Part shown: positions 1 through 64,000 of the stretch, piece after piece
Position numbering within the stretch: position 1 is the first letter of the stretch
Layout: each line of letters starts with the position of its first letter
Assembly (NCBI GenBank): GCA_946401865.1
Contig: CAMIVO010000002.1
Location: 2,781-66,780, forward strand
Length of the DNA stretch: 64,000 nucleotides
Reading direction: 5' to 3'
Source of the DNA: an uncultured Clostridia bacterium
Lineage (GTDB): Bacteria > Bacillota > Clostridia > TANB77 > CAG-508
Made by a program: the position numbers and the translations under genes
The notes under the pieces: model-generated
What the model was told of the DNA's origin: nothing
Databases searched by the model: none
What the model saw: only the letters and a program-made list of their open reading frames with translations

Positions 1-154
1 TTTTGTTGTCCAAAGAATATTTGATTTACTTGCACCTCTAAATTCTCTTACTCTTAAAGTTCCATTAGTATTGTATGGCATAGGATCTGCTTCATTTCTT
101 GTATATATTTCCATTTTATTTGTGTCATTATTAAAAACCAAAATTTTTGCCATA
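1..154 (-). CDS. hypothetical protein, N-terminal part (continues past window start)
   Basis: Minus-strand ATG at ~154 (MAKILVFNNDTNKMEIYTRNEADPMPYNT...) open to position 1; directly downstream of rubredoxin in same orientation. Confidence 0.35.
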
Positions 155-213
155 AAAAAACTCCTTATTCATAAATTTTGTATATTATATGAATAAAGAG
201 TTATTTTTGTTAT

Positions 214-351
214 CTATTCTTCTACTTTTTCAAACATTTCTTTTCCTACACCACATAATGGGCAAACCCATGTATCTGGAAGGTCTTCAAATTTTGTTCC
301 TTCAATTTCTTCATCATATATGTGTCCACAAATTGTACATTTATATTTCAT
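214..351 (-). CDS. rubredoxin (45 aa), missed by ORF track
   Basis: Own translation of minus strand: [45 protein letters not shown]; two CxxCG / CPLCG iron-binding knuckles; GGAGGTG RBS 6 nt upstream of ATG (349-351); immediately downstream of flavodiiron gene. Confidence 0.8.
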
Positions 352-383
352 ATTTTTCACCTCCTTGCATTAATAAATTTATA

Positions 384-1532
384 TTAAATATTTTTTGATA
401 ATTCTTCCAATTCTTTTTTATTTTTTTCTTTCATTGTTGACTCAATTGTGATTATTGGTTCAATTATATCAATATCTTTCATTTCTAGCAATATGTTTTT
501 CATTGTTTTTCCTGCAGATGGTGCCCACGAACCGTTTTCTACAATTGCTACTTTTCTTTTCTGATAATTTCTTGATTTCAAATTATTTAAAAAGTTTTCC
601 ATTGGTGGAAAAACACCTGCATTATAGCTTGATGACATTACTATTAATTTACTATATTGAAATGCTTTTGCTACAGCTTGACTAAAATCATCTCTTGTTA
701 AATCTATAAAAATTACATTCTTTTTTTGATTTTTTAGAGCTGTTTCTAGATATCTACCAGCCTCTAAAGTATTTCCATGTATTGAACTACATGCAATTAA
801 TATTCCTTCTTCTTCTGGTTCATAATTGCTCCATTTACAATATTTTTCTATATAGAAACTTAAATTATCTTTTAAAATAAATCCATGTAATGGACAAATC
901 ATTTTTATATTTAAATCTTGTACCTTTTTTAATATTGCTTGTACTTGTGGTCCATATTTTCCTACAATTCCAATATAAAATCTCCTTGCCTCATCTAGCC
1001 ATTTGTCTCCTTCTTTATTAGCCCCAAATTTTCCAAATGCATCTGCTGTGAATAATATTTTTTCTGTTTCATCATATGTAAACATTACTTCTGGCCAATG
1101 TACCATTGGTGCCATAAAAAATTTTAAATTATGAGTACCAATTTGTAATGTTTCACCATCTTTTACTATAACTTTTCTTTTTTCTATATCTATATTTTCG
1201 AAAAATTTAGGCAACATATTAAAAGTCATAGCATTTCCAATTATTTTCATATTAGGGTATTTTTCTGCTAGAATTCCAATATTATATGCATGATCTGGTT
1301 CTAAATGAGATATAATTAAGTAATCTACTTCTTGGCCATCAAGCTCTTTTTTTAGATTTTTTAGCCAAATATCTGTTACACTTTTATCTACCGTATCTAA
1401 TACAATATTTTTTTCATCTTTTATTAAATATGAATTATAACTCATACCATTTGGAACTTTGTATTGACTTTCAAATAAATCTAATTTTTCATCATTTGCA
1501 CCTATATAATATACATTATTTTTTATTTTCAT
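384..1532 (-). CDS. flavodiiron protein (FprA-type A flavoprotein; rubredoxin:oxygen/NO oxidoreductase)
   Basis: N-terminal metallo-beta-lactamase-like domain with HLEPDH di-iron motif, C-terminal flavodoxin domain; operon partner rubredoxin downstream. Confidence 0.85.
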   Translation of the reverse strand: MKIKNNVYYIGANDEKLDLFESQYKVPNGMSYNSYLIKDEKNIVLDTVDKSVTDIWLKNLKKELDGQEVDYLIISHLEPDHAYNIGILAEKYPNMKIIGNAMTFNMLPKFFENIDIEKRKVIVKDGETLQIGTHNLKFFMAPMVHWPEVMFTYDETEKILFTADAFGKFGANKEGDKWLDEARRFYIGIVGKYGPQVQAILKKVQDLNIKMICPLHGFILKDNLSFYIEKYCKWSNYEPEEEGILIACSSIHGNTLEAGRYLETALKNQKKNVIFIDLTRDDFSQAVAKAFQYSKLIVMSSSYNAGVFPPMENFLNNLKSRNYQKRKVAIVENGSWAPSAGKTMKNILLEMKDIDIIEPIITIESTMKEKNKKELEELSKNI

Positions 1533-1600
1533 TTTTTATATAATTCCTTTCAAGTTTCTATTCTTCCTCATTATATCACATAGTTTTTCTATTTACAATT

Positions 1601-2383
1601 CTATATTTCTATAATTCCACCATAATCTATTACTTCTAAATTATCAAAAGAAATAATATTTAAATTTCTTTCTTTTATAAAATTTCTAATTTTATTATCA
1701 TTATCGATTTTCCTTAAATCTCCAGATATAAATATATTGTTTTCAATTCGAGATATTGCGCCACCAATAAAGCCATCCATTAAACTAATTTGATTGTTAT
1801 TAAATAATTTTATATTTAATTTATTTTCAATAAACAGAATATTAAGATTTTTATTTCTTAATTCTTCATAAATACCTCTATCTGAGGTTATTATACTATT
1901 TTCATCTATTACCGCAATTGAGCATTTTGTATATCCTTGTTTAACATTTATTAAATCAAAGTTTTCTTTTTGTAAAATTTCTTTAATTTTTTCATCCGTA
2001 TACTGAAAATTATGTATTGCATATTTTCCTAAGACACATACATTATATTTTATGTCATTTGGATATTTACTTTCTACCTTTGAACTACCTTTAATTATAT
2101 TAATTTCTTTTTCCACTTTACTTTTTATTAAATTAAATTTAGCTGGTTCAACTACTAGATTTTCTTTTATTTTTGTGCAAAAAATATCGGTATGAGAAGA
2201 TATTTCAGGATATACTTCCTTGCTAGTTTCAATTTCTATTAATTTATATCCTAATTCTTTTAATTTATCTTTTTCTTCAATTCTCATTCTATTATCTATA
2301 ATTAGTTCTTTCATTTTATTAATCCTACTTATATAATTTGTTTGTATTTTAACATTTTTATGGTTAGAAATCAAATAAAACAT
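1601..2383 (-). CDS. hypothetical protein (likely true start at MKELIID ~2314)
   Basis: 260-aa ORF, no motif I can confidently assign. Confidence 0.45.
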   Translation of the reverse strand: MFYLISNHKNVKIQTNYISRINKMKELIIDNRMRIEEKDKLKELGYKLIEIETSKEVYPEISSHTDIFCTKIKENLVVEPAKFNLIKSKVEKEINIIKGSSKVESKYPNDIKYNVCVLGKYAIHNFQYTDEKIKEILQKENFDLINVKQGYTKCSIAVIDENSIITSDRGIYEELRNKNLNILFIENKLNIKLFNNNQISLMDGFIGGAISRIENNIFISGDLRKIDNDNKIRNFIKERNLNIISFDNLEVIDYGGIIEI

Positions 2384-2407
2384 CTTTATATTTATTTTTT
2401 ATAATAT

Positions 2408-2447
2408 AAAAAAACCCAAAAGCTATTTCACTTTTAGGTTTTCCTGT
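2408..2447 (-). terminator. intrinsic terminator downstream of hpf
   Basis: minus-strand hairpin cctaaaag...cttttggg followed by U-run. Confidence 0.5.
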
Positions 2448-2484
2448 TTAAATACAAAATTATATAAATTTTAATTTGATAAAA

Positions 2485-3012
2485 TTAAGCTTCTGGTTCT
2501 ACTATACCATAGTTTTTACCATCTTTTAATTTGTAAATTACACAAACTTTATTTGTTTCTAGATTTATAAATGGTAAGAAATTATGTGTTGGTCTTTCTT
2601 GAAGCTCTAACATAGCATCTTCTGGAGCCAATGGTTTTATTTCATAATATCCATATTTTAAAATTTCATTAGTAATTTCTTTTTTAGGTGCTACTTCTTG
2701 ATTTAATTCTTTAATAGAACCTTCTCTCATCATTTTTTCTTTTTTAGTTTTTGCTTTTCTAATTTGTCCTTCTAAAATATCAATTACTTTATCAATAGAT
2801 GCATATAAGTCTTTTTCTTCAGATTCTGCTCTGTACATTTCTCCATTTGCATCAACAACTACTTCAGCAATTTGTTCATTTCTTTCTGTTCTAACAGTAA
2901 CTTCTGCTGTTGAATTTTCAAAATACTTTTCAATTCTTTCTAGTTTTCTTTCTACATATTCATTAATTGCTTCTGTAACTTCAATTCCTTTACCTAAAAT
3001 TTTTATTTCCAT
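2485..3012 (-). CDS. hpf: ribosome hibernation promoting factor, long form
   Basis: MEIKILGKGIEVTEAINEYVERKLERIEKYF...; 175 aa with C-terminal dimerisation extension typical of long HPF. Confidence 0.9.
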   Translation of the reverse strand: MEIKILGKGIEVTEAINEYVERKLERIEKYFENSTAEVTVRTERNEQIAEVVVDANGEMYRAESEEKDLYASIDKVIDILEGQIRKAKTKKEKMMREGSIKELNQEVAPKKEITNEILKYGYYEIKPLAPEDAMLELQERPTHNFLPFINLETNKVCVIYKLKDGKNYGIVEPEA

Positions 3013-3087
3013 AAGTCACTCCTCCTTCTTTTTCTACATTATATATGTAATTTATTTTTTTTGCAAGTAGTATTTGAAAAATACTAT

Positions 3088-6000
3088 TTAGCTAAACAAC
3101 TTCATTATCTCCTCTTGACTAAATTTGCTAATAAATGAGGTTTTCGTAGAAAGCATATTATCAATTAAATCTGCCTTTTTTTGTTGAAGTTCATAAATCT
3201 TTTCTTCTATTGAATTAGATGTTATTAATTTATAAACTTGAACATTGTTTTTTTGACCAATTCTGTATGCTCTATCAGTTGCTTGGTTTTCTGCTGATTG
3301 ATTCCACCAAGGATCATAATGTATTACCATATCTGCACCTGTTAAATTAAGTCCTGTTCCACCTGCTTTTAATGAAATTAAAAATATTTTTATTTCATCA
3401 TTTTTATTAAATTCTTCTACTAATTCTATTCTTTCGCTGACTTTGGTTTCTCCTGTAAGTTTAAAATATTTTATATTTCTTTCAGATAATTGTTTTTGAA
3501 TTATTTCAAACATTGAAGTATAACCTGAAAATAATAAAATTTTATGGCCTGCAGAAATTGCATCTTCAATTATTTCCATACATTGGTTAAGCTTACTAGA
3601 TTCGCCTTTATAGTTATCTATAAATAAGCTTGGGTGACAACATATTTGTCTTAATCTAGTTAAAGCTGCAAGTATCATAATTTGGCTTTTTTCAAACCCA
3701 TTTACTTTTATTTGGTCTGCAACTTCTTGTTTTGCTTGTGCTAAATATGTCATGTATATTTTTTCTTGTTCTTCTTCCATTGTATTATTTAGTACTGTAA
3801 TAGTCTTTTCTGGAAGTTCTGTTAAAACTTCTTTTTTAGTTCTTCTTAAAACAAATGGCTCAATAAGCATTTTCAATTTTGCCATTACATCTTGATCATT
3901 ATCTCTTACTATTGGCGATTCATACGAGTTCTTAAATTTTCTATATTGGAATAAATATCCAGGCATTATAAAATCAAATATTGACCATAATTCAGCAAGA
4001 GAATTTTCAATTGGAGTACCAGTTAAAGCAAACCTAGTCTCTCCTTTTAAACTTTTAATAGCTTTTGCATTTTGTGTTCTACTATTTTTTAAATATTGTG
4101 CTTCATCTGCAATTACGTATTTAAAATTATAATTTTTTTCTTCATATTTTTCGCTATCTCTTTTTAATAAATCATATGATGTTATTATTAAATCATATTT
4201 TTCAAGATTTTGAATTTGTTGTATTCTTTCATTCGCTTTTCCAGAAACAACCTTGACTTTTAAACTTGGTGCAAATTTTGATGCTTCTTGTAACCAGTTT
4301 AGAGAAAGCGAACTTGGTGATATAACAATACTTGTTTTTCTGTTTTCTTTGTTTTCATTCACATATGCAACTAATATAGATAATATTTGTAAGGTTTTTC
4401 CAAGACCCATGTCATCTGCAAGTATACCTCCAAATCTATAGTTATCTAAAGTTTCTAACCATTTAAACCCTATTTTTTGGTACTCTCTTAAAGTAGCATT
4501 TATATTTCTTGGAATTTCTATCTGATCATCTATATTATCTTTTTCAAGATTTTCTATTATTTGTTTATATTCACCGTTTTTTGTTGTTTTAGTAGTTTTA
4601 AATTTTTTTAATAATTCATTTAAATATAAGCTTCTATTTACTGGTAATTTTATTGTATTATTTTTTATATCTTTATAGTCAATATCCATTCCAGATGTAA
4701 GCTTATCTAAAAACTCTATGTCCTCATTTTCATCTAAATTCAAAAATTCACCATTTTTTAATCTATGGAATTTTTTCTTTAATTTATATTTTAGCATAAC
4801 ATCTTCTATTTCATCTGGTGAAATATTTAATTTATCTAAATCAATATTTAAAAGATTATTTTCTACTTTTACTCCTAAAGTCCCAATTTTAGGCTCTCTT
4901 ATTTGTTTAGTTTTAAAATTATCTGTAACTAAAACTTCAAATTTTTGCATATAAAAATTTATTTCATCTGTTAGAAAATTATATATTTTTTCATCATCTG
5001 GTAAAATAAATCTGTTATTTTTAATATCTAACATGAATCCCGTTTTTTGAAAAACATTAAGATTTCTATTTTCTTCAAGCTCATTTCTTAGAGCTTTTAC
5101 ATTGTTTTTCTTTATTATAGGATTAAATTCTTCATCTCCATAGCAAAATTTTACATCCATTGTTAAAAAATTATTATCGTCAAAGTCTAAAAACACTTTA
5201 ACTGCCAATTTTTGAGGTTTATATTGTTCAAGTTCTTCTGGGAGTATTCCTTGAATCTTGACAGAATTCTTTATTTTTGGCATAACCACAGAGTAAAAAT
5301 CTTTTAAATCCTCTTTTCGAAGTAGCATTTCAGATGTATAATTTTCTCTATATGATTTTATTAATTTTAAGGTAGAATTATTAAAATCTTTACTACATCT
5401 ATATAATTTATTATCTTTTAGTACATATGTATAATTTTTTCCATTAAATATATGAATTTTAAAAATATCTACATTTGGTGTTAATGATAGTTCGTTTTCA
5501 TTTAGTTTTGATAATTCAAATTCTATATTAGGATTATTTTCTACAAATTCTAATTTTGTGTTTGTATAATCATATGAAAATTGAACTTTTTTATTTTTTA
5601 ATATATCAAAAGCCTCGTCCAATAAGCTTTCTCCTAGTACAATAACAGATTTATTTATAGAAGATCCTGAGTAATAATTATACCTATTTGACATTGTTGA
5701 ATATTTTAAAATTTCAGCATATTTCAAAATAAATTCTAAAAGGTCTCTTGAGTCCTCTTCAAAATTTTCTCTTGAATGAACAAATTCTAATTTATCTCCG
5801 TATTTAGCATATTCATTATTTACTACTTTTGAATAAAATTCTGTTAAATCCTTTATTTTGTACATTCTACTAGTTCCTATTTTAAAGTCTAATTTCATTC
5901 CATATGAAAATTTGTCATATTCAAGTCTTGTTTCTATTTTTACTTTTTCATTTCCTTGTAAATAATTATTTTGCTCTTTATTTATTTCCTCTAATTCTTC

Positions 6001-6408
6001 ATTATAAAAAGAATTAATCATATTATTAAAATTTTTGTATTTAAAACTATTTAATGTGTTTTTTTTCTGATTAACTAACATATCATCTTCTGAATCATGA
6101 TTCCAGAATTTAGTTTGCTCAAATCTCATTAAAGTTGCTAAAATATGTTTACAAATATTATAATTACTATAATAATCCATACATTCACATGATGCTACAT
6201 CAAGTTCACCATTTCTAACTTCTATTTCTACAGTATAATCATCAGAATTTCCACTAACTATTGATTTTATACTAAAATTATTAGGATTTTCATAATCTGC
6301 TTTAATAATATTTATTTTTCCGTGATTTAAATAACCTTTTGCTCTTGTTATTCTAGCTTCTCCAGCATCATTATATATCTCTTGTGTTAATTCTCTATTT
6401 ATTAGCAT
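3088..6408 (-). CDS. SNF2-family helicase with N-terminal SWIM zinc finger
   Basis: SWIM CxC..CxH (SCECMDYYSNYNICKH); helicase motifs ILADDMGLGKTLQ, DEAQYLKN, LTGTPIEN, helicase-C block GGTGLNLTGADMVIHYDPWWN...TDRAYRIGQ. Confidence 0.85.
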   Translation of the reverse strand: MLINRELTQEIYNDAGEARITRAKGYLNHGKINIIKADYENPNNFSIKSIVSGNSDDYTVEIEVRNGELDVASCECMDYYSNYNICKHILATLMRFEQTKFWNHDSEDDMLVNQKKNTLNSFKYKNFNNMINSFYNEELEEINKEQNNYLQGNEKVKIETRLEYDKFSYGMKLDFKIGTSRMYKIKDLTEFYSKVVNNEYAKYGDKLEFVHSRENFEEDSRDLLEFILKYAEILKYSTMSNRYNYYSGSSINKSVIVLGESLLDEAFDILKNKKVQFSYDYTNTKLEFVENNPNIEFELSKLNENELSLTPNVDIFKIHIFNGKNYTYVLKDNKLYRCSKDFNNSTLKLIKSYRENYTSEMLLRKEDLKDFYSVVMPKIKNSVKIQGILPEELEQYKPQKLAVKVFLDFDDNNFLTMDVKFCYGDEEFNPIIKKNNVKALRNELEENRNLNVFQKTGFMLDIKNNRFILPDDEKIYNFLTDEINFYMQKFEVLVTDNFKTKQIREPKIGTLGVKVENNLLNIDLDKLNISPDEIEDVMLKYKLKKKFHRLKNGEFLNLDENEDIEFLDKLTSGMDIDYKDIKNNTIKLPVNRSLYLNELLKKFKTTKTTKNGEYKQIIENLEKDNIDDQIEIPRNINATLREYQKIGFKWLETLDNYRFGGILADDMGLGKTLQILSILVAYVNENKENRKTSIVISPSSLSLNWLQEASKFAPSLKVKVVSGKANERIQQIQNLEKYDLIITSYDLLKRDSEKYEEKNYNFKYVIADEAQYLKNSRTQNAKAIKSLKGETRFALTGTPIENSLAELWSIFDFIMPGYLFQYRKFKNSYESPIVRDNDQDVMAKLKMLIEPFVLRRTKKEVLTELPEKTITVLNNTMEEEQEKIYMTYLAQAKQEVADQIKVNGFEKSQIMILAALTRLRQICCHPSLFIDNYKGESSKLNQCMEIIEDAISAGHKILLFSGYTSMFEIIQKQLSERNIKYFKLTGETKVSERIELVEEFNKNDEIKIFLISLKAGGTGLNLTGADMVIHYDPWWNQSAENQATDRAYRIGQKNNVQVYKLITSNSIEEKIYELQQKKADLIDNMLSTKTSFISKFSQEEIMKLFS

Positions 6409-6525
6409 AGAAACTCCTTCACAATCAATTTTGAAATTTTATTATACTATAAATTTATTGATTTTACAATAGTTTTAAAGAAGTTTAAAAAAAATATTGT
6501 TACTTTACAATTCGCAATATATTAA

Positions 6526-6707
6526 AAGTACACAATAAAAATAATTGATTGAAGCGAATGTGAAACAATCTAGCGTAATTTCTTAATCAATTTTAGGACA
6601 AGAGTTCATTTTGCGAAGCAACAATGGAAGGGAGTCCATAAATTGATTTAGAAATTAGCGTTGATTGGCTGAAGCCGAGCAAAATCAATTATTTTTATTG
6701 TGTACTT
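6526..6707. repeat. 182-bp element bounded by perfect 25-bp terminal inverted repeats (MITE-like or structured RNA)
   Basis: aagtacacaataaaaataattgatt at 6526-6550 and exact reverse complement at 6683-6707; the 132-bp interior is GC-richer than surroundings. Confidence 0.5.
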
Positions 6708-6920
6708 AAGATATAAACTGTAAATCATAGGATAAATAATAAGAACTGTTAGCTTAGTACAATTCTAATTGTATACAACAAATAAATCACACTTAAAGCA
6801 ATCCCTTTTTTTCGTTCTATAATATACTTTTTCTCAAGTTTTTGAATAATTATCATCTCCATTATAATTACAATTAAAAATAACAGAGAAACATTAAACC
6901 CGTTATCATAATTAATTGGT

Positions 6921-7703
6921 TTAATAATTCCGACCTATTCCTGGAAGTAAACAAATATTAAAAATATTTGAACCTATTACATTACCAAGTGCTAAGTCAC
7001 TTTTTTTATTAATAGATGCAACCAATGAAGTTATAATTTCAGGCAGACTAGTTCCAATTGCTACAATTGTTATACTAACAATAGCTTCACTTAAATTAAA
7101 AATATTTGCAATTTGGATTGCACCATCTACAACAAAATCAGCCCCATATTTTAGAAATATTGCACCTACTAATAGATAACTAAATATTTTAAAATTGGAA
7201 ATTATTTTTTCATTTTCTTGAACTTTATCTTGATCAACTTTACTATTTCTATTTTCAACTTTTCCCTCATAAAGTGTATAAATAATATAACCTATGCTTA
7301 ATAGTATTAAAGCAAATGCTTCTATTCTAGTTATTTGATTCTGACCTCCAAAATTACAAAATATTCCTAAAATAACTACACTTATTATTGAAATTGGGAA
7401 ATGTATTTTAATTAGTCTTTTATCTATAAAAACAGGTTTACAAATTGACGCAATTCCTACAACTAATAAAATATTACAAATAGAACTACCTATTCCATTT
7501 CCTATTACTATATCTGATTTTCCAAGAATAGCAGACTTTATAGTTATTATTATCTCTGGCAAACTGGTTCCAATACCCACAATTAGTATTCCAATAATCA
7601 TTTCAGATATTTTCAATTTTTTTGCAAGTCCTGTTGCTCCTTTTACCATAAAATCCGCACCTTTTACTAACAAAACAAAACCTATTATCAATAAAAAAAT
7701 CAT
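6921..7703 (-). CDS. sodium/calcium exchanger (CaCA family) membrane protein
   Basis: Two alpha-repeat signatures GNGIGSSI and GNVIGSNIFNI; multi-TM hydrophobic profile. Confidence 0.7.
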   Translation of the reverse strand: MIFLLIIGFVLLVKGADFMVKGATGLAKKLKISEMIIGILIVGIGTSLPEIIITIKSAILGKSDIVIGNGIGSSICNILLVVGIASICKPVFIDKRLIKIHFPISIISVVILGIFCNFGGQNQITRIEAFALILLSIGYIIYTLYEGKVENRNSKVDQDKVQENEKIISNFKIFSYLLVGAIFLKYGADFVVDGAIQIANIFNLSEAIVSITIVAIGTSLPEIITSLVASINKKSDLALGNVIGSNIFNICLLPGIGRNY

Positions 7704-7757
7704 ATAAATATAGTTTCCTTTCTATATTTATATGATTTGTAATTTTCTTTTTTATAT

Positions 7758-8960
7758 TCAGTTTATTTTTAATTGTTTTATTCTATTTATTGCCTCTATT
7801 GAGTTTTCTTTTGTTCCAAACGCAGTTAGTCTAAGAAAGCCTTCTCCAAATACTCCGAATCCACTTCCTGGTGTTCCAACTACATTGGCCTTTTCTAAAA
7901 GCTCGTCAAAAAATTCCCAAGAAGTCATATTATTTGGTGTTTTAAGCCAAACATAAGGTGAATTTATTCCTCCATATACAGTAAACCCTGCTTCAATTAA
8001 CCCTTCTTTAATAATTTTAGCATTTTCTAAATAATCTTTTATATTTGCTTTAATCTGTTTCCTTCCTTCTTCTGAATATACCGCTTCTGCCGCTCTTTGT
8101 ATGACATACGCTGTTCCATTAAACTTCGTAGTAGTTCTTCTATTCCATAATTTGTTCATTTCAACTAAATCACCAGATTTAGTGTATCCTTTCACACTTT
8201 TTGGTATAACTACATATCCACATCTTAATCCTGTAAATCCTGCTGTTTTTGAATAACTTTTAAATTCTATTGCCACTTCTTTTGCACCTTCAATTTCATA
8301 TATGCTATGAGGAATGTTTTCTTCTGTAATAAATGCTTCATATGCAGCATCATATAATATAATTGATTTATTTTCTATAGCATAATCAACAAATTTTTTT
8401 AAATTTTGTTTTGAAATTGCCATACCTGTTGGATTATTTGGAAAGCATAAATATATTATATCTACCTTTTCTGTAGGTAATTCTGGTACAAAATTATTTT
8501 TTTCTAACACTGGCAAATATACAATATTTTTCTTTTTTCCTGACATAATATTTGTATCTACATAAACAGGATATACGGGATCTGTAATTGCTATTTTATT
8601 GTCTTCACCAAATATTTCAACAATATTACCACAATCACACTTTGCTCCATCTGATACAAATATTTCATCTAATTCAATTCCTAAATCTTTATATTCATTT
8701 TCAACAATTGCTTTTCTTAAAAATTCATATCCTTGTTCTGGCCCATAACCTCTAAATCCTTCAGAAGTTCCCATCTCATCTACTGCTTTATGCATAGCTT
8801 GAATAACAGCAGGAACAATAGGTTTTGTTACATCCCCTATTCCCAATTTTATAATTTTTTTATCTGGATTATTTTTTTGATATTCAGCTACCTTTTTGGC
8901 AATTGTTGAAAATAGATAACTATCTTCTAATTCTAAATAATTCTCATTAATTTTTGCCAT
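7758..8960 (-). CDS. dapL: LL-diaminopimelate aminotransferase
   Basis: [24 protein letters not shown]... N-terminus and aminotransferase class I fold; adjacent dapF. Confidence 0.85.
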
Positions 8961-9035
8961 TTTAATTTTTCTCCTTTAATATTTTAAATTTTAACATTTA
9001 CCTTTAACAACGCAAGACGAAGTTTTTCATTTGTT

Positions 9036-9884
9036 TTAAGGTAAATATCCTTCAAAAACAGTAGTTGCAGGACCTGTCATATACACATGGTTATTTTCGT
9101 TATTCCATTCAATTTCTAGGTCTCCACCTAAAAGTTTCACTGTAACCTTCCTTTGTGTATAATTATTTAACATTGCAGATACTGCAACAGCACATGCACC
9201 TGTTCCACAAGCCAAAGTTTCTCCTGCTCCTCTTTCCCATACTCTCATTTTAAGATTTTTATCATCTATTATATTCACAAATTCAATATTAGCTTTATTT
9301 GGAAAAGCCTTATCTATTTCAAGAATTCTACCATATTTACAGATATCAAAATTATTGACATCTTCTTTTATAAATGTAATTGCATGTGGATTTCCCATAG
9401 ATACACAAGAAAATTTAAATTCTCTATCTTCTGCTTTTAAAATCAAATTTTTTACCGGATTTTCTTGTGTAATAACAGGAATTCTTTCAGGGTCTAAAAT
9501 AGGCTCTCCCATATCTACTTTTGCTAGCTTTATTTTTCCATTTTCTTCTTTCATTTCTAGTATTTTAATTCCTGCCAATGTTTCTATAGATATTGTTGTT
9601 TTATCTGTTAATCCATTATCATACACAAATTTTCCCACACATCTTATGCCATTTCCACACATTTCAGCTTCTGAACCATCTGAATTAAACATTTGCATTT
9701 TGAAATCTGCTATTTTAGATGGACATATTAATATTAATCCATCTGACCCAATTCCAAAATGTCTATCACTTACAAATTTAGCTAGTTCAGTTCTATTTTC
9801 AATATTTTGATTAATTGCGTCCATATAAACATAATCATTGCCTAAGCCATGCATTTTAGTGAACTTTAACATAATTTCCTCCAA
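9036..9884 (-). CDS. dapF: diaminopimelate epimerase (start probably MLKF at ~9872)
   Basis: [18 protein letters not shown] signature; two catalytic Cys regions ([21 protein letters not shown]). Confidence 0.85.
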
Positions 9885-9895
9885 TTCATTTTTTA

Positions 9896-11507
9896 TTAAA
9901 TATTCTTATGTTTTTTTGCAGAATTGATTAATTCAACAAATAATGGTGCTGGTCTATTTGGTCTTGATTTTAATTCTGGATGAAATTGGCCAGCAATAAA
10001 GTATGGATGATTTTTTAATTCTACAATTTCTACCAATTGTCCATCAGGAGATGTTCCTGAACATATTAATCCTGCTTCTTCTATTTTCTTTTTATATTCA
10101 TTGTTAAATTCAAATCTATGTCTATGTCTTTCATCAATTTTTTCTTTATTATACACCTTATAAGCTAAAGAATCCTTTTTTATAATACATGGATAACTTC
10201 CAAGTCTCATTGTTCCACCTTTTTTATATATGTTTTTTTGCTCCTCCATAATATGTATAACTGGATTATTTGTAGTAGTACTAAATTCAGCAGAATTTGC
10301 ATCTTTTAATCCTAAAACATTTCTAGCAAATTCAACTACTGCCATTTGCATTCCTAAACATATTCCCAAAAATGGTATTTTGTTTTCTCTTGCATATTTT
10401 ATTGTTTCTATTTTTCCTTCTATTCCTCTATTGCCAAATCCTCCAGGTACAATAATTCCGTCTATATCTTTTAATTTTTCTTTAACCGTATTTTCTGTAA
10501 TTGTTTCACAATCTATTAATTTAACATCAACTTTTACATCATTTTTATAACTTGCATGGTGTAAACTTTCTATTACTGATATATATGAATCTTCTAACTT
10601 TACATATTTTCCAACTATTGCAATTTTTACTTTATTTTCATTTTTTATACTTTTTATTTTATTAATCATTTCTTGCCATTCTGAGTTGTCAGGAACATAA
10701 TTATCTAATCTTAAATGATTACAAACTTCTCTTCCTAAGCCCTCCTTCTCAAGTAGTAAAGGGACCTCATATAAATTATCTGCTGTTAAATTTTGAATTA
10801 CACTAGTTTTTCTTACATTACAAAATAATGCAATCTTCTCTCTTATGTTATTTGGTATTTCGATTTCTGTTCTACAAACTAAAATATTTGGTTTTATTCC
10901 CAAACTTTGTAATTCTTTGACAGAGTGTTGTGTAGGCTTAGACTTAATTTCATTTGAACCTGTAATATATGGGAGCAGTGTTACATGTATATACAAAACA
11001 TCTTCTGGATTTTTTTCAAGACCAACTTGTCTAATTGCCTCTATAATAGATATGCCTTCTATATCTCCAATAGTACCTCCAATTTCTGTAATCACTATGT
11101 CTATTTCTTTGTCTTCAAAACTATATATATTAGATTTTATTTCATTTGTAACATGTGGTATAACTTGAACTGTTTTTCCTAAATAGTCTCCTCTTCTTTC
11201 TTTATCTATTACATTTGAATAGATTTTTCCCATAGTTACACTTGAATTTTTAGTTAAATTTTCATCTGTAAATCTTTCATAATGACCTAAATCAAGGTCT
11301 GTTTCTGCACCATCATCTGTTACAAAAACCTCTCCATGTTCATATGGATTCATTGTTCCTGGATCAACATTTAAATATGGGTCAAATTTTTGTATTGCAA
11401 CTTTATATCCTCTGTTTTTTAAAAGCCTACCAAGAGATGCAGCAGTTATCCCTTTACCTAATCCAGATACAACTCCTCCTGTAATAAAAATGTATTTTGT
11501 ATTCATA
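9896..11507 (-). CDS. pyrG: CTP synthase (true start MNTKYIF ~11506, ORF-track N-extension is spurious)
   Basis: [27 protein letters not shown]-loop start; C-terminal glutamine amidotransferase (GICLGMQ); GGGAGGAG RBS before internal Met. Confidence 0.9.
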
Positions 11508-11660
11508 TGCTCCTCCCTTCTAAAAACAAAAATAGACCTAAAAGAAAACCTTACTTTATTGGTTTTTTTTAAGTCTATAATTAATTTTTTATATAATAAC
11601 ATTTTTTTTTTCATAAATCAATAATTTTTTAATATTTTTTTTAAATACACAACAAAAATA

Positions 11661-11900
11661 GTTACAATTCACGTTTTATTATAAATTAGCCCTGTCTAAA
11701 GTTTATATATTTATTTTTAAAGTAAACTTGTGCGGGGACCACTTTCTTACAAAATGTTTTCAAATATGAGAATTTTTAGGAAGCTTGACTTCCATTAAAA
11801 AAAATTCCATATTTGATTACATTTTTGTTAGAAAGAATGGATTTACGCATAAAAATAAATATATAAACTTGGTGCAGACTAATTTATAGTAAAAGGTTAC
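11661..11900. repeat. ~240-bp palindromic-ended repeat element, copy 1 (right end degenerate)
   Basis: Shares a ~175-bp near-identical core (ttatatatttatttttaaagtaaacttgtgcggggacca...ggatttacgcataaaaataaatatataaac) with 56207-56450; overlaps stop codon of glucan-synthase fragment and lies upstream of pyrG. Confidence 0.6.
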
Positions 11901-12386
11901 ATTTCCACTTCTATTTCATAAATTTTGCCATCATCTTGAAGTTTTATACATTTATCTTTTGCTTCTAGCCCATTAACTTTAAAATAAGTAATTCCACAAT
12001 TTTTTCTATTTAGATTTTTTACTTTTATATTATATATGCTTCTTCCAAATTTATATTTTATAATATATTCTTTCCACTCTTTTGGAATACATGGATTTAT
12101 TTTAAGTATTCCATTTTCAATTTTTAGACCGAGAATATATTCAATTCCAGCTTTATAAAACCAACTTGATGATCCTGTATACCATGTCCATCCGCCTCTT
12201 CCGGCTAAATTGGATTCACCATAAATATCTGCTGGAATTACATATGGCTCTACTTTATATTTATTAGCAGAATCTTTATTTCTTGAGTGTTCAATTGGAT
12301 TTATAATTTTATAAAAGTCTAAAGCCTTTTCTCCATTTTTTAATAAGCACTCTGCAATAATAGCCCAAATTGCACCATGTGTATGC
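11897..12386 (-). pseudogene. C-terminal fragment (~163 codons) of GT84/GH94 glucan-synthase gene, separated from the rest by the inserted element
   Basis: Minus-strand translation ...HGAIWAIIAECLLKNGEKALDFYKIINP...GRGGWTWYTGSSSWFYKAG... = conserved GH94 C-terminal block that should directly follow GGQYTH (found at 26835); stop taa at 11897-11899. Confidence 0.75.
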
Positions 12387-12540
12387 TGTTGTTACTGGCA
12401 GTTTTTAGATTAACAACTTAATTTTGAAAAGAATTGATATTTGGCTAGGCACACGAATTTGAAATGTATGAGGCGTACTCTTGTACGTTGATTACATTTC
12501 AAATGAGTAGTAACGACGCCAAATGCAATTATCTTCAAAA

Positions 12541-14170
12541 TTACACAGCCTTTTTCTCATAAATCTTTTTAGCTACACTAAAATTATTATTTAATTCTTG
12601 TAGTGGTTTAAAGTTAAAATAAATATCAACTTGTTTGTCACTATGAATTTCAATTTTTTCTATAAATTCTCTAATTATTTCTTTAGTAGGATTTTTTATT
12701 TTTAAAAATTCTTCTACTAAATTATCTAATCTACTTTTATTCTTGTCTATATCTTTTTCTCCAGATAATTCTTGTTCAAATTCTTTTATTGATTGTTCGT
12801 AACTTTTCACAATTTCTTTTATTCTCTCTGCATTTTTCATATATTCTTCAAGAGATATAATGCCTGCAAGCCTATCTTCGTACATTACTTCTAATTTTCT
12901 TGTTTCTTTTTCAATATTTTGTTTAAAAGAATCAATTTGATTTTTCAAGTCAAATTCTTGGACTTGTTTAGACTTTGTTTGTTTTGCAATTTCTTCTAAT
13001 TTCTTTTTGTTTTTATATTCTCTGCAAACCTCTCTTAAAACCTCTAACATCTGTTCTTCAAAAACTTGATAATTGAAATTGTGTGGTGAACATACATCAA
13101 ATTTTCCAAATCTTCCATATCTTTGACATCTGCCATAAATATTTCCGTTTTTATCTGGACTTCTAATTCCAATATAGCCTCCACAGTCATAACATCTAAG
13201 TAATCCTTTAAATAAATAATCATTTTGAACTACTCTTGAGCCTTTTGTTGCTTCAATTACTCTTTTTGCTCTTTCGAAATCTTCTTTACTAATTATAGCT
13301 TCATGCATATTCTCTACTTTTACCCAATCTTCTTCAGGTAAATTTATAAATTTCTTTGATTTAAAACTCACCTTTTTTCTCTTGCCTTGTATTACTGTTC
13401 CTGTATATATTTCATTTGAAAGAATAAATCTTACAGTAGATTGTTGCCATAGCCCATAAGTTAAAGATTTTGCTCTTCTATTTCTTTTATTATAATCTGA
13501 CGGAATTGGAATTTTCTTTTTACTTAAGTAATCTGCAATTTGCATTGTACCAAAACCTGCTAAATATTTTTCATATATCAGTTTTACAACATTTGCTGCC
13601 TCTTTATCTATTATTAAATGGTATTTGTTTTCTGGATCTTTTTTATAGCCATAAGGTGCTGTTCCTAAATATTCTCCATTATTTCTTTTTGCTTGTAATA
13701 CACTGTTTATTTTCTTTGATGTATCTTTAGCATACATTTCATTTAATATTGATTTAAACGGTGCTATATCGTTATTTGAATTATCGAAAGCCGTATCTAT
13801 ATTGTCTAATATTGCAACAAATCTAACTTCATGTTCTGGAAAATAATTTTCAATATATAAACCTGATTGCACATAGTTTCTACCAAGTCTTGATAAATCT
13901 TTTGTAATAACCATATTTATTTTACCGAGATTCAATATCTGCAATCATTCTATTAAATGAAGGTCTATCAAAACTTGTCCCACTTACTCCGTCATCAACG
14001 TATTCTGATATAAAATTTAATTTATTCTGTCTAATATATTGCATTAGCAAAGTTCTTTGGTTACCAATACTTTCACTTTCTTGATACTTTTCTTTTTCTT
14101 CATCTTCTCTTGAAAGTCTAATGTATATACCTACTTTATAATCAATATTATTCATTATTGTATAGCTCAA
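12541..14170 (-). CDS. large serine recombinase (TnpX/TndX-like), split by a +1 frameshift near 13930-13944
   Basis: 13922..14170 encodes resolvase catalytic N-domain (GIYIRLSREDE...); 12541..13944 continues with VITKDLSRLGRN, recombinase domain, zinc ribbon CYDCGG...C and coiled coil; removing one c in tctCggtaaaata restores ...DIESGKINMVITKDLSRLGRN. Confidence 0.8.
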
Positions 14171-14656
14171 CTTCTACCTCCTTTTTGCTATAAAAATATA
14201 TGAGATAATATTGATACTCTTGATTTTCATTATACCATATTATCTCATCAAATACCATTGTTTCATTTTATTTTTTTATTGTTCTTAAGCAATAATTTCC
14301 AAAAGCTCTTTCTATAATCTTTTCCAATGCCTCTCCTTTTTCATTAAAAAATATATTTATCTTAAAATCATTCTTTTTCTTATATTTCTTTTTTTCTTCC
14401 AATAGCCTCACTCCTCTTGTTTTATTTTTTCCAAATTTTAGTTTTTTATACTGTTACAAGTGGATTTGCTCCCATATGAGATTTGCCCTCATTCCTCTTT
14501 TTAGAGAATCGCCCCTTTACATCACGTTAGCCAGACGAAAGTATCATTATTTGTGCTTGCAACTACTATTCAATTTTCAATGTGCATTTCCATTTTTTGA
14601 CTTTTTCTACTTTTTATAGTAAAATTATGTCAATTAAGTGTTGTATACATTATAAT

Positions 14657-14677
14657 TGTGAATTTTAGAAATTCACA
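14657..14677. promoter_or_regulatory. 21-bp perfect palindrome (candidate operator) upstream of 14714 gene
   Basis: tgtgaattt-tag-aaattcaca read directly. Confidence 0.35.
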
Positions 14678-14713
14678 CTGTACAATCTCAAAAAATTTTT
14701 TATTTATTTTAGG

Positions 14714-15751
14714 TTGTTTGATGTGGAGGTGTTTTATTTGAGTTTTAAACTAGCTTTTGATAAAAATCTCGGACTAGAATTATTTGTTTTTAAACGCATA
14801 TATTATGATAAAAGTAAAAAGATATTTTTTTCATCATATAGAACTGAGCATATGATTGACCCAATAGGTTCTTTTCTTCTTATATTTTTAAATACAAATT
14901 TTGAAGATGATGAAGATTGCAGATCTTTTGTTTTTTGGTTTTGTTTTGAAAGCTTATATTATAGAAGACATCCTGAAACAAAGAAAGCAAATCATAATTC
15001 ATCAAAACATTTAAGGCTTTCATTCTCTGAATTTAATAATGAATTAAATGAAATTGTAAAGGAATATAAAGAAGAATTTTTATACCTTAAATATACTTTA
15101 TTAAAAAATCTAAGATTACCATATGATACTGATTTTTTCAAAAAAATTGAAGAAGAAGCAGAATTTACTCCAGAAGACATACAGGAAATGAGACAAGATG
15201 AAAAAAGCTTTTTAGAAGATAAATCAATTAAATATAATGAAACAGAAATAAATGGATTTATGGAGAAATTAAATATACAATTCGAGACTTTTGGTCTAAT
15301 TTTTGATAATATAAATATTGAAAAGTATAATATTCCTTACTACTTTGAGAGTGAAGATATTTGGGCTATAATAGCTCTTTTATTTAAAGAATTTATGTCT
15401 GATAATCATAATACTATAAGACAATGCCAAAATTGTGGATATTACTTTGTTCCATCAAATTTAAAAGAAACTAAATATTGCAATGTAGAATATAAAGAAA
15501 CTGGCAAAACTTGTAGGCAAATTGGAAAAGAATTAGCTTATAAAAAATCTCTAAAAGAAGATACTCTTTTAGATAAATATAGGAAAAGATATATGTCTCT
15601 TGCAAGCTCTGTTTCACATTATGGAACAGATACTGCCATTACTAGATTTGAAAAGTATAAAAAAGATGGAGCTGTAATGAAACAAAAATATCTAAATAAA
15701 GAAATTACCCCAAAAGAATTTGAAAAATGGATTTCAGATAGCAAAAAATAG
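14714..15751 (+). CDS. hypothetical protein with C-terminal Cys4 zinc-ribbon (CQNCGYY...KYCN...C); true start uncertain (ORF-track start is TTG)
   Basis: 345-aa ORF; zinc-ribbon motif RQCQNCGYYFVPSNLKETKYCNVEYKETGKTCRQ; convergent with 899-aa gene. Confidence 0.45.
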   Translation: MFDVEVFYLSFKLAFDKNLGLELFVFKRIYYDKSKKIFFSSYRTEHMIDPIGSFLLIFLNTNFEDDEDCRSFVFWFCFESLYYRRHPETKKANHNSSKHLRLSFSEFNNELNEIVKEYKEEFLYLKYTLLKNLRLPYDTDFFKKIEEEAEFTPEDIQEMRQDEKSFLEDKSIKYNETEINGFMEKLNIQFETFGLIFDNINIEKYNIPYYFESEDIWAIIALLFKEFMSDNHNTIRQCQNCGYYFVPSNLKETKYCNVEYKETGKTCRQIGKELAYKKSLKEDTLLDKYRKRYMSLASSVSHYGTDTAITRFEKYKKDGAVMKQKYLNKEITPKEFEKWISDSKK

Positions 15752-15790
15752 AACAGGAAATCACCTCTTGTTCTATTTTTGGTCTTGCAA
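15752..15790. terminator. bidirectional hairpin between convergent genes
   Basis: agaacagg aaatcacctc ttgttct followed by T-run. Confidence 0.4.
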
Positions 15791-18490
15791 TTAGCCTATT
15801 TCCTTATCTTTTTCATTCTGCTGTTCCATAATTTGCGAAACTTGATAATTAATTTGGCTCGTCCTTATTGTAGTAGTTGCACTAACTCCACTTTCTATTA
15901 ATCCTTGTTTATTACAAATCATATTTGCAATTTCTTCACTTTCAAATAAATTATCTCTAATATCTTCTTCACTTAAACCATTTATAGTTTTCAAGCTATG
16001 ATAGATTTGTCTTAAAACTTCCAGATTTTTTTCATTTATTTCTACGTTTCTAACACCACTTATTAATTTATCAATTAATAATTCTTGCCCCATATCATAA
16101 GAATCTGACTCTATTGATATATCAGCATTTTTAAATAATCCTATTACCCTACATATATTTTCTAAATCATATTCCAATAGACCTTGTTCATAATCCTCAT
16201 TTTTAGGATAGGCAGATTTTAAAAATGTAATTATGTCATCGATTTGTTTTGAATTGAAACTATGTTCTAATAAGAAAAATCTAATAGGATCAGGAATTAC
16301 ATTATCTGTATCTTGAAAACTATCGAAATAGTCGGATAATCTTTTGCTATTATTTTTATTTTCTAATCCTGTTAGACATTTTTTTAATTTTTCTTCTAAC
16401 TCATTTCTTTGTTCACTATTTATTTCGCTTGTATTTTGCAGTTTTTCTTGCATAATTGAACAAATTCTTTTTGCCATCACGTCGCTTATACCTAAAAGTT
16501 TTTGATTATTATCATCTAATAGCATTAAACATATATCAAAATTCGTGTCATTAAAAAGCATTGAGCTATCAGTTTCTAGAAACTGATTAATACAAGCCCT
16601 TAATAAGAGATTAGTTTTGTCTTTTTCTTTAGTAAAAGCAAGTAATGTTTCGACATTAAAGTTTGGGGAAATCCTTATATTTCCATAATCAGAATTCATT
16701 ATACAATCTAATATTTCATATTCATTTTCTATTTCATATCCATATTTTTTTAATGTACTAATTGCTACACCCACATCATCATATAAATCTAAATTATTAA
16801 AAATCAATCCATCTTCAATGTTTTCTCTTACTTCATGTGGTAACTGTCCTATTTTTATTAATAATCCAATATCATCAATTTTATCTGTATATGTTATGTA
16901 AGTAGCTATATTATTTTCCAGTCCAAATAAATTACTTATGTCATTTTTTGATAGTGAAGAATAATCAATGTTGTTTAATATCTCAATAATACTTAAAATA
17001 CTGTCTGGATTTATCTGTAATAAAGGAACATTGTATATATATAGTATTTTTTGTAAATCTTCATTAGGAAGATTTATCTTTGACAAAACTTCTAATAAAT
17101 TATCATTTAAATAAAACATTGTATTTTCATCATCTTCTACTTGCTTATCATATTGTGTTTTATCAAATTTATTCCCAACCTTTTTATTTAAAAACTCTAA
17201 TATACTTGAATAATTATCTTCATCATTAAGTACATGATATTGAGCAAGAAAGTGAATAATATCACTAGTATTCGTTACTTCTTTTTCATTCATTATTTCT
17301 TGAAAAATATCAAATGGTATGCCACCTGTCAAAGACATAATTTCTTCAAAATTTGATGAATTCTCTTTATTAATTTCATACCAACCTTTAATAAGCAATT
17401 TTATAAAATCACTATAACCCCATTTAGAACAAATTTCTTTAATTTTGCCATTTGACTTTTTGCTTAATTCTTGTATATCTTCTACACTTAAACAAGAGAA
17501 TACTTGTTGTACATTATCTCTACGAATATTTGAAAAATCATTTTTTTGTAACCATTCATATTTAAGTTTATTCTCATAATATATTGCATCCATTATTGAA
17601 CAATCAACTGAATATAATGCAGGTTCTTCTCCATTAGTATGTTGTTTAATACCAGTTTCATCAATAGGATAATTAATATGATTTGCTAGTATGTTTCTTA
17701 ATTTTTTAGACGCTTGTGGTAAATATTCTGCTGTATTATTTTTAACTCCAAGTTGATTTCTTACATTAGGTAAATCTTCAGTCAAAATCATTCTCAAATG
17801 ATATCCTAATGTTTTTTCACACATATCTACAAATTTATCTTTTGAACCAAAAAAATACTCCCTTACAGCATCTATATCTATATTTTTATTTTGCAATGCA
17901 TACATAATACTACGAGTAAAATCTCCTTCACTAATATATGAATTTTGTTCATAGTATCCATTATTGTTTGCCAATTCATCATTTTCTTGTTCAGATATAC
18001 AATTTATTCTATTTCCTTTTTGTATGTAATTATTGATACTCATTTCTGCAAACAAATCTACAAGTGCTTCTTCAACAACGGCATTAACTTCCCCCTTTGA
18101 AATTAAATCCGAAAAAGCATGTGCATATTCATGTATAATAACATGTATTAGATCAATAGTATTACTATTATTTCTACAATAATTTTCTGTTAAACATATC
18201 TTTTCTTCTGTAGGACTATAGTATGCAGAACATGCTGCAGCATTTTTTGGATCTCTATCTATTTCTATTGTTAAAGTAGCAATAATGTATGTGATTTTTT
18301 CAATAATATCTTGTCCAACTATTTCATTTGCAAATGTAAGAATTATATTGCCTGCCTCTTCTATAGCATCATGCATTTGTTCAATTGTTATTGGTTCTAA
18401 ATCTTGTGTTGGTTCTTCTTTTTCTTCTATATCATCAATTTCCCAATCATCATCATTGTTTTTTATAGTTCCTTCATCATTACTATTCAT
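15791..18490 (-). CDS. 899-aa protein with N-terminal SprT-like/zincin HExxH domain (IDLIHVIIHEYAHAF), acidic N-terminus, long helical C-terminal region
   Basis: HEYAH motif in SprT-like context (TLLHEMIHA-type); no TM; last gene of a 5-gene minus-strand operon on the element. Confidence 0.5.
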   Translation of the reverse strand: MNSNDEGTIKNNDDDWEIDDIEEKEEPTQDLEPITIEQMHDAIEEAGNIILTFANEIVGQDIIEKITYIIATLTIEIDRDPKNAAACSAYYSPTEEKICLTENYCRNNSNTIDLIHVIIHEYAHAFSDLISKGEVNAVVEEALVDLFAEMSINNYIQKGNRINCISEQENDELANNNGYYEQNSYISEGDFTRSIMYALQNKNIDIDAVREYFFGSKDKFVDMCEKTLGYHLRMILTEDLPNVRNQLGVKNNTAEYLPQASKKLRNILANHINYPIDETGIKQHTNGEEPALYSVDCSIMDAIYYENKLKYEWLQKNDFSNIRRDNVQQVFSCLSVEDIQELSKKSNGKIKEICSKWGYSDFIKLLIKGWYEINKENSSNFEEIMSLTGGIPFDIFQEIMNEKEVTNTSDIIHFLAQYHVLNDEDNYSSILEFLNKKVGNKFDKTQYDKQVEDDENTMFYLNDNLLEVLSKINLPNEDLQKILYIYNVPLLQINPDSILSIIEILNNIDYSSLSKNDISNLFGLENNIATYITYTDKIDDIGLLIKIGQLPHEVRENIEDGLIFNNLDLYDDVGVAISTLKKYGYEIENEYEILDCIMNSDYGNIRISPNFNVETLLAFTKEKDKTNLLLRACINQFLETDSSMLFNDTNFDICLMLLDDNNQKLLGISDVMAKRICSIMQEKLQNTSEINSEQRNELEEKLKKCLTGLENKNNSKRLSDYFDSFQDTDNVIPDPIRFFLLEHSFNSKQIDDIITFLKSAYPKNEDYEQGLLEYDLENICRVIGLFKNADISIESDSYDMGQELLIDKLISGVRNVEINEKNLEVLRQIYHSLKTINGLSEEDIRDNLFESEEIANMICNKQGLIESGVSATTTIRTSQINYQVSQIMEQQNEKDKEIG

Positions 18491-18499
18491 TTAATACTC

Positions 18500-18733
18500 C
18501 TAATCTATCCTAATATTTGGGTTCATCTCTTGTGTTGTTTTCCATTCAATTCCATATTTTTCTTTTAATAATTTCTTTTTATAATTTTCAAAAATATGTA
18601 TATATCCTAAACCTTTTTTTATGCCTTTATCTTTTAATATTTTGTCAGTTTCTAACTCAACTTCCTGAAATATTTTTTTATATTCTTCTTTATCTTCTAC
18701 ACTATCATGTTTGAGCATAATATAAACCTCCAA
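18500..18733 (-). CDS. hypothetical small protein
   Basis: 77-aa ORF tightly packed in operon. Confidence 0.35.
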   Translation of the reverse strand: MEVYIMLKHDSVEDKEEYKKIFQEVELETDKILKDKGIKKGLGYIHIFENYKKKLLKEKYGIEWKTTQEMNPNIRID

Positions 18734-18740
18734 TCAATCA

Positions 18741-19193
18741 TTATCTTTTTATAAGATTTAATATAAATCTTTTTATTTTCTTAAATATAGAATCTTCCTT
18801 ATATTCTACCAATGCTGTTTGTGAATGTTGATTAAATTCAATGTTCTTCTGTTTATTTTTAAATAAATTGTCAGGATTATACTTTTCTCTCAGTTTTATT
18901 TGATATTCATTCTCATTATTATCGTATATCTTTTTTAATCTTTGTTTTTCTGTTTCATCCTCACACCAATATTGTAGATTAAGCAGTGCAATTAATGCTA
19001 ATGTTTCTTCTTTCAAATTCTGCTCTTTAATTGGTCTATTTGGATTTATTTCCTTTGAGTAATTTATATCTCTATTATTTTTAAAATACTCCCTTAATTT
19101 TTGTGGTATTTTATTTTTGTTATATTCATCTAATAAATTTATAAAAGTATCTATTTCCGTATATGCTTGTCTTGTTGCTATTGAAAGACTCAT
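18741..19193 (-). CDS. hypothetical protein
   Basis: 150-aa ORF in operon. Confidence 0.4.
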   Translation of the reverse strand: MSLSIATRQAYTEIDTFINLLDEYNKNKIPQKLREYFKNNRDINYSKEINPNRPIKEQNLKEETLALIALLNLQYWCEDETEKQRLKKIYDNNENEYQIKLREKYNPDNLFKNKQKNIEFNQHSQTALVEYKEDSIFKKIKRFILNLIKR

Positions 19194-19212
19194 ATATTCC
19201 CCTTCTTTCGTT

Positions 19213-20283
19213 TTATTGTTGTATATCCTCTATTTTTTCTGTCTTATCATTTTGATGTTCTTGTATTATCGTTGTTGCAACTTTTTCTACTTGCTCAGTT
19301 CTTACAGATAAAGTCGTTGCATCAATTGCACTTTCCAGTAAATCCATTCTTAACATACTAAACATATCTGCTAAACTTGAATCACTTGTTTCTTTTGGCT
19401 TACTACCATGAATGCTATTAACTAAATCATTCTTTCTTTCATCATCTAGTTTATATCTTGTATCAGTTGTTATAAATTCTGCTTTAATATCTTCTAATTT
19501 TTCTGGAGCTGTTTGTGTGATATATTTTTCAAACTCATCTTGAGCAAGTTGAATATATTCATGCATTTTTCTTATATCTTCTTCTGTAAATTCAGCATCT
19601 TCTTTTCCATTTGCTCCATATCTTAATTCATATATTCCATCTATAGCTGCACTATACCTGTCATAGTTAGCAAATTTATTAAATCTTGCAATTAATTCAT
19701 TTAATCTATCCATATTTTCATCATTTTGCATACTTATGAGTTCGTCTAATGTTATGCCCATTGATGTACAAAATAGCTTGTTTAATTTATCTTCAACTTG
19801 ATACCTTACCATATCTGTTTGAAAGCTTAAATTAAATGCATCAAATGATGTAGTTCTAATATTATTATTTGCAAATGATTTTGCCATTTCAATTGCAAAT
19901 CTATCTGTAATTGATTCATTTTGACCTATTCCATTTCCACTATGTTGCTGATGTAATCCAACATGACTATTATCAATATGCTTTGTATTATCCCAATCAA
20001 TATACTAATCTAATATGTGTTTTTCTTCATGTAAAATAAGTGTTATTGCATCTCCTTCAGTTGTAATTTGATTTATATTAAATCCTAGTGTTTGAATATT
20101 AGGATTAAAATATGCTAATCCATGTGAATCATCAAGTTCTTGTATATCTTTATTTATAATACTTCTTAATTTGTCTTCTAATTCTTCCTTTTTACTTGGA
20201 TCAAAATATCCTTTATCAATCCCCAATGAAATGATTTTATTGCTTACATCTATAAATATTCTCATAAAATCTTCACGAGTCAT
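19213..20283 (-). CDS. HExxH (HEEKH) protein, 357 codons in one frame interrupted by an in-frame TAG at 20005-20007
   Basis: Strong RBS AGAGGTGGAAT-ATG at 20283; ORFs 20005..20283 and 19213..19887 are in same frame; downstream Met lacks RBS; sequence across stop reads HEEKHILD*YIDWDNTKHIDNSHVGLHQQHSGNGIGQ... Confidence 0.5.
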
Positions 20284-20379
20284 ATTCCACCTCTAATTTT
20301 TATACAATATCTCAAAATATATATACCATAAAAATCAAAAATTTTCAATAACTAAAATAACATCATTATTGTTTATTTG

Positions 20380-21567
20380 CTACATCTCCATCTCTAAATC
20401 TTTTTCTTTTTCTTCATGTTTTATTTGTTTTTCAGCATCTAACAAAATATTATTTTCTCGTTCAAAGTCCCTAATCAAATTATTTTCAGCACCCATATCA
20501 AACTTTTTGCAAATCCACGTTATAAATATATCAATAGTTTCCTTAAATCTATCTACTACTTTGTGTAAAAAGCTATTTTCTTTTTCTAATTTATTGATTC
20601 TATTAGTATATTGCCATTCCATTTCAAATTCTTTTTTATTATATTCTTTTTTTATATTATCTACTTCATCGTGTAATTTTTCATTATCAGCTATTATTCT
20701 ATCTCTTTCTTTTTGGTATTTTTCTGCCTCTTCTATAACCTGTGCTTGTCTTGATAATTGCCTATGTAAATTCATATTATCTTGTTATAAATTTTGAATT
20801 ACATTATCCTTTGGTTTTATAATTTCTTCTAGGATTTTTTCATCTCTTTTCCTTGATAATCTATTTATATTAATATCTGTTATATCAGGAATATCTGGTA
20901 ATTCCAATTTCATATTATTCAAAATTTCTTTAGTCTGTTTAAAATTTGTTATTTTCTTATATTCTTCAACAGAATAATGCTCTCTACCTGTTTCCTCTTT
21001 TGACAATCCTCTTTGCAGGTTAAATCCATTTTCCACCATATACTTGTAAAAAGCATCTTGTAGTTGTCTGTAACTGTCTTTTGCTTTCCAAAATTCACTA
21101 CAAGCCAATTTATCAATAGAATTCCCTTTTTTATCTGTTGTATGAATTACTGGTAAAAATACTAAATGCATATGAGGCGTTTGTTCGTCCATATGCACTT
21201 TTGCAGACATTATATATTGTTCTCCTAAGTCTTTGTATTCAGATACAAATTTATATGCGGTTTCAAAAAATCTCTTTGTTTCTTCTTCTCCTATTCCTTC
21301 AAAATAATCATGATCTGATGTTATTATATATTCACAAGCTATATTACTTACTGTTTTAATTTGTCCTTTTAAATTATATTTTTCTTTTATTCTGTCAAAT
21401 TCCTTTTCATAACTATATTGTGGAGTTTTTAGTGAATAGTTTAAATATGATTTTTCTTTATCTATATTTTCATTTGAATAATTTTTATTTCTTCTTTCAT
21501 TGTGTCTAAATATTCCTTTTAAATTTTCTCTTTTGTATTTTGTATTTCTAATAATTGCATAACTCAT
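20380..21567 (-). CDS. MobV-family (Mob/Pre) relaxase; relaxase domain (20785..21567) and coiled-coil C-terminus (20380..20775) separated by in-frame TAA
   Basis: MSYAI(I)RNTKYKR... N-terminus and HMDEQTPHMHLVF HxDE..PHxH motif; ...VIQNL*QDNMNLHRQ... same frame, no RBS before downstream Met. Confidence 0.75.
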
Positions 21568-21659
21568 TTTTTCATCAACCTCCTTTAAATAAATTCTTCT
21601 TTGACTGGCTAACTAATAAGACCTATTCCTCTTAAAATTTTGCTCTTTCTCATTTGTCT

Positions 21660-21750
21660 TGTAACACAACTACAACACTTTTTTATGCTACCGCAAAAAA
21701 GTGTTAGTTGTGGCAGGGAAAAATTTTTCCCCACACCCCATTTTTCCAAA
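21660..21750. promoter_or_regulatory. candidate oriT for the MobV relaxase
   Basis: Imperfect IR caactacaacactttttt / aaaaaagtgttagttgtg with AGTGTT-AG resembling pMV158-type nick region GTGTG-TT; second IR ggggaaaaatttttccc; location just upstream of mob. Confidence 0.35.
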
Positions 21751-21814
21751 AAAATATTTCATAATATTTTTTTGAATTTATCCTAAATTTGCTTTATTGC
21801 AATTTTAGGATAAA

Positions 21815-21858
21815 AAAATCAGCTCCAAAGTAGTTTTCTACCCTAGTAGCTGATTTTA
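21815..21858 (-). terminator. intrinsic terminator after rep-like gene
   Basis: aatcagct...agctgatt hairpin followed by U-run on minus strand. Confidence 0.4.
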
Positions 21859-21877
21859 TATATGCAAATGTATGTAA

Positions 21878-32800: not shown

Positions 32801-34432
32801 TATTTTTTATTTAATCTTTCTACTTCTTCTAGTCCGCTTCGAATAACTTCTTCATCATAATTTTCTGTTTCTTTATTGGATTGTTTACAATCCCCAAGTA
32901 AGCAAAAATAAAGGTTTTGTGATTTGTTTGCAATATAATCTATTTCTAGGTTTTTAAACATTTCTTTTACTTTTTCTCTAGAGTCTACTATTGTAGGTAT
33001 TATTACAAAAGTAGAAGCATTTTCTGGAATTCCACTTTCAAAGTTCATTTTAGGAATTATTTTAGGTTTAACAAGTTTACTTAAAATATATTGTAAAAGT
33101 TGAATTATAATTTCTGAAATTGGAATAAATAAAACTAAAAAACTGCTAAGCTTTATCCACATTTTTTTATTACTTTGTGGAAAATATGTTGCAAATAATC
33201 CTGATATAATAAAAGTTAATACAAATATAGTACCAATATATAATTTTGTTTTTTTATTTTTACTTAATACTTTTTTCTCTTTGCATTGCAATTTTTCCAA
33301 TAAAATATTTATATTTTCATCTTGTAAATAATAACCTATATGCGCTTTTTTACTTTTATAATTTTCCTCATATGCTTTAGTTGCTAATTCCAATATTTTT
33401 TTTGAAATATACATCTCCGAAATTTTGGTCTTTTTGGAAATTTCTTTTATAGTATTTCTATAACTTTCTTTTGTTTTAAAATCCATTTTATCATATACTT
33501 TTGCAGGATCTAGTTTTAATATTTCTTCTACTTTATTTATATTTTCAAATATTTCTAGAAAATTAATTCTTTGTAATTTTTTTATAGATGTAATTGCATT
33601 TCCAATAGCAATTTTATTTATTGCAATATCGAAATGCTCTCTTTTGGTTATTTCTGAAACTGATGCACCTGTTTTCTCAACTTCTTCATTTAATATTTTT
33701 AAAAAATTTTCTGTTTTTTTACCATATTTTTTTAGTTTATAAGACATATATTCAACAAATGGATATTTTATATCATACATTTTTATTTTTATATTTTTTG
33801 AATTTTTATAAATATTATATTTTCTTTCACTTCTAGGTTTTCTTTCTACTAACCTTTCTATCATAGCTTCAACTCTTAATTTTTCATATTGAGAAATATA
33901 AATACTTTCAGCAATTTGCCTTATATTTTCTATAATCGCTATTTGCATAAATATGCCTATATTCCATATTTCATCCATACTTAAATTTTTCTTTTCTTGA
34001 TATGCCTTTAAACTTTCTTCTAAAATCTCTCTACTTATTTTATTTTCTGTATAATTTACAATTTGTGATGCTAATACATATATTCTTGCAAAGCCTTGAT
34101 ATTTTCCGATTTGAAAGTCCTACAAAATTTTTATATTTTTTTAATGTCATTTCTTTTTCAATAGACCTTACCACTTCTTCTATTACATAAAAATTATCTA
34201 ACAACCATTCACCAGCTGGATGAATTTGAATTTTATTTTTCACATTTTCATTTAGTAAATTATATACTTCTTTTATTACCTCATAATTTTCCATCATTCT
34301 TGGTATTGGATAAGTAATTTTATTACTTTTTTGGCAAATTGTATGACCTGCAGCTAATTTTTCTAAATAACCATAAAGCTCTTGCTTATTTAGCAGAGCT
34401 CCTTCAATTGATAATTTTCTATAATTACTCAT
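26835..34432 (-). pseudogene. GT84 glycosyltransferase + GH94 glucan synthase/phosphorylase gene (cyclic beta-1,2-glucan synthase-like), N-terminal ~2530 codons, with frameshifts at ~30985-30992 and ~34060-34080
   Basis: N-term AGEWLLDNFYVIEE and IAIIENIRQIA blocks; GT DxD (ITLDADTDL); DLLASEARQAS; GH94 RENGGQYTH at junction; ORFs 34040..34507 / 30955..33978 / 26739..30992 overlap in different frames; start MSNYRK at ~34432 with GAGGGA RBS. Confidence 0.7.
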
Positions 34433-34481
34433 ATAAATTCCCTCAAATTTTTTAATTGGGGATTTTTTTAGCACAAAAAAA

Positions 34482-34527
34482 CCCATATTTGCATTTATTA
34501 TTTGCAAATATAGGTTTTTTATGCATT
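34482..34527. repeat. 46-bp direct repeat A / bidirectional terminator hairpin
   Basis: cccatatttgcatttattatttgcaaatataggttttttatgcatt; A-run + 12-bp stem + T-run. Confidence 0.6.
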
Positions 34528-34761
34528 CTCTAAATAATATTCATATTTTTATTTATCAATATTTTCTAATTATTTTATTATTAAAAACGACATCTAAATT
34601 CATTATATAAAAAAAATTTTATACGAACTTCCATATATATTATGTTGATTTTTTTATGCTATTATGTTATCATAGTACTGCAATATTCTATATAAAATGT
34701 AGCTTAACTGTGTTATTAATCTAAATTTTATTATGATAATAATAAAAAGGGGGAAATTAAT

Positions 34762-36207
34762 ATGAGTATTCCAAATGACCAAACCTGGAAAATGAAAGAT
34801 TTTAACTCTGAGATAATCTGGAAAGATTCTCAGAATAATGTTAGCTTTGAAGAATGCAAAGTTAGTAGATTTATTCCATTTAAACATGGAGCAGCTGTAT
34901 TCGGAGGAGAGTTTGGCGATGAAGGTAAAGGCAAAAAAGTCGATGCTCTCGCAGAAAAATACAAAAAAAGTGGACTGAAAATTCTGTCTATCCGAGGACA
35001 GGGAAGTGGAAACGCCGGACATACTGTTGTGGTTGATAATAAAAAATACGATTTCCATTATTTGACTAGTGCAGGTCTTTCAGCAGACATCATGCTTCTC
35101 GGAGCTGGAATGCTGATAGATCCTATAAGAGTTCTCAACGAAATGGAAAAGCTTCCCCTAAAAAAAAGAGAAATAGTTATGGTTGCAGAAAGAGCAACTA
35201 TAGTAACCAATCTTGAGAGGATCTTTGATGGATGGTGCGAAGCACAGCACAAAGATATGAAGTCCAAGGTTGGAACAACAGGTTCTGGAGTTGGACCTGG
35301 AGCAGGAATCCGTGGCTTCCGATTTAACGTAACATTTGCAGATGCGCTTAAGTGCAAATCAGCAGATGAACTGCGTGAAAAATTTCTTAGCAATCCAATT
35401 CTTCCTGTTGACGTTAAGGAAGCTACAAAGCCAGAAGAAACAAACGTTATGCTTACCAAAAAAGTATTTTCTAAAGAATATGTGGAAGAAATCTGGAAAG
35501 CAATCCACAAATTAAACATTGTTGACAGTGTTGAAATTATTCAACGTTGTCGTGAAGAAGGCGGTTGGGCAGTTTTACTTGAAGTAAGCCAGGCTGTTGG
35601 CCTTGATCCTCTCTTTGGAAATGGTGGACATTTCGTAACATCAACTCCATGCACAGATGTTGGTGGAATTGTAGGTAGCGGTTTGACTATCTATGATTTT
35701 CCTGATGGAACAACAATGATGTGCAAAGCTTACACATCTAAAGTTGGAGGTGGTCCTTTTATTGTCAAATTCAATGACGATGAAAAAAATATCGACAAAT
35801 TTATCGATGATATGGTCTGTGAACGCGGTGTTACCACTGGACGTAAGCGTGACTTAGGTTGGTTTGATGGTCCACTAGTAAGACACACCATTGCACTTAC
35901 TGGTGCAAATGTCTCAGTAAACTGCATGGATGTAATAGCTGAACTTCCTGCAGTAACTGATACTGTTAAAGTATGCTTTGCATACAAAAATAAAATAACT
36001 GGTAATGTTACATATAGATGGCCATATAATCTTAACGATTACAAGCCTCTCTATTTATCAATGTCCATAAAAGGAATGAGTAAGAATGATATTATTAAAA
36101 ATTATATCCTCTTAATCGAAAAGGTTATAGGACAGAAAATTTTGGAATATGGAGTAGGCCCTCGTCGCGAAGATTATCGTTCGAGAGATGAAGCTTTTAA
36201 GTATTAA
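34762..36207 (+). CDS. adenylosuccinate synthetase family protein (divergent PurA-like, 481 aa, N-terminal ~45-aa extension)
   Basis: P-loop FGDEGKGK, GNAGHTV, TTGSGVGP, GVTTGRKRDLGWFD (PurA GATTGRRRR.GWLD); GGGGGAAATTAAT-ATG RBS; clearly higher GC/codon usage than neighbours. Confidence 0.8.
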   Translation: MSIPNDQTWKMKDFNSEIIWKDSQNNVSFEECKVSRFIPFKHGAAVFGGEFGDEGKGKKVDALAEKYKKSGLKILSIRGQGSGNAGHTVVVDNKKYDFHYLTSAGLSADIMLLGAGMLIDPIRVLNEMEKLPLKKREIVMVAERATIVTNLERIFDGWCEAQHKDMKSKVGTTGSGVGPGAGIRGFRFNVTFADALKCKSADELREKFLSNPILPVDVKEATKPEETNVMLTKKVFSKEYVEEIWKAIHKLNIVDSVEIIQRCREEGGWAVLLEVSQAVGLDPLFGNGGHFVTSTPCTDVGGIVGSGLTIYDFPDGTTMMCKAYTSKVGGGPFIVKFNDDEKNIDKFIDDMVCERGVTTGRKRDLGWFDGPLVRHTIALTGANVSVNCMDVIAELPAVTDTVKVCFAYKNKITGNVTYRWPYNLNDYKPLYLSMSIKGMSKNDIIKNYILLIEKVIGQKILEYGVGPRREDYRSRDEAFKY

Positions 36208-36231
36208 TCTCATATTATTTCCACCAAAAAG

Positions 36232-36277
36232 CCCATATTTGCATTTATTATTTGCAAATATGGGTTTTTTATGCATT
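36232..36277. repeat. 46-bp direct repeat B / bidirectional terminator hairpin
   Basis: 45/46 identical to 34482-34527. Confidence 0.6.
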
Positions 36278-36290
36278 AAATATATTTTGC

Positions 36291-36710
36291 CTATTCTCCT
36301 CTATCATCACCTCTTGATACGTATTTATTCTGTATTTCTTTAATATAATCTTCCAATTCTCGTCTATGTTCATCAGTAAGATATTCCTTATATCTCTTTA
36401 TCCAACTTTGCATTTCTTTAATTTTTTTAGCTATATTCTCCTCAGTATCTTTCTCAAATTCACTCTCTGGATATTTTCCAATTGGACTTTTAAAATAATT
36501 TTTTAACGCATTGCTTTTTTGTTCTGGTGTAAAAGATTTATCTCTTAATATTAATTCTTCTCTTTCTACTCCATATTCCTGTTCTCCAGATCCCCCAAAA
36601 TAAACTGTTTTTCCTTCTTTAGAAAATATTCCTGTTCTACGTTGTTCATATGGATCATGAAAGGAATTTGGTTCATGAAATGTTCCTATTACTTGAAATT
36701 TTTTTGACAT
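36291..36710 (-). CDS. hypothetical protein (start MSKKF at ~36710)
   Basis: GAGGAGG RBS before internal Met; ~139 aa. Confidence 0.45.
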   Translation of the reverse strand: MSKKFQVIGTFHEPNSFHDPYEQRRTGIFSKEGKTVYFGGSGEQEYGVEREELILRDKSFTPEQKSNALKNYFKSPIGKYPESEFEKDTEENIAKKIKEMQSWIKRYKEYLTDEHRRELEDYIKEIQNKYVSRGDDRGE

Positions 36711-36742
36711 ACTTTTTCCTCCTCTAAAATTAATATATAAAT

Positions 36743-38605
36743 TTAACAATAAAACTTTATTGAATTCTCTCCATATTTTTCTTTCTTAATTCCTCCTTGT
36801 TTTGCATATTTAAAAAATAAATGTGCTCCTTTTTCTACAGTTTCTCTAAATTCTTTAATTTCTTCATCTGAAAAATGTTTTTTGATTTTGTTTTTTAACG
36901 GAAGCCTCCGGCCTCCTCCGCCTCCACCGAAAGAGCCTCCTCCTCCGCCTCCAGAAGAGAATCCTCCTCCTCCTGAACTATAGCTTTGAGCAGCAGCTCT
37001 TGCAGAATTGGCACTTGCAATTCCTCTTGAACTACAATAATTAATATAAATTATATTATCATATGTTCCATAATTTGTTTGTTCTATCATTTCTGGGTAC
37101 AATTCTTTAAATTGTTTTGATACTTGTTTTGCAATTCCCATCATCTGAGCAAAAATCAGGTAATCTTCAAAAAGTTCTACTTCTATCGCATCTCTATCTG
37201 GAATCAAAGTATATTCTAGTAAAAATCTCTTTAATCCAGCAAGTTTCATAGCTTCGTTTTTTAATTCTGGGGTAGCTGTATATTTATCTATAAATACTAC
37301 ACCACTATTTTGCTTTGTTAAAAGTCCTTCCTCATATAATTTGTTTCTTTGTTCTTCTAAAATGTCATCAAACCAGCTTAATACCTTACTATAACTTTTT
37401 CTGCACCATATTTCAAATTCTTTGTTTTCTAATATTCCATCTTTACTGGCTACATACATCATGTGAAATAATTCAGTTTCTTTTGTATTATCTAATGCTC
37501 TATTTCTTTCATCTCCAAGTAAAATTACAGTATTTTCTTTTTTAAATATTTTTCCGCCTTCTCTGTTTTCAGTTTTTATTATTCCTTTTTTTAGCCATTT
37601 TAATATAATTGCACCTAAAATATCAGTTTTATTTTTTATTATATTATATTGGTAAGCTATATAATAGGCCTTAAAAATATCATTATCACACGGTATATCT
37701 CTAAAATAATTTACATCTCTTGGAATCTTTTTTCCAAGTGGTCCATATTTAAATCCATATTTTTTTCCTGATGTAACCTTAGCTACCAATGCTATAAATA
37801 TAAATGGCACAAATTGAACAAGTATTGTAAATACAGCAAAAATAGAATTCGTACTGCTTTCACTTTTTTTATTATATTTTTTAGAGCCTTTTTCTGCCAT
37901 ATTATAATAATGGTCAAAATCATAATCTAATACATTTTCACAATTAAAAGTGTTTAATGGGAATTTTGCAAGAATTGTCATATATTCAGAAGTTCCAAGT
38001 CTTCCATCCGAATCCATATAAATAGCACCATTATTAACATAGCAAAGTCCACCATAATTTCCATATCCCCATACATCTATGGTATCTTGAAAATATTTAT
38101 TTGAATGAATTTTTATTTTTACACTTCCTATAGAATTTGAAAAGTCATATGGAATTAGAGTCCAATATACCATTTGAGAATCTGAAAGACTAGATACAAA
38201 ATTTGTTATTGTATATTTTACAATATATGTATTTGAACCATAACTACTTATTCCCCAACAAATTTCTACTCCATTGTTAATATAATTTATTCCACATTTA
38301 TAAGCTTTACTACTTAAACTACCAGAAGTGTTCCAAGAACCTAAAGTTGTATATGTTTTTGTTTTATCAGATATAGTTAAATTAGTAATACTTGAATTTC
38401 CTAAATTATAATATGGATGGTAACTTTCTGTTCCTTGACTTGTATTACATTGCCAAGTTTCTGTAACATTAGCATTTCCATAATTATCTATAAATATATC
38501 CATATTTATACTACTTATAGAATTTGCTTGTACTTTTGTTTTAATATTTATAATAGCAATAAAAAATATTATCATAAATAAAACTTTTAAATATTTATTT
38601 TTCAT
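36743..38605 (-). CDS. DUF2207-type membrane protein with signal peptide and C-terminal Gly-rich tail
   Basis: N-terminal signal/TM, central TM pair, GGGGFSSGGGGGGSFGGGGGG tail typical of DUF2207. Confidence 0.6.
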   Translation of the reverse strand: MKNKYLKVLFMIIFFIAIINIKTKVQANSISSINMDIFIDNYGNANVTETWQCNTSQGTESYHPYYNLGNSSITNLTISDKTKTYTTLGSWNTSGSLSSKAYKCGINYINNGVEICWGISSYGSNTYIVKYTITNFVSSLSDSQMVYWTLIPYDFSNSIGSVKIKIHSNKYFQDTIDVWGYGNYGGLCYVNNGAIYMDSDGRLGTSEYMTILAKFPLNTFNCENVLDYDFDHYYNMAEKGSKKYNKKSESSTNSIFAVFTILVQFVPFIFIALVAKVTSGKKYGFKYGPLGKKIPRDVNYFRDIPCDNDIFKAYYIAYQYNIIKNKTDILGAIILKWLKKGIIKTENREGGKIFKKENTVILLGDERNRALDNTKETELFHMMYVASKDGILENKEFEIWCRKSYSKVLSWFDDILEEQRNKLYEEGLLTKQNSGVVFIDKYTATPELKNEAMKLAGLKRFLLEYTLIPDRDAIEVELFEDYLIFAQMMGIAKQVSKQFKELYPEMIEQTNYGTYDNIIYINYCSSRGIASANSARAAAQSYSSGGGGFSSGGGGGGSFGGGGGGRRLPLKNKIKKHFSDEEIKEFRETVEKGAHLFFKYAKQGGIKKEKYGENSIKFYC

Positions 38606-38620
38606 AATAATTTTTCTCCC

Positions 38621-39430
38621 TTATAAATTTTTATTAATCTCTGCACCTAAAAATATAACATAAAAACAAGTATATGTCCACATCATAATTAGCATTAAAG
38701 TTGTTAAACTTCCATATGTGCTAGAAAAACCTTTAAAAATATTTAAATATCTAGAAAAAACAAATGAAACTATATTTAATAAAAATGAAGAAAAAGCAGC
38801 TCCTTTTACTTGACTTTTAAATGTTAATTTATGCCTAGACATAAACGTATACACAAATAAAAATATTACAAATACAATTAATACAAAAATAATGCGATAT
38901 ATTATTGATGATATAAATGTAAAATTTTCAAATAGTCCAAAGCGTTCTTTTGCTGTTGAAATAATTGTTTTTCCAAATACTAGTAAAATCAATCCTATAA
39001 CAATTAATACAATGAATATTACTGTTTCTATCAGTGAAGCTATTTTTAAATAAATCCATGATTTTTTCTTTTGGTTTAAAGAATTGTTGTATATTGTTTG
39101 TAATTCTTTTGTTAAAGCAAATAGTCCTTTTCCAGCTGATATTAAAGTAAATATTAATGAAATTGAAATAGTTCCTAATGATTTTGAATAAACCTCTCTA
39201 ACAATTCCTATAATAAATCCGTTCATATTTGAAGGAATAATATTTGACAAAATTTCTAATAATTCCTCTGAATCAATATTTGTATATTGAATTAATGTTA
39301 ATAAAAGAATAAGAAATGGTATGAAAGATAATATTACATAATATGCACATTGAGCAGAAGATTCGCTTACATGATCTTTATTTAAATTTTCTAAGAAAAG
39401 TTTAATTTTCTTTAAAAGATTTTCTTTCAT
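38621..39430 (-). CDS. YihY/BrkB-family inner-membrane protein
   Basis: 6-TM profile, conserved N-terminal region SAQCAYYVILSFIPFL. Confidence 0.65.
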   Translation of the reverse strand: MKENLLKKIKLFLENLNKDHVSESSAQCAYYVILSFIPFLILLLTLIQYTNIDSEELLEILSNIIPSNMNGFIIGIVREVYSKSLGTISISLIFTLISAGKGLFALTKELQTIYNNSLNQKKKSWIYLKIASLIETVIFIVLIVIGLILLVFGKTIISTAKERFGLFENFTFISSIIYRIIFVLIVFVIFLFVYTFMSRHKLTFKSQVKGAAFSSFLLNIVSFVFSRYLNIFKGFSSTYGSLTTLMLIMMWTYTCFYVIFLGAEINKNL

Positions 39431-39447
39431 TTCAACCTCTATTCATT

Positions 39448-39538
39448 TGGCGGAGCAAGAGGGATTTGAACCCCCGCGCCGATTGCTCGACCTACCAGTT
39501 TTCGAAACTGGACTCTTCAACCACTTGAGTATTGCTCC
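39448..39538 (-). tRNA. tRNA-Ser (anticodon CGA)
   Basis: Own fold: GGAGCAA acceptor/TTGCTCC, anticodon arm CCAGT-TTCGAAA-ACTGG, long variable arm, T-arm GGGGG-TTCAAAT-CCC, encoded CCA. Confidence 0.85.
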
Positions 39539-39540
39539 AA

Positions 39541-40431
39541 TTAGTTATTTACATGATGTTTAACCATTGGTGTTTCTTCTGTAATTCTTCTAAACACATA
39601 TCCTTGCTCTAATCCCCAAGTTATAACAGAATCTAATGCATCCATAGTTTTATGATTTCCTGCAAAATCATGCATTAATACTACATTGCTTCTTCCTGGT
39701 TTAATTCCTGAAGTTACATTATTATATATGTCTTGAGATGTTTTTGCATGTCCTGCATCATCAGAGTCTACATTCCAATCAAAATATCTATAACCCATAT
39801 CAGTTACTCTTGTTACAAGTTCTGTCATAACACCTGGACAATATTTTTTACTTATAACATTTGAACTTCCTCCAGGAAATCTTATTATTTTTGATTGTAT
39901 ACCTGTTGTTTGATATACCTGATCTCCAATTTTTTTAAAATTTTCAATACAGGTATCAGCTGATTGATATACTTCAGAATAAGTATGCGAATAACCATGA
40001 AGAGCTATAGTATGACCTTCTTCTTTTTCTTTTTTTATATATTGTTCATTTTCATCACTATAATGAAGTACAAAAAAAGTAGCCTTTATTCCTCTATTTT
40101 TTAAAATATCTAAAATAACAGGTGTAGAACTAGCACTTGGTCCATCATCAAAAGTTAAATATATAATTCCAGTTGCATTTTCTTCTTCCTCTTTTTCCTT
40201 TTGTCTCTGGCGTTCTTCCTCTTCCTTTTTTTGTGTTTCAATAGCAATTCTCATTATTTCTTCTTCTTCAGCTTTTTTTTGTGCTTCTAATCTAATTTTT
40301 TCAGCTTTATGATTTTGAACAGCTACTACACCAAAAATTATTAATAACAATATTATTATAATCATAATAATTGCTATTAACATATGCCTATAATTTAATT
40401 TTCTTTTTCTTCTCCTTACATAATATTCCAT
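39541..40431 (-). CDS. polysaccharide deacetylase (NodB-homology) with N-terminal TM and Glu/Lys-rich linker
   Basis: IYLTFDDGP...TFFV motif 1, HGYSH. Confidence 0.8.
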   Translation of the reverse strand: MEYYVRRRKRKLNYRHMLIAIIMIIIILLLIIFGVVAVQNHKAEKIRLEAQKKAEEEEIMRIAIETQKKEEEERQRQKEKEEEENATGIIYLTFDDGPSASSTPVILDILKNRGIKATFFVLHYSDENEQYIKKEKEEGHTIALHGYSHTYSEVYQSADTCIENFKKIGDQVYQTTGIQSKIIRFPGGSSNVISKKYCPGVMTELVTRVTDMGYRYFDWNVDSDDAGHAKTSQDIYNNVTSGIKPGRSNVVLMHDFAGNHKTMDALDSVITWGLEQGYVFRRITEETPMVKHHVNN

Positions 40432-40627
40432 TTTAAGTATGCCTCTTTTTCTAATTAGACAAAATATTTAATTTTTATTTTATCTTTACTTCTTATATTA
40501 CTATATCTATTTTTTGTTATTTTATAATAAAATCAAAAATTATTTTATCACTTTAATACATATTTTGTCAAACAACTTGATAATCTTCATATAACGTGCT
40601 AAAATATTGGTATTTGGAGGAAAACAA

Positions 40628-42376
40628 ATGGCTTTTGATGGAATAGTTACAAAAACAATTACAAAAGAATTAGAACATATTATAAATTATAAAATAGATA
40701 AAATATATGAGCCAGATAAAAATACAATAATCATTGGTCTATACGGAAAAGGAGAAAATTTGGCATTACTTTTATGTATTTCGGCAAATAATTGCAGAAT
40801 ACATTTAACAACACACCAACAACCAAACCCTATTTCAGCTCCTAATTTTTGTATGTTACTTAGAAAACACATTAATGGATTTAAAATAAAAAAAATTTCA
40901 TCTATAGATTTAGAAAGAATTGTTTTTATTGATTTAGAAAATAACGAAAATCCTAATAAACCAATAAGTAAAAGACTTATTGTAGAACTAATGGGTAAAC
41001 ATAGTAATATAATTTTAGTTGATGAAAAAAATATTATAATAGATAGTTTACGACATACTTCTGTTGAAGAACATTCAAATAGAGATGTTTATCCAACATC
41101 TAAATATATTTTCCCAGAAACAACTAAATATAGTTTTTTGGAATTAAAAAATTTTGATGACTTTTACTCTAAAATTGAATCTAAATTAATAGAACCTTCA
41201 TCTAATAATACTACAAATAACAATATTTCCGATTATAGTATTGAAAAAATAATTTCAGATACATTTAATGGTATTAGCATGTCTTTTGTAAAAAACATAG
41301 TTAAAAAATTAGCTATATCAAACTTATCTAAGGATTCTTTAGAAAAAATTTATAATAAAATACAACAAATAATAAATTCTAGCAATCCTTCTGTAGAAAT
41401 TTTAGCTGATCAAAAAGACTATTTTCTATGTAATTCTGATGTAATATCAAGTCCGTTTTTTGTAAATTATACCTTAGATGAATTTTATTATAAAAAGGAA
41501 AATTCTGAATTATTTAAAAATTATAGAAACAGTATTTTAAACTTAATCTTAGTTACTTTAAAAAAATATGAAAAAAGACTTCAAAATATAGATAACAAAC
41601 TTCTAGAATGTGATAACAGAGATAAATATAGATTATATGGTGAATTAATAACTTCTAATTTATACAAAATACCTAATAAAAACTTAAAATCAATTGAATT
41701 AGAAAATTATTATAATAATAATGAATTAATTGAAATTCCACTTGATTCTAAATATCTACCATCTAGAAATGCAAAACAGTATTTTAAAAAATACACAAAA
41801 TTAAAAAATGCATTAGAACTTGTATCAACTCAAAAACAAGAAACTATTCAAGATATTAATTATATGGAAAGTATTGTATATGAAATAAATGAATGTACTT
41901 CTCTTAGTGAACTTGAAGAGGTATATGAAGAAATTTCGGAAAGTTCTTTATTCTGTGATAAATTAAAATTGAAACAAAAAAAGAACAATATCAAAAAAAA
42001 TAAAGCAAAATTATTAACAAAAAATAAAAATGCTAAGTTTAATCCTTTAAAATATATTATAGATGGATATACAATTTTTGTAGGAAGAAATAATTTAGAA
42101 AATGATTATTTAACATGTAAATTTGCTAAAAAAACAGATATATGGTTTCATACTAAAGACACTCATGGAAGCCATGTAATTTTAAAAACAAATCCTAATG
42201 AAATTGTGCCAGAAGAAATAATATATAAAACTGCTAAACTCGCAGCTGAACATAGTAAAGCAAAAAATTCATCTCATACTCCAGTTGACTACTGTAAAGT
42301 ATTAAATGTAAAAAAGCCAAGTGGAAGTAAACCTGGCTTTGTAATTTATACTAATAATAAAACTATATATGTATAA
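40628..42376 (+). CDS. rqcH: NFACT-family ribosome quality control protein RqcH (FbpA-like)
   Basis: MAFDGIVTKTITKEL... NFACT-N; C-terminal NFACT-R/DUF814 (HTKDTHGSHV); GGAGG RBS. Confidence 0.8.
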   Translation: MAFDGIVTKTITKELEHIINYKIDKIYEPDKNTIIIGLYGKGENLALLLCISANNCRIHLTTHQQPNPISAPNFCMLLRKHINGFKIKKISSIDLERIVFIDLENNENPNKPISKRLIVELMGKHSNIILVDEKNIIIDSLRHTSVEEHSNRDVYPTSKYIFPETTKYSFLELKNFDDFYSKIESKLIEPSSNNTTNNNISDYSIEKIISDTFNGISMSFVKNIVKKLAISNLSKDSLEKIYNKIQQIINSSNPSVEILADQKDYFLCNSDVISSPFFVNYTLDEFYYKKENSELFKNYRNSILNLILVTLKKYEKRLQNIDNKLLECDNRDKYRLYGELITSNLYKIPNKNLKSIELENYYNNNELIEIPLDSKYLPSRNAKQYFKKYTKLKNALELVSTQKQETIQDINYMESIVYEINECTSLSELEEVYEEISESSLFCDKLKLKQKKNNIKKNKAKLLTKNKNAKFNPLKYIIDGYTIFVGRNNLENDYLTCKFAKKTDIWFHTKDTHGSHVILKTNPNEIVPEEIIYKTAKLAAEHSKAKNSSHTPVDYCKVLNVKKPSGSKPGFVIYTNNKTIYV

Positions 42377-42389
42377 TATATTTAAAGTA

Positions 42390-43487
42390 TTAATTCTCAT
42401 ATGTATACCATAAACCTTTTTTCTTTAATGTGTTTATGGTATTTTGATGTTCTTCATAAGTATTTGAAAAATAAATATCTCCATTTTTATCTGCAACAAA
42501 ATATAAATATTTTTCTTTAGCTGGATTAAGTGCTGCTGTAATAGATTCTTCTGAAGGATTTGCTATTGGCCCTACCGGTAATTTTCCGTTCATATTTGGT
42601 CCTCTAGTATTATATGGATTATAAGTATTTATTTCCTTTGCATATAAATCCCTTTCTCCCATATCTACTCTAATTGCATAATATGTTGTAACATCACTTC
42701 CCAGTGACATATTTGCATTTAATCTATTGTAAATTACACTTGCAATTTTAGATCTATTTTCACTGTTATTTCCTTCTAATTCAATAATAGAAGCTATTGT
42801 TAGTAATTGATGTACAGAAACATTTTCTGTTGTTTCTCCATCTTGCCCTTCTTTTTTATATTTTGAGAGAACTTTGCTCATTTTATCTAACATTTTTTCG
42901 AAAATTGTTTTTACATCTACATCTTTATTTTCAAAACTATATGTATCTGGATATAAATACCCCTCTAATGGGTAATAAATATTTTCATTTTGAATAGTTT
43001 TAGATAAAAACCAATATTTATCAATTAAAGATGTAATATATTCTTTGTCTTGCAATACATTATATACATCATTTGCTGTATTATTTGTTTTTTCTGCTAT
43101 TGTTGAAGCAATGTAACGCATATTTCTGCCTTCTTTAAATGTAATATTAACTGTTTCATCCATTACTTTTCCTGTTGTTAAAGTATTTAATACATCTTTT
43201 AAAGAATTTTGTCCACTAAATGAGTATTTTCCTGCTTGTAAGCCTGCTATATTATTTAATTTAATATATATTTTAGCAACAAGCTCATTTCTTATTATAT
43301 TATTATTTTTTAATTGTTTTAGAATTTCCACTGTGCTTGTACCACTTTTAATTTCAACAATTGTTTCATTATTATTCTCATTTTTAGGTGCTTGTGTTCC
43401 AATTTTATACCATGTAAAAACTGATATAATTCCTATTAAAATAATTGCAAATATTATACCTAAAATAATATAAATTCTTTTTCCCAT
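42390..43487 (-). CDS. mltG: endolytic murein transglycosylase MltG (YceG-like)
   Basis: N-terminal TM, YceG domain, C-terminal ...LYFVADKNGDIYFSNTYEEH. Confidence 0.85.
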   Translation of the reverse strand: MGKRIYIILGIIFAIILIGIISVFTWYKIGTQAPKNENNNETIVEIKSGTSTVEILKQLKNNNIIRNELVAKIYIKLNNIAGLQAGKYSFSGQNSLKDVLNTLTTGKVMDETVNITFKEGRNMRYIASTIAEKTNNTANDVYNVLQDKEYITSLIDKYWFLSKTIQNENIYYPLEGYLYPDTYSFENKDVDVKTIFEKMLDKMSKVLSKYKKEGQDGETTENVSVHQLLTIASIIELEGNNSENRSKIASVIYNRLNANMSLGSDVTTYYAIRVDMGERDLYAKEINTYNPYNTRGPNMNGKLPVGPIANPSEESITAALNPAKEKYLYFVADKNGDIYFSNTYEEHQNTINTLKKKGLWYTYEN

Positions 43488-43540
43488 AGTCTATTATATT
43501 CCTTTCATTAAATTGCACTTTAAATTCAGAAACTTAAATA

Positions 43541-44491
43541 TTAAAATTTTACTTCTATTCCACATTCTTTAAGCATTGGAACAGCCTCTATTTTAAATCT
43601 TTCATAATTTATACTGTTCTCGCCACTATATGAAATATTTACATACATCTTATCATTTTTTACTGCTTGTTGCAATAGAGAATTAATAATATTTTGTCTT
43701 TTTTCAAAAGATGAAATATCTACATTCGTAATATCTTTACTTATAGATTCCTCTTCTTTAAAAGTCTTTGTGGCTTCTATAAAATCGTCTCTTTCATTTA
43801 CAAAATTGGTTAATTTTTTCTTTTTTACATATCCTATGTTTCCGCTTTGTGTCCTTACTTTTGAATATCCGTCTTTGTCCTCTATATAATATAACCAATC
43901 TCCTTTTTTTACTTTTTCTATGTACTTTGAGAACATACTACTATCCTTTTTTATTTTTACATTTGTTTTGGTGTATGCCTTTATACATTTTTTATTTAAA
44001 TTATCTATTGTAATAATATTATTTTTTTCAATGTATTCAATTTTATAATTATATATATTGTTTAAGTTTGAAATAGCTATATAGCTTGTTTCATTATTAA
44101 TTTTAGCAATATTTTTAACATCTACATTTGAGCCATTTATTTTTAATGTTTGAGCATTTAAATCTATTACTCCAACCTTTTTATCACTTGTTGTAATAAC
44201 AAGTCCTGTTTCATTTTCTGTATATAAAGTACTATCTAGAAATTTTTTTATATCTTCATAACTCATATAAATTATTTTATCTTCAACTATTATTTCTTTT
44301 TCTAATTGAGCTGTAATATTTTCACTGTTTAAAATAATTTGTGTTGTTTTATAATTATTTTTTTCAGGTCTGTTTTTTATAATAATAAAACACAATAAAA
44401 TTAATATAATAACAAAAGCTAATTTTTTATAGCTTTTGTTATTTTTACTTTTTTTATTGTGTTTACTTTTTTTTATATTTTTTTGTGTCAT
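43541..44491 (-). CDS. hypothetical membrane-anchored protein
   Basis: Lys-rich N-terminus + single TM; no assignable motif. Confidence 0.4.
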   Translation of the reverse strand: MTQKNIKKSKHNKKSKNNKSYKKLAFVIILILLCFIIIKNRPEKNNYKTTQIILNSENITAQLEKEIIVEDKIIYMSYEDIKKFLDSTLYTENETGLVITTSDKKVGVIDLNAQTLKINGSNVDVKNIAKINNETSYIAISNLNNIYNYKIEYIEKNNIITIDNLNKKCIKAYTKTNVKIKKDSSMFSKYIEKVKKGDWLYYIEDKDGYSKVRTQSGNIGYVKKKKLTNFVNERDDFIEATKTFKEEESISKDITNVDISSFEKRQNIINSLLQQAVKNDKMYVNISYSGENSINYERFKIEAVPMLKECGIEVKF

Positions 44492-44502
44492 TAATGTTTC
44501 TC

Positions 44503-45153
44503 CTACATTCTTCTAAATACACCTATAACTTTTCCAAGTATATTGCAATCTGGAACAATAATTGGATCCATAGTAGAATTTTCAGGTTGTAAACGAATAT
44601 GATCTTTTTCTTTGTAGAATGTTTTAACTGTAGCTTCATCTTCTATTAATGCAACTACAATTTCACCATTCATTGCATCTGGTTGTTTTCTAACTAATAT
44701 AAAGTCCCCATCAAGAATTCCAGCTTCTATCATGCTTTCTCCTCTAACAGTAAGCATAAAAGTTTCTGAATTTCCAACAAAATCTATTGGAATTGGAAAT
44801 GTATCTGTAATGTTTTCTACTGCTAAAATTGGCATTCCTGCAGTTATTTTTCCAACTAGAGGAACATCTATTAATTCTTTTTGAGAATAGAAATTCTTTT
44901 GTGTATTTTCTATAGGCATTCCATTTCCACCTTTTAATAGTTTTAATGTTCTACCTTTTTTATCTTCTTTTTTAATATATCCTTTTCCTCTTAATTTTGC
45001 TAAATATCCATGTACTGTAGCTGTTGAGCTTAAACCAACAGCTTTTCCAATTTCTCTAACTGATGGTGGATATCCATCTTCATTAATCTTTTTTTCGATA
45101 AACTTTAAAATTGCTTTTTCTCTTTTATTTAGTTCTTCTTTCTTCTTTCTCAT
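44503..45153 (-). CDS. lexA: LexA repressor
   Basis: wHTH ([21 protein letters not shown]), S24 peptidase Ser/Lys region (GESM...VKTF). Confidence 0.9.
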
Positions 45154-45230
45154 AATATTCACTCCTCGTAAATTATATTTGCCATAATAATACCATACAA
45201 ATTTTATTTTGTCAAACATAAATTTGATTT

Positions 45231-46649
45231 TTATTTGTATATTCTATCATTTTTTCCATCAAATATAATTTTTATAACTTTTGTATAATTATCTTTACTA
45301 GGTTTGCCAATACTTTCAATAATTAAACTTGCATTGTGCTTATTTAAAGTATCAAATGTGTTCATAAATCCCATACCTGTTCCACCTTCATTAGGATATG
45401 TAGTAATTGGTTTCTTACCTAAGTTTTCTAAAACTTCTTTTGGGAATTCTACTCCAGAGTCATATATATAGAGACCAAAATTTTCATCTATTTTACCTAA
45501 TCTTACCATTATAGTTTTGTTTATAGTATCTGTATGATTAATTGCTATTATTGCATCTTTTATATGATCTGCAAGTAAAATTGAGAGTTCTTCTTTTGTT
45601 ACAAAATTGTTTGTCATTTGATAAATATTACCTTTTAATTGTAAACTAAAATCTATTCCATTTATTCTACACTCTTCTTGCATAACACAAAGCATATCAT
45701 CTATTTCTGTGATGCCTGTTTTTTCTAGTTGTGGCAATTTAGAATTTTCATATAGTTCTTTTGAAAGATTTTTTAATTCATTTTCTATTCCCAGTTCTTT
45801 AGCATTTTCTGAATTCATTAATAATTTATTTATCTTATATTCTAAAGATTTTTGCTTATGAGCCAATGAGTGACTCTTTTTACTAAAATTTAGGTTTTCC
45901 GCTTCTAATTCTTCTACTTCTTTTTTCTTTTCCTCCAATTCTTTTTTGGTTTCATTTAGGTCTTGTATAAGCAACTTTTGCTTATAATAAGCTTCGATGG
46001 ATTTTTTGATGGTGAGGAACATGATGATTGAGAAGATTATGAAAGCAATAGCAAATCCTTCAGAAATAGGCATATAACTTATATTAGATAAAATTGCAAT
46101 AAAGAATAAAATGCAAATACTTAAATTAAATATTAATAAACTAAAATAAATATTATTTCTATTAATATAAATATTTAAAAAGGCAATTCCATTTTTTATT
46201 CTTTTTATTTTTAAAATACTTATTAAGAATATTATATAGTTAATAATAATTATTACTAAGTTTAAAAAATCATTAATATTATCATTTATAAAAATGTTTA
46301 TAAGATACGTTACTGTAGTTGCTGTTGCAAATAAAATATAATTTATACTTAAAGATATTGAATTTATTAATATTGAATATGAAACCTCTATATTTTCAAT
46401 TTCAGAATATACTATACTTAATAAAAAGACTAAAAATATTATACTTGTTATTGTATTAGTTTTATACCTAATTTCCATAACTAAAAAAGAACTTATAACT
46501 ATAGCTATTAAACTCTTTAGTATTTTTTTTGTTTTAAATTCTTTTTTTAATATTTTGGTATTAAATAAATATGTTCCCATTGAAATTACTAATATTTTTA
46601 AGAAGTATACTTCTATATTAATATCGTTAATATTTAAATCAATTTTCAT
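45231..46649 (-). CDS. membrane sensor histidine kinase (AgrC/HPK10-like), no adjacent response regulator
   Basis: 6-7 N-terminal TM helices, coiled coil, H-box [12 protein letters not shown] ATPase G-box GGTGMGF. Confidence 0.7.
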
Positions 46650-47033
46650 ACTTATGTTTCTCCATACATAATCTATTTTTATTATATAGTATTAGAAATA
46701 AAAAAGCAATATAAGTATTCCTTATACTGCTTCATTATATTATGATAGCCACTTAGCTAACCATCTTACATATGCTTCCCACCAGCTCATTCTTCTCACC
46801 ACCCTTCTTTCAGGCGTTCATCTCAATTTTGCTAATTCGAAAATATCACTGTTTTGAAAAAAACAATTTGTATTCTTTGATAGAAAATTTTGACGAATTA
46901 TGAGAAAAAATGGTGAGAAAAAATCTAAAAAAAACGACATCAATTTAAAACTGATATCGTTTTTTCTTTTTAAGTCACTTTATTCTTTTAATTATTCGAT
47001 TATTCAATTATTTTATTTTTTTATTGTATTGTT

Positions 47034-49103
47034 TTATTTTTTGCTCTCTTTCTGTTTTTTATTTCTTTTAGTTCTTTTTCTTGTTGTCTTCTTTTTTTCT
47101 ACTTTTTCGTTTTCTTCTGGAGTCCACTTTTCACCTATTTTAGGTTTATTCCATGAAATGTAGTTACATTTTTCCGGGTTATCCTCGCAAACATAAAAAT
47201 TTCTTCCTCTTTTTGTTTTTTTAACAATAACCGTTTTGCCACATACAGGGCATGGTACGTCTATTGTCTCTATTATTGGTTTTGCATTCTTACACTCTGG
47301 GAAACCTGGACATGCTAAAAACTTGCCATATCTTCCATATTTATATACCATCATTCTTCCACACTTGTCGCAGACAACATCTGACACTTCATCTTGAAGT
47401 TCAACATGTTCTAAGTCTTTTTCAACTTTTTCTACTTCTTTTATAAATGGTTTATAAAAATCTTTTATAACTTTTTTCCACTCTTCTTTTCCTTCTGCAA
47501 CTTTGTCAAAGTTTGTTTCTATATTTGCTGTAAATTCTTCATTTACAATATCTGAAAAATTCTCTACTAACAACTTATTTACTACTTTTCCTAGATCTGT
47601 TGGTACAAGTTGTTTTTGTTCTTTTTTTACATAGTATCTATCTAAAATTGTAGAAATAGTTGGAGAATATGTTGAAGGTCTTCCAATCCCTTTTTCTTCT
47701 AATGCTTTTACCAAACTTGCTTCAGTATACCTACTTGGTGGCTCTGTAAAACTTTGTTTTGGGTCAACTTTTATAAGTTTTACTTCTTGATTTTCACTAA
47801 GTTCTGGTAACATTTCTTGCTCTTCGCTTTCCTTAGAGTCTGTTCCTTCTACATATAATGTCATAAAACCTTTGAATTTTAAATTTTGTCCACTTGCCTT
47901 AAAATCATACTTATTTGCATTAATTGAAACATTTACTGTGTCATAAATTGCAGGAGACATTTGACTTGCTAAAAATCTATTATAAATTAATTTATATAAT
48001 TTATATTGATCTGAAGTTAAATATTCTTTTATTTCATCAGGTGAAATTTCAATATGTGCTGGACGAATAGCTTCATGTGCATCTTGAGCATCTTTTGAAG
48101 TTCTATAAAATCTGTTTTCATAATACTTTTCACCATAATTCTTACAAATTACTTCTTTTGCCACAGCTCTTGCTTCATCTGAAATTCTTGTTGAATCTGT
48201 TCTCATATAAGTAATTAAACCTGTAAGTCCTTGTGGCAACTTAACTCCCTCATACAAGCCTTGAGCAACACTCATAGTTTTCTTTAATGTAAAATTAATT
48301 TTTCTTGATGCCTCTTGTTGCATTGTACTTGTGGTAAAAGGTGGTGCAGGAGTTCTTTTTTTCTCTCCTTTTTTTACATCTGTAACAATATATTTTGCAT
48401 TTTTAATTTCTTTTAAAATATTATCTACATCCTCTTTTGAATGTAATTCTATTTTCTTTCCTTCACGTCCTGTAAAATGTGCTACAAAATCTTTTTTTGA
48501 TTTTTCATCTAATAGATTAACATATATATTCCAATATTCTTCTGGAATGAATTTTTCTATTTCTTCTTCTCTATCAACAATTAATTTTACTGCTACAGAC
48601 TGAACTCTACCTGCAGATAGCCCTCTTTTAACCTTCTTCCATAAAACTGGACTTATTTTATACCCTACAATTCTGTCTAATACTCTCCTTGCTTGCTGAG
48701 CATCTACTAAGTTTATATCTATATCTCTTGGTTCTTTCATAGCCTTTTGTACGGCTGTTTTTGTTATTTCATTAAATGTAACTCTTGTAATTTTCTTTTT
48801 ATCAACACCTAAAATACAAGCTAAATGCCAAGCAATAGCTTCTCCTTCACGGTCCGGGTCGGTTGCAAGGTAAACAGTTTTACAACTTAAAGCTTCTTTT
48901 TTTAGTGTTTTAATTAAATCACCCTTACCTCTTATATTTATATATTCTGGTTCAAAATCGTGTTCTACATCTATTCCAAGTTTTGATTTTGGTAAATCTC
49001 TAATATGTCCCATAGAAGCTATAACTTTTGTGTTTCCACCCAAAAATTTTTTTATTGTGTTTGCTTTTGCAGGGGATTCCACAACAATTAATTTATCTGC
49101 CAT
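47034..49103 (-). CDS. topA: DNA topoisomerase I
   Basis: MADKLIVVESPAKA TOPRIM start, catalytic Tyr region, three C-terminal C4 zinc ribbons, Lys-rich tail. Confidence 0.9.
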   Translation of the reverse strand: MADKLIVVESPAKANTIKKFLGGNTKVIASMGHIRDLPKSKLGIDVEHDFEPEYINIRGKGDLIKTLKKEALSCKTVYLATDPDREGEAIAWHLACILGVDKKKITRVTFNEITKTAVQKAMKEPRDIDINLVDAQQARRVLDRIVGYKISPVLWKKVKRGLSAGRVQSVAVKLIVDREEEIEKFIPEEYWNIYVNLLDEKSKKDFVAHFTGREGKKIELHSKEDVDNILKEIKNAKYIVTDVKKGEKKRTPAPPFTTSTMQQEASRKINFTLKKTMSVAQGLYEGVKLPQGLTGLITYMRTDSTRISDEARAVAKEVICKNYGEKYYENRFYRTSKDAQDAHEAIRPAHIEISPDEIKEYLTSDQYKLYKLIYNRFLASQMSPAIYDTVNVSINANKYDFKASGQNLKFKGFMTLYVEGTDSKESEEQEMLPELSENQEVKLIKVDPKQSFTEPPSRYTEASLVKALEEKGIGRPSTYSPTISTILDRYYVKKEQKQLVPTDLGKVVNKLLVENFSDIVNEEFTANIETNFDKVAEGKEEWKKVIKDFYKPFIKEVEKVEKDLEHVELQDEVSDVVCDKCGRMMVYKYGRYGKFLACPGFPECKNAKPIIETIDVPCPVCGKTVIVKKTKRGRNFYVCEDNPEKCNYISWNKPKIGEKWTPEENEKVEKKKTTRKRTKRNKKQKESKK

Positions 49104-49283
49104 TAGATATACTTCCTCCTCATTTTTAAATTCTCGTAAATTATATATACTTTTTTTTTAAAAGTCAATGCCTAGAGTCTAAAAAAACCGAAACTAAGAT
49201 TTATCTTCTAAGGAAACTCACTACTTCGTAGATGACTTTCCTAAGAATATAAAAAAGATAGTTTGACTTAAGTCAACTATCTT

Positions 49284-49577
49284 TTATAAAACTTCTTGTA
49301 GTACATCTTCTAATCCAAATGGGGTTACTTCATTGTTTCTTAATATTGTTAAAATAGCATTTTGTGTTTCCTCGTCATTTATAATGTTTTTAACTTCTTT
49401 TGTTTCAACATTAACCATCCCATCTTTATACTCTTTTTTTACAACTTCTATTCCAAATTTTGGTTCAACATTTTCTTCTATTAAAGTTTTATAATATTCT
49501 AGTTTTATGGGGTAATGTATTCCAGCCTCCTCTAAGACTTTATTTGATACAAATACTCCATCAAAAAATGTTTTCAC
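49284..49577 (-). CDS. hypothetical small protein (97 aa)
   Basis: ORF with hairpin terminator downstream. Confidence 0.4.
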   Translation of the reverse strand: MKTFFDGVFVSNKVLEEAGIHYPIKLEYYKTLIEENVEPKFGIEVVKKEYKDGMVNVETKEVKNIINDEETQNAILTILRNNEVTPFGLEDVLQEVL

Positions 49578-49891
49578 TTTACCTTCCTTTCCTCATTTTT
49601 TACAGCCTTTCATAATATACAATAAAATTTAAAATTTGGCAAGAGGTATTTTGAAATTTTTTTATAATTTAAAAAAACACTTGCATTTTTTTGTAGAATG
49701 ATGTATTATTTTGTCGAGGTGCAAAAAATGGAAAAAATACTAAATAGAAAAAAATTTTTCAAAATTATTCTATTAGCTTGTAATATACAAGTTCTATTTC
49801 TATTTTTCACTTTATTTATCTAATACTATTTCTAATAGTATTTTTTTTTGGGTTTTTTGCACAAAAAAAAAATTAAAAGGAGGAATCTTCA

Positions 49892-51397
49892 ATGGAAGAA
49901 AAAAAATTGCTATTTGATGTTAACGAAAAACCACCTATTTGGCAGTGGATTATAATGTCATTTCAACATGTTTTTGCAATGTTTGGTGCAACAGTACTAG
50001 TTCCAATTTTAGTAAATGCAGGAATTGCTTCAGCAGGAGTTCAAGGGCAAGCATTATCTATAGAAGTTGCTTTAGTCTCAGCTGGATTAGGTACATTAAT
50101 TTATATTTTATGTACAAGAGCAAAATCTCCAGTATTTCTAGGAAGTTCATTTGCATTTATTTCACCAATTATAGCATCATATTTAGCTGGAAGTGCTAAT
50201 AATGGTGGAATATCTGGTGGAATAGCCGGAGCTATGACAGGAATTATGGTTGTCGGTCTTGTATACATTATTGTTTCAATCATAGTTAGATTTATTGGAA
50301 AAAATTGGTTAGATAAAGTTTTACCACCAATTGTTATAGGACCAATGATTATGATTATAGGTCTTGGACTTGCAAGTAGTGCCGTTGGAAATATTTTTGA
50401 TGTTCAATATAATGAAATACCTTATGCAAAAGTAGAATATGTTGATGGTATTGCGAAAGAAACAATAACAGATGAGTCTGTTAAAATTACAGATGATAGT
50501 ATAATAGTAACAAAGGAAACCATTGATGAGGAAACAGGAAAAACAGTAATTATTAAATCAGTAAAACAAGAAAAAGTTAGTGGTGCAAAATGGAAAGGGC
50601 CTATTGTAGCATTAATTACATTTATGACTACAGCTTTAGTTATGACAAGAGCAAAAGGATTTTTCAAAATAATACCATTTTTAATGGGAATTATAGCTGG
50701 ATATCTAGCTGCTTGTTTAGCTGGATTGGTCGATTTTGGTGCAATCCAAACAGCATATTGGATTCAAATGCCAAAATTTTATATACCATTTGTACATTAT
50801 ACTCCAAACATAATGATAGCTTTAACTATGGCACCAATCGCATTAGTTACAATGGCTGAACATATAGGAGACCACAAAGCTTTAAGTGCAATTATTGATA
50901 GAGATTTATTAAAAAATCCTGGACTTGAAAATACTCTATTAGGAGATGGTATTGCAACATTTGTAGCAGGAGCTATAGGAGGACCAGCAAATACAACTTA
51001 TGGAGAAAACACATCTGTTGTTGGTATGACTAAAAATGCATCAGTATGGGTAATTGGTTTAGCAGCAATATTTGCTATCATTTTAGGATTTTTAGGAAAA
51101 TTTACTGCATTAGTACAAACCATTCCAAACTCAGTACTTGGAGGAGTTTCTCTACTTTTATATGGATTTATTTCAGTAAATGGATTAAAAGTTTTAATTC
51201 AAAACAAAGTAGATTTTACTAAAAATAAAAACATTATAATTGCTTCAGCAATGCTTGTATTAGGACTTGGAGGAGCAGCATTTTCAATTGCAACAGGAAA
51301 TGGTCTTTCAGTTCAAATTTCAGGAATGAGTTTAGCTGCTATTGCAGGAATATTGTTAAATTTAATTATACCAGACGAGGAAAATAAAGTTAAATAA
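49892..51397 (+). CDS. pyrP: uracil/xanthine permease (NCS2 family)
   Basis: NCS2 TM topology and conserved blocks; GGAGG RBS; followed by upp. Confidence 0.8.
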   Translation: MEEKKLLFDVNEKPPIWQWIIMSFQHVFAMFGATVLVPILVNAGIASAGVQGQALSIEVALVSAGLGTLIYILCTRAKSPVFLGSSFAFISPIIASYLAGSANNGGISGGIAGAMTGIMVVGLVYIIVSIIVRFIGKNWLDKVLPPIVIGPMIMIIGLGLASSAVGNIFDVQYNEIPYAKVEYVDGIAKETITDESVKITDDSIIVTKETIDEETGKTVIIKSVKQEKVSGAKWKGPIVALITFMTTALVMTRAKGFFKIIPFLMGIIAGYLAACLAGLVDFGAIQTAYWIQMPKFYIPFVHYTPNIMIALTMAPIALVTMAEHIGDHKALSAIIDRDLLKNPGLENTLLGDGIATFVAGAIGGPANTTYGENTSVVGMTKNASVWVIGLAAIFAIILGFLGKFTALVQTIPNSVLGGVSLLLYGFISVNGLKVLIQNKVDFTKNKNIIIASAMLVLGLGGAAFSIATGNGLSVQISGMSLAAIAGILLNLIIPDEENKVK

Positions 51398-51409
51398 AAG
51401 GAGAAAAAA

Positions 51410-52036
51410 ATGAGTGCAATTGTACTAGATAATCCCTTAATTCAACATAAACTTGCAATTATAAGGGATAAAAGAACAGGAACAAAAGAATTTAGAGAAA
51501 TAATTGGAGAATTAGCAACTTTTTTATGCTATGAAGCAATGGCAGATGCTAAACTTGAAGAAGTTGAAATAGAAACTCCGATTTGTAAAACCAAAGCAAA
51601 AAAATTAGATGAAAATAAATATGCATTTGTTCCAATTTTAAGAGCTGGAACAGGAATGTTAGATGGCTTACTAAAAGCAATTCCAAACGCAAAAATTGGT
51701 CATATTGGTTTATATAGAAACGAAGAAACACATAACCCTGTACGTTATTATTATAAAATGCCAAAAGACATAGCTTCTCGTGAAGCAATTGTTTTAGACC
51801 CAATGCTTGCAACAGGAGGTTCTGCATGTGATACAATAACAATGCTTAAAGAAGATGGAGTAAAAAATATTAAATTTTTATGTATTATAGCTGCTCCTGA
51901 AGGAATAAAAAAATTAGAAGAACTTCATCCAGATGTTAAAATCTATACAACAGCTGTAGATGAAAAACTAAATGAAAATGCATATATTGTACCAGGATTA
52001 GGTGATGCAGGAGATAGAATATTTGGAACAAAATAA
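51410..52036 (+). CDS. upp: uracil phosphoribosyltransferase
   Basis: 208 aa, PRPP-binding [11 protein letters not shown]. Confidence 0.9.
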
Positions 52037-52044
52037 AAAGGTCT

Positions 52045-52092
52045 ACTTAAAAAATATTTTACTAAAATAGCAGATAAACATATTGTCTATCT
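52045..52092. terminator. bidirectional terminator between upp and KilA-N gene
   Basis: aaaatagcagata...tatctgctatttt hairpin. Confidence 0.55.
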
Positions 52093-52093
52093 G

Positions 52094-52978
52094 CTATTTT
52101 AGTTTATTTTTACTTAACAATTTAATATTACTATTATCATCTAACATTTCAAATTTCTTAATTCCTTTACTATCTTGCAAAATACTATATTGTTTTTTAG
52201 CTATACTGTTTAGTCTTTCTAGCCTTACTTTCTGCTCTAATCCTTGAGCAATCATTTCACTATTTAAGTTTTCTAAATTACTTAAAATCACTAGCTGAAG
52301 AATATTAGCATAATCTCTCATATTACCATCTAAAGAAGGATTTTCATCTTTCCATTCTTTTGCTGTCATTCCAAATAATGCAACATTTAAAATATCTGCT
52401 TCATTTGCATAAACATATAGCTTTTGCTTTTCAGTAAGTGTAGGAACGATATTTTCTTTTATACTATCAGTATGTATTCTATAATTTGTTTTTGCAAGCT
52501 CTCGTCTTACAGACCATTCTATTTTATTTTGATAGCTTTCATTTTGTTTTAATCTTTCAAATTCTGTAATTAAATATAATTTAAATTCTACATTTAGCCA
52601 ACTTGCAAATTCAAATGCGATATCAGGATGTGCAAATGTTCCAACACTGTATTTTCCACTACTTGGAATAATTCCAATTGCATTAAAATCTTTTTTCCAA
52701 CGATTTGGTGTCATAGTAAAACGATTATAACCAACTTCATCAATTTTAATTCTGTGTGATTCCACGGAATTAAAATTTTCATTATGCAATTCTTCCCAAA
52801 GGTTATAAAAATCAAATGAATTTTTATTAGACATCCAATTTCGTATAACTCCAGATGGATCATTTTCATTTTGATATTTTGCTAAATCTGTTAAAGAAAT
52901 ATAATCTACATTATCTACTCTCATAACTCTTACTTGTCTATTATTTACATTCATTTTTGTTTGTATAAATTCTTTACT
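52094..52978 (-). CDS. KilA-N domain DNA-binding protein (start MSKEF ~52978)
   Basis: QVRVMRVDNVDYISLTDLAKY KilA-N signature; C-terminal coiled-coil. Confidence 0.6.
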   Translation of the reverse strand, partial: SKEFIQTKMNVNNRQVRVMRVDNVDYISLTDLAKYQNENDPSGVIRNWMSNKNSFDFYNLWEELHNENFNSVESHRIKIDEVGYNRFTMTPNRWKKDFNAIGIIPSSGKYSVGTFAHPDIAFEFASWLNVEFKLYLITEFERLKQNESYQNKIEWSVRRELAKTNYRIHTDSIKENIVPTLTEKQKLYVYANEADILNVALFGMTAKEWKDENPSLDGNMRDYANILQLVILSNLENLNSEMIAQGLEQKVRLERLNSIAKKQYSILQDSKGIKKFEMLDDNSNIKLLSKNKLK

Positions 52979-53161
52979 CATAATAACACATCCAATCTTT
53001 ATAAATTCTTTGCATATTATAAAACATTTGTTTCTTGTTGTCAAGTGAAATATCTGAATATAAACATATTCTTTAAAAATATTAACAATCAGCCAAAATA
53101 AGGAAGAACCAAATAAGAACAATTTTATCCTTATTTAAGTTCTCCCTTAGGTAGATCTTTT

Positions 53162-53935
53162 TTAATTTTCTATTCTTTTAAAAACAATTCCCTCTGGAAA
53201 AGCTATTTCTTTTCCAACTTTTCCTTTGTTTATCAGATCAGAATTTGGTACTGAAATAGTTATATCTTCTGCTTTAAAGGATTTTCCTGAATCTAAATTA
53301 ATTATTAAGTCAAAATGCAAATTAACCTTTATGTCTTCTTCTTTTACATTTATTTTTTTAAGCAATTCTTCATAATTAATTTCTGTATCATCATTTGATA
53401 TATATTTTCCAATATTATTATTAGCACATCTAAATTCAATAATTCCACCTTGGTTTGATATTTCTAAATTTTTGGAATTACTTTCCTTTGTTCCAATATA
53501 TTCTAATTTTTCAAATGAAAATTCATCTATATTTTTATATAATATTTTTTCATCTTGACATTGTTTATAAAACTTGATTTCTCCAATATTAGATTTTTTC
53601 TCTGTTTGAAAATTATCCAATACAATAGATGATATAGTTTCAGTTTTGTCATATTGTGGATTTTTTTCTACATATATGTATATATCATTATTTTGATTAA
53701 CAATTTTTTCCCATTTATGTTCTGAATTTTCCACATCTTGTCCATCAACTGTGGAAATGATAGATATTTTTGAAATTGAAAAAGGCATATTTATTTCACC
53801 TTTTTCATCATATCTTAATACAAAAATTGTTGCTGTAAATAGTATTCCTATTATTAAAATTATTGTAATACATATATGTATCATCTTCTTACTTAGGGCT
53901 TGTTTATTCATTTTTATTATTTCCATACCTCTCAT
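53162..53935 (-). CDS. hypothetical membrane-anchored protein
   Basis: single N-terminal TM, no motif. Confidence 0.4.
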   Translation of the reverse strand: MRGMEIIKMNKQALSKKMIHICITIILIIGILFTATIFVLRYDEKGEINMPFSISKISIISTVDGQDVENSEHKWEKIVNQNNDIYIYVEKNPQYDKTETISSIVLDNFQTEKKSNIGEIKFYKQCQDEKILYKNIDEFSFEKLEYIGTKESNSKNLEISNQGGIIEFRCANNNIGKYISNDDTEINYEELLKKINVKEEDIKVNLHFDLIINLDSGKSFKAEDITISVPNSDLINKGKVGKEIAFPEGIVFKRIEN

Positions 53936-54374
53936 TTCTTTTTAAATTTCTTAATTCTTTAAAAAAACTTTGTAATAATTCTTTACATTCTTTTTCCAAA
54001 ATTCCATTTTCAACTTCAACTTTATGGTTGAATTTGTAGTCTTTAAATAAATTTAGTTTAGAACCAACTGCACCAGTTTTTTCATCTGGAGTACCATAAT
54101 AGACTTTTTTTATTCTGGATTGAATTATAGCCCCTGCACACATTGGACATGGTTCAAGTGTAATATACATTTCACAATCATTAAGTCTCCAAGAGTTTAG
54201 TTTTTTACTTGCTTTTTGAATTGCTGTTATTTCAGCATGTTTTGTAGTATCGAATTTAGTTTCTTTTTGATTATATGCTGATGCTATAACTTTTCCATCT
54301 TTAACTATTACAGCTCCTACAGGTACTTCCATTTTGTTATATGCCTTTTTAGCTTGTAGCAGAGCCTTTTTCAT
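53904..54374 (-). CDS. tadA: tRNA-specific adenosine deaminase
   Basis: HAE...PCPMCAGA zinc-binding CDA motifs. Confidence 0.85.
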   Translation of the reverse strand: MKKALLQAKKAYNKMEVPVGAVIVKDGKVIASAYNQKETKFDTTKHAEITAIQKASKKLNSWRLNDCEMYITLEPCPMCAGAIIQSRIKKVYYGTPDEKTGAVGSKLNLFKDYKFNHKVEVENGILEKECKELLQSFFKELRNLKRNERYGNNKNE

Positions 54375-54439
54375 ATATTTTTCTTTTATATTCAATTTAT
54401 ACTTTTCCTTGTATAATATATTTAGGTTTTTTAAAAAGG

Positions 54440-54687
54440 ATTTACCTATAAACCTGTTATAGCATTTTATACCAATTTATGGTATAATTTATGTTAACAC
54501 TGTGGACTCTTTCATTTTCCTTGTAGCTTTGACTACTTTTGAAAGAATATTGCCACAGTTTTATTATTAATTGGTTATTAGTTAGATAGAGCTTAGACTC
54601 TTTATCTCATGCAAGGTTACAAGTAATAAAACTAAGTGGACCATGTCACAAGTGTTATAAATTTATTTGCAAAGGAGTTGATCTTTT
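54440..54687 (+). ncRNA. candidate IS110 bridge/seek RNA in the non-coding left end
   Basis: Extended -10 TGGTATAAT at ~54480; internal repeated gtggac/gactcttt segments; by analogy with IS110-subgroup elements whose LE encodes the guide RNA. Confidence 0.3.

Positions 54688-64000: not shown

Follow-up and report, generated by a model that had tools for sequence, protein, structure and literature searches.

The locus considered here raises the question of what kind of element a palindromic-ended repeat of about 244 bp represents when it occurs twice, at positions 11661-11900 and 56207-56450, within one 64,000-nucleotide stretch of clostridial DNA (hereafter referred to as the window). The first-pass annotation of this DNA described apparently compensatory changes in the arms of the two copies and proposed that selection for pairing, as in a structured RNA or a cruciform, accounts for them better than a plain MITE does. 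Based on the copy number, boundaries, insertion sites and variation of the family, we conclude with a probability of about 85% that the element is a MITE, a non-autonomous DNA transposon of the foldback type. The family is undescribed, though the element is of an ordinary kind.

Anatomy of the repeat element

Both copies are real and lie where they had been placed, and the repeat family with palindromic ends to which they belong is genuine. Their cores are 93-98% identical in two ungapped blocks (11701-11880 against 56246-56423), and a 14-mer from the core occurs in the window only at these two sites, with 0.17 occurrences expected by chance. The element consists of 14-bp terminal inverted repeats (TIRs), a pair of subterminal arms that are complementary in part, and an asymmetric, AT-rich core of 165 bp, which is bounded by an 18-bp perfect inner inverted repeat.

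Copy 2 (56207-56450, plus strand) is complete at 244 bp and is flanked by the target-site duplications AGAAAGAC (56199-56206) on the left and ATAAAGAC (56451-56458) on the right, which agree at seven of eight positions. Its perfect outer 14-bp TIRs, GTTACAATTCACGG (56207-56220, plus strand) and CCGTGAATTGTAAC (56437-56450, minus strand), are present as originally described. The inner inverted repeat reported for this copy also exists, but it extends over 24 nt (56241-56264 with 56393-56416) and not 25 bp; 18 of these nucleotides are invariant across the family (TTTATATATTTATTTTTA / TAAAAATAAATATATAAA, 56247-56264 and 56393-56410) and bound the highly conserved asymmetric core of the copy (56247-56410, plus strand), at whose centre lies the stem-loop GGAAGCTTGACTTCC (56324-56338). 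The corresponding features of copy 1 (11661-11900, plus strand) are a left terminal repeat at 11661-11673, an inner inverted repeat at 11702-11719 and 11850-11867, and a central loop at 11779-11793.

Each copy folds as a single long hairpin, with energies of -97.9 kcal/mol (z = -13.7) and -81.9 kcal/mol (z = -10.5). No conserved open reading frame (ORF) is present: the longest ORFs differ between copies and are frame-shifted because the length of an A-run varies. A consensus scan for promoters and terminators detected no terminator-like site and six promoter-like matches, a number not clearly above that of shuffled sequences (3.1 +/- 2.3 expected).

Several other element classes were considered and rejected. 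REP/BIME sequences are about 20-40 nt long, GC-rich, free of duplications and associated with RAYT proteins, whereas the present element is 244 bp long and AT-rich, with 8-bp duplications. On anatomy alone, a retron msr/msd was rejected for the lack of an adjacent reverse-transcriptase gene and the multicopy nature of the element, a type I toxin-antitoxin system for the lack of a conserved small ORF, and an IS200/IS605-type palindromic element for the presence of TIRs and duplications.

Host and distribution of the family

The host is an uncultured lineage of low-GC gut Clostridia. The window has a GC content of 26% and carries the housekeeping genes pyrG, nifS, tadA, topA, purA and upp. The best match to its NifS, at 83% identity, is the protein of "Clostridiales bacterium UBA9784", the nearest sequenced relative, and the next matches, at 60-70% identity, belong to uncultured Clostridia from the gut of rabbit, Hadza, mouse and chicken.

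Thirty-five metagenome contigs, of which most belong to a single assembly (JAEEGL01), carry a 21-mer from the core, and clustering of the flanks resolved these occurrences into 33 distinct loci. The 21-mer very often lies within about 100-170 nt of a contig end, a position typical of repeats at which assemblies break. Exact-protein look-ups (nifS with three start codons, tadA and pyrG), made to find strains with an empty site, gave either no record or contigs ending at the repeat or at the neighbouring insertion sequence (IS), and yielded no empty site within the species. Deletion derivatives also occur, namely L006 1-121, L012 and a 61-bp mini-copy at L023 2700-2760. The invariant core 21-mer had no match in 185,579 GTDB representative genomes, and the exact core 21-mer had none in IMG/VR; no match was obtained by blastn of the element against plasmid and phage collections, or by nhmmer with a family profile against 1.36 Mb around nifS from 80 related genomes. 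The nifS and tadA genes of UBA9784 are still syntenic neighbours, and the 112-bp spacer between them lacks the element. As a MITE, the element explains a repeat that fragments the assemblies of this gut Clostridia lineage, and it marks synteny breakpoints between strains.

Mobility and classification

The TIRs are conserved across copies, and 8-bp target-site duplications flank some of them. The duplication is exact in L007 (TGGAGATT, 8/8) and matches at 7/8 positions both at copy 2 and at its ortholog L001. That of L029 (CTTTTATT) also matches at 8/8 positions, but it falls within a longer 17-nt duplication and was not counted as clean. A recognisable duplication is absent from the full copies L031, L021 and L026 and from copy 1, an absence that we tentatively attribute to recombination between copies or to age. 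Taken together, the features of the element match the definition of a MITE (PMC3184786). The suggestion that the repeat is something other than a plain MITE is not supported, given the 8-bp duplications, the presence of at least 33 loci, the scattered intergenic positions and the empty orthologous site in UBA9784; duplications and scattered positions are the very observations that the first-pass annotation had named as speaking against its own reading.

From the TIRs and the 8-bp duplications, we infer that the element is mobilised in trans. A putative transposase would recognise the GTTACAATTCACRG ends and make 8-bp staggered cuts, so that each insertion would be framed by 8-bp duplications. 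The sites used would be short AT-rich spacers between genes, typically those that run from a gene's stop codon to the promoter of its neighbour. No autonomous IS with matching TIRs was found in the window, the 35 metagenome loci, the 80 loci from relatives or the viral contigs. A terminal-repeat 15-mer gave 55 single matches in viral contigs, none with an inverted partner, which were judged to be due to chance, and a literature search with the terminal-repeat string returned unrelated matches only. A 595-aa DDE_Tnp_1 transposase encoded at L023 2934-4721 (minus strand), which we take to be IS1634/IS4-like from its size and sequence, was rejected as the parent, its ends being unlike the TIRs of the MITE. 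This transposase adjoins a truncated copy of the element (4807-4891) that is cut off after GGGGACCACTTTCC.

In relatives, the terminal repeat occurs in the form GTTACAATTCACAG, with three exact occurrences against about 0.01 estimated by chance from base composition. It bounds sister MITEs in metagenome-assembled genomes of related gut Clostridia, which combine the TIR GTTAyAATTCACAG with a palindromic interior: L107 (4649-4833) is 185 bp long with the duplication TGATAAAT (8/8), L059 (oriented start 5278) is 474 bp long with the duplication ACCATTCT (8/8), and L052 (oriented start 11243) is 472 bp long. Their interiors are unrelated to the window family, with no match to the nhmmer family profile, and their lengths differ. 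A TIR common to unrelated interiors implies, as judged from sequence, a putative transposase shared among these bacteria, and the combination of GTTAyAATTCACRG with an 8-bp duplication points to an active putative transposase family. A MITE-like palindromic element with GTTAyAATTCACAG is also found at the contig end of L080.

Small palindromic transposable elements of this type are familiar from other bacteria. Correia elements carry 26-bp terminal repeats and a TA duplication, and a parent insertion sequence has been proposed for RUP. Like the window element, the Correia elements (CREE/NEMIS) of Neisseria are small non-coding MITEs with TIRs, target duplications and many intergenic copies; they form a long hairpin when transcribed, lie near gene ends and can influence neighbouring genes, but they measure about 104-157 bp (PMC3184786). 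The clostridial element has a length of 244 bp, 14-bp TIRs and an 8-bp duplication. The two families share no sequence similarity. RUP of Streptococcus pneumoniae (107 bp) and ERIC/IRU of Enterobacteriaceae (about 127 bp) are likewise imperfect palindromic intergenic repeats of bacterial chromosomes that are classed as MITEs; both are shorter than the window element, and ERIC-type elements have a TA motif at their flanks (PMC3184786). By analogy with other bacterial MITEs, a read-through transcript of the window element would form a predicted RNA hairpin of about 110 bp, which could affect termination or processing.

Arm mosaics and probable recombination between copies

The canonical arms, which we designate Y-b on the left and a-X on the right, are only partly complementary. 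Canonical Y...X arms are found in L021, L026, L025, L033 and L008, whereas copy 1 and L031 have X/X arms and L007 has Y/Y arms. In copy 2 and L001, the arms are flipped to X...Y relative to a fixed core, so that copy 2 reads X-b ... b-Y in place of the canonical Y-b ... a-X. An inverton was rejected on anatomy alone, as X/X and Y/Y copies cannot arise by inversion alone. At L005 5700-6112, X-arm, inner-repeat and partial core sequence is fused to an unrelated sequence (GATTTTGGGGACACTTCC...) in a tandem array of units of about 167 nt, and a further fragment nearby contains GGGGACACTTC, which pairs with GAAGTGGTCCCC; together they form a cluster of rearranged MITE fragments.

About 9 bp have been lost from the right terminal repeat of copy 1, which also lacks a target-site duplication. 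The same insertion in the related strain L031 is 98.7% identical to it over the left flank and core up to about 11893; beyond that point, the right terminal repeat of L031 is intact and is followed by another gene, for a G5/glucosaminidase protein, whereas the window neighbour to the right of copy 1 is the 3' end of a GH94 gene. Because the right arm and flank of copy 1 are therefore not orthologous to those of L031, copy 1 is chimeric, which points to recombination between copies. Such recombination would make the MITE family a substrate for rearrangement as well.

Compensated pairs and the RNA reading

Covariation was analyzed in an alignment of 12 full or nearly full copies, the consensus hairpin of which comprises 70 pairs. 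Fifty-six of the 70 stem pairs never vary and four are doubly changed, a count that was reached by 45 of 500 shuffles, so that the covariation is weak in statistical terms. Some cell-based covariation measures exceed those of every shuffle, an outcome that, according to the warning issued by the tool, can occur for related sequences.

Three compensated pairs with intermediates were seen once partial copies had been added. In the core, pair 81/173 is C-G in most copies, U.G in L032 and U-A in L033, L008 and copy 2, and pair 107/146 is G-C in most copies, A.C in L034 and A-U in L032. The arm pair singled out in the first-pass annotation is A-U in most copies, G.U in L001 and G-C in copy 2. A compensatory arm change thus exists as claimed, but its polarity is the reverse of that implied: AAG/CTT is the ancestral state of the family, present in 10 of the 12 full copies, the orthologous copy L001 shows the G.T intermediate, and the derived GG/CC state belongs to copy 2, not to copy 1. 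Complementarity is actively restored in the stem, and the maintenance of pairing proposed earlier is borne out, with few truly compensated pairs (the three with intermediates).

Template switching in quasi-palindromes is known to homogenise arms, invert the spacer and generate compensatory changes in one step (PMC8794818), and the same products are described in passages of PMC8604942 and PMC7202029. The products of this type of mutagenesis match the X/X, Y/Y and flipped copies as well as the three compensated pairs; it is a mutational process and not an element family, and its action here is read from these patterns. From the compensated pairs, the mosaic arms and the chimerism of the flanks, we infer that the copies, after insertion, would evolve as long DNA quasi-palindromes, in which intramolecular template switching together with copy-to-copy recombination would homogenise the arms, flip the core relative to them and turn single mismatches into apparently compensated pairs. 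Since template switching yields such patterns, selection at the RNA level, previously taken to be indicated by the arm changes, is not needed to account for them.

The element might still be primarily a structured non-coding or cis-regulatory RNA with its stem under selection, mobility being secondary or the RNA being cargo of the MITE, a reading that we consider quite improbable. It would account for the three compensated pairs with observed intermediates, for the excess of single changes leading to G.U on the plus strand (six, against two leading to A.C), for a core far less variable than the arms and for the 19:6 orientation bias relative to flanking genes discussed below. The invariance of most pairs and the shuffle count weigh against it, however, as do the small number of compensated states and their partial inheritance by subfamilies; the strand indicated by the wobble intermediates is not the same in all cases, the RNAs of the plus and minus strands fold equally well, the arms are often poorly complementary (as in X/Y combinations), nothing similar occurs in the closest relatives, and one-step compensation in DNA palindromes is explained by template switching (PMC8794818). 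There is also no Rfam match: nothing was detected at the gathering threshold, and a relaxed E-value gave only plant miRNA hairpin models far below threshold. A strand-by-strand comparison of RNA folding energies revealed no consistent difference. The family is a clear natural instance of the way in which long hairpin MITEs can mimic covarying RNAs, through homogenised arms, flipped cores and pairs compensated in one step, which calls for caution in RNA-discovery screens.

Conservation and orientation of the core

Divergence from the consensus amounts to 6.75% in the left arm and 0.93% in the core, a difference of about 7-fold. At G/C sites, the values are 12.8% for the left arm and 2.4% for the core, and at A/T sites 1.3% and 0.67%, respectively. 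GC-to-AT decay of the GC-rich arm modules, together with exchange of the a and b modules, explains part of the gap between arm and core, but not all of it. In the orthologous comparisons of copy 2 with L001 and of copy 1 with L031, which form a very small sample, the differences lie mainly in the arms.

Variation within the arms is concentrated at G/C and CpG positions, at family alignment positions 12-14 and 29-37, which correspond in copy 2 to window positions 56218-56220 and about 56235-56243. The variants include CACGG changed to CACAG or CATGG, and GCGCC changed to GCACC or ACGCC; at alignment position 22, all four bases are found among the copies. Strong GC-to-AT pressure, or methylation of cytosine by the host, could underlie this focus on G/C.

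Among 25 loci with an ORF of at least 100 aa beside the left end of the element, the gene is antisense to the core in 19 and sense in six (two-sided binomial about 0.015), and in fully resolved copies both neighbouring genes are antisense. Since 40 of the 47 window ORFs of at least 130 aa lie on the minus strand, a strong gene-strand bias, the effects of transcription and replication on this orientation are inseparable. The single tRNA gene of the window (39451-39538) is also on the minus strand.

Neither the gap between arm and core nor the orientation bias would be expected of a purely neutral MITE. Possible causes include concerted evolution among copies, very recent expansion from master copies that differed in their arms, and selection on an orientation-dependent function of the RNA or DNA. 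The core may accordingly be a functional module, such as an orientation-dependent RNA hairpin, an internal promoter or antisense RNA, or a protein-binding site, a proposal that we advance tentatively and regard as unlikely. If true, it would explain the low variability of the core, the arm-biased differences between orthologs and the antisense orientation in 19 of 25 loci, and an orientation-dependent RNA hairpin would uncouple or stabilise neighbouring transcripts.

The abrupt change from a nearly invariant core to variable arms, and the occurrence of the core in both orientations relative to the arm types, would also fit a nested structure, in which a young 165-bp core with 18-bp terminal repeats of its own integrated site-specifically in the middle of a palindromic repeat of greater age, now represented by the arms. 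Such nesting is very improbable, as the window and about 140 kb of loci yielded no element made of arms without a core, and every match to a TIR or arm module sits in a copy that retains the inner repeat at least in part.

The neighbouring IS110 element

An IS110-family insertion sequence (54411-56127, plus strand; transposase ORF 54688-55851) lies beside copy 2 and is not part of the MITE. Its limits are set by L001, which represents the same locus without the IS (an empty site), and the insertion is at TTTTCCTT^TCAA in front of tadA. The distance of about 350 bp originally given between copy 2 and the IS is in fact that to the transposase stop codon; the real gap is 79 bp. The associated idea that copies of the repeat mark IS110 target sites is refuted, as a MITE copy adjoins the IS only in the window, and independent insertions with five different left flanks (the window, L036/L037, L038, L039 and L041) share only the short target TTCCTT^TCAA. 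The target is the reverse complement of the TTGAAAGGAA ribosome-binding region.

The 79-bp proximity is coincidental. That the repeat is a target of IS110 or functionally linked to it, acting for instance as a REP-like landing pad or as the target of a bridge RNA, is extremely improbable. This proximity, seen in the window alone, would fit such a link, and members of the IS110/IS1111 group do target repeats, a passage of PMC3184786 citing IS621 in REP sequences; but the empty site in L001 and the insertions with five left flanks leave only TTCCTT^TCAA in common, the IS copies outside the window are not next to a MITE copy, and the IS ends have no similarity to the terminal repeats of the MITE.

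Other copies of this IS110 element are found in L036-L043. Its target is the Shine-Dalgarno region immediately upstream of a start codon, and CAT (the reverse complement of ATG) occurs 10-20 nt into each of the five left flanks. In the window, the IS lies between tadA and a promoter-like site at 56168-56140; within a few bases of the junction, the left end of the IS has a TATAAT-like box that could re-drive the downstream gene.

Flanking genes and other repeats in the window

The earlier remark that both copies lie close to the stop codon of a minus-strand gene is correct. The gene for a nifS-like cysteine desulfurase (56471-57613, minus strand) has its stop codon 20 nt from the right end of copy 2, and the stop codon of the GH94 C-terminal gene fragment (11897-11899, minus strand) falls inside the last 4 nt of copy 1.

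The GH94 gene itself, a giant gene resembling that for cyclic beta-1,2-glucan synthase, is split into an N-terminal part at 26739-33978 and the C-terminal 164 codons at 11897-12391. The two parts are separated by an insert of about 14.4 kb (window positions about 12385-26825), both junctions of which contain ATACACATG. The insert carries a large serine recombinase with Resolvase, Recombinase, Zn ribbon and DUF4368 domains and resembles a skin-like intervening element. The recombinase is encoded on the minus strand by two overlapping ORFs, 12541-13944 and 13922-14170, which may represent a frameshift.

Elsewhere in the window, two 66-nt direct repeats that are 89% identical (34462-34527 and 36212-36277), each containing a 45-nt palindrome (AAAAAACCCATATTTGCA...TGCAAATATGGGTTTTTT), lie on either side of the plus-strand purA gene (34762-36207) and resemble terminator hairpins of the bidirectional type.

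Follow-up and report, generated by a model that had tools for sequence, protein, structure and literature searches.

Three minus-strand genes in the 64,000-nucleotide stretch of uncultured Clostridia DNA analysed here (the window) form a conserved operon, p150-p72-giant, whose last gene encodes an 899-aa protein. From its sequence and structural model, the N-terminal domain of this giant protein is a predicted gluzincin-type zinc endopeptidase of a family that is absent from every library searched. The giant is not a SprT/ArdC-type factor, and it ends in a tail that is also found on otherwise unrelated proteins. A possible reading, which we favor tentatively, is that the tailed proteins are tagged effector enzymes handled by p150 as an adaptor, with p72 silencing the protease.

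Table 1. Features of the cluster and its carrier element in the window
Feature	Position	Strand	Residues	Basis or remark
p150-p72-giant trio	18741-19193, 18500-18718, 15791-18490	minus		
p150 (basic, 150 aa)	18741..19193	minus		alignment
p72 (72 aa)	18500..18718	minus		stop 9 nt before giant start
Giant protein (899 aa)	15791..18490	minus		ORF
Predicted zinc metallopeptidase (gluzincin-type) domain	17636..18385	minus	36-285	AF2 domain model
HEYAH motif (H120, E121, H124)	18119..18133	minus	120-124	predicted two zinc ligands and catalytic base
E140-E141	18068..18073	minus	140-141	E141 is predicted third zinc ligand; motif (E)EGxAxxFAE
C-terminal tail, motif LIESGVSATTTIRTSQI then Q/E/K-rich end	15794..15910	minus	861-899	common to otherwise unrelated proteins
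HEEKH gene (diverged zincin-domain paralogue with same tail; pseudogene)	19213..20283	minus		in-frame TAG
TAG nonsense codon (codon 93)	20005..20007	minus		Gln in homologues
HEEKH motif	20017..20031	minus	85-89	read from sequence
HEEKH-protein tail motif (DLLESAIDATTLSVRTEQV)	19261..19341	minus		giant-only tail profile
MobV relaxase gene	20380..21567	minus		Mob_Pre 4e-47, NCBIfam MobV 1e-38
Candidate oriT hairpins, upstream of mobV	21665..21745	minus		ssDNA fold
Large serine recombinase gene, 1-nt frameshift near 13925	12541..14170	minus		junction sequence

An earlier note on this DNA described an uncharacterised five-gene operon running from 20283 to 15791 on the minus strand. Its ORF coordinates are correct, but the gene count is four, since an amber stop had split one gene in two. 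The spacers between the cluster genes are 9-22 nt. At ~25% GC about 8.8% of random codons are stops, a rate at which an 899-codon frame would be open by chance with a calculated probability of ~1e-36; this improbability, together with the intact homologues found elsewhere for all four genes, indicates that they are not chance ORFs. The supposed 77-aa protein (ORF 18733..18500, minus strand) is most likely 72 aa long, from the ATG at 18718, and its homologues are mostly 72-73 aa. The description "uncharacterised" stands for the four cluster genes, none of which gave a match above threshold in Pfam, NCBIfam, PHROGs or PADLOC, but not for the convergent Cys4 gene (14714..15751), which had been assigned to no nameable family and matches Pfam DUF6076 (E = 2e-11). 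Adjacency of the DUF6076 gene to the trio is not conserved across trio loci, and it is unrelated to the trio module; conserved synteny across loci covers only p150-p72-giant and not the five genes once taken as a unit.

The giant is acidic (pI 4.4) and soluble, has neither a signal peptide nor a hydrophobic segment, and gave 17 homologues among 5.8 billion proteins. It is laid out as an acidic disordered N-terminus, the zincin domain, ~575 residues of α-helical sequence and the C-terminal tail (AF2 model, pLDDT 82); the acidity of residues 1-35 (pI 4.05) and the helical nature of the remainder (all-helical in the model after residue 285) had both been noticed earlier and hold good. The AF2 model of the zincin domain (pLDDT 92.7) has three strands, the HExxH helix and a following helix with a Glu, a core that fits the published definition (PMC5512222). 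The domain was found in 182 representative proteins, and its matches in Pfam, NCBIfam, PHROG, PADLOC, PDB and BFVD searches all lie below threshold. The HEYAH catalytic residues are invariant in 17 of 17 family members, and among 133 domain homologues HExxH is 99-100%, E141 100% and E140 91% conserved, E141 lying 17 residues after the second His; the two HExxH motifs pointed out earlier mark genuine, conserved metallopeptidase domains. The helical region diverges fast beside this conserved protease domain. In the tandem giants of locus L022, for example, one stretch of catalytic-domain DNA is 100% identical whereas the middle regions are 23-41% identical, which is the pattern of diversifying effectors. 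Among 72 distant domain relatives, three are fused, past a TM helix, to NlpC/P60, and some of the three to CHAP or SpoIID wall hydrolases too.

The fourth gene of the cluster, the HEEKH paralogue, spans 357 codons in which two ORFs (20283..20005, 92 aa, and 19887..19213) share a frame. It had rightly been read as amber-split: there is a single in-frame TAG, and intact homologues have a Gln codon at this position (P0037 and the 354-aa orthologue of L074, which is 60% identical). TAG acts as an ordinary stop in nine long ORFs of the window, and the gene is inactivated here by a CAG to TAG change. A second intact orthologue has 315 aa, and the L001/L002 gene is frameshifted. The HEEKH protein aligns weakly with the profile of the zincin domain, its L077 orthologue matches the zincin profile at E = 1e-6, and NESITDRFAIEM, downstream of HEEKH, matches EEALVDLFAEM of the giant. 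The gene is absent from L015, which is the closest related element, as well as from the chromosomal loci that were examined and most trio loci.

The conserved part of the tail is ~30 residues long. A profile built from the tails of giants only picks up three other types of protein and, at E < 0.4, nothing further; it finds the tail of the window HEEKH protein at E = 7e-4 (among 928 ORFs) and that of the L001 HEEKH orthologue at E = 1e-7. Besides the giants, paralogous zincins (HEEKH and HEDIH types) and proteins that lack a recognised domain end in this tail, and a GH10-like protein ends in a weaker tail-like sequence. Across 1.05 Mb of loci there are no tail matches outside the clusters, and wherever p150 is in view the matches lie within 5.3 kb of its gene. 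Expanded clusters encode three or four different tailed proteins each, and the window, L015 and the chromosomal trios a single one each. Both p72 and the giant are missing from loci L080-82, which have p150 and a 458-aa tail-like protein (small search, E = 3e-5).

Of the two small partners p72 is the more conserved, with 51-93% identity across loci compared with 28-78% for the giants. A zincin ORF lies directly downstream of every close p72 (15 further low-GC loci and those of the identity comparison). Of the 15 further loci, 13 have p150 immediately upstream of p72, and one of the two exceptions has p72 at the contig start. Other p72-like domains occur in unrelated high-GC bacteria, alone or fused to AAA+ or wHTH, with no zincin nearby. 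The p150 protein (pI 9.1) has a strongly amphipathic, basic C-terminal helix (EDSIFKKIKRFILNLIKR), and its hydrophobic moment peaks at residues 133-150. Its 4605 homologues far outnumber the giant family, tandem-domain variants occur, and in L009 a p150-like gene adjoins cca. It is the only gene common to all tail-bearing clusters for which upstream sequence is available. In expanded clusters a 155-aa two-TM protein is encoded beside p150, and L074 also encodes small TM proteins; no TM partner gene is present at the window, L015 or the chromosomal trios.

In low-GC Clostridia the trio recurs in eight or more genomic settings. It lies on MobV/serine-recombinase elements (window, L015-18), on tyrosine-integrase islands (L074-76), on the L001 element, and at chromosomal sites between mfd and spoIIID, next to holB-lepB, between GNAT and CDF genes, and near tyrS; several of these chromosomal sites have no integrase, relaxase or T4SS genes within ~10 kb, and recognised secretion/transfer machinery is found beside none of the loci. 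The placement of the window cluster on a serine-recombinase element was confirmed by recombinase and MobV matches, and this carrier is a decaying MobV/serine-recombinase mobilisable element. Resolvase, Recombinase, Zn_ribbon_recom and DUF4368 matches extend over two overlapping recombinase ORFs, and codon 261 of mobV (20785-20787) is a TAA stop that leaves ORFs of 260 and 131 aa; in L015 the gene is intact, encoding one 392-aa protein with Tyr at that position. The candidate oriT folds as ssDNA at -20.6 kcal/mol (z = -4.9), one of its blocks is conserved with L015, and its placement matches that of the pMV158 oriT relative to mobV (PMC5863519).

In the explanation we propose, the tail would serve as an address tag for a single partner common to all the tailed proteins, and p150 is the best candidate reader because it has a basic, membrane-seeking amphipathic helix and is the sole gene common to tail-bearing clusters. 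The tagged enzymes would be effectors that act outside the producer cytoplasm, exported or passed to another cell. The position of p72, always directly upstream of the giant, and its standing as the most conserved partner suggest a role as inhibitor, immunity protein or chaperone, in which p72 would bind the protease domain so that the giant stays silent inside the producer. On the mobilisable element of the window the trio would be cargo and not transfer machinery. In favor of this explanation are the trio synteny in many independent settings, the invariant catalytic residues, the grouping of several tailed proteins near p150, the pairing of p150 with a tail-like protein in L080-82, the TM proteins of expanded clusters, the diversified tandem giants of L022 and the wall-hydrolase fusions of distant domain relatives. 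We infer the p150-tail and p72-protease contacts from co-occurrence, and several observations pull the other way. The size of the p150 family and its cca neighbor in L009 suggest that the role of p150 may be broader; p72-like domains without a zincin in high-GC bacteria do not fit a dedicated inhibitor, and the fact that p72 is more conserved than its supposed target counts against an inhibitor as well. Also on this side are the lack of a signal peptide or TM segment in any of the proteins, the lack of recognised secretion or transfer machinery beside the loci, and the single tailed protein and missing TM partner at the window, L015 and chromosomal trios.

Chromosomal occurrence and neighboring defence genes fit equally well with the main rival, an intracellular defence or abortive-infection module, in which the helical region would sense an invader protein, the zincin would cleave a host or invader target, and p72 and p150 would restrain the giant or place it at the site of DNA entry on the membrane. 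We consider such a module rather unlikely, even though the sporadic spread of the trio (6 loci among 185,579 species representatives), its presence, as with defence systems, both in mobile elements and at a variety of chromosomal positions, and the fast divergence of the helical part next to a conserved protease domain all favor it, as do AbiEii/AbiEi on the window element, the PADLOC candidate PDC-S13 on the L015 element, and distant p72-like genes that adjoin Hachiman genes in one case and an REase-like gene in another. The trio is also intact where three element genes (HEEKH, mobV and the recombinase) are broken, but with only three lesions this is weak evidence (~0.15 by chance, calculated). 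On the other hand, PADLOC gives no match for the trio genes, no NTPase or nucleic-acid-sensing domain is present, the chromosomal neighbors are mostly housekeeping genes rather than defence islands, and the occurrence of one tail on several different enzymes per cluster (perhaps the GH10-like protein too) is left unexplained.

It is improbable that these are the SprT/ArdC-like establishment or anti-defence proteins proposed in the earlier note, and that they enter the recipient with the DNA via a helper T4SS, with the tail as translocation signal, and destroy restriction or defence proteins there. Such a role would suit the position of the trio, which in both MobV elements follows mobV directly and in the same orientation, since nicking at the candidate oriT on the mobV coding strand upstream, as in pMV158 (PMC5863519), would send the trio in first; anti-defence genes are enriched in leading regions (PMC11541004), the zincin is the commonest domain in effectors sent in with DNA by phages and conjugative elements (PMC5512222), and a shared C-terminal tag would suit coupling-protein recognition. 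However, the transferred strand here would be the sense strand, whereas it is the template strand for the known anti-defence genes of leading regions, and trio and tail are equally conserved at the chromosomal sites that lack mobility genes. The L074 island has no relaxase, the giant belongs to neither the SprT-like nor the ArdC family, and searches of 72,556 plasmids and 50,697 phages gave no match. Quite improbable, too, is ordinary cellular proteolysis by a lineage-specific Clostridia regulatory or quality-control protease (for example, in sporulation or the envelope) that the element picked up. Chromosomal copies do have core genes as neighbors (mfd, spoIIID, efp, holB, lepB, ruvB, tyrS), all parts are under purifying selection, and the L006-type locus is common in metagenomes, with the p150 variant P0290 on 203 contigs; against this, the chromosomal position differs in each lineage, few species have the trio, mobile elements of three or more kinds have captured it repeatedly, and there is tandem duplication with diversification and a varying set of tailed paralogues.

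Among known systems, zincin-like MPTase domains occur in the large "polyvalent" proteins that phages and conjugative elements encode (Iyer et al. 2017, PMC5512222). These have the same core as the giant and, like it, are parts of very large proteins on mobile elements, but Pfam MPTase-PolyVal matches only one of 31 members (E = 0.017), and the giant differs in having one recognisable enzymatic domain instead of several, two small dedicated partner genes, a shared C-terminal tail and chromosomal sites without mobility genes. Most of the weak fold matches of the zincin domain are peptidases of the IrrE-like, SprT-like, M48 and polyvalent-protein kinds. SprT-like/Wss1/Spartan (PF10263), the identity suggested in the earlier note, is the best Pfam match and shares the HExxH helix after a small sheet; it was rejected, as the score is 16-19 bits against a curated cut-off of 25.6 and the predicted third ligand, a His in SprT/Spartan-type enzymes, is here an invariant Glu carried by the helix that follows. 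The giant also lacks a zinc ribbon or DNA-binding region. ArdC likewise has a metallopeptidase domain on a transmissible element, but that domain is C-terminal rather than N-terminal, and ArdC identity was rejected for want of a sequence match and of the ArdC-N ssDNA-binding domain. Clan MA(E) gluzincins such as M1 (HExxH-x18-E, 'NEGFA' helix) share HExxH and the next-helix Glu, as well as a large helical domain after the peptidase domain, and IRAP, LTA4H and BepA are among the non-significant whole-model fold matches; the giant has neither the N-terminal beta domain nor the GxMEN exopeptidase motif of M1, and no significant sequence or fold match to M1-type gluzincins was found. ImmA/IrrE (M78; mobile elements, CBASS-type regulators) has a similar mobile-element context, and the best viral fold matches are IrrE-like (non-significant), but Pfam M78 matches one of 31 members (E = 0.03), and the giant is about four times larger and has no adjacent HTH repressor partner.

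The XVIPCD-tagged effectors of the Xanthomonas bacteria-killing T4SS are different enzymes that bear one C-terminal element with a Gln/Glu-rich end. They are an analogy only, in the common C-terminal element on different catalytic domains and the small cognate partner genes nearby; the tail here is ~30 rather than ~120 residues long, no T4SS is known to recognise it, and the trio hosts are Gram-positive. The carrier resembles Tn4451/Tn4453-type mobilisable transposons (PMC5704250) in its serine recombinase with DUF4368, MobV, upstream oriT and Clostridia host. It differs from them in that its recombinase and relaxase genes are both disrupted and its cargo is the trio, AbiE, UPF0158 and DUF1186/SEC-C instead of catP.

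The minus-strand string on the element consists of four genes separated by gaps of 9-22 nt (see table; window G+C is ~25% throughout): the HEEKH gene, p150, p72 and the gene for an 899-aa protein, here called the giant. The earlier note described a five-gene operon built on these ORFs. The string itself and its coordinates stand, being borne out by the ORF listing, by homologues elsewhere for all of its genes and by the 899-codon open frame, which is no chance event (~1e-36) because ~8.8% of random codons are stops at the window's composition. The count is four, one gene being split: the 92-aa and 224-aa ORFs are one 357-codon frame with a single TAG at codon 93, three codons past the HEEKH motif. 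Recoding or read-through does not explain this TAG, since TAG is the ordinary stop of nine long window ORFs, including housekeeping-type ones; the lesion in mobV is a TAA. The 77-aa gene is likely 72 aa long, starting at ATG 18718 as in most homologues, and the convergent Cys4 gene, previously thought to match no nameable family, belongs to DUF6076. No gene of the four has a match above threshold in Pfam, NCBIfam, PHROGs or PADLOC. The sole Rfam match is a distant tRNA, a promoter scan of this AT-rich DNA is uninformative (56 sites versus 59 expected), and a literature search on DUF6076 and on metalloprotease defence systems in Clostridia found nothing relevant. An apparent kinship of the 224-aa ORF with 540-aa proteins (a "90% identity" cluster, P0019 with P0020-P0033) is an artefact (BLASTP E = 0.098).

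Features of the gene cluster and its carrier element, in window coordinates
Feature	Position	Strand	Remarks
pyrG	9896-11614		housekeeping gene bracketing the island
Large serine recombinase gene	12541-14170	minus	1-nt insertion near 13925 (tctCggtaaaat), inside catalytic domain
DUF6076 (Cys4) gene	14714..15751		convergent; Pfam E = 2e-11
Giant	18490..15791	minus	ORF, 899 aa
p72 ORF	18733..18500	minus	ORF, 77 aa
p150	19193..18741	minus	ORF, 150 aa
HEEKH gene, 3' part	19887..19213	minus	ORF, 224 aa
HEEKH gene, 5' part	20283..20005	minus	ORF, 92 aa
MobV relaxase gene	20380-21567	minus	TAA at 20785-20787, Tyr in L015
Candidate oriT	21665-21745	minus	two strong hairpins upstream of mobV, ssDNA fold z = -4.9
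UPF0158 gene	22583-22984		
DUF1186/SEC-C gene	23003-24580		
AbiEii toxin and DUF6088 (AbiEi-like) gene pair	24834-26447		far end of the element
1007-aa ORF and 1417-aa GH94/glucoamylase-like ORF	26739-33978		housekeeping side of the island; ORFs overlap by 38 nt

Genes p150, p72 and giant form a conserved operon. A zincin-family ORF starts a few bases after p72 in every locus with a close p72 (15 new low-GC loci plus those compared earlier), and in 13 of the 15 new loci p150 immediately precedes p72; of the remaining two, one has p72 at its contig start. The most conserved component is p72, which is 51-93% identical across loci where the giants are 28-78% identical. The giant is rare, with just 17 relatives among 5.8 billion clustered proteins and six loci among 185,579 species genomes, all of them MAGs of uncultured Clostridia; phage collections, plasmid collections and IMG/VR contain no match, so a phage or plasmid origin is without support. 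The module moves between elements and chromosomes. It is present on the sister MobV/serine-recombinase element (L015), on the L001 element, and on an island with a 590-aa tyrosine integrase found at two different places (L074/L075); its chromosomal sites lie between mfd and spoIIID/efp (L022), after holB/lepB (L009), near tyrS (L077), and in the ruvB region, flanked by a small GNAT gene and a CDF transporter (L003/L006), the last being the type of most metagenome loci. Of the five-gene synteny that was to be checked on other elements, the order p150-p72-giant is kept, and the rest is not: the HEEKH gene is missing from L015 and from the chromosomal trio loci except L077, and the DUF6076 gene is not conserved beside the trio and is ruled out as a module member, the convergent gene of L015 being unrelated.

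Several of these loci have features of their own. The same ~11-kb island lies in two genomic backgrounds in L074-L076 (about 5560-16763) and carries small TM proteins, an HEEKH-type zincin, p150, a 2-TM protein, further tailed proteins, p72, a giant and the integrase; it has no relaxase, and 126 blocks of the collection contain the p150 variant that it encodes. In L009, a rabbit-gut Clostridia MAG, the trio is followed by three tandem genes and a fragment (5209-9191) with strong Pfam matches to mTERF (E as low as 2e-69), repeats that seem unexpected in a bacterial genome, and then by a short p150-like gene that overlaps the start of the CCA-adding enzyme gene. In four loci (L035, L036, L039 and L040) another p72-like gene, diverged and coding for 67-73 aa, lies ~7.5 kb downstream of the trio; more zincin-domain ORFs come directly after it, as if the p72-zincin pairing were present twice in this part of the chromosome. 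On the sister element L015, a Bro-N protein (7687-8538) matches the PADLOC candidate PDC-S13 (E = 9e-110).

Among 1.84 billion representatives, a profile of the giant's N-terminal domain (~200 residues) picks out 182 proteins, in which the domain may be N-terminal, central or C-terminal. In the alignment of 17 relatives H120, E121, H124, E140, E141, E149, N153, Y155 and Y185 are invariant, and among 133 homologues the H, E, H and E141 are 99-100% and Y185 96% conserved, so the HExxH motif on which the earlier note relied is kept. AlphaFold2 confidence is high (pLDDT 82 for the whole giant, 92.7 for residues 30-285). The domain model contains two helices, a three-stranded sheet (strands 45-49, 60-63 and 68-72), the HExxH helix (83-100) and a helix with the EE pair (108-128), and it matches the definition of the zincin core (PMC5512222). 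Since the likely third ligand is Glu, the domain is predicted from this model to be a catalytically plausible gluzincin (clan MA(E)), and it is a new family of a known fold, as no library or fold search reached threshold. The (E)EGxAxxFAE motif recalls the NEGFA helix of M1 enzymes. Foldseek, the check that had been suggested, finds no match to the domain model below E = 0.04 in PDB or BFVD, and what weak matches there are come almost entirely from zincins (IrrE-like, SprT-like, M48, lethal factor and polyvalent-protein peptidases). Sequence-profile searches of the PDB with p150, p72, the giant and its domain come up empty apart from the HExxH turn of myroilysin, which the domain profile finds.

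The giant is acidic and has no hydrophobic segment. Residues 286-860 are all-helical in the model and have no significant match; the whole model gives just non-significant alpha-solenoid matches in the PDB. Among 72 distant relatives, three have a TM helix and then NlpC/P60 domains, to which CHAP or, in one protein, SpoIID may be added; no known Pfam domain of note occurs in the remaining 69, and fusions give few functional clues. The helical part diversifies, as the tandem giant genes of L022 (10229-15723; 892 and 894 aa) show: ~600 nt of their catalytic-domain DNA are 100% identical, and the proteins are 23-41% identical in the middle helical region and ~60% in the C-terminal part, which, if the assembly is sound, indicates gene conversion or a recent duplication with a swapped middle region.

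The HEEKH gene is, to judge from its sequence, a diverged paralogue of the giant's zincin domain: HEEKH is followed by NESITDRFAIEM, where the giant has HEYAH followed by EEALVDLFAEM, and the L077 orthologue matches the zincin profile (E = 1e-6). Intact orthologues occur in L077 (315 aa) and in L074 (354 aa, 60% identical, Gln where the window has TAG); elsewhere the gene is frameshifted (L001/L002) or truncated (several metagenome fragments). Within the system it counts as optional; it bears the tag and is dead in the window.

The giant ends in LIESGVSATTTIRTSQI and a Q/E/K-rich stretch, and the HEEKH protein in LLESAIDATTLSVRTEQV. Both endings belong to a ~30-residue tail with the consensus [LI][LI]xS[AG][VI]xA[ST]...R/T..Q[IV] and a Q/E-rich end. 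A profile made from giant tails only and searched against 928 ORFs retrieves the L001 HEEKH orthologue (1e-7), a 362-aa zincin of the HEDIH type (1e-4) and the window's HEEKH protein (7e-4), with a GH10-like protein at the top of the noise (E = 0.48). The tail is common to several enzymes and confined to the neighbourhood of p150: three or four proteins bear it in the expanded clusters L074, L077 and L001, and across 1.05 Mb of collected loci (5835 ORFs) p150 lies within 5.3 kb of every tail match where a p150 gene is in view, and no tail was found outside the clusters. In L080-82 the gene after p150 codes for a 458-aa protein that has a tail-like stretch, and p72 and giant are absent. The p150 family is large (4605 matches) and includes a tandem-domain variant; p150 is basic, its most amphipathic segment is at its end (EDSIFKKIKRFILNLIKR), and in the expanded clusters a ~155-aa protein with two TM helices comes right after it.

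The p72-like domain, which no library searched names, is widespread beyond the Firmicute trio, in unrelated bacteria of 32-61% G+C (L041-L062, L068, L073, L019, L023 and L024). It ends in ...ILKEKYGIxWKSPxEMNPxxxFD and occurs by itself or C-terminally in larger ORFs, which on reading of the sequences include an AAA+ protein (L048) and a winged-helix protein (L047). One distant homologue adjoins Hachiman genes (L023) and another a REase-like gene (L024).

In the window the trio lies in a ~14 kb island bracketed by pyrG and a GH94 gene. The island contains a large serine recombinase, DUF6076, the cluster, a MobV relaxase (Mob_Pre 4e-47 in Pfam; NCBIfam MobV 1e-38), an HTH_36 protein, UPF0158, DUF1186/SEC-C and an AbiEii/AbiEi pair, UPF0158 and DUF1186/SEC-C lying between that pair and the replication and mobilisation genes. 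This is the make-up of Tn4451-type mobilisable elements of Clostridia (PMC5704250), with a large serine recombinase, a MobV relaxase and a candidate oriT that has the conserved block GGGGTGTGGGGA...TCCCTGCCA in common with L015. Because its TAA stands where L015 has Tyr, mobV is a single 392-aa gene read as two ORFs (260 aa and 131 aa), and the "131-aa coiled-coil protein" represents the C-terminal portion of this relaxase. The inactivating lesions in recombinase and mobV, together with that in the HEEKH gene, suggest that the element is immobilised and decaying; the trio and AbiE are intact despite them. On its GH94 side, the 1007-aa ORF (no Pfam match) overlaps the start of the 1417-aa ORF, and the pair may represent either a single very large gene of glucan metabolism or two that are coupled.

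We tentatively read the tail as an address tag with p150 at the membrane as its reader; the tagged enzymes would be effectors that exit the producer's cytoplasm, and p72 would keep the giant's protease silent in the producer. It is rather unlikely that the tail is, beyond this, a new protein-sorting signal of low-GC Clostridia, in which case p150 would be the membrane receptor, p72 an intracellular inhibitor or immunity protein, and signal-less hydrolases would be exported or delivered into another cell. The cargo would then be a variable hydrolase set (the three zincin types, perhaps the GH10-like enzyme, and others), and small islands and mobilisable elements would carry an unrecognised effector-delivery route. 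The main rival, an intracellular defence module, seems somewhat unlikely; it accords with a sporadic distribution, with copies in chromosomes and with AbiE and PDC-S13 as neighbours, but it leaves a tag common to several enzymes unexplained.

The earlier note proposed an establishment or anti-defence module, and in its favour the trio lies downstream of mobV and the candidate oriT, which would be a leading-region position if, by analogy with pMV158 (PMC5863519), the DNA on that side enters first. By the same analogy, however, the transferred strand would be the sense strand of the trio, opposite to known leading-region anti-defence genes, where it is the template (PMC11541004), and copies of the trio occur at sites without mobility genes, and on the L074 island without a relaxase. 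An element-restricted, template-oriented leading-region anti-defence island fails on the chromosomal copies and the presumed sense-strand orientation, and a role in establishment is on the whole improbable. That the giant is a lineage-specific housekeeping protease is likewise improbable.

If the tail is a sorting or recognition tag, gut and oral Clostridia would have a new way of handling effector enzymes, the finding would be considerably more novel, and a simple sequence signature would be at hand for finding further tagged enzymes. If the trio is a defence module, it would be a protease-based system from bacteria that defence catalogues cover poorly. In both cases, the 182 domain-bearing representatives are now functional dark matter.

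Among known zincin families, the SprT-like one, to which the giant had been likened, does not hold it. PF10263 scores 16.3 bits with the whole giant and 18.6 bits with the isolated domain, both below the Pfam gathering cut-off of 25.6 bits, and any match at all is seen in just 9 of 31 diverse members (best E = 0.0017). Spartan/Wss1-type sites take their third zinc ligand from a His soon after HExxH, whereas the giant has no conserved His after H124 and an invariant E141 on the next helix. ArdC has an N-terminal ssDNA-binding ArdC-N domain and a C-terminal MPTase, but the giant's peptidase is N-terminal, ArdC-N has no match in it, and MPTase-PolyVal matches one of the 31 members (E = 0.017). 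Peptidase_M1 also matches one member (E = 0.041); M1 aminopeptidases have GxMEN and an N-terminal beta domain, whereas the giant's model shows no beta domain ahead of the zincin core and no conserved GxMEN is seen on reading the 17-relative alignment. ImmA/IrrE (Peptidase_M78, one member, E = 0.03) pairs with an adjacent HTH repressor substrate, whereas the giant's neighbours p150 and p72 have no HTH match. In PADLOC-DB 2.0 the giant, p72 and the HEEKH ORFs have no match, and p150 has only a non-significant one to KwaB (E = 0.004, 14.6 bits). Polyvalent proteins have at least two distinct effector domains and are encoded by phages or conjugative elements (Iyer et al. 2017). The giant has one recognisable catalytic domain, its remaining ~600 residues being helical and without a match, and it occurs on mobile elements as well as at chromosomal sites. 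The zincin fold class and large zincin-bearing proteins on mobile elements were known already. New are a giant family without an entry in Pfam, NCBIfam, PHROGs or PADLOC and without a solved or viral-predicted structural neighbour despite its high-confidence model, and its two dedicated, equally unannotated partners; the common tail on otherwise unrelated enzymes near p150 offers a concrete handle. The system falls within a known kind, the zincin-bearing large proteins of conflict and mobile systems, to which it adds a family and a gene arrangement that are new.

Follow-up and report, generated by a model that had tools for sequence, protein, structure and literature searches.

A 64-kb stretch of the chromosome of an uncultured Clostridia bacterium (hereafter, the window) carries a purA-like gene that is richer in GC than its surroundings and is bracketed by two nearly identical hairpins. 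Two questions arise from this arrangement, namely, what this gene encodes, and how it came to reside between two copies of the same repeat. The preliminary description of the locus envisaged a recently acquired cassette with, conceivably, a nucleotide-modifying or defense role. The account that we consider probable as a whole is different: the gene represents a divergent clade of adenylosuccinate synthetases (AdSS) that likely catalyze the PurA reaction, it forms a module located at a duplicated hairpin unit, and its high GC content is shared by the entire clade.

Family membership and likely reaction

The purA-like coding sequence (34762-36207, plus strand; 481 aa), with AAGGGGG preceding its ATG, is a real and intact gene for a divergent member of the AdSS family. 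Its initial identification as a complete PurA-family protein is sustained by the match to the Pfam domain PF00709 (Adenylsucc_synt), which scores 220 bits against a gathering score of 27 and extends over positions 2-415 of the 416 in the profile (residues 46-472), and by the presence of every motif quoted in that identification. The long N-terminus, first put at about 45 aa, is also real: it reaches about 40 aa beyond that of E. coli PurA, and an extension of approximately 10-40 residues is common to the family. A 6-residue insertion past the P-loop helix is another feature of the clade, and the window protein shares an extra insert of approximately 16 residues (about 225-240) with its nearest relative(s) alone. 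The closest sequence in the PDB is the AdSS of B. anthracis (E = 1.6e-37; 28-29% identity by structural alignment). An AF2 model built on the family alignment has a pLDDT of 91.5 and a pTM of 0.90, and in a Foldseek search against the PDB, the best 33 matches are all AdSS, among them the long-form enzymes of B. anthracis, mouse and Plasmodium, with TM-scores to the target of 0.78-0.86. Among the PHROGs, the purA-like protein matches only the generic AdSS phrog.

The protein falls well below the thresholds that define PurA proper. It scores 189 bits against the TIGR00184 equivalog (cut-off 396) and 202 bits against NF002223 (cut-off 402), and reaches about half of the trusted cut-off for all NCBIfam purA equivalogs. 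A search of 5.8 billion proteins yielded more than 100 clusters of relatives with 45-99% identity, all from metagenomes or metagenome-assembled genomes (MAGs), and the few named members are labeled 'Clostridia bacterium'. When 1.84 billion representatives were searched exhaustively with phmmer, the clusters of the family scored 600, 338 and 335 bits, compared with at most 148 bits for canonical enzymes. The family is monophyletic, with a long stem, in a neighbor-joining tree, and its members are 23-36% identical to canonical PurA, whereas the median identity among the canonical sequences is 41%. The early suspicion that this is not an ordinary Firmicute PurA is thus borne out by the equivalog scores, the phmmer gap and the tree, all of which delineate a discrete, divergent clade. 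The clade is compact and confined to AT-rich (24-33% GC), spore-forming, uncultured Clostridia from the rumen and gut. A scan of GTDB genomes with peptide patterns of the window protein, which were too specific, retrieved no relative.

With the canonical long-form AdSS (EC 6.3.4.4; for example, 4M0G/4M9D of B. anthracis and 1ADE/1CG0 of E. coli), the purA-like protein shares the fold and the full-length Pfam domain, the P-loop GDEGKGK, Asp13, Lys16 and His41, the IMP contacts (N38, T128/T129, R143, Q224, T239 and V273), the aspartate loop (T300, T301, R303 and R305) and D333. The gene is also monocistronic, as is purA of model bacteria. Beyond the low identity, the halved equivalog score and the N-terminal and internal insertions, the differences from canonical AdSS include clade-invariant substitutions (R/K131S, K331C, R272K and A223S), fast evolution and a GC content at third codon positions (GC3) at least twice that of the host core genes.

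Conservation was scored over 119 aligned members of the clade, with 130 representatives as the canonical comparison set, and residue roles were taken from the literature on E. coli AdSS and from PMC8342488. D13, K16, N38, H41, T129, Q224, T239, V273, R303, R305 and D333 are invariant in all 119 members, Q34, R143, T300 and T301 are kept in at least 115, and position 128 is occupied by Thr in 109 members and by Ser in 10; with this one exception, each IMP contact and each residue of the aspartate loop is retained in at least 116 members. As the catalytic residues, those that contact IMP and aspartate, and the guanine-reading D333 are conserved across the 119 members, the likeliest role of the purA-like protein is that of a functional GTP-dependent IMP:aspartate ligase. 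Going by these residues and the modeled fold, IMP would be phosphorylated at O6 using GTP, and L-aspartate would then displace the phosphate, yielding adenylosuccinate. If the PurA reaction is retained in this manner, the purA-like enzyme would be the AMP-branch enzyme of the host organisms.

The clade also displays a set of distinctive substitutions. Position 131 is Ser in 118 of the 119 members and Arg or Lys in 117 of the 130 canonical sequences. In the guanine-specific (N/T)KxD-like motif, K331 is replaced by Cys in all 119 members, while the guanine-reading D333 remains invariant. R272K and A223S are clade-invariant changes at sites that are almost fixed among the 130 canonical representatives, and R147 and R306, likewise almost fixed in canonical PurA, are in the clade mostly replaced by Thr and Asp, respectively. 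S414 is replaced by Gly in the clade, as it is in 37 of the 130 canonical sequences. Residue 131 presumably might participate in aspartate binding; we found no literature on the role of Arg131 or on a second class of PurA. Because clade-invariant substitutions occur at nearly fixed canonical positions, the substrate or the regulation of the enzyme may differ from those of canonical PurA, and R131S, K331C and R306D, invariant or nearly so in the clade, could conceivably point to a ligase with a changed amine or nucleotide substrate.

These substitutions, which adjoin the aspartate and GTP sites, are the starting point for a rival explanation, namely, that the protein is a neofunctionalized paralog that exists beside a canonical PurA and either acts on a changed nucleotide, amine or amino acid, or performs a regulatory or conditional role, for example, in sporulation or salvage. 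The N-terminal extension and internal insertions common to the clade and the missed equivalog cut-offs fit this explanation as well, and so does the evolutionary rate of the protein, about twice that of the neighboring housekeeping proteins, a pace that would be surprising in the only enzyme for an essential step. However, the checkable residues contacting IMP and aspartate and the guanine-reading D333 are invariant or nearly so, a conserved partner gene is absent in 12 of the 12 genomic contexts, and searches for known riboswitches and regulator sites came up empty. We regard such a paralog as unlikely, albeit worth weighing, and retain the IMP:aspartate ligase as the preferred reading.

A different departure from the PurA reaction, toward PurZ, the enzyme of the phage Z-base pathway, was entertained at the outset. 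In 100% of phage PurZ, Asp13 is replaced by Ser (PMC12884076), and the ribose 2' position, which is read by R303 together with V273, is not contacted by R303 in PurZ (PMC8342488). In the clade, Asp13, R303 and V273 are all invariant, so that the suggested examination of the residues that discriminate IMP from dGMP speaks against PurZ. Combined with the score against the PurZ model NF038379 (36.6 bits, with a cut-off of 300, and covering the N-terminal third only), the retention of these residues rules out the identification of the protein as PurZ. PurZ and PurZ0 (6FM1, 7ODX, 7VF6) belong to the same superfamily as the purA-like protein and have the overall ligase chemistry in common with it, but rank far below AdSS in the Foldseek search, with 13-17% identity. 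PurZ, with about 340-370 aa and Ser at position 13, belongs to the short forms and is encoded in phage dZ clusters, whereas the purA-like protein is a long form with Asp13; the phage dZ context (datZ, mazZ, dutZ) was not encountered in the window, which is bacterial chromosome.

Searches for links to viruses, plasmids and defense systems gave a uniform picture. No member of the clade was detected in 50,697 phage records (best identity at most 28%), among the matches listed for the IMG/VR proteins (at most 30%) or in a plasmid collection (at most 29%), and a scan of IMG/VR with a clade-specific motif gave no match; what these searches retrieved was canonical purA only, at no more than 30% identity (for IMG/VR, among the matches listed). 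PADLOC reported no match for the purA-like protein or its neighbors, save a weak, coiled-coil-type match for ORF152. With the PurZ hallmarks absent, Foldseek favoring AdSS, and PADLOC and the phage and plasmid collections empty, the proposal of a PurZ-like, nucleotide-modifying or defense role does not stand.

Genomic contexts and base composition

In every context examined, the purA-like gene stands alone, served by a promoter and a predicted terminator of its own. In the window, a sigma-A-type promoter with an extended -10 element (TTGATT, 17 nt, TG-n-TATCAT) is located at 34645-34673 on the plus strand. Its -35 and extended -10 elements are conserved in the related loci L009, L002, L017, L006, L111 and L112, and the form shared across these contexts is close to the consensus (TTGAC, 17 nt, TGnTATAAT, followed by TGCAATATTCT). 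The leader motif TGCAATATTCT, located directly 3' of the -10 element (34679-34689, plus strand), is conserved in the alignment of the window with L009, L002, L017 and L111. Given that the promoter and this motif are conserved across differing contexts, the promoter appears to travel with the open reading frame (ORF). Rfam searches, which covered the window, the locus itself with a relaxed E-value, and 7 homologous loci, returned only tRNAs and spurious miRNA-like matches on the hairpins, and identified no purine riboswitch, T-box or other riboswitch upstream of the purA-like gene. Transcription would start at the near-consensus extended -10 promoter of the gene, include this gene alone and end at the downstream hairpin (copy 2, described below).

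The contexts themselves vary. In L016, L020, L109 and L112, which span both subclades, the gene directly follows the array prfA-...-yabP-yabQ-divIC-rho. Pairwise identities at these rho-linked loci are 44-76% for the gene, compared with 79-90% for Rho and PrfA, and are broadly congruent. In the sister species represented by L002 and L017, the divergence of the gene parallels that of the flanking sequences. Judging from the congruence with Rho and PrfA and from this co-divergence, the purA-like gene is a long-resident, fast-evolving chromosomal gene. Elsewhere, it follows a PGA_cap gene (L002-5, L017-19), is flanked by hrcA and grpE, both of which have their own CIRCE promoter (L006), has genes for cohesin, dockerin or MucBP proteins nearby (L009, L111), or adjoins an integrative mobilizable element (L108).

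The higher GC content and distinct codon usage compared to the neighboring genes, on which the notion of a foreign cassette was partly founded, are genuine. The gene has a GC content of 38% in a window of 26%, so that it is GC-rich in relative terms only, and its GC3 is 0.27, against 0.07-0.17 in 40 other ORFs of the window; for the housekeeping genes pyrG and topA, GC3 is 0.13 and 0.15, respectively. The codon shift in the window consists mainly of C-ending codons, CGT and CTN, with no enrichment of G-ending four-fold codons, and the amino acid composition of the purA-like protein is less AT-shifted than that of pyrG or topA. The interpretation of this anomaly as a sign of recent acquisition does not hold, however. 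In all 12 host lineages examined, the GC3 of the gene is 0.23-0.48, at least twice that of the host core genes (about 0.10-0.20), and this includes the loci with the gene after rho, at which synteny has persisted despite deep divergence. High GC characterizes the clade as a whole and, because the excess is found throughout, syntenic rho-linked loci included, it is no mark of recent import into the window genome. Although the codon shift at first resembles the outcome of translational selection, such selection was rejected as the cause of the elevated GC3 given the values for pyrG and topA and for dnaK in L006, which has a GC3 of 0.05, with ATC, CGT and AAC almost unused.

Only a part of the original proposal of a horizontal cassette is therefore retained: the gene is a self-contained, single-gene module that, in the window, does not occupy the commonest position of the family, but the GC content shared across the family removes the argument for recent acquisition. 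In its full form, the proposal posits a recently captured cassette that is bounded by hairpin repeats and is possibly PurZ-like or anti-phage. The GC3 outlier within the window, the direct repeats on both flanks, the variable region and the homologs that adjoin a mobilizable element (L108) or lie between hrcA and grpE (L006) are all features that such a cassette would explain, but they have to be set against the GC excess in the 12 of 12 lineages, syntenic ones included, the missing PurZ hallmarks, the negative PADLOC result, the absence of the clade from the phage and plasmid collections and among the IMG/VR matches listed, and the lack of flanking repeats at other loci of the family. We consider this scenario extremely improbable and adhere to the view that the gene is a long-term resident of the chromosomes of these Clostridia.

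The hairpin unit and the arrangement of the locus

Copy 1 of the hairpin unit occupies positions 34462-34527 (stem-loop 34476-34520) and copy 2 occupies positions 36212-36277 (stem-loop 36226-36270). The preliminary description noted two hairpins around a single gene that match at 45 of 46 positions; this is indeed the case for the core (34482-34527 and 36232-36277), and the similarity reaches 66 nt, at 89% identity. The unit has an 18-bp stem and a 9-nt loop, with an A-tract in front and a T-tract behind; in copy 1, the T-tract is followed by ATGCATT. The stem is AT-rich, with 3 G:C pairs, and is perfect in copy 2 but includes one mismatched position in copy 1. Folding is stable for both copies on either strand (energies of -20 to -25 kcal/mol; z between -4 and -6.7); an A-tract precedes the stem-loop and a U-tract follows it, with U6-U7 tails on both strands. 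A consensus terminator scan omitted both hairpins because the 9-nt loop is outside its range of 3-8. Within the 64 kb, 2 copies are observed, with 0 expected from shuffled sequences, and a profile search of the window revealed no further diverged copies. The two copies point the same way at a spacing of 1750 bp, with one promoter-gene module between them.

Copy 1 precedes, by about 40 nt, the start of a minus-strand gene for a cyclic beta-1,2-glucan synthase-like protein (cgs). The N-terminal piece of cgs (34040-34433, minus strand) continues as the ORFs 30955-33978 and 26739-30992, so that the gene spans the window from 34433 down to 26739, with a frameshift near 34103-34107 relative to the related contig L012. 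Copy 2 lies between the purA-like gene on the plus strand and a small convergent ORF (36291-36749, minus strand), and is predicted to serve these two genes as a shared bidirectional terminator-like element. The unit resembles bidirectional terminators and REP/BOX-type repeats in having a stem with A- and T-tracts, stability on both strands and multiple copies in the lineage. Unlike plain terminators, it has an AT-rich stem and a 9-nt loop, its stem-loop is 100% conserved between species with coding flanks that are about 85% identical, and copy 1 is positioned directly upstream of a ribosome-binding site (RBS), where a terminator is unexpected. An integron cassette with attC was rejected, given the conserved promoter of the gene, the uninterrupted stem and the absence, by inspection, of GTTRRRY at both ends. 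No tyrosine recombinase was detected among those window ORFs that were scanned against Pfam.

Searching metagenome and GTDB contigs for the hairpin core, we identified four contigs of a related species group (L012-L015), with coding flanks about 85% identical to those of the window. All four carry the unit at the orthologous place, directly upstream of the cgs RBS, without a purA-like gene there. Beyond the unit, L012 and L013 encode a surface-repeat protein, L014 has other genes, and L015 (RUG13298) encodes a purN-like formyltransferase. The stem and loop are identical across the related species, a conservation that exceeds that of the coding flanks. Given the shared position of the unit in four contigs that differ in the genes beyond it, copy 1 is, on this comparison, ancestral in the cgs leader and marks a synteny break. 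In L014, three copies delimit two blocks, of 4.9 kb and 1.7 kb, an arrangement akin to that of the window; one of these copies carries a portion of the leader and RBS of cgs, and one is at a site where the window carries a different hairpin.

In the rest of the family, the picture is different: other loci have unrelated terminators and lack both flanking direct repeats and the hairpin at the 3' ends. The hairpin is therefore no general cassette boundary, contrary to an early suggestion that the 46-bp repeat could delimit cassettes; nor is it the ubiquitous chromosomal terminator that had been considered as an alternative, being low-copy (2 in 64 kb) and lineage-specific. In L001, an independent contig of the same species, the stretch that begins 10 nt before the ATG and closes with copy 2 is 99% identical to the window, and the match resumes further downstream, so that copy 2 stays with the 3' end of the purA-like gene. 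Upstream of the gene, L001 diverges from the window at this point, 10 nt before the ATG, and only in the window is copy 1 joined to the purA promoter. In L001, a 228-bp MITE-like palindrome replaces positions 36273-36896 and is thus found in place of the small ORF convergent on copy 2. An identity of 21 nt between ORF152 and the purA-like genes of L002 and L017 was dismissed as a chance match ('KEYLTDE').

These comparisons suggest that the gene, together with its own promoter, was probably relocated to this place with duplication of the hairpin unit. The promoter-ORF module would have been placed beside copy 1, in a variable spot of the chromosome, and the 66-nt unit would then be present on both sides, with recombination at the unit or its duplication as the likely route. 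Because no empty site (ORF152-hairpin-cgs) was found, the insertion is a step that we infer.

Alternatively, the hairpins could be unconnected with the arrival of the gene, that is, they could be dispersed terminator repeats that flank it by chance. The unit does occur at other loci in a related genome, with its three copies in L014, but there are only two copies in the 64 kb, and the 29-nt core is represented by only one exact copy in a related reference MAG. Moreover, the two copies enclose exactly one promoter-gene module, in the same orientation and within 1750 bp, the similarity runs past the stem into the side of the cgs leader, and in L014 copies of the leader and hairpin likewise bracket foreign blocks. 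Chance flanking is, in our estimate, distinctly unlikely. The same observations on the window and L014 could be taken further, to a scenario in which the cgs hairpin and leader are an att-like site that recurrently captures integrase-less modules, and the module of alien composition captured here encodes a neofunctionalized ligase. The R131S, K331C and R306D changes would accord with the latter part of this scenario; the scenario as a whole we deem very unlikely. Relocation of a resident gene at a duplicated unit is the reading that we retain.

Implications

The duplication of the hairpin and leader unit may signal a place where insertions recur, a matter of local interest. The base composition has a broader bearing. 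The clade keeps GC-richer codons in genomes with 24-33% GC, against the codon bias of the hosts, and does so even at a syntenic site; the clade-wide GC3 excess bears on the trust that can be placed in equating a compositional outlier with recent horizontal gene transfer.

The domain evidence alone leads annotation pipelines to designate the members of the clade as adenylosuccinate synthetase, even though these proteins fall short of all equivalog thresholds. Whether or not the clade provides the sole AMP-branch enzyme of its hosts matters for the metabolic reconstruction of the uncultured Clostridia of the rumen and gut.

Codon composition and leader of the purA-like genes

The genes of the divergent PurA-family clade that includes the purA-like gene of the window (34762-36207, plus strand) differ from their hosts in codon composition. 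We compared GC3 in 12 host lineages, represented by the window gene and by the loci L002, L006, L009, L016, L017, L020, L106, L108, L109, L111 and L112, and in all 12 the value for the purA-like gene was at least twice that of the host core genes. The excess is also present in 4 lineages in which the gene occupies one shared syntenic site after rho, and the host dnaK shows a codon bias opposite to that of the clade.

Upstream of the window gene, directly 3' of the -10 element, lies the motif TGCAATATTCT (34679-34689), which is kept at aligned positions in L009, L002, L017 and L111 despite the differing genomic contexts. This leader motif matched no family in Rfam; it may serve as an operator or belong to the region where transcription starts. 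In L006, the purA-like gene is flanked by hrcA and grpE, each of which has its own CIRCE-like inverted repeat and promoter (6740-6775 and 9440-9482), so that the usual hrcA-grpE-dnaK operon is broken up by the gene sitting between them.

Probable mobile elements in the window

The region at ~12541-26447 is a probable integrated mobilisable element, encompassing genes for a large serine recombinase (12541-13944), a Mob_Pre relaxase (20785-21567), an HTH_36 protein and an AbiEii toxin (24834-25787); a gene set resembling it adjoins the purA-like gene in L108. Window 36273-36896, including the small ORF152, is absent from L001, a contig of the same species, where its place is taken by a ~230-bp MITE-like palindromic element (L001 1608-1835); the window has at least two other copies of this element (~11661-11892 and ~56204-56451). 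The window also carries an IS110-family transposase gene (54688-55851, plus strand; DEDD_Tnp_IS110 and Transposase_20).

The hairpin unit and the site before cgs

The cyclic beta-1,2-glucan synthase-like gene cgs (26739-34433, minus strand; GH94 domains) is broken into three ORFs in the window, with a frameshift near 34103-34107 when compared with the related-species contigs L012 and L013, whose N-terminal ORF of 1177 aa is intact, and a split at ~30955-30992 that also matches the ORF end in L012.

In L015, from a related reference MAG (RUG13298, CADAHH010000003.1), a lone purN-like formyltransferase gene (6364-7101) diverges from cgs across the hairpin, in the same position as the purA-like gene in the window. 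L014, from a related species, contains three copies of this same hairpin unit inside 7 kb (2826-2890, 7803-7865 and 9476-9538), of which copy c also has the RBS-side flank of cgs. Window 59362-59470 and L014 7744-7865 share an orthologous, promoter-like segment of 74 nt (92% identical), followed by the 'CCCATATTTGCA...' hairpin in L014 versus another terminator hairpin in the window. Terminator hairpins appear to have been exchanged at one site. The L014 copies enclose blocks of unknown genes, suggesting a recurrent insertion spot before cgs.
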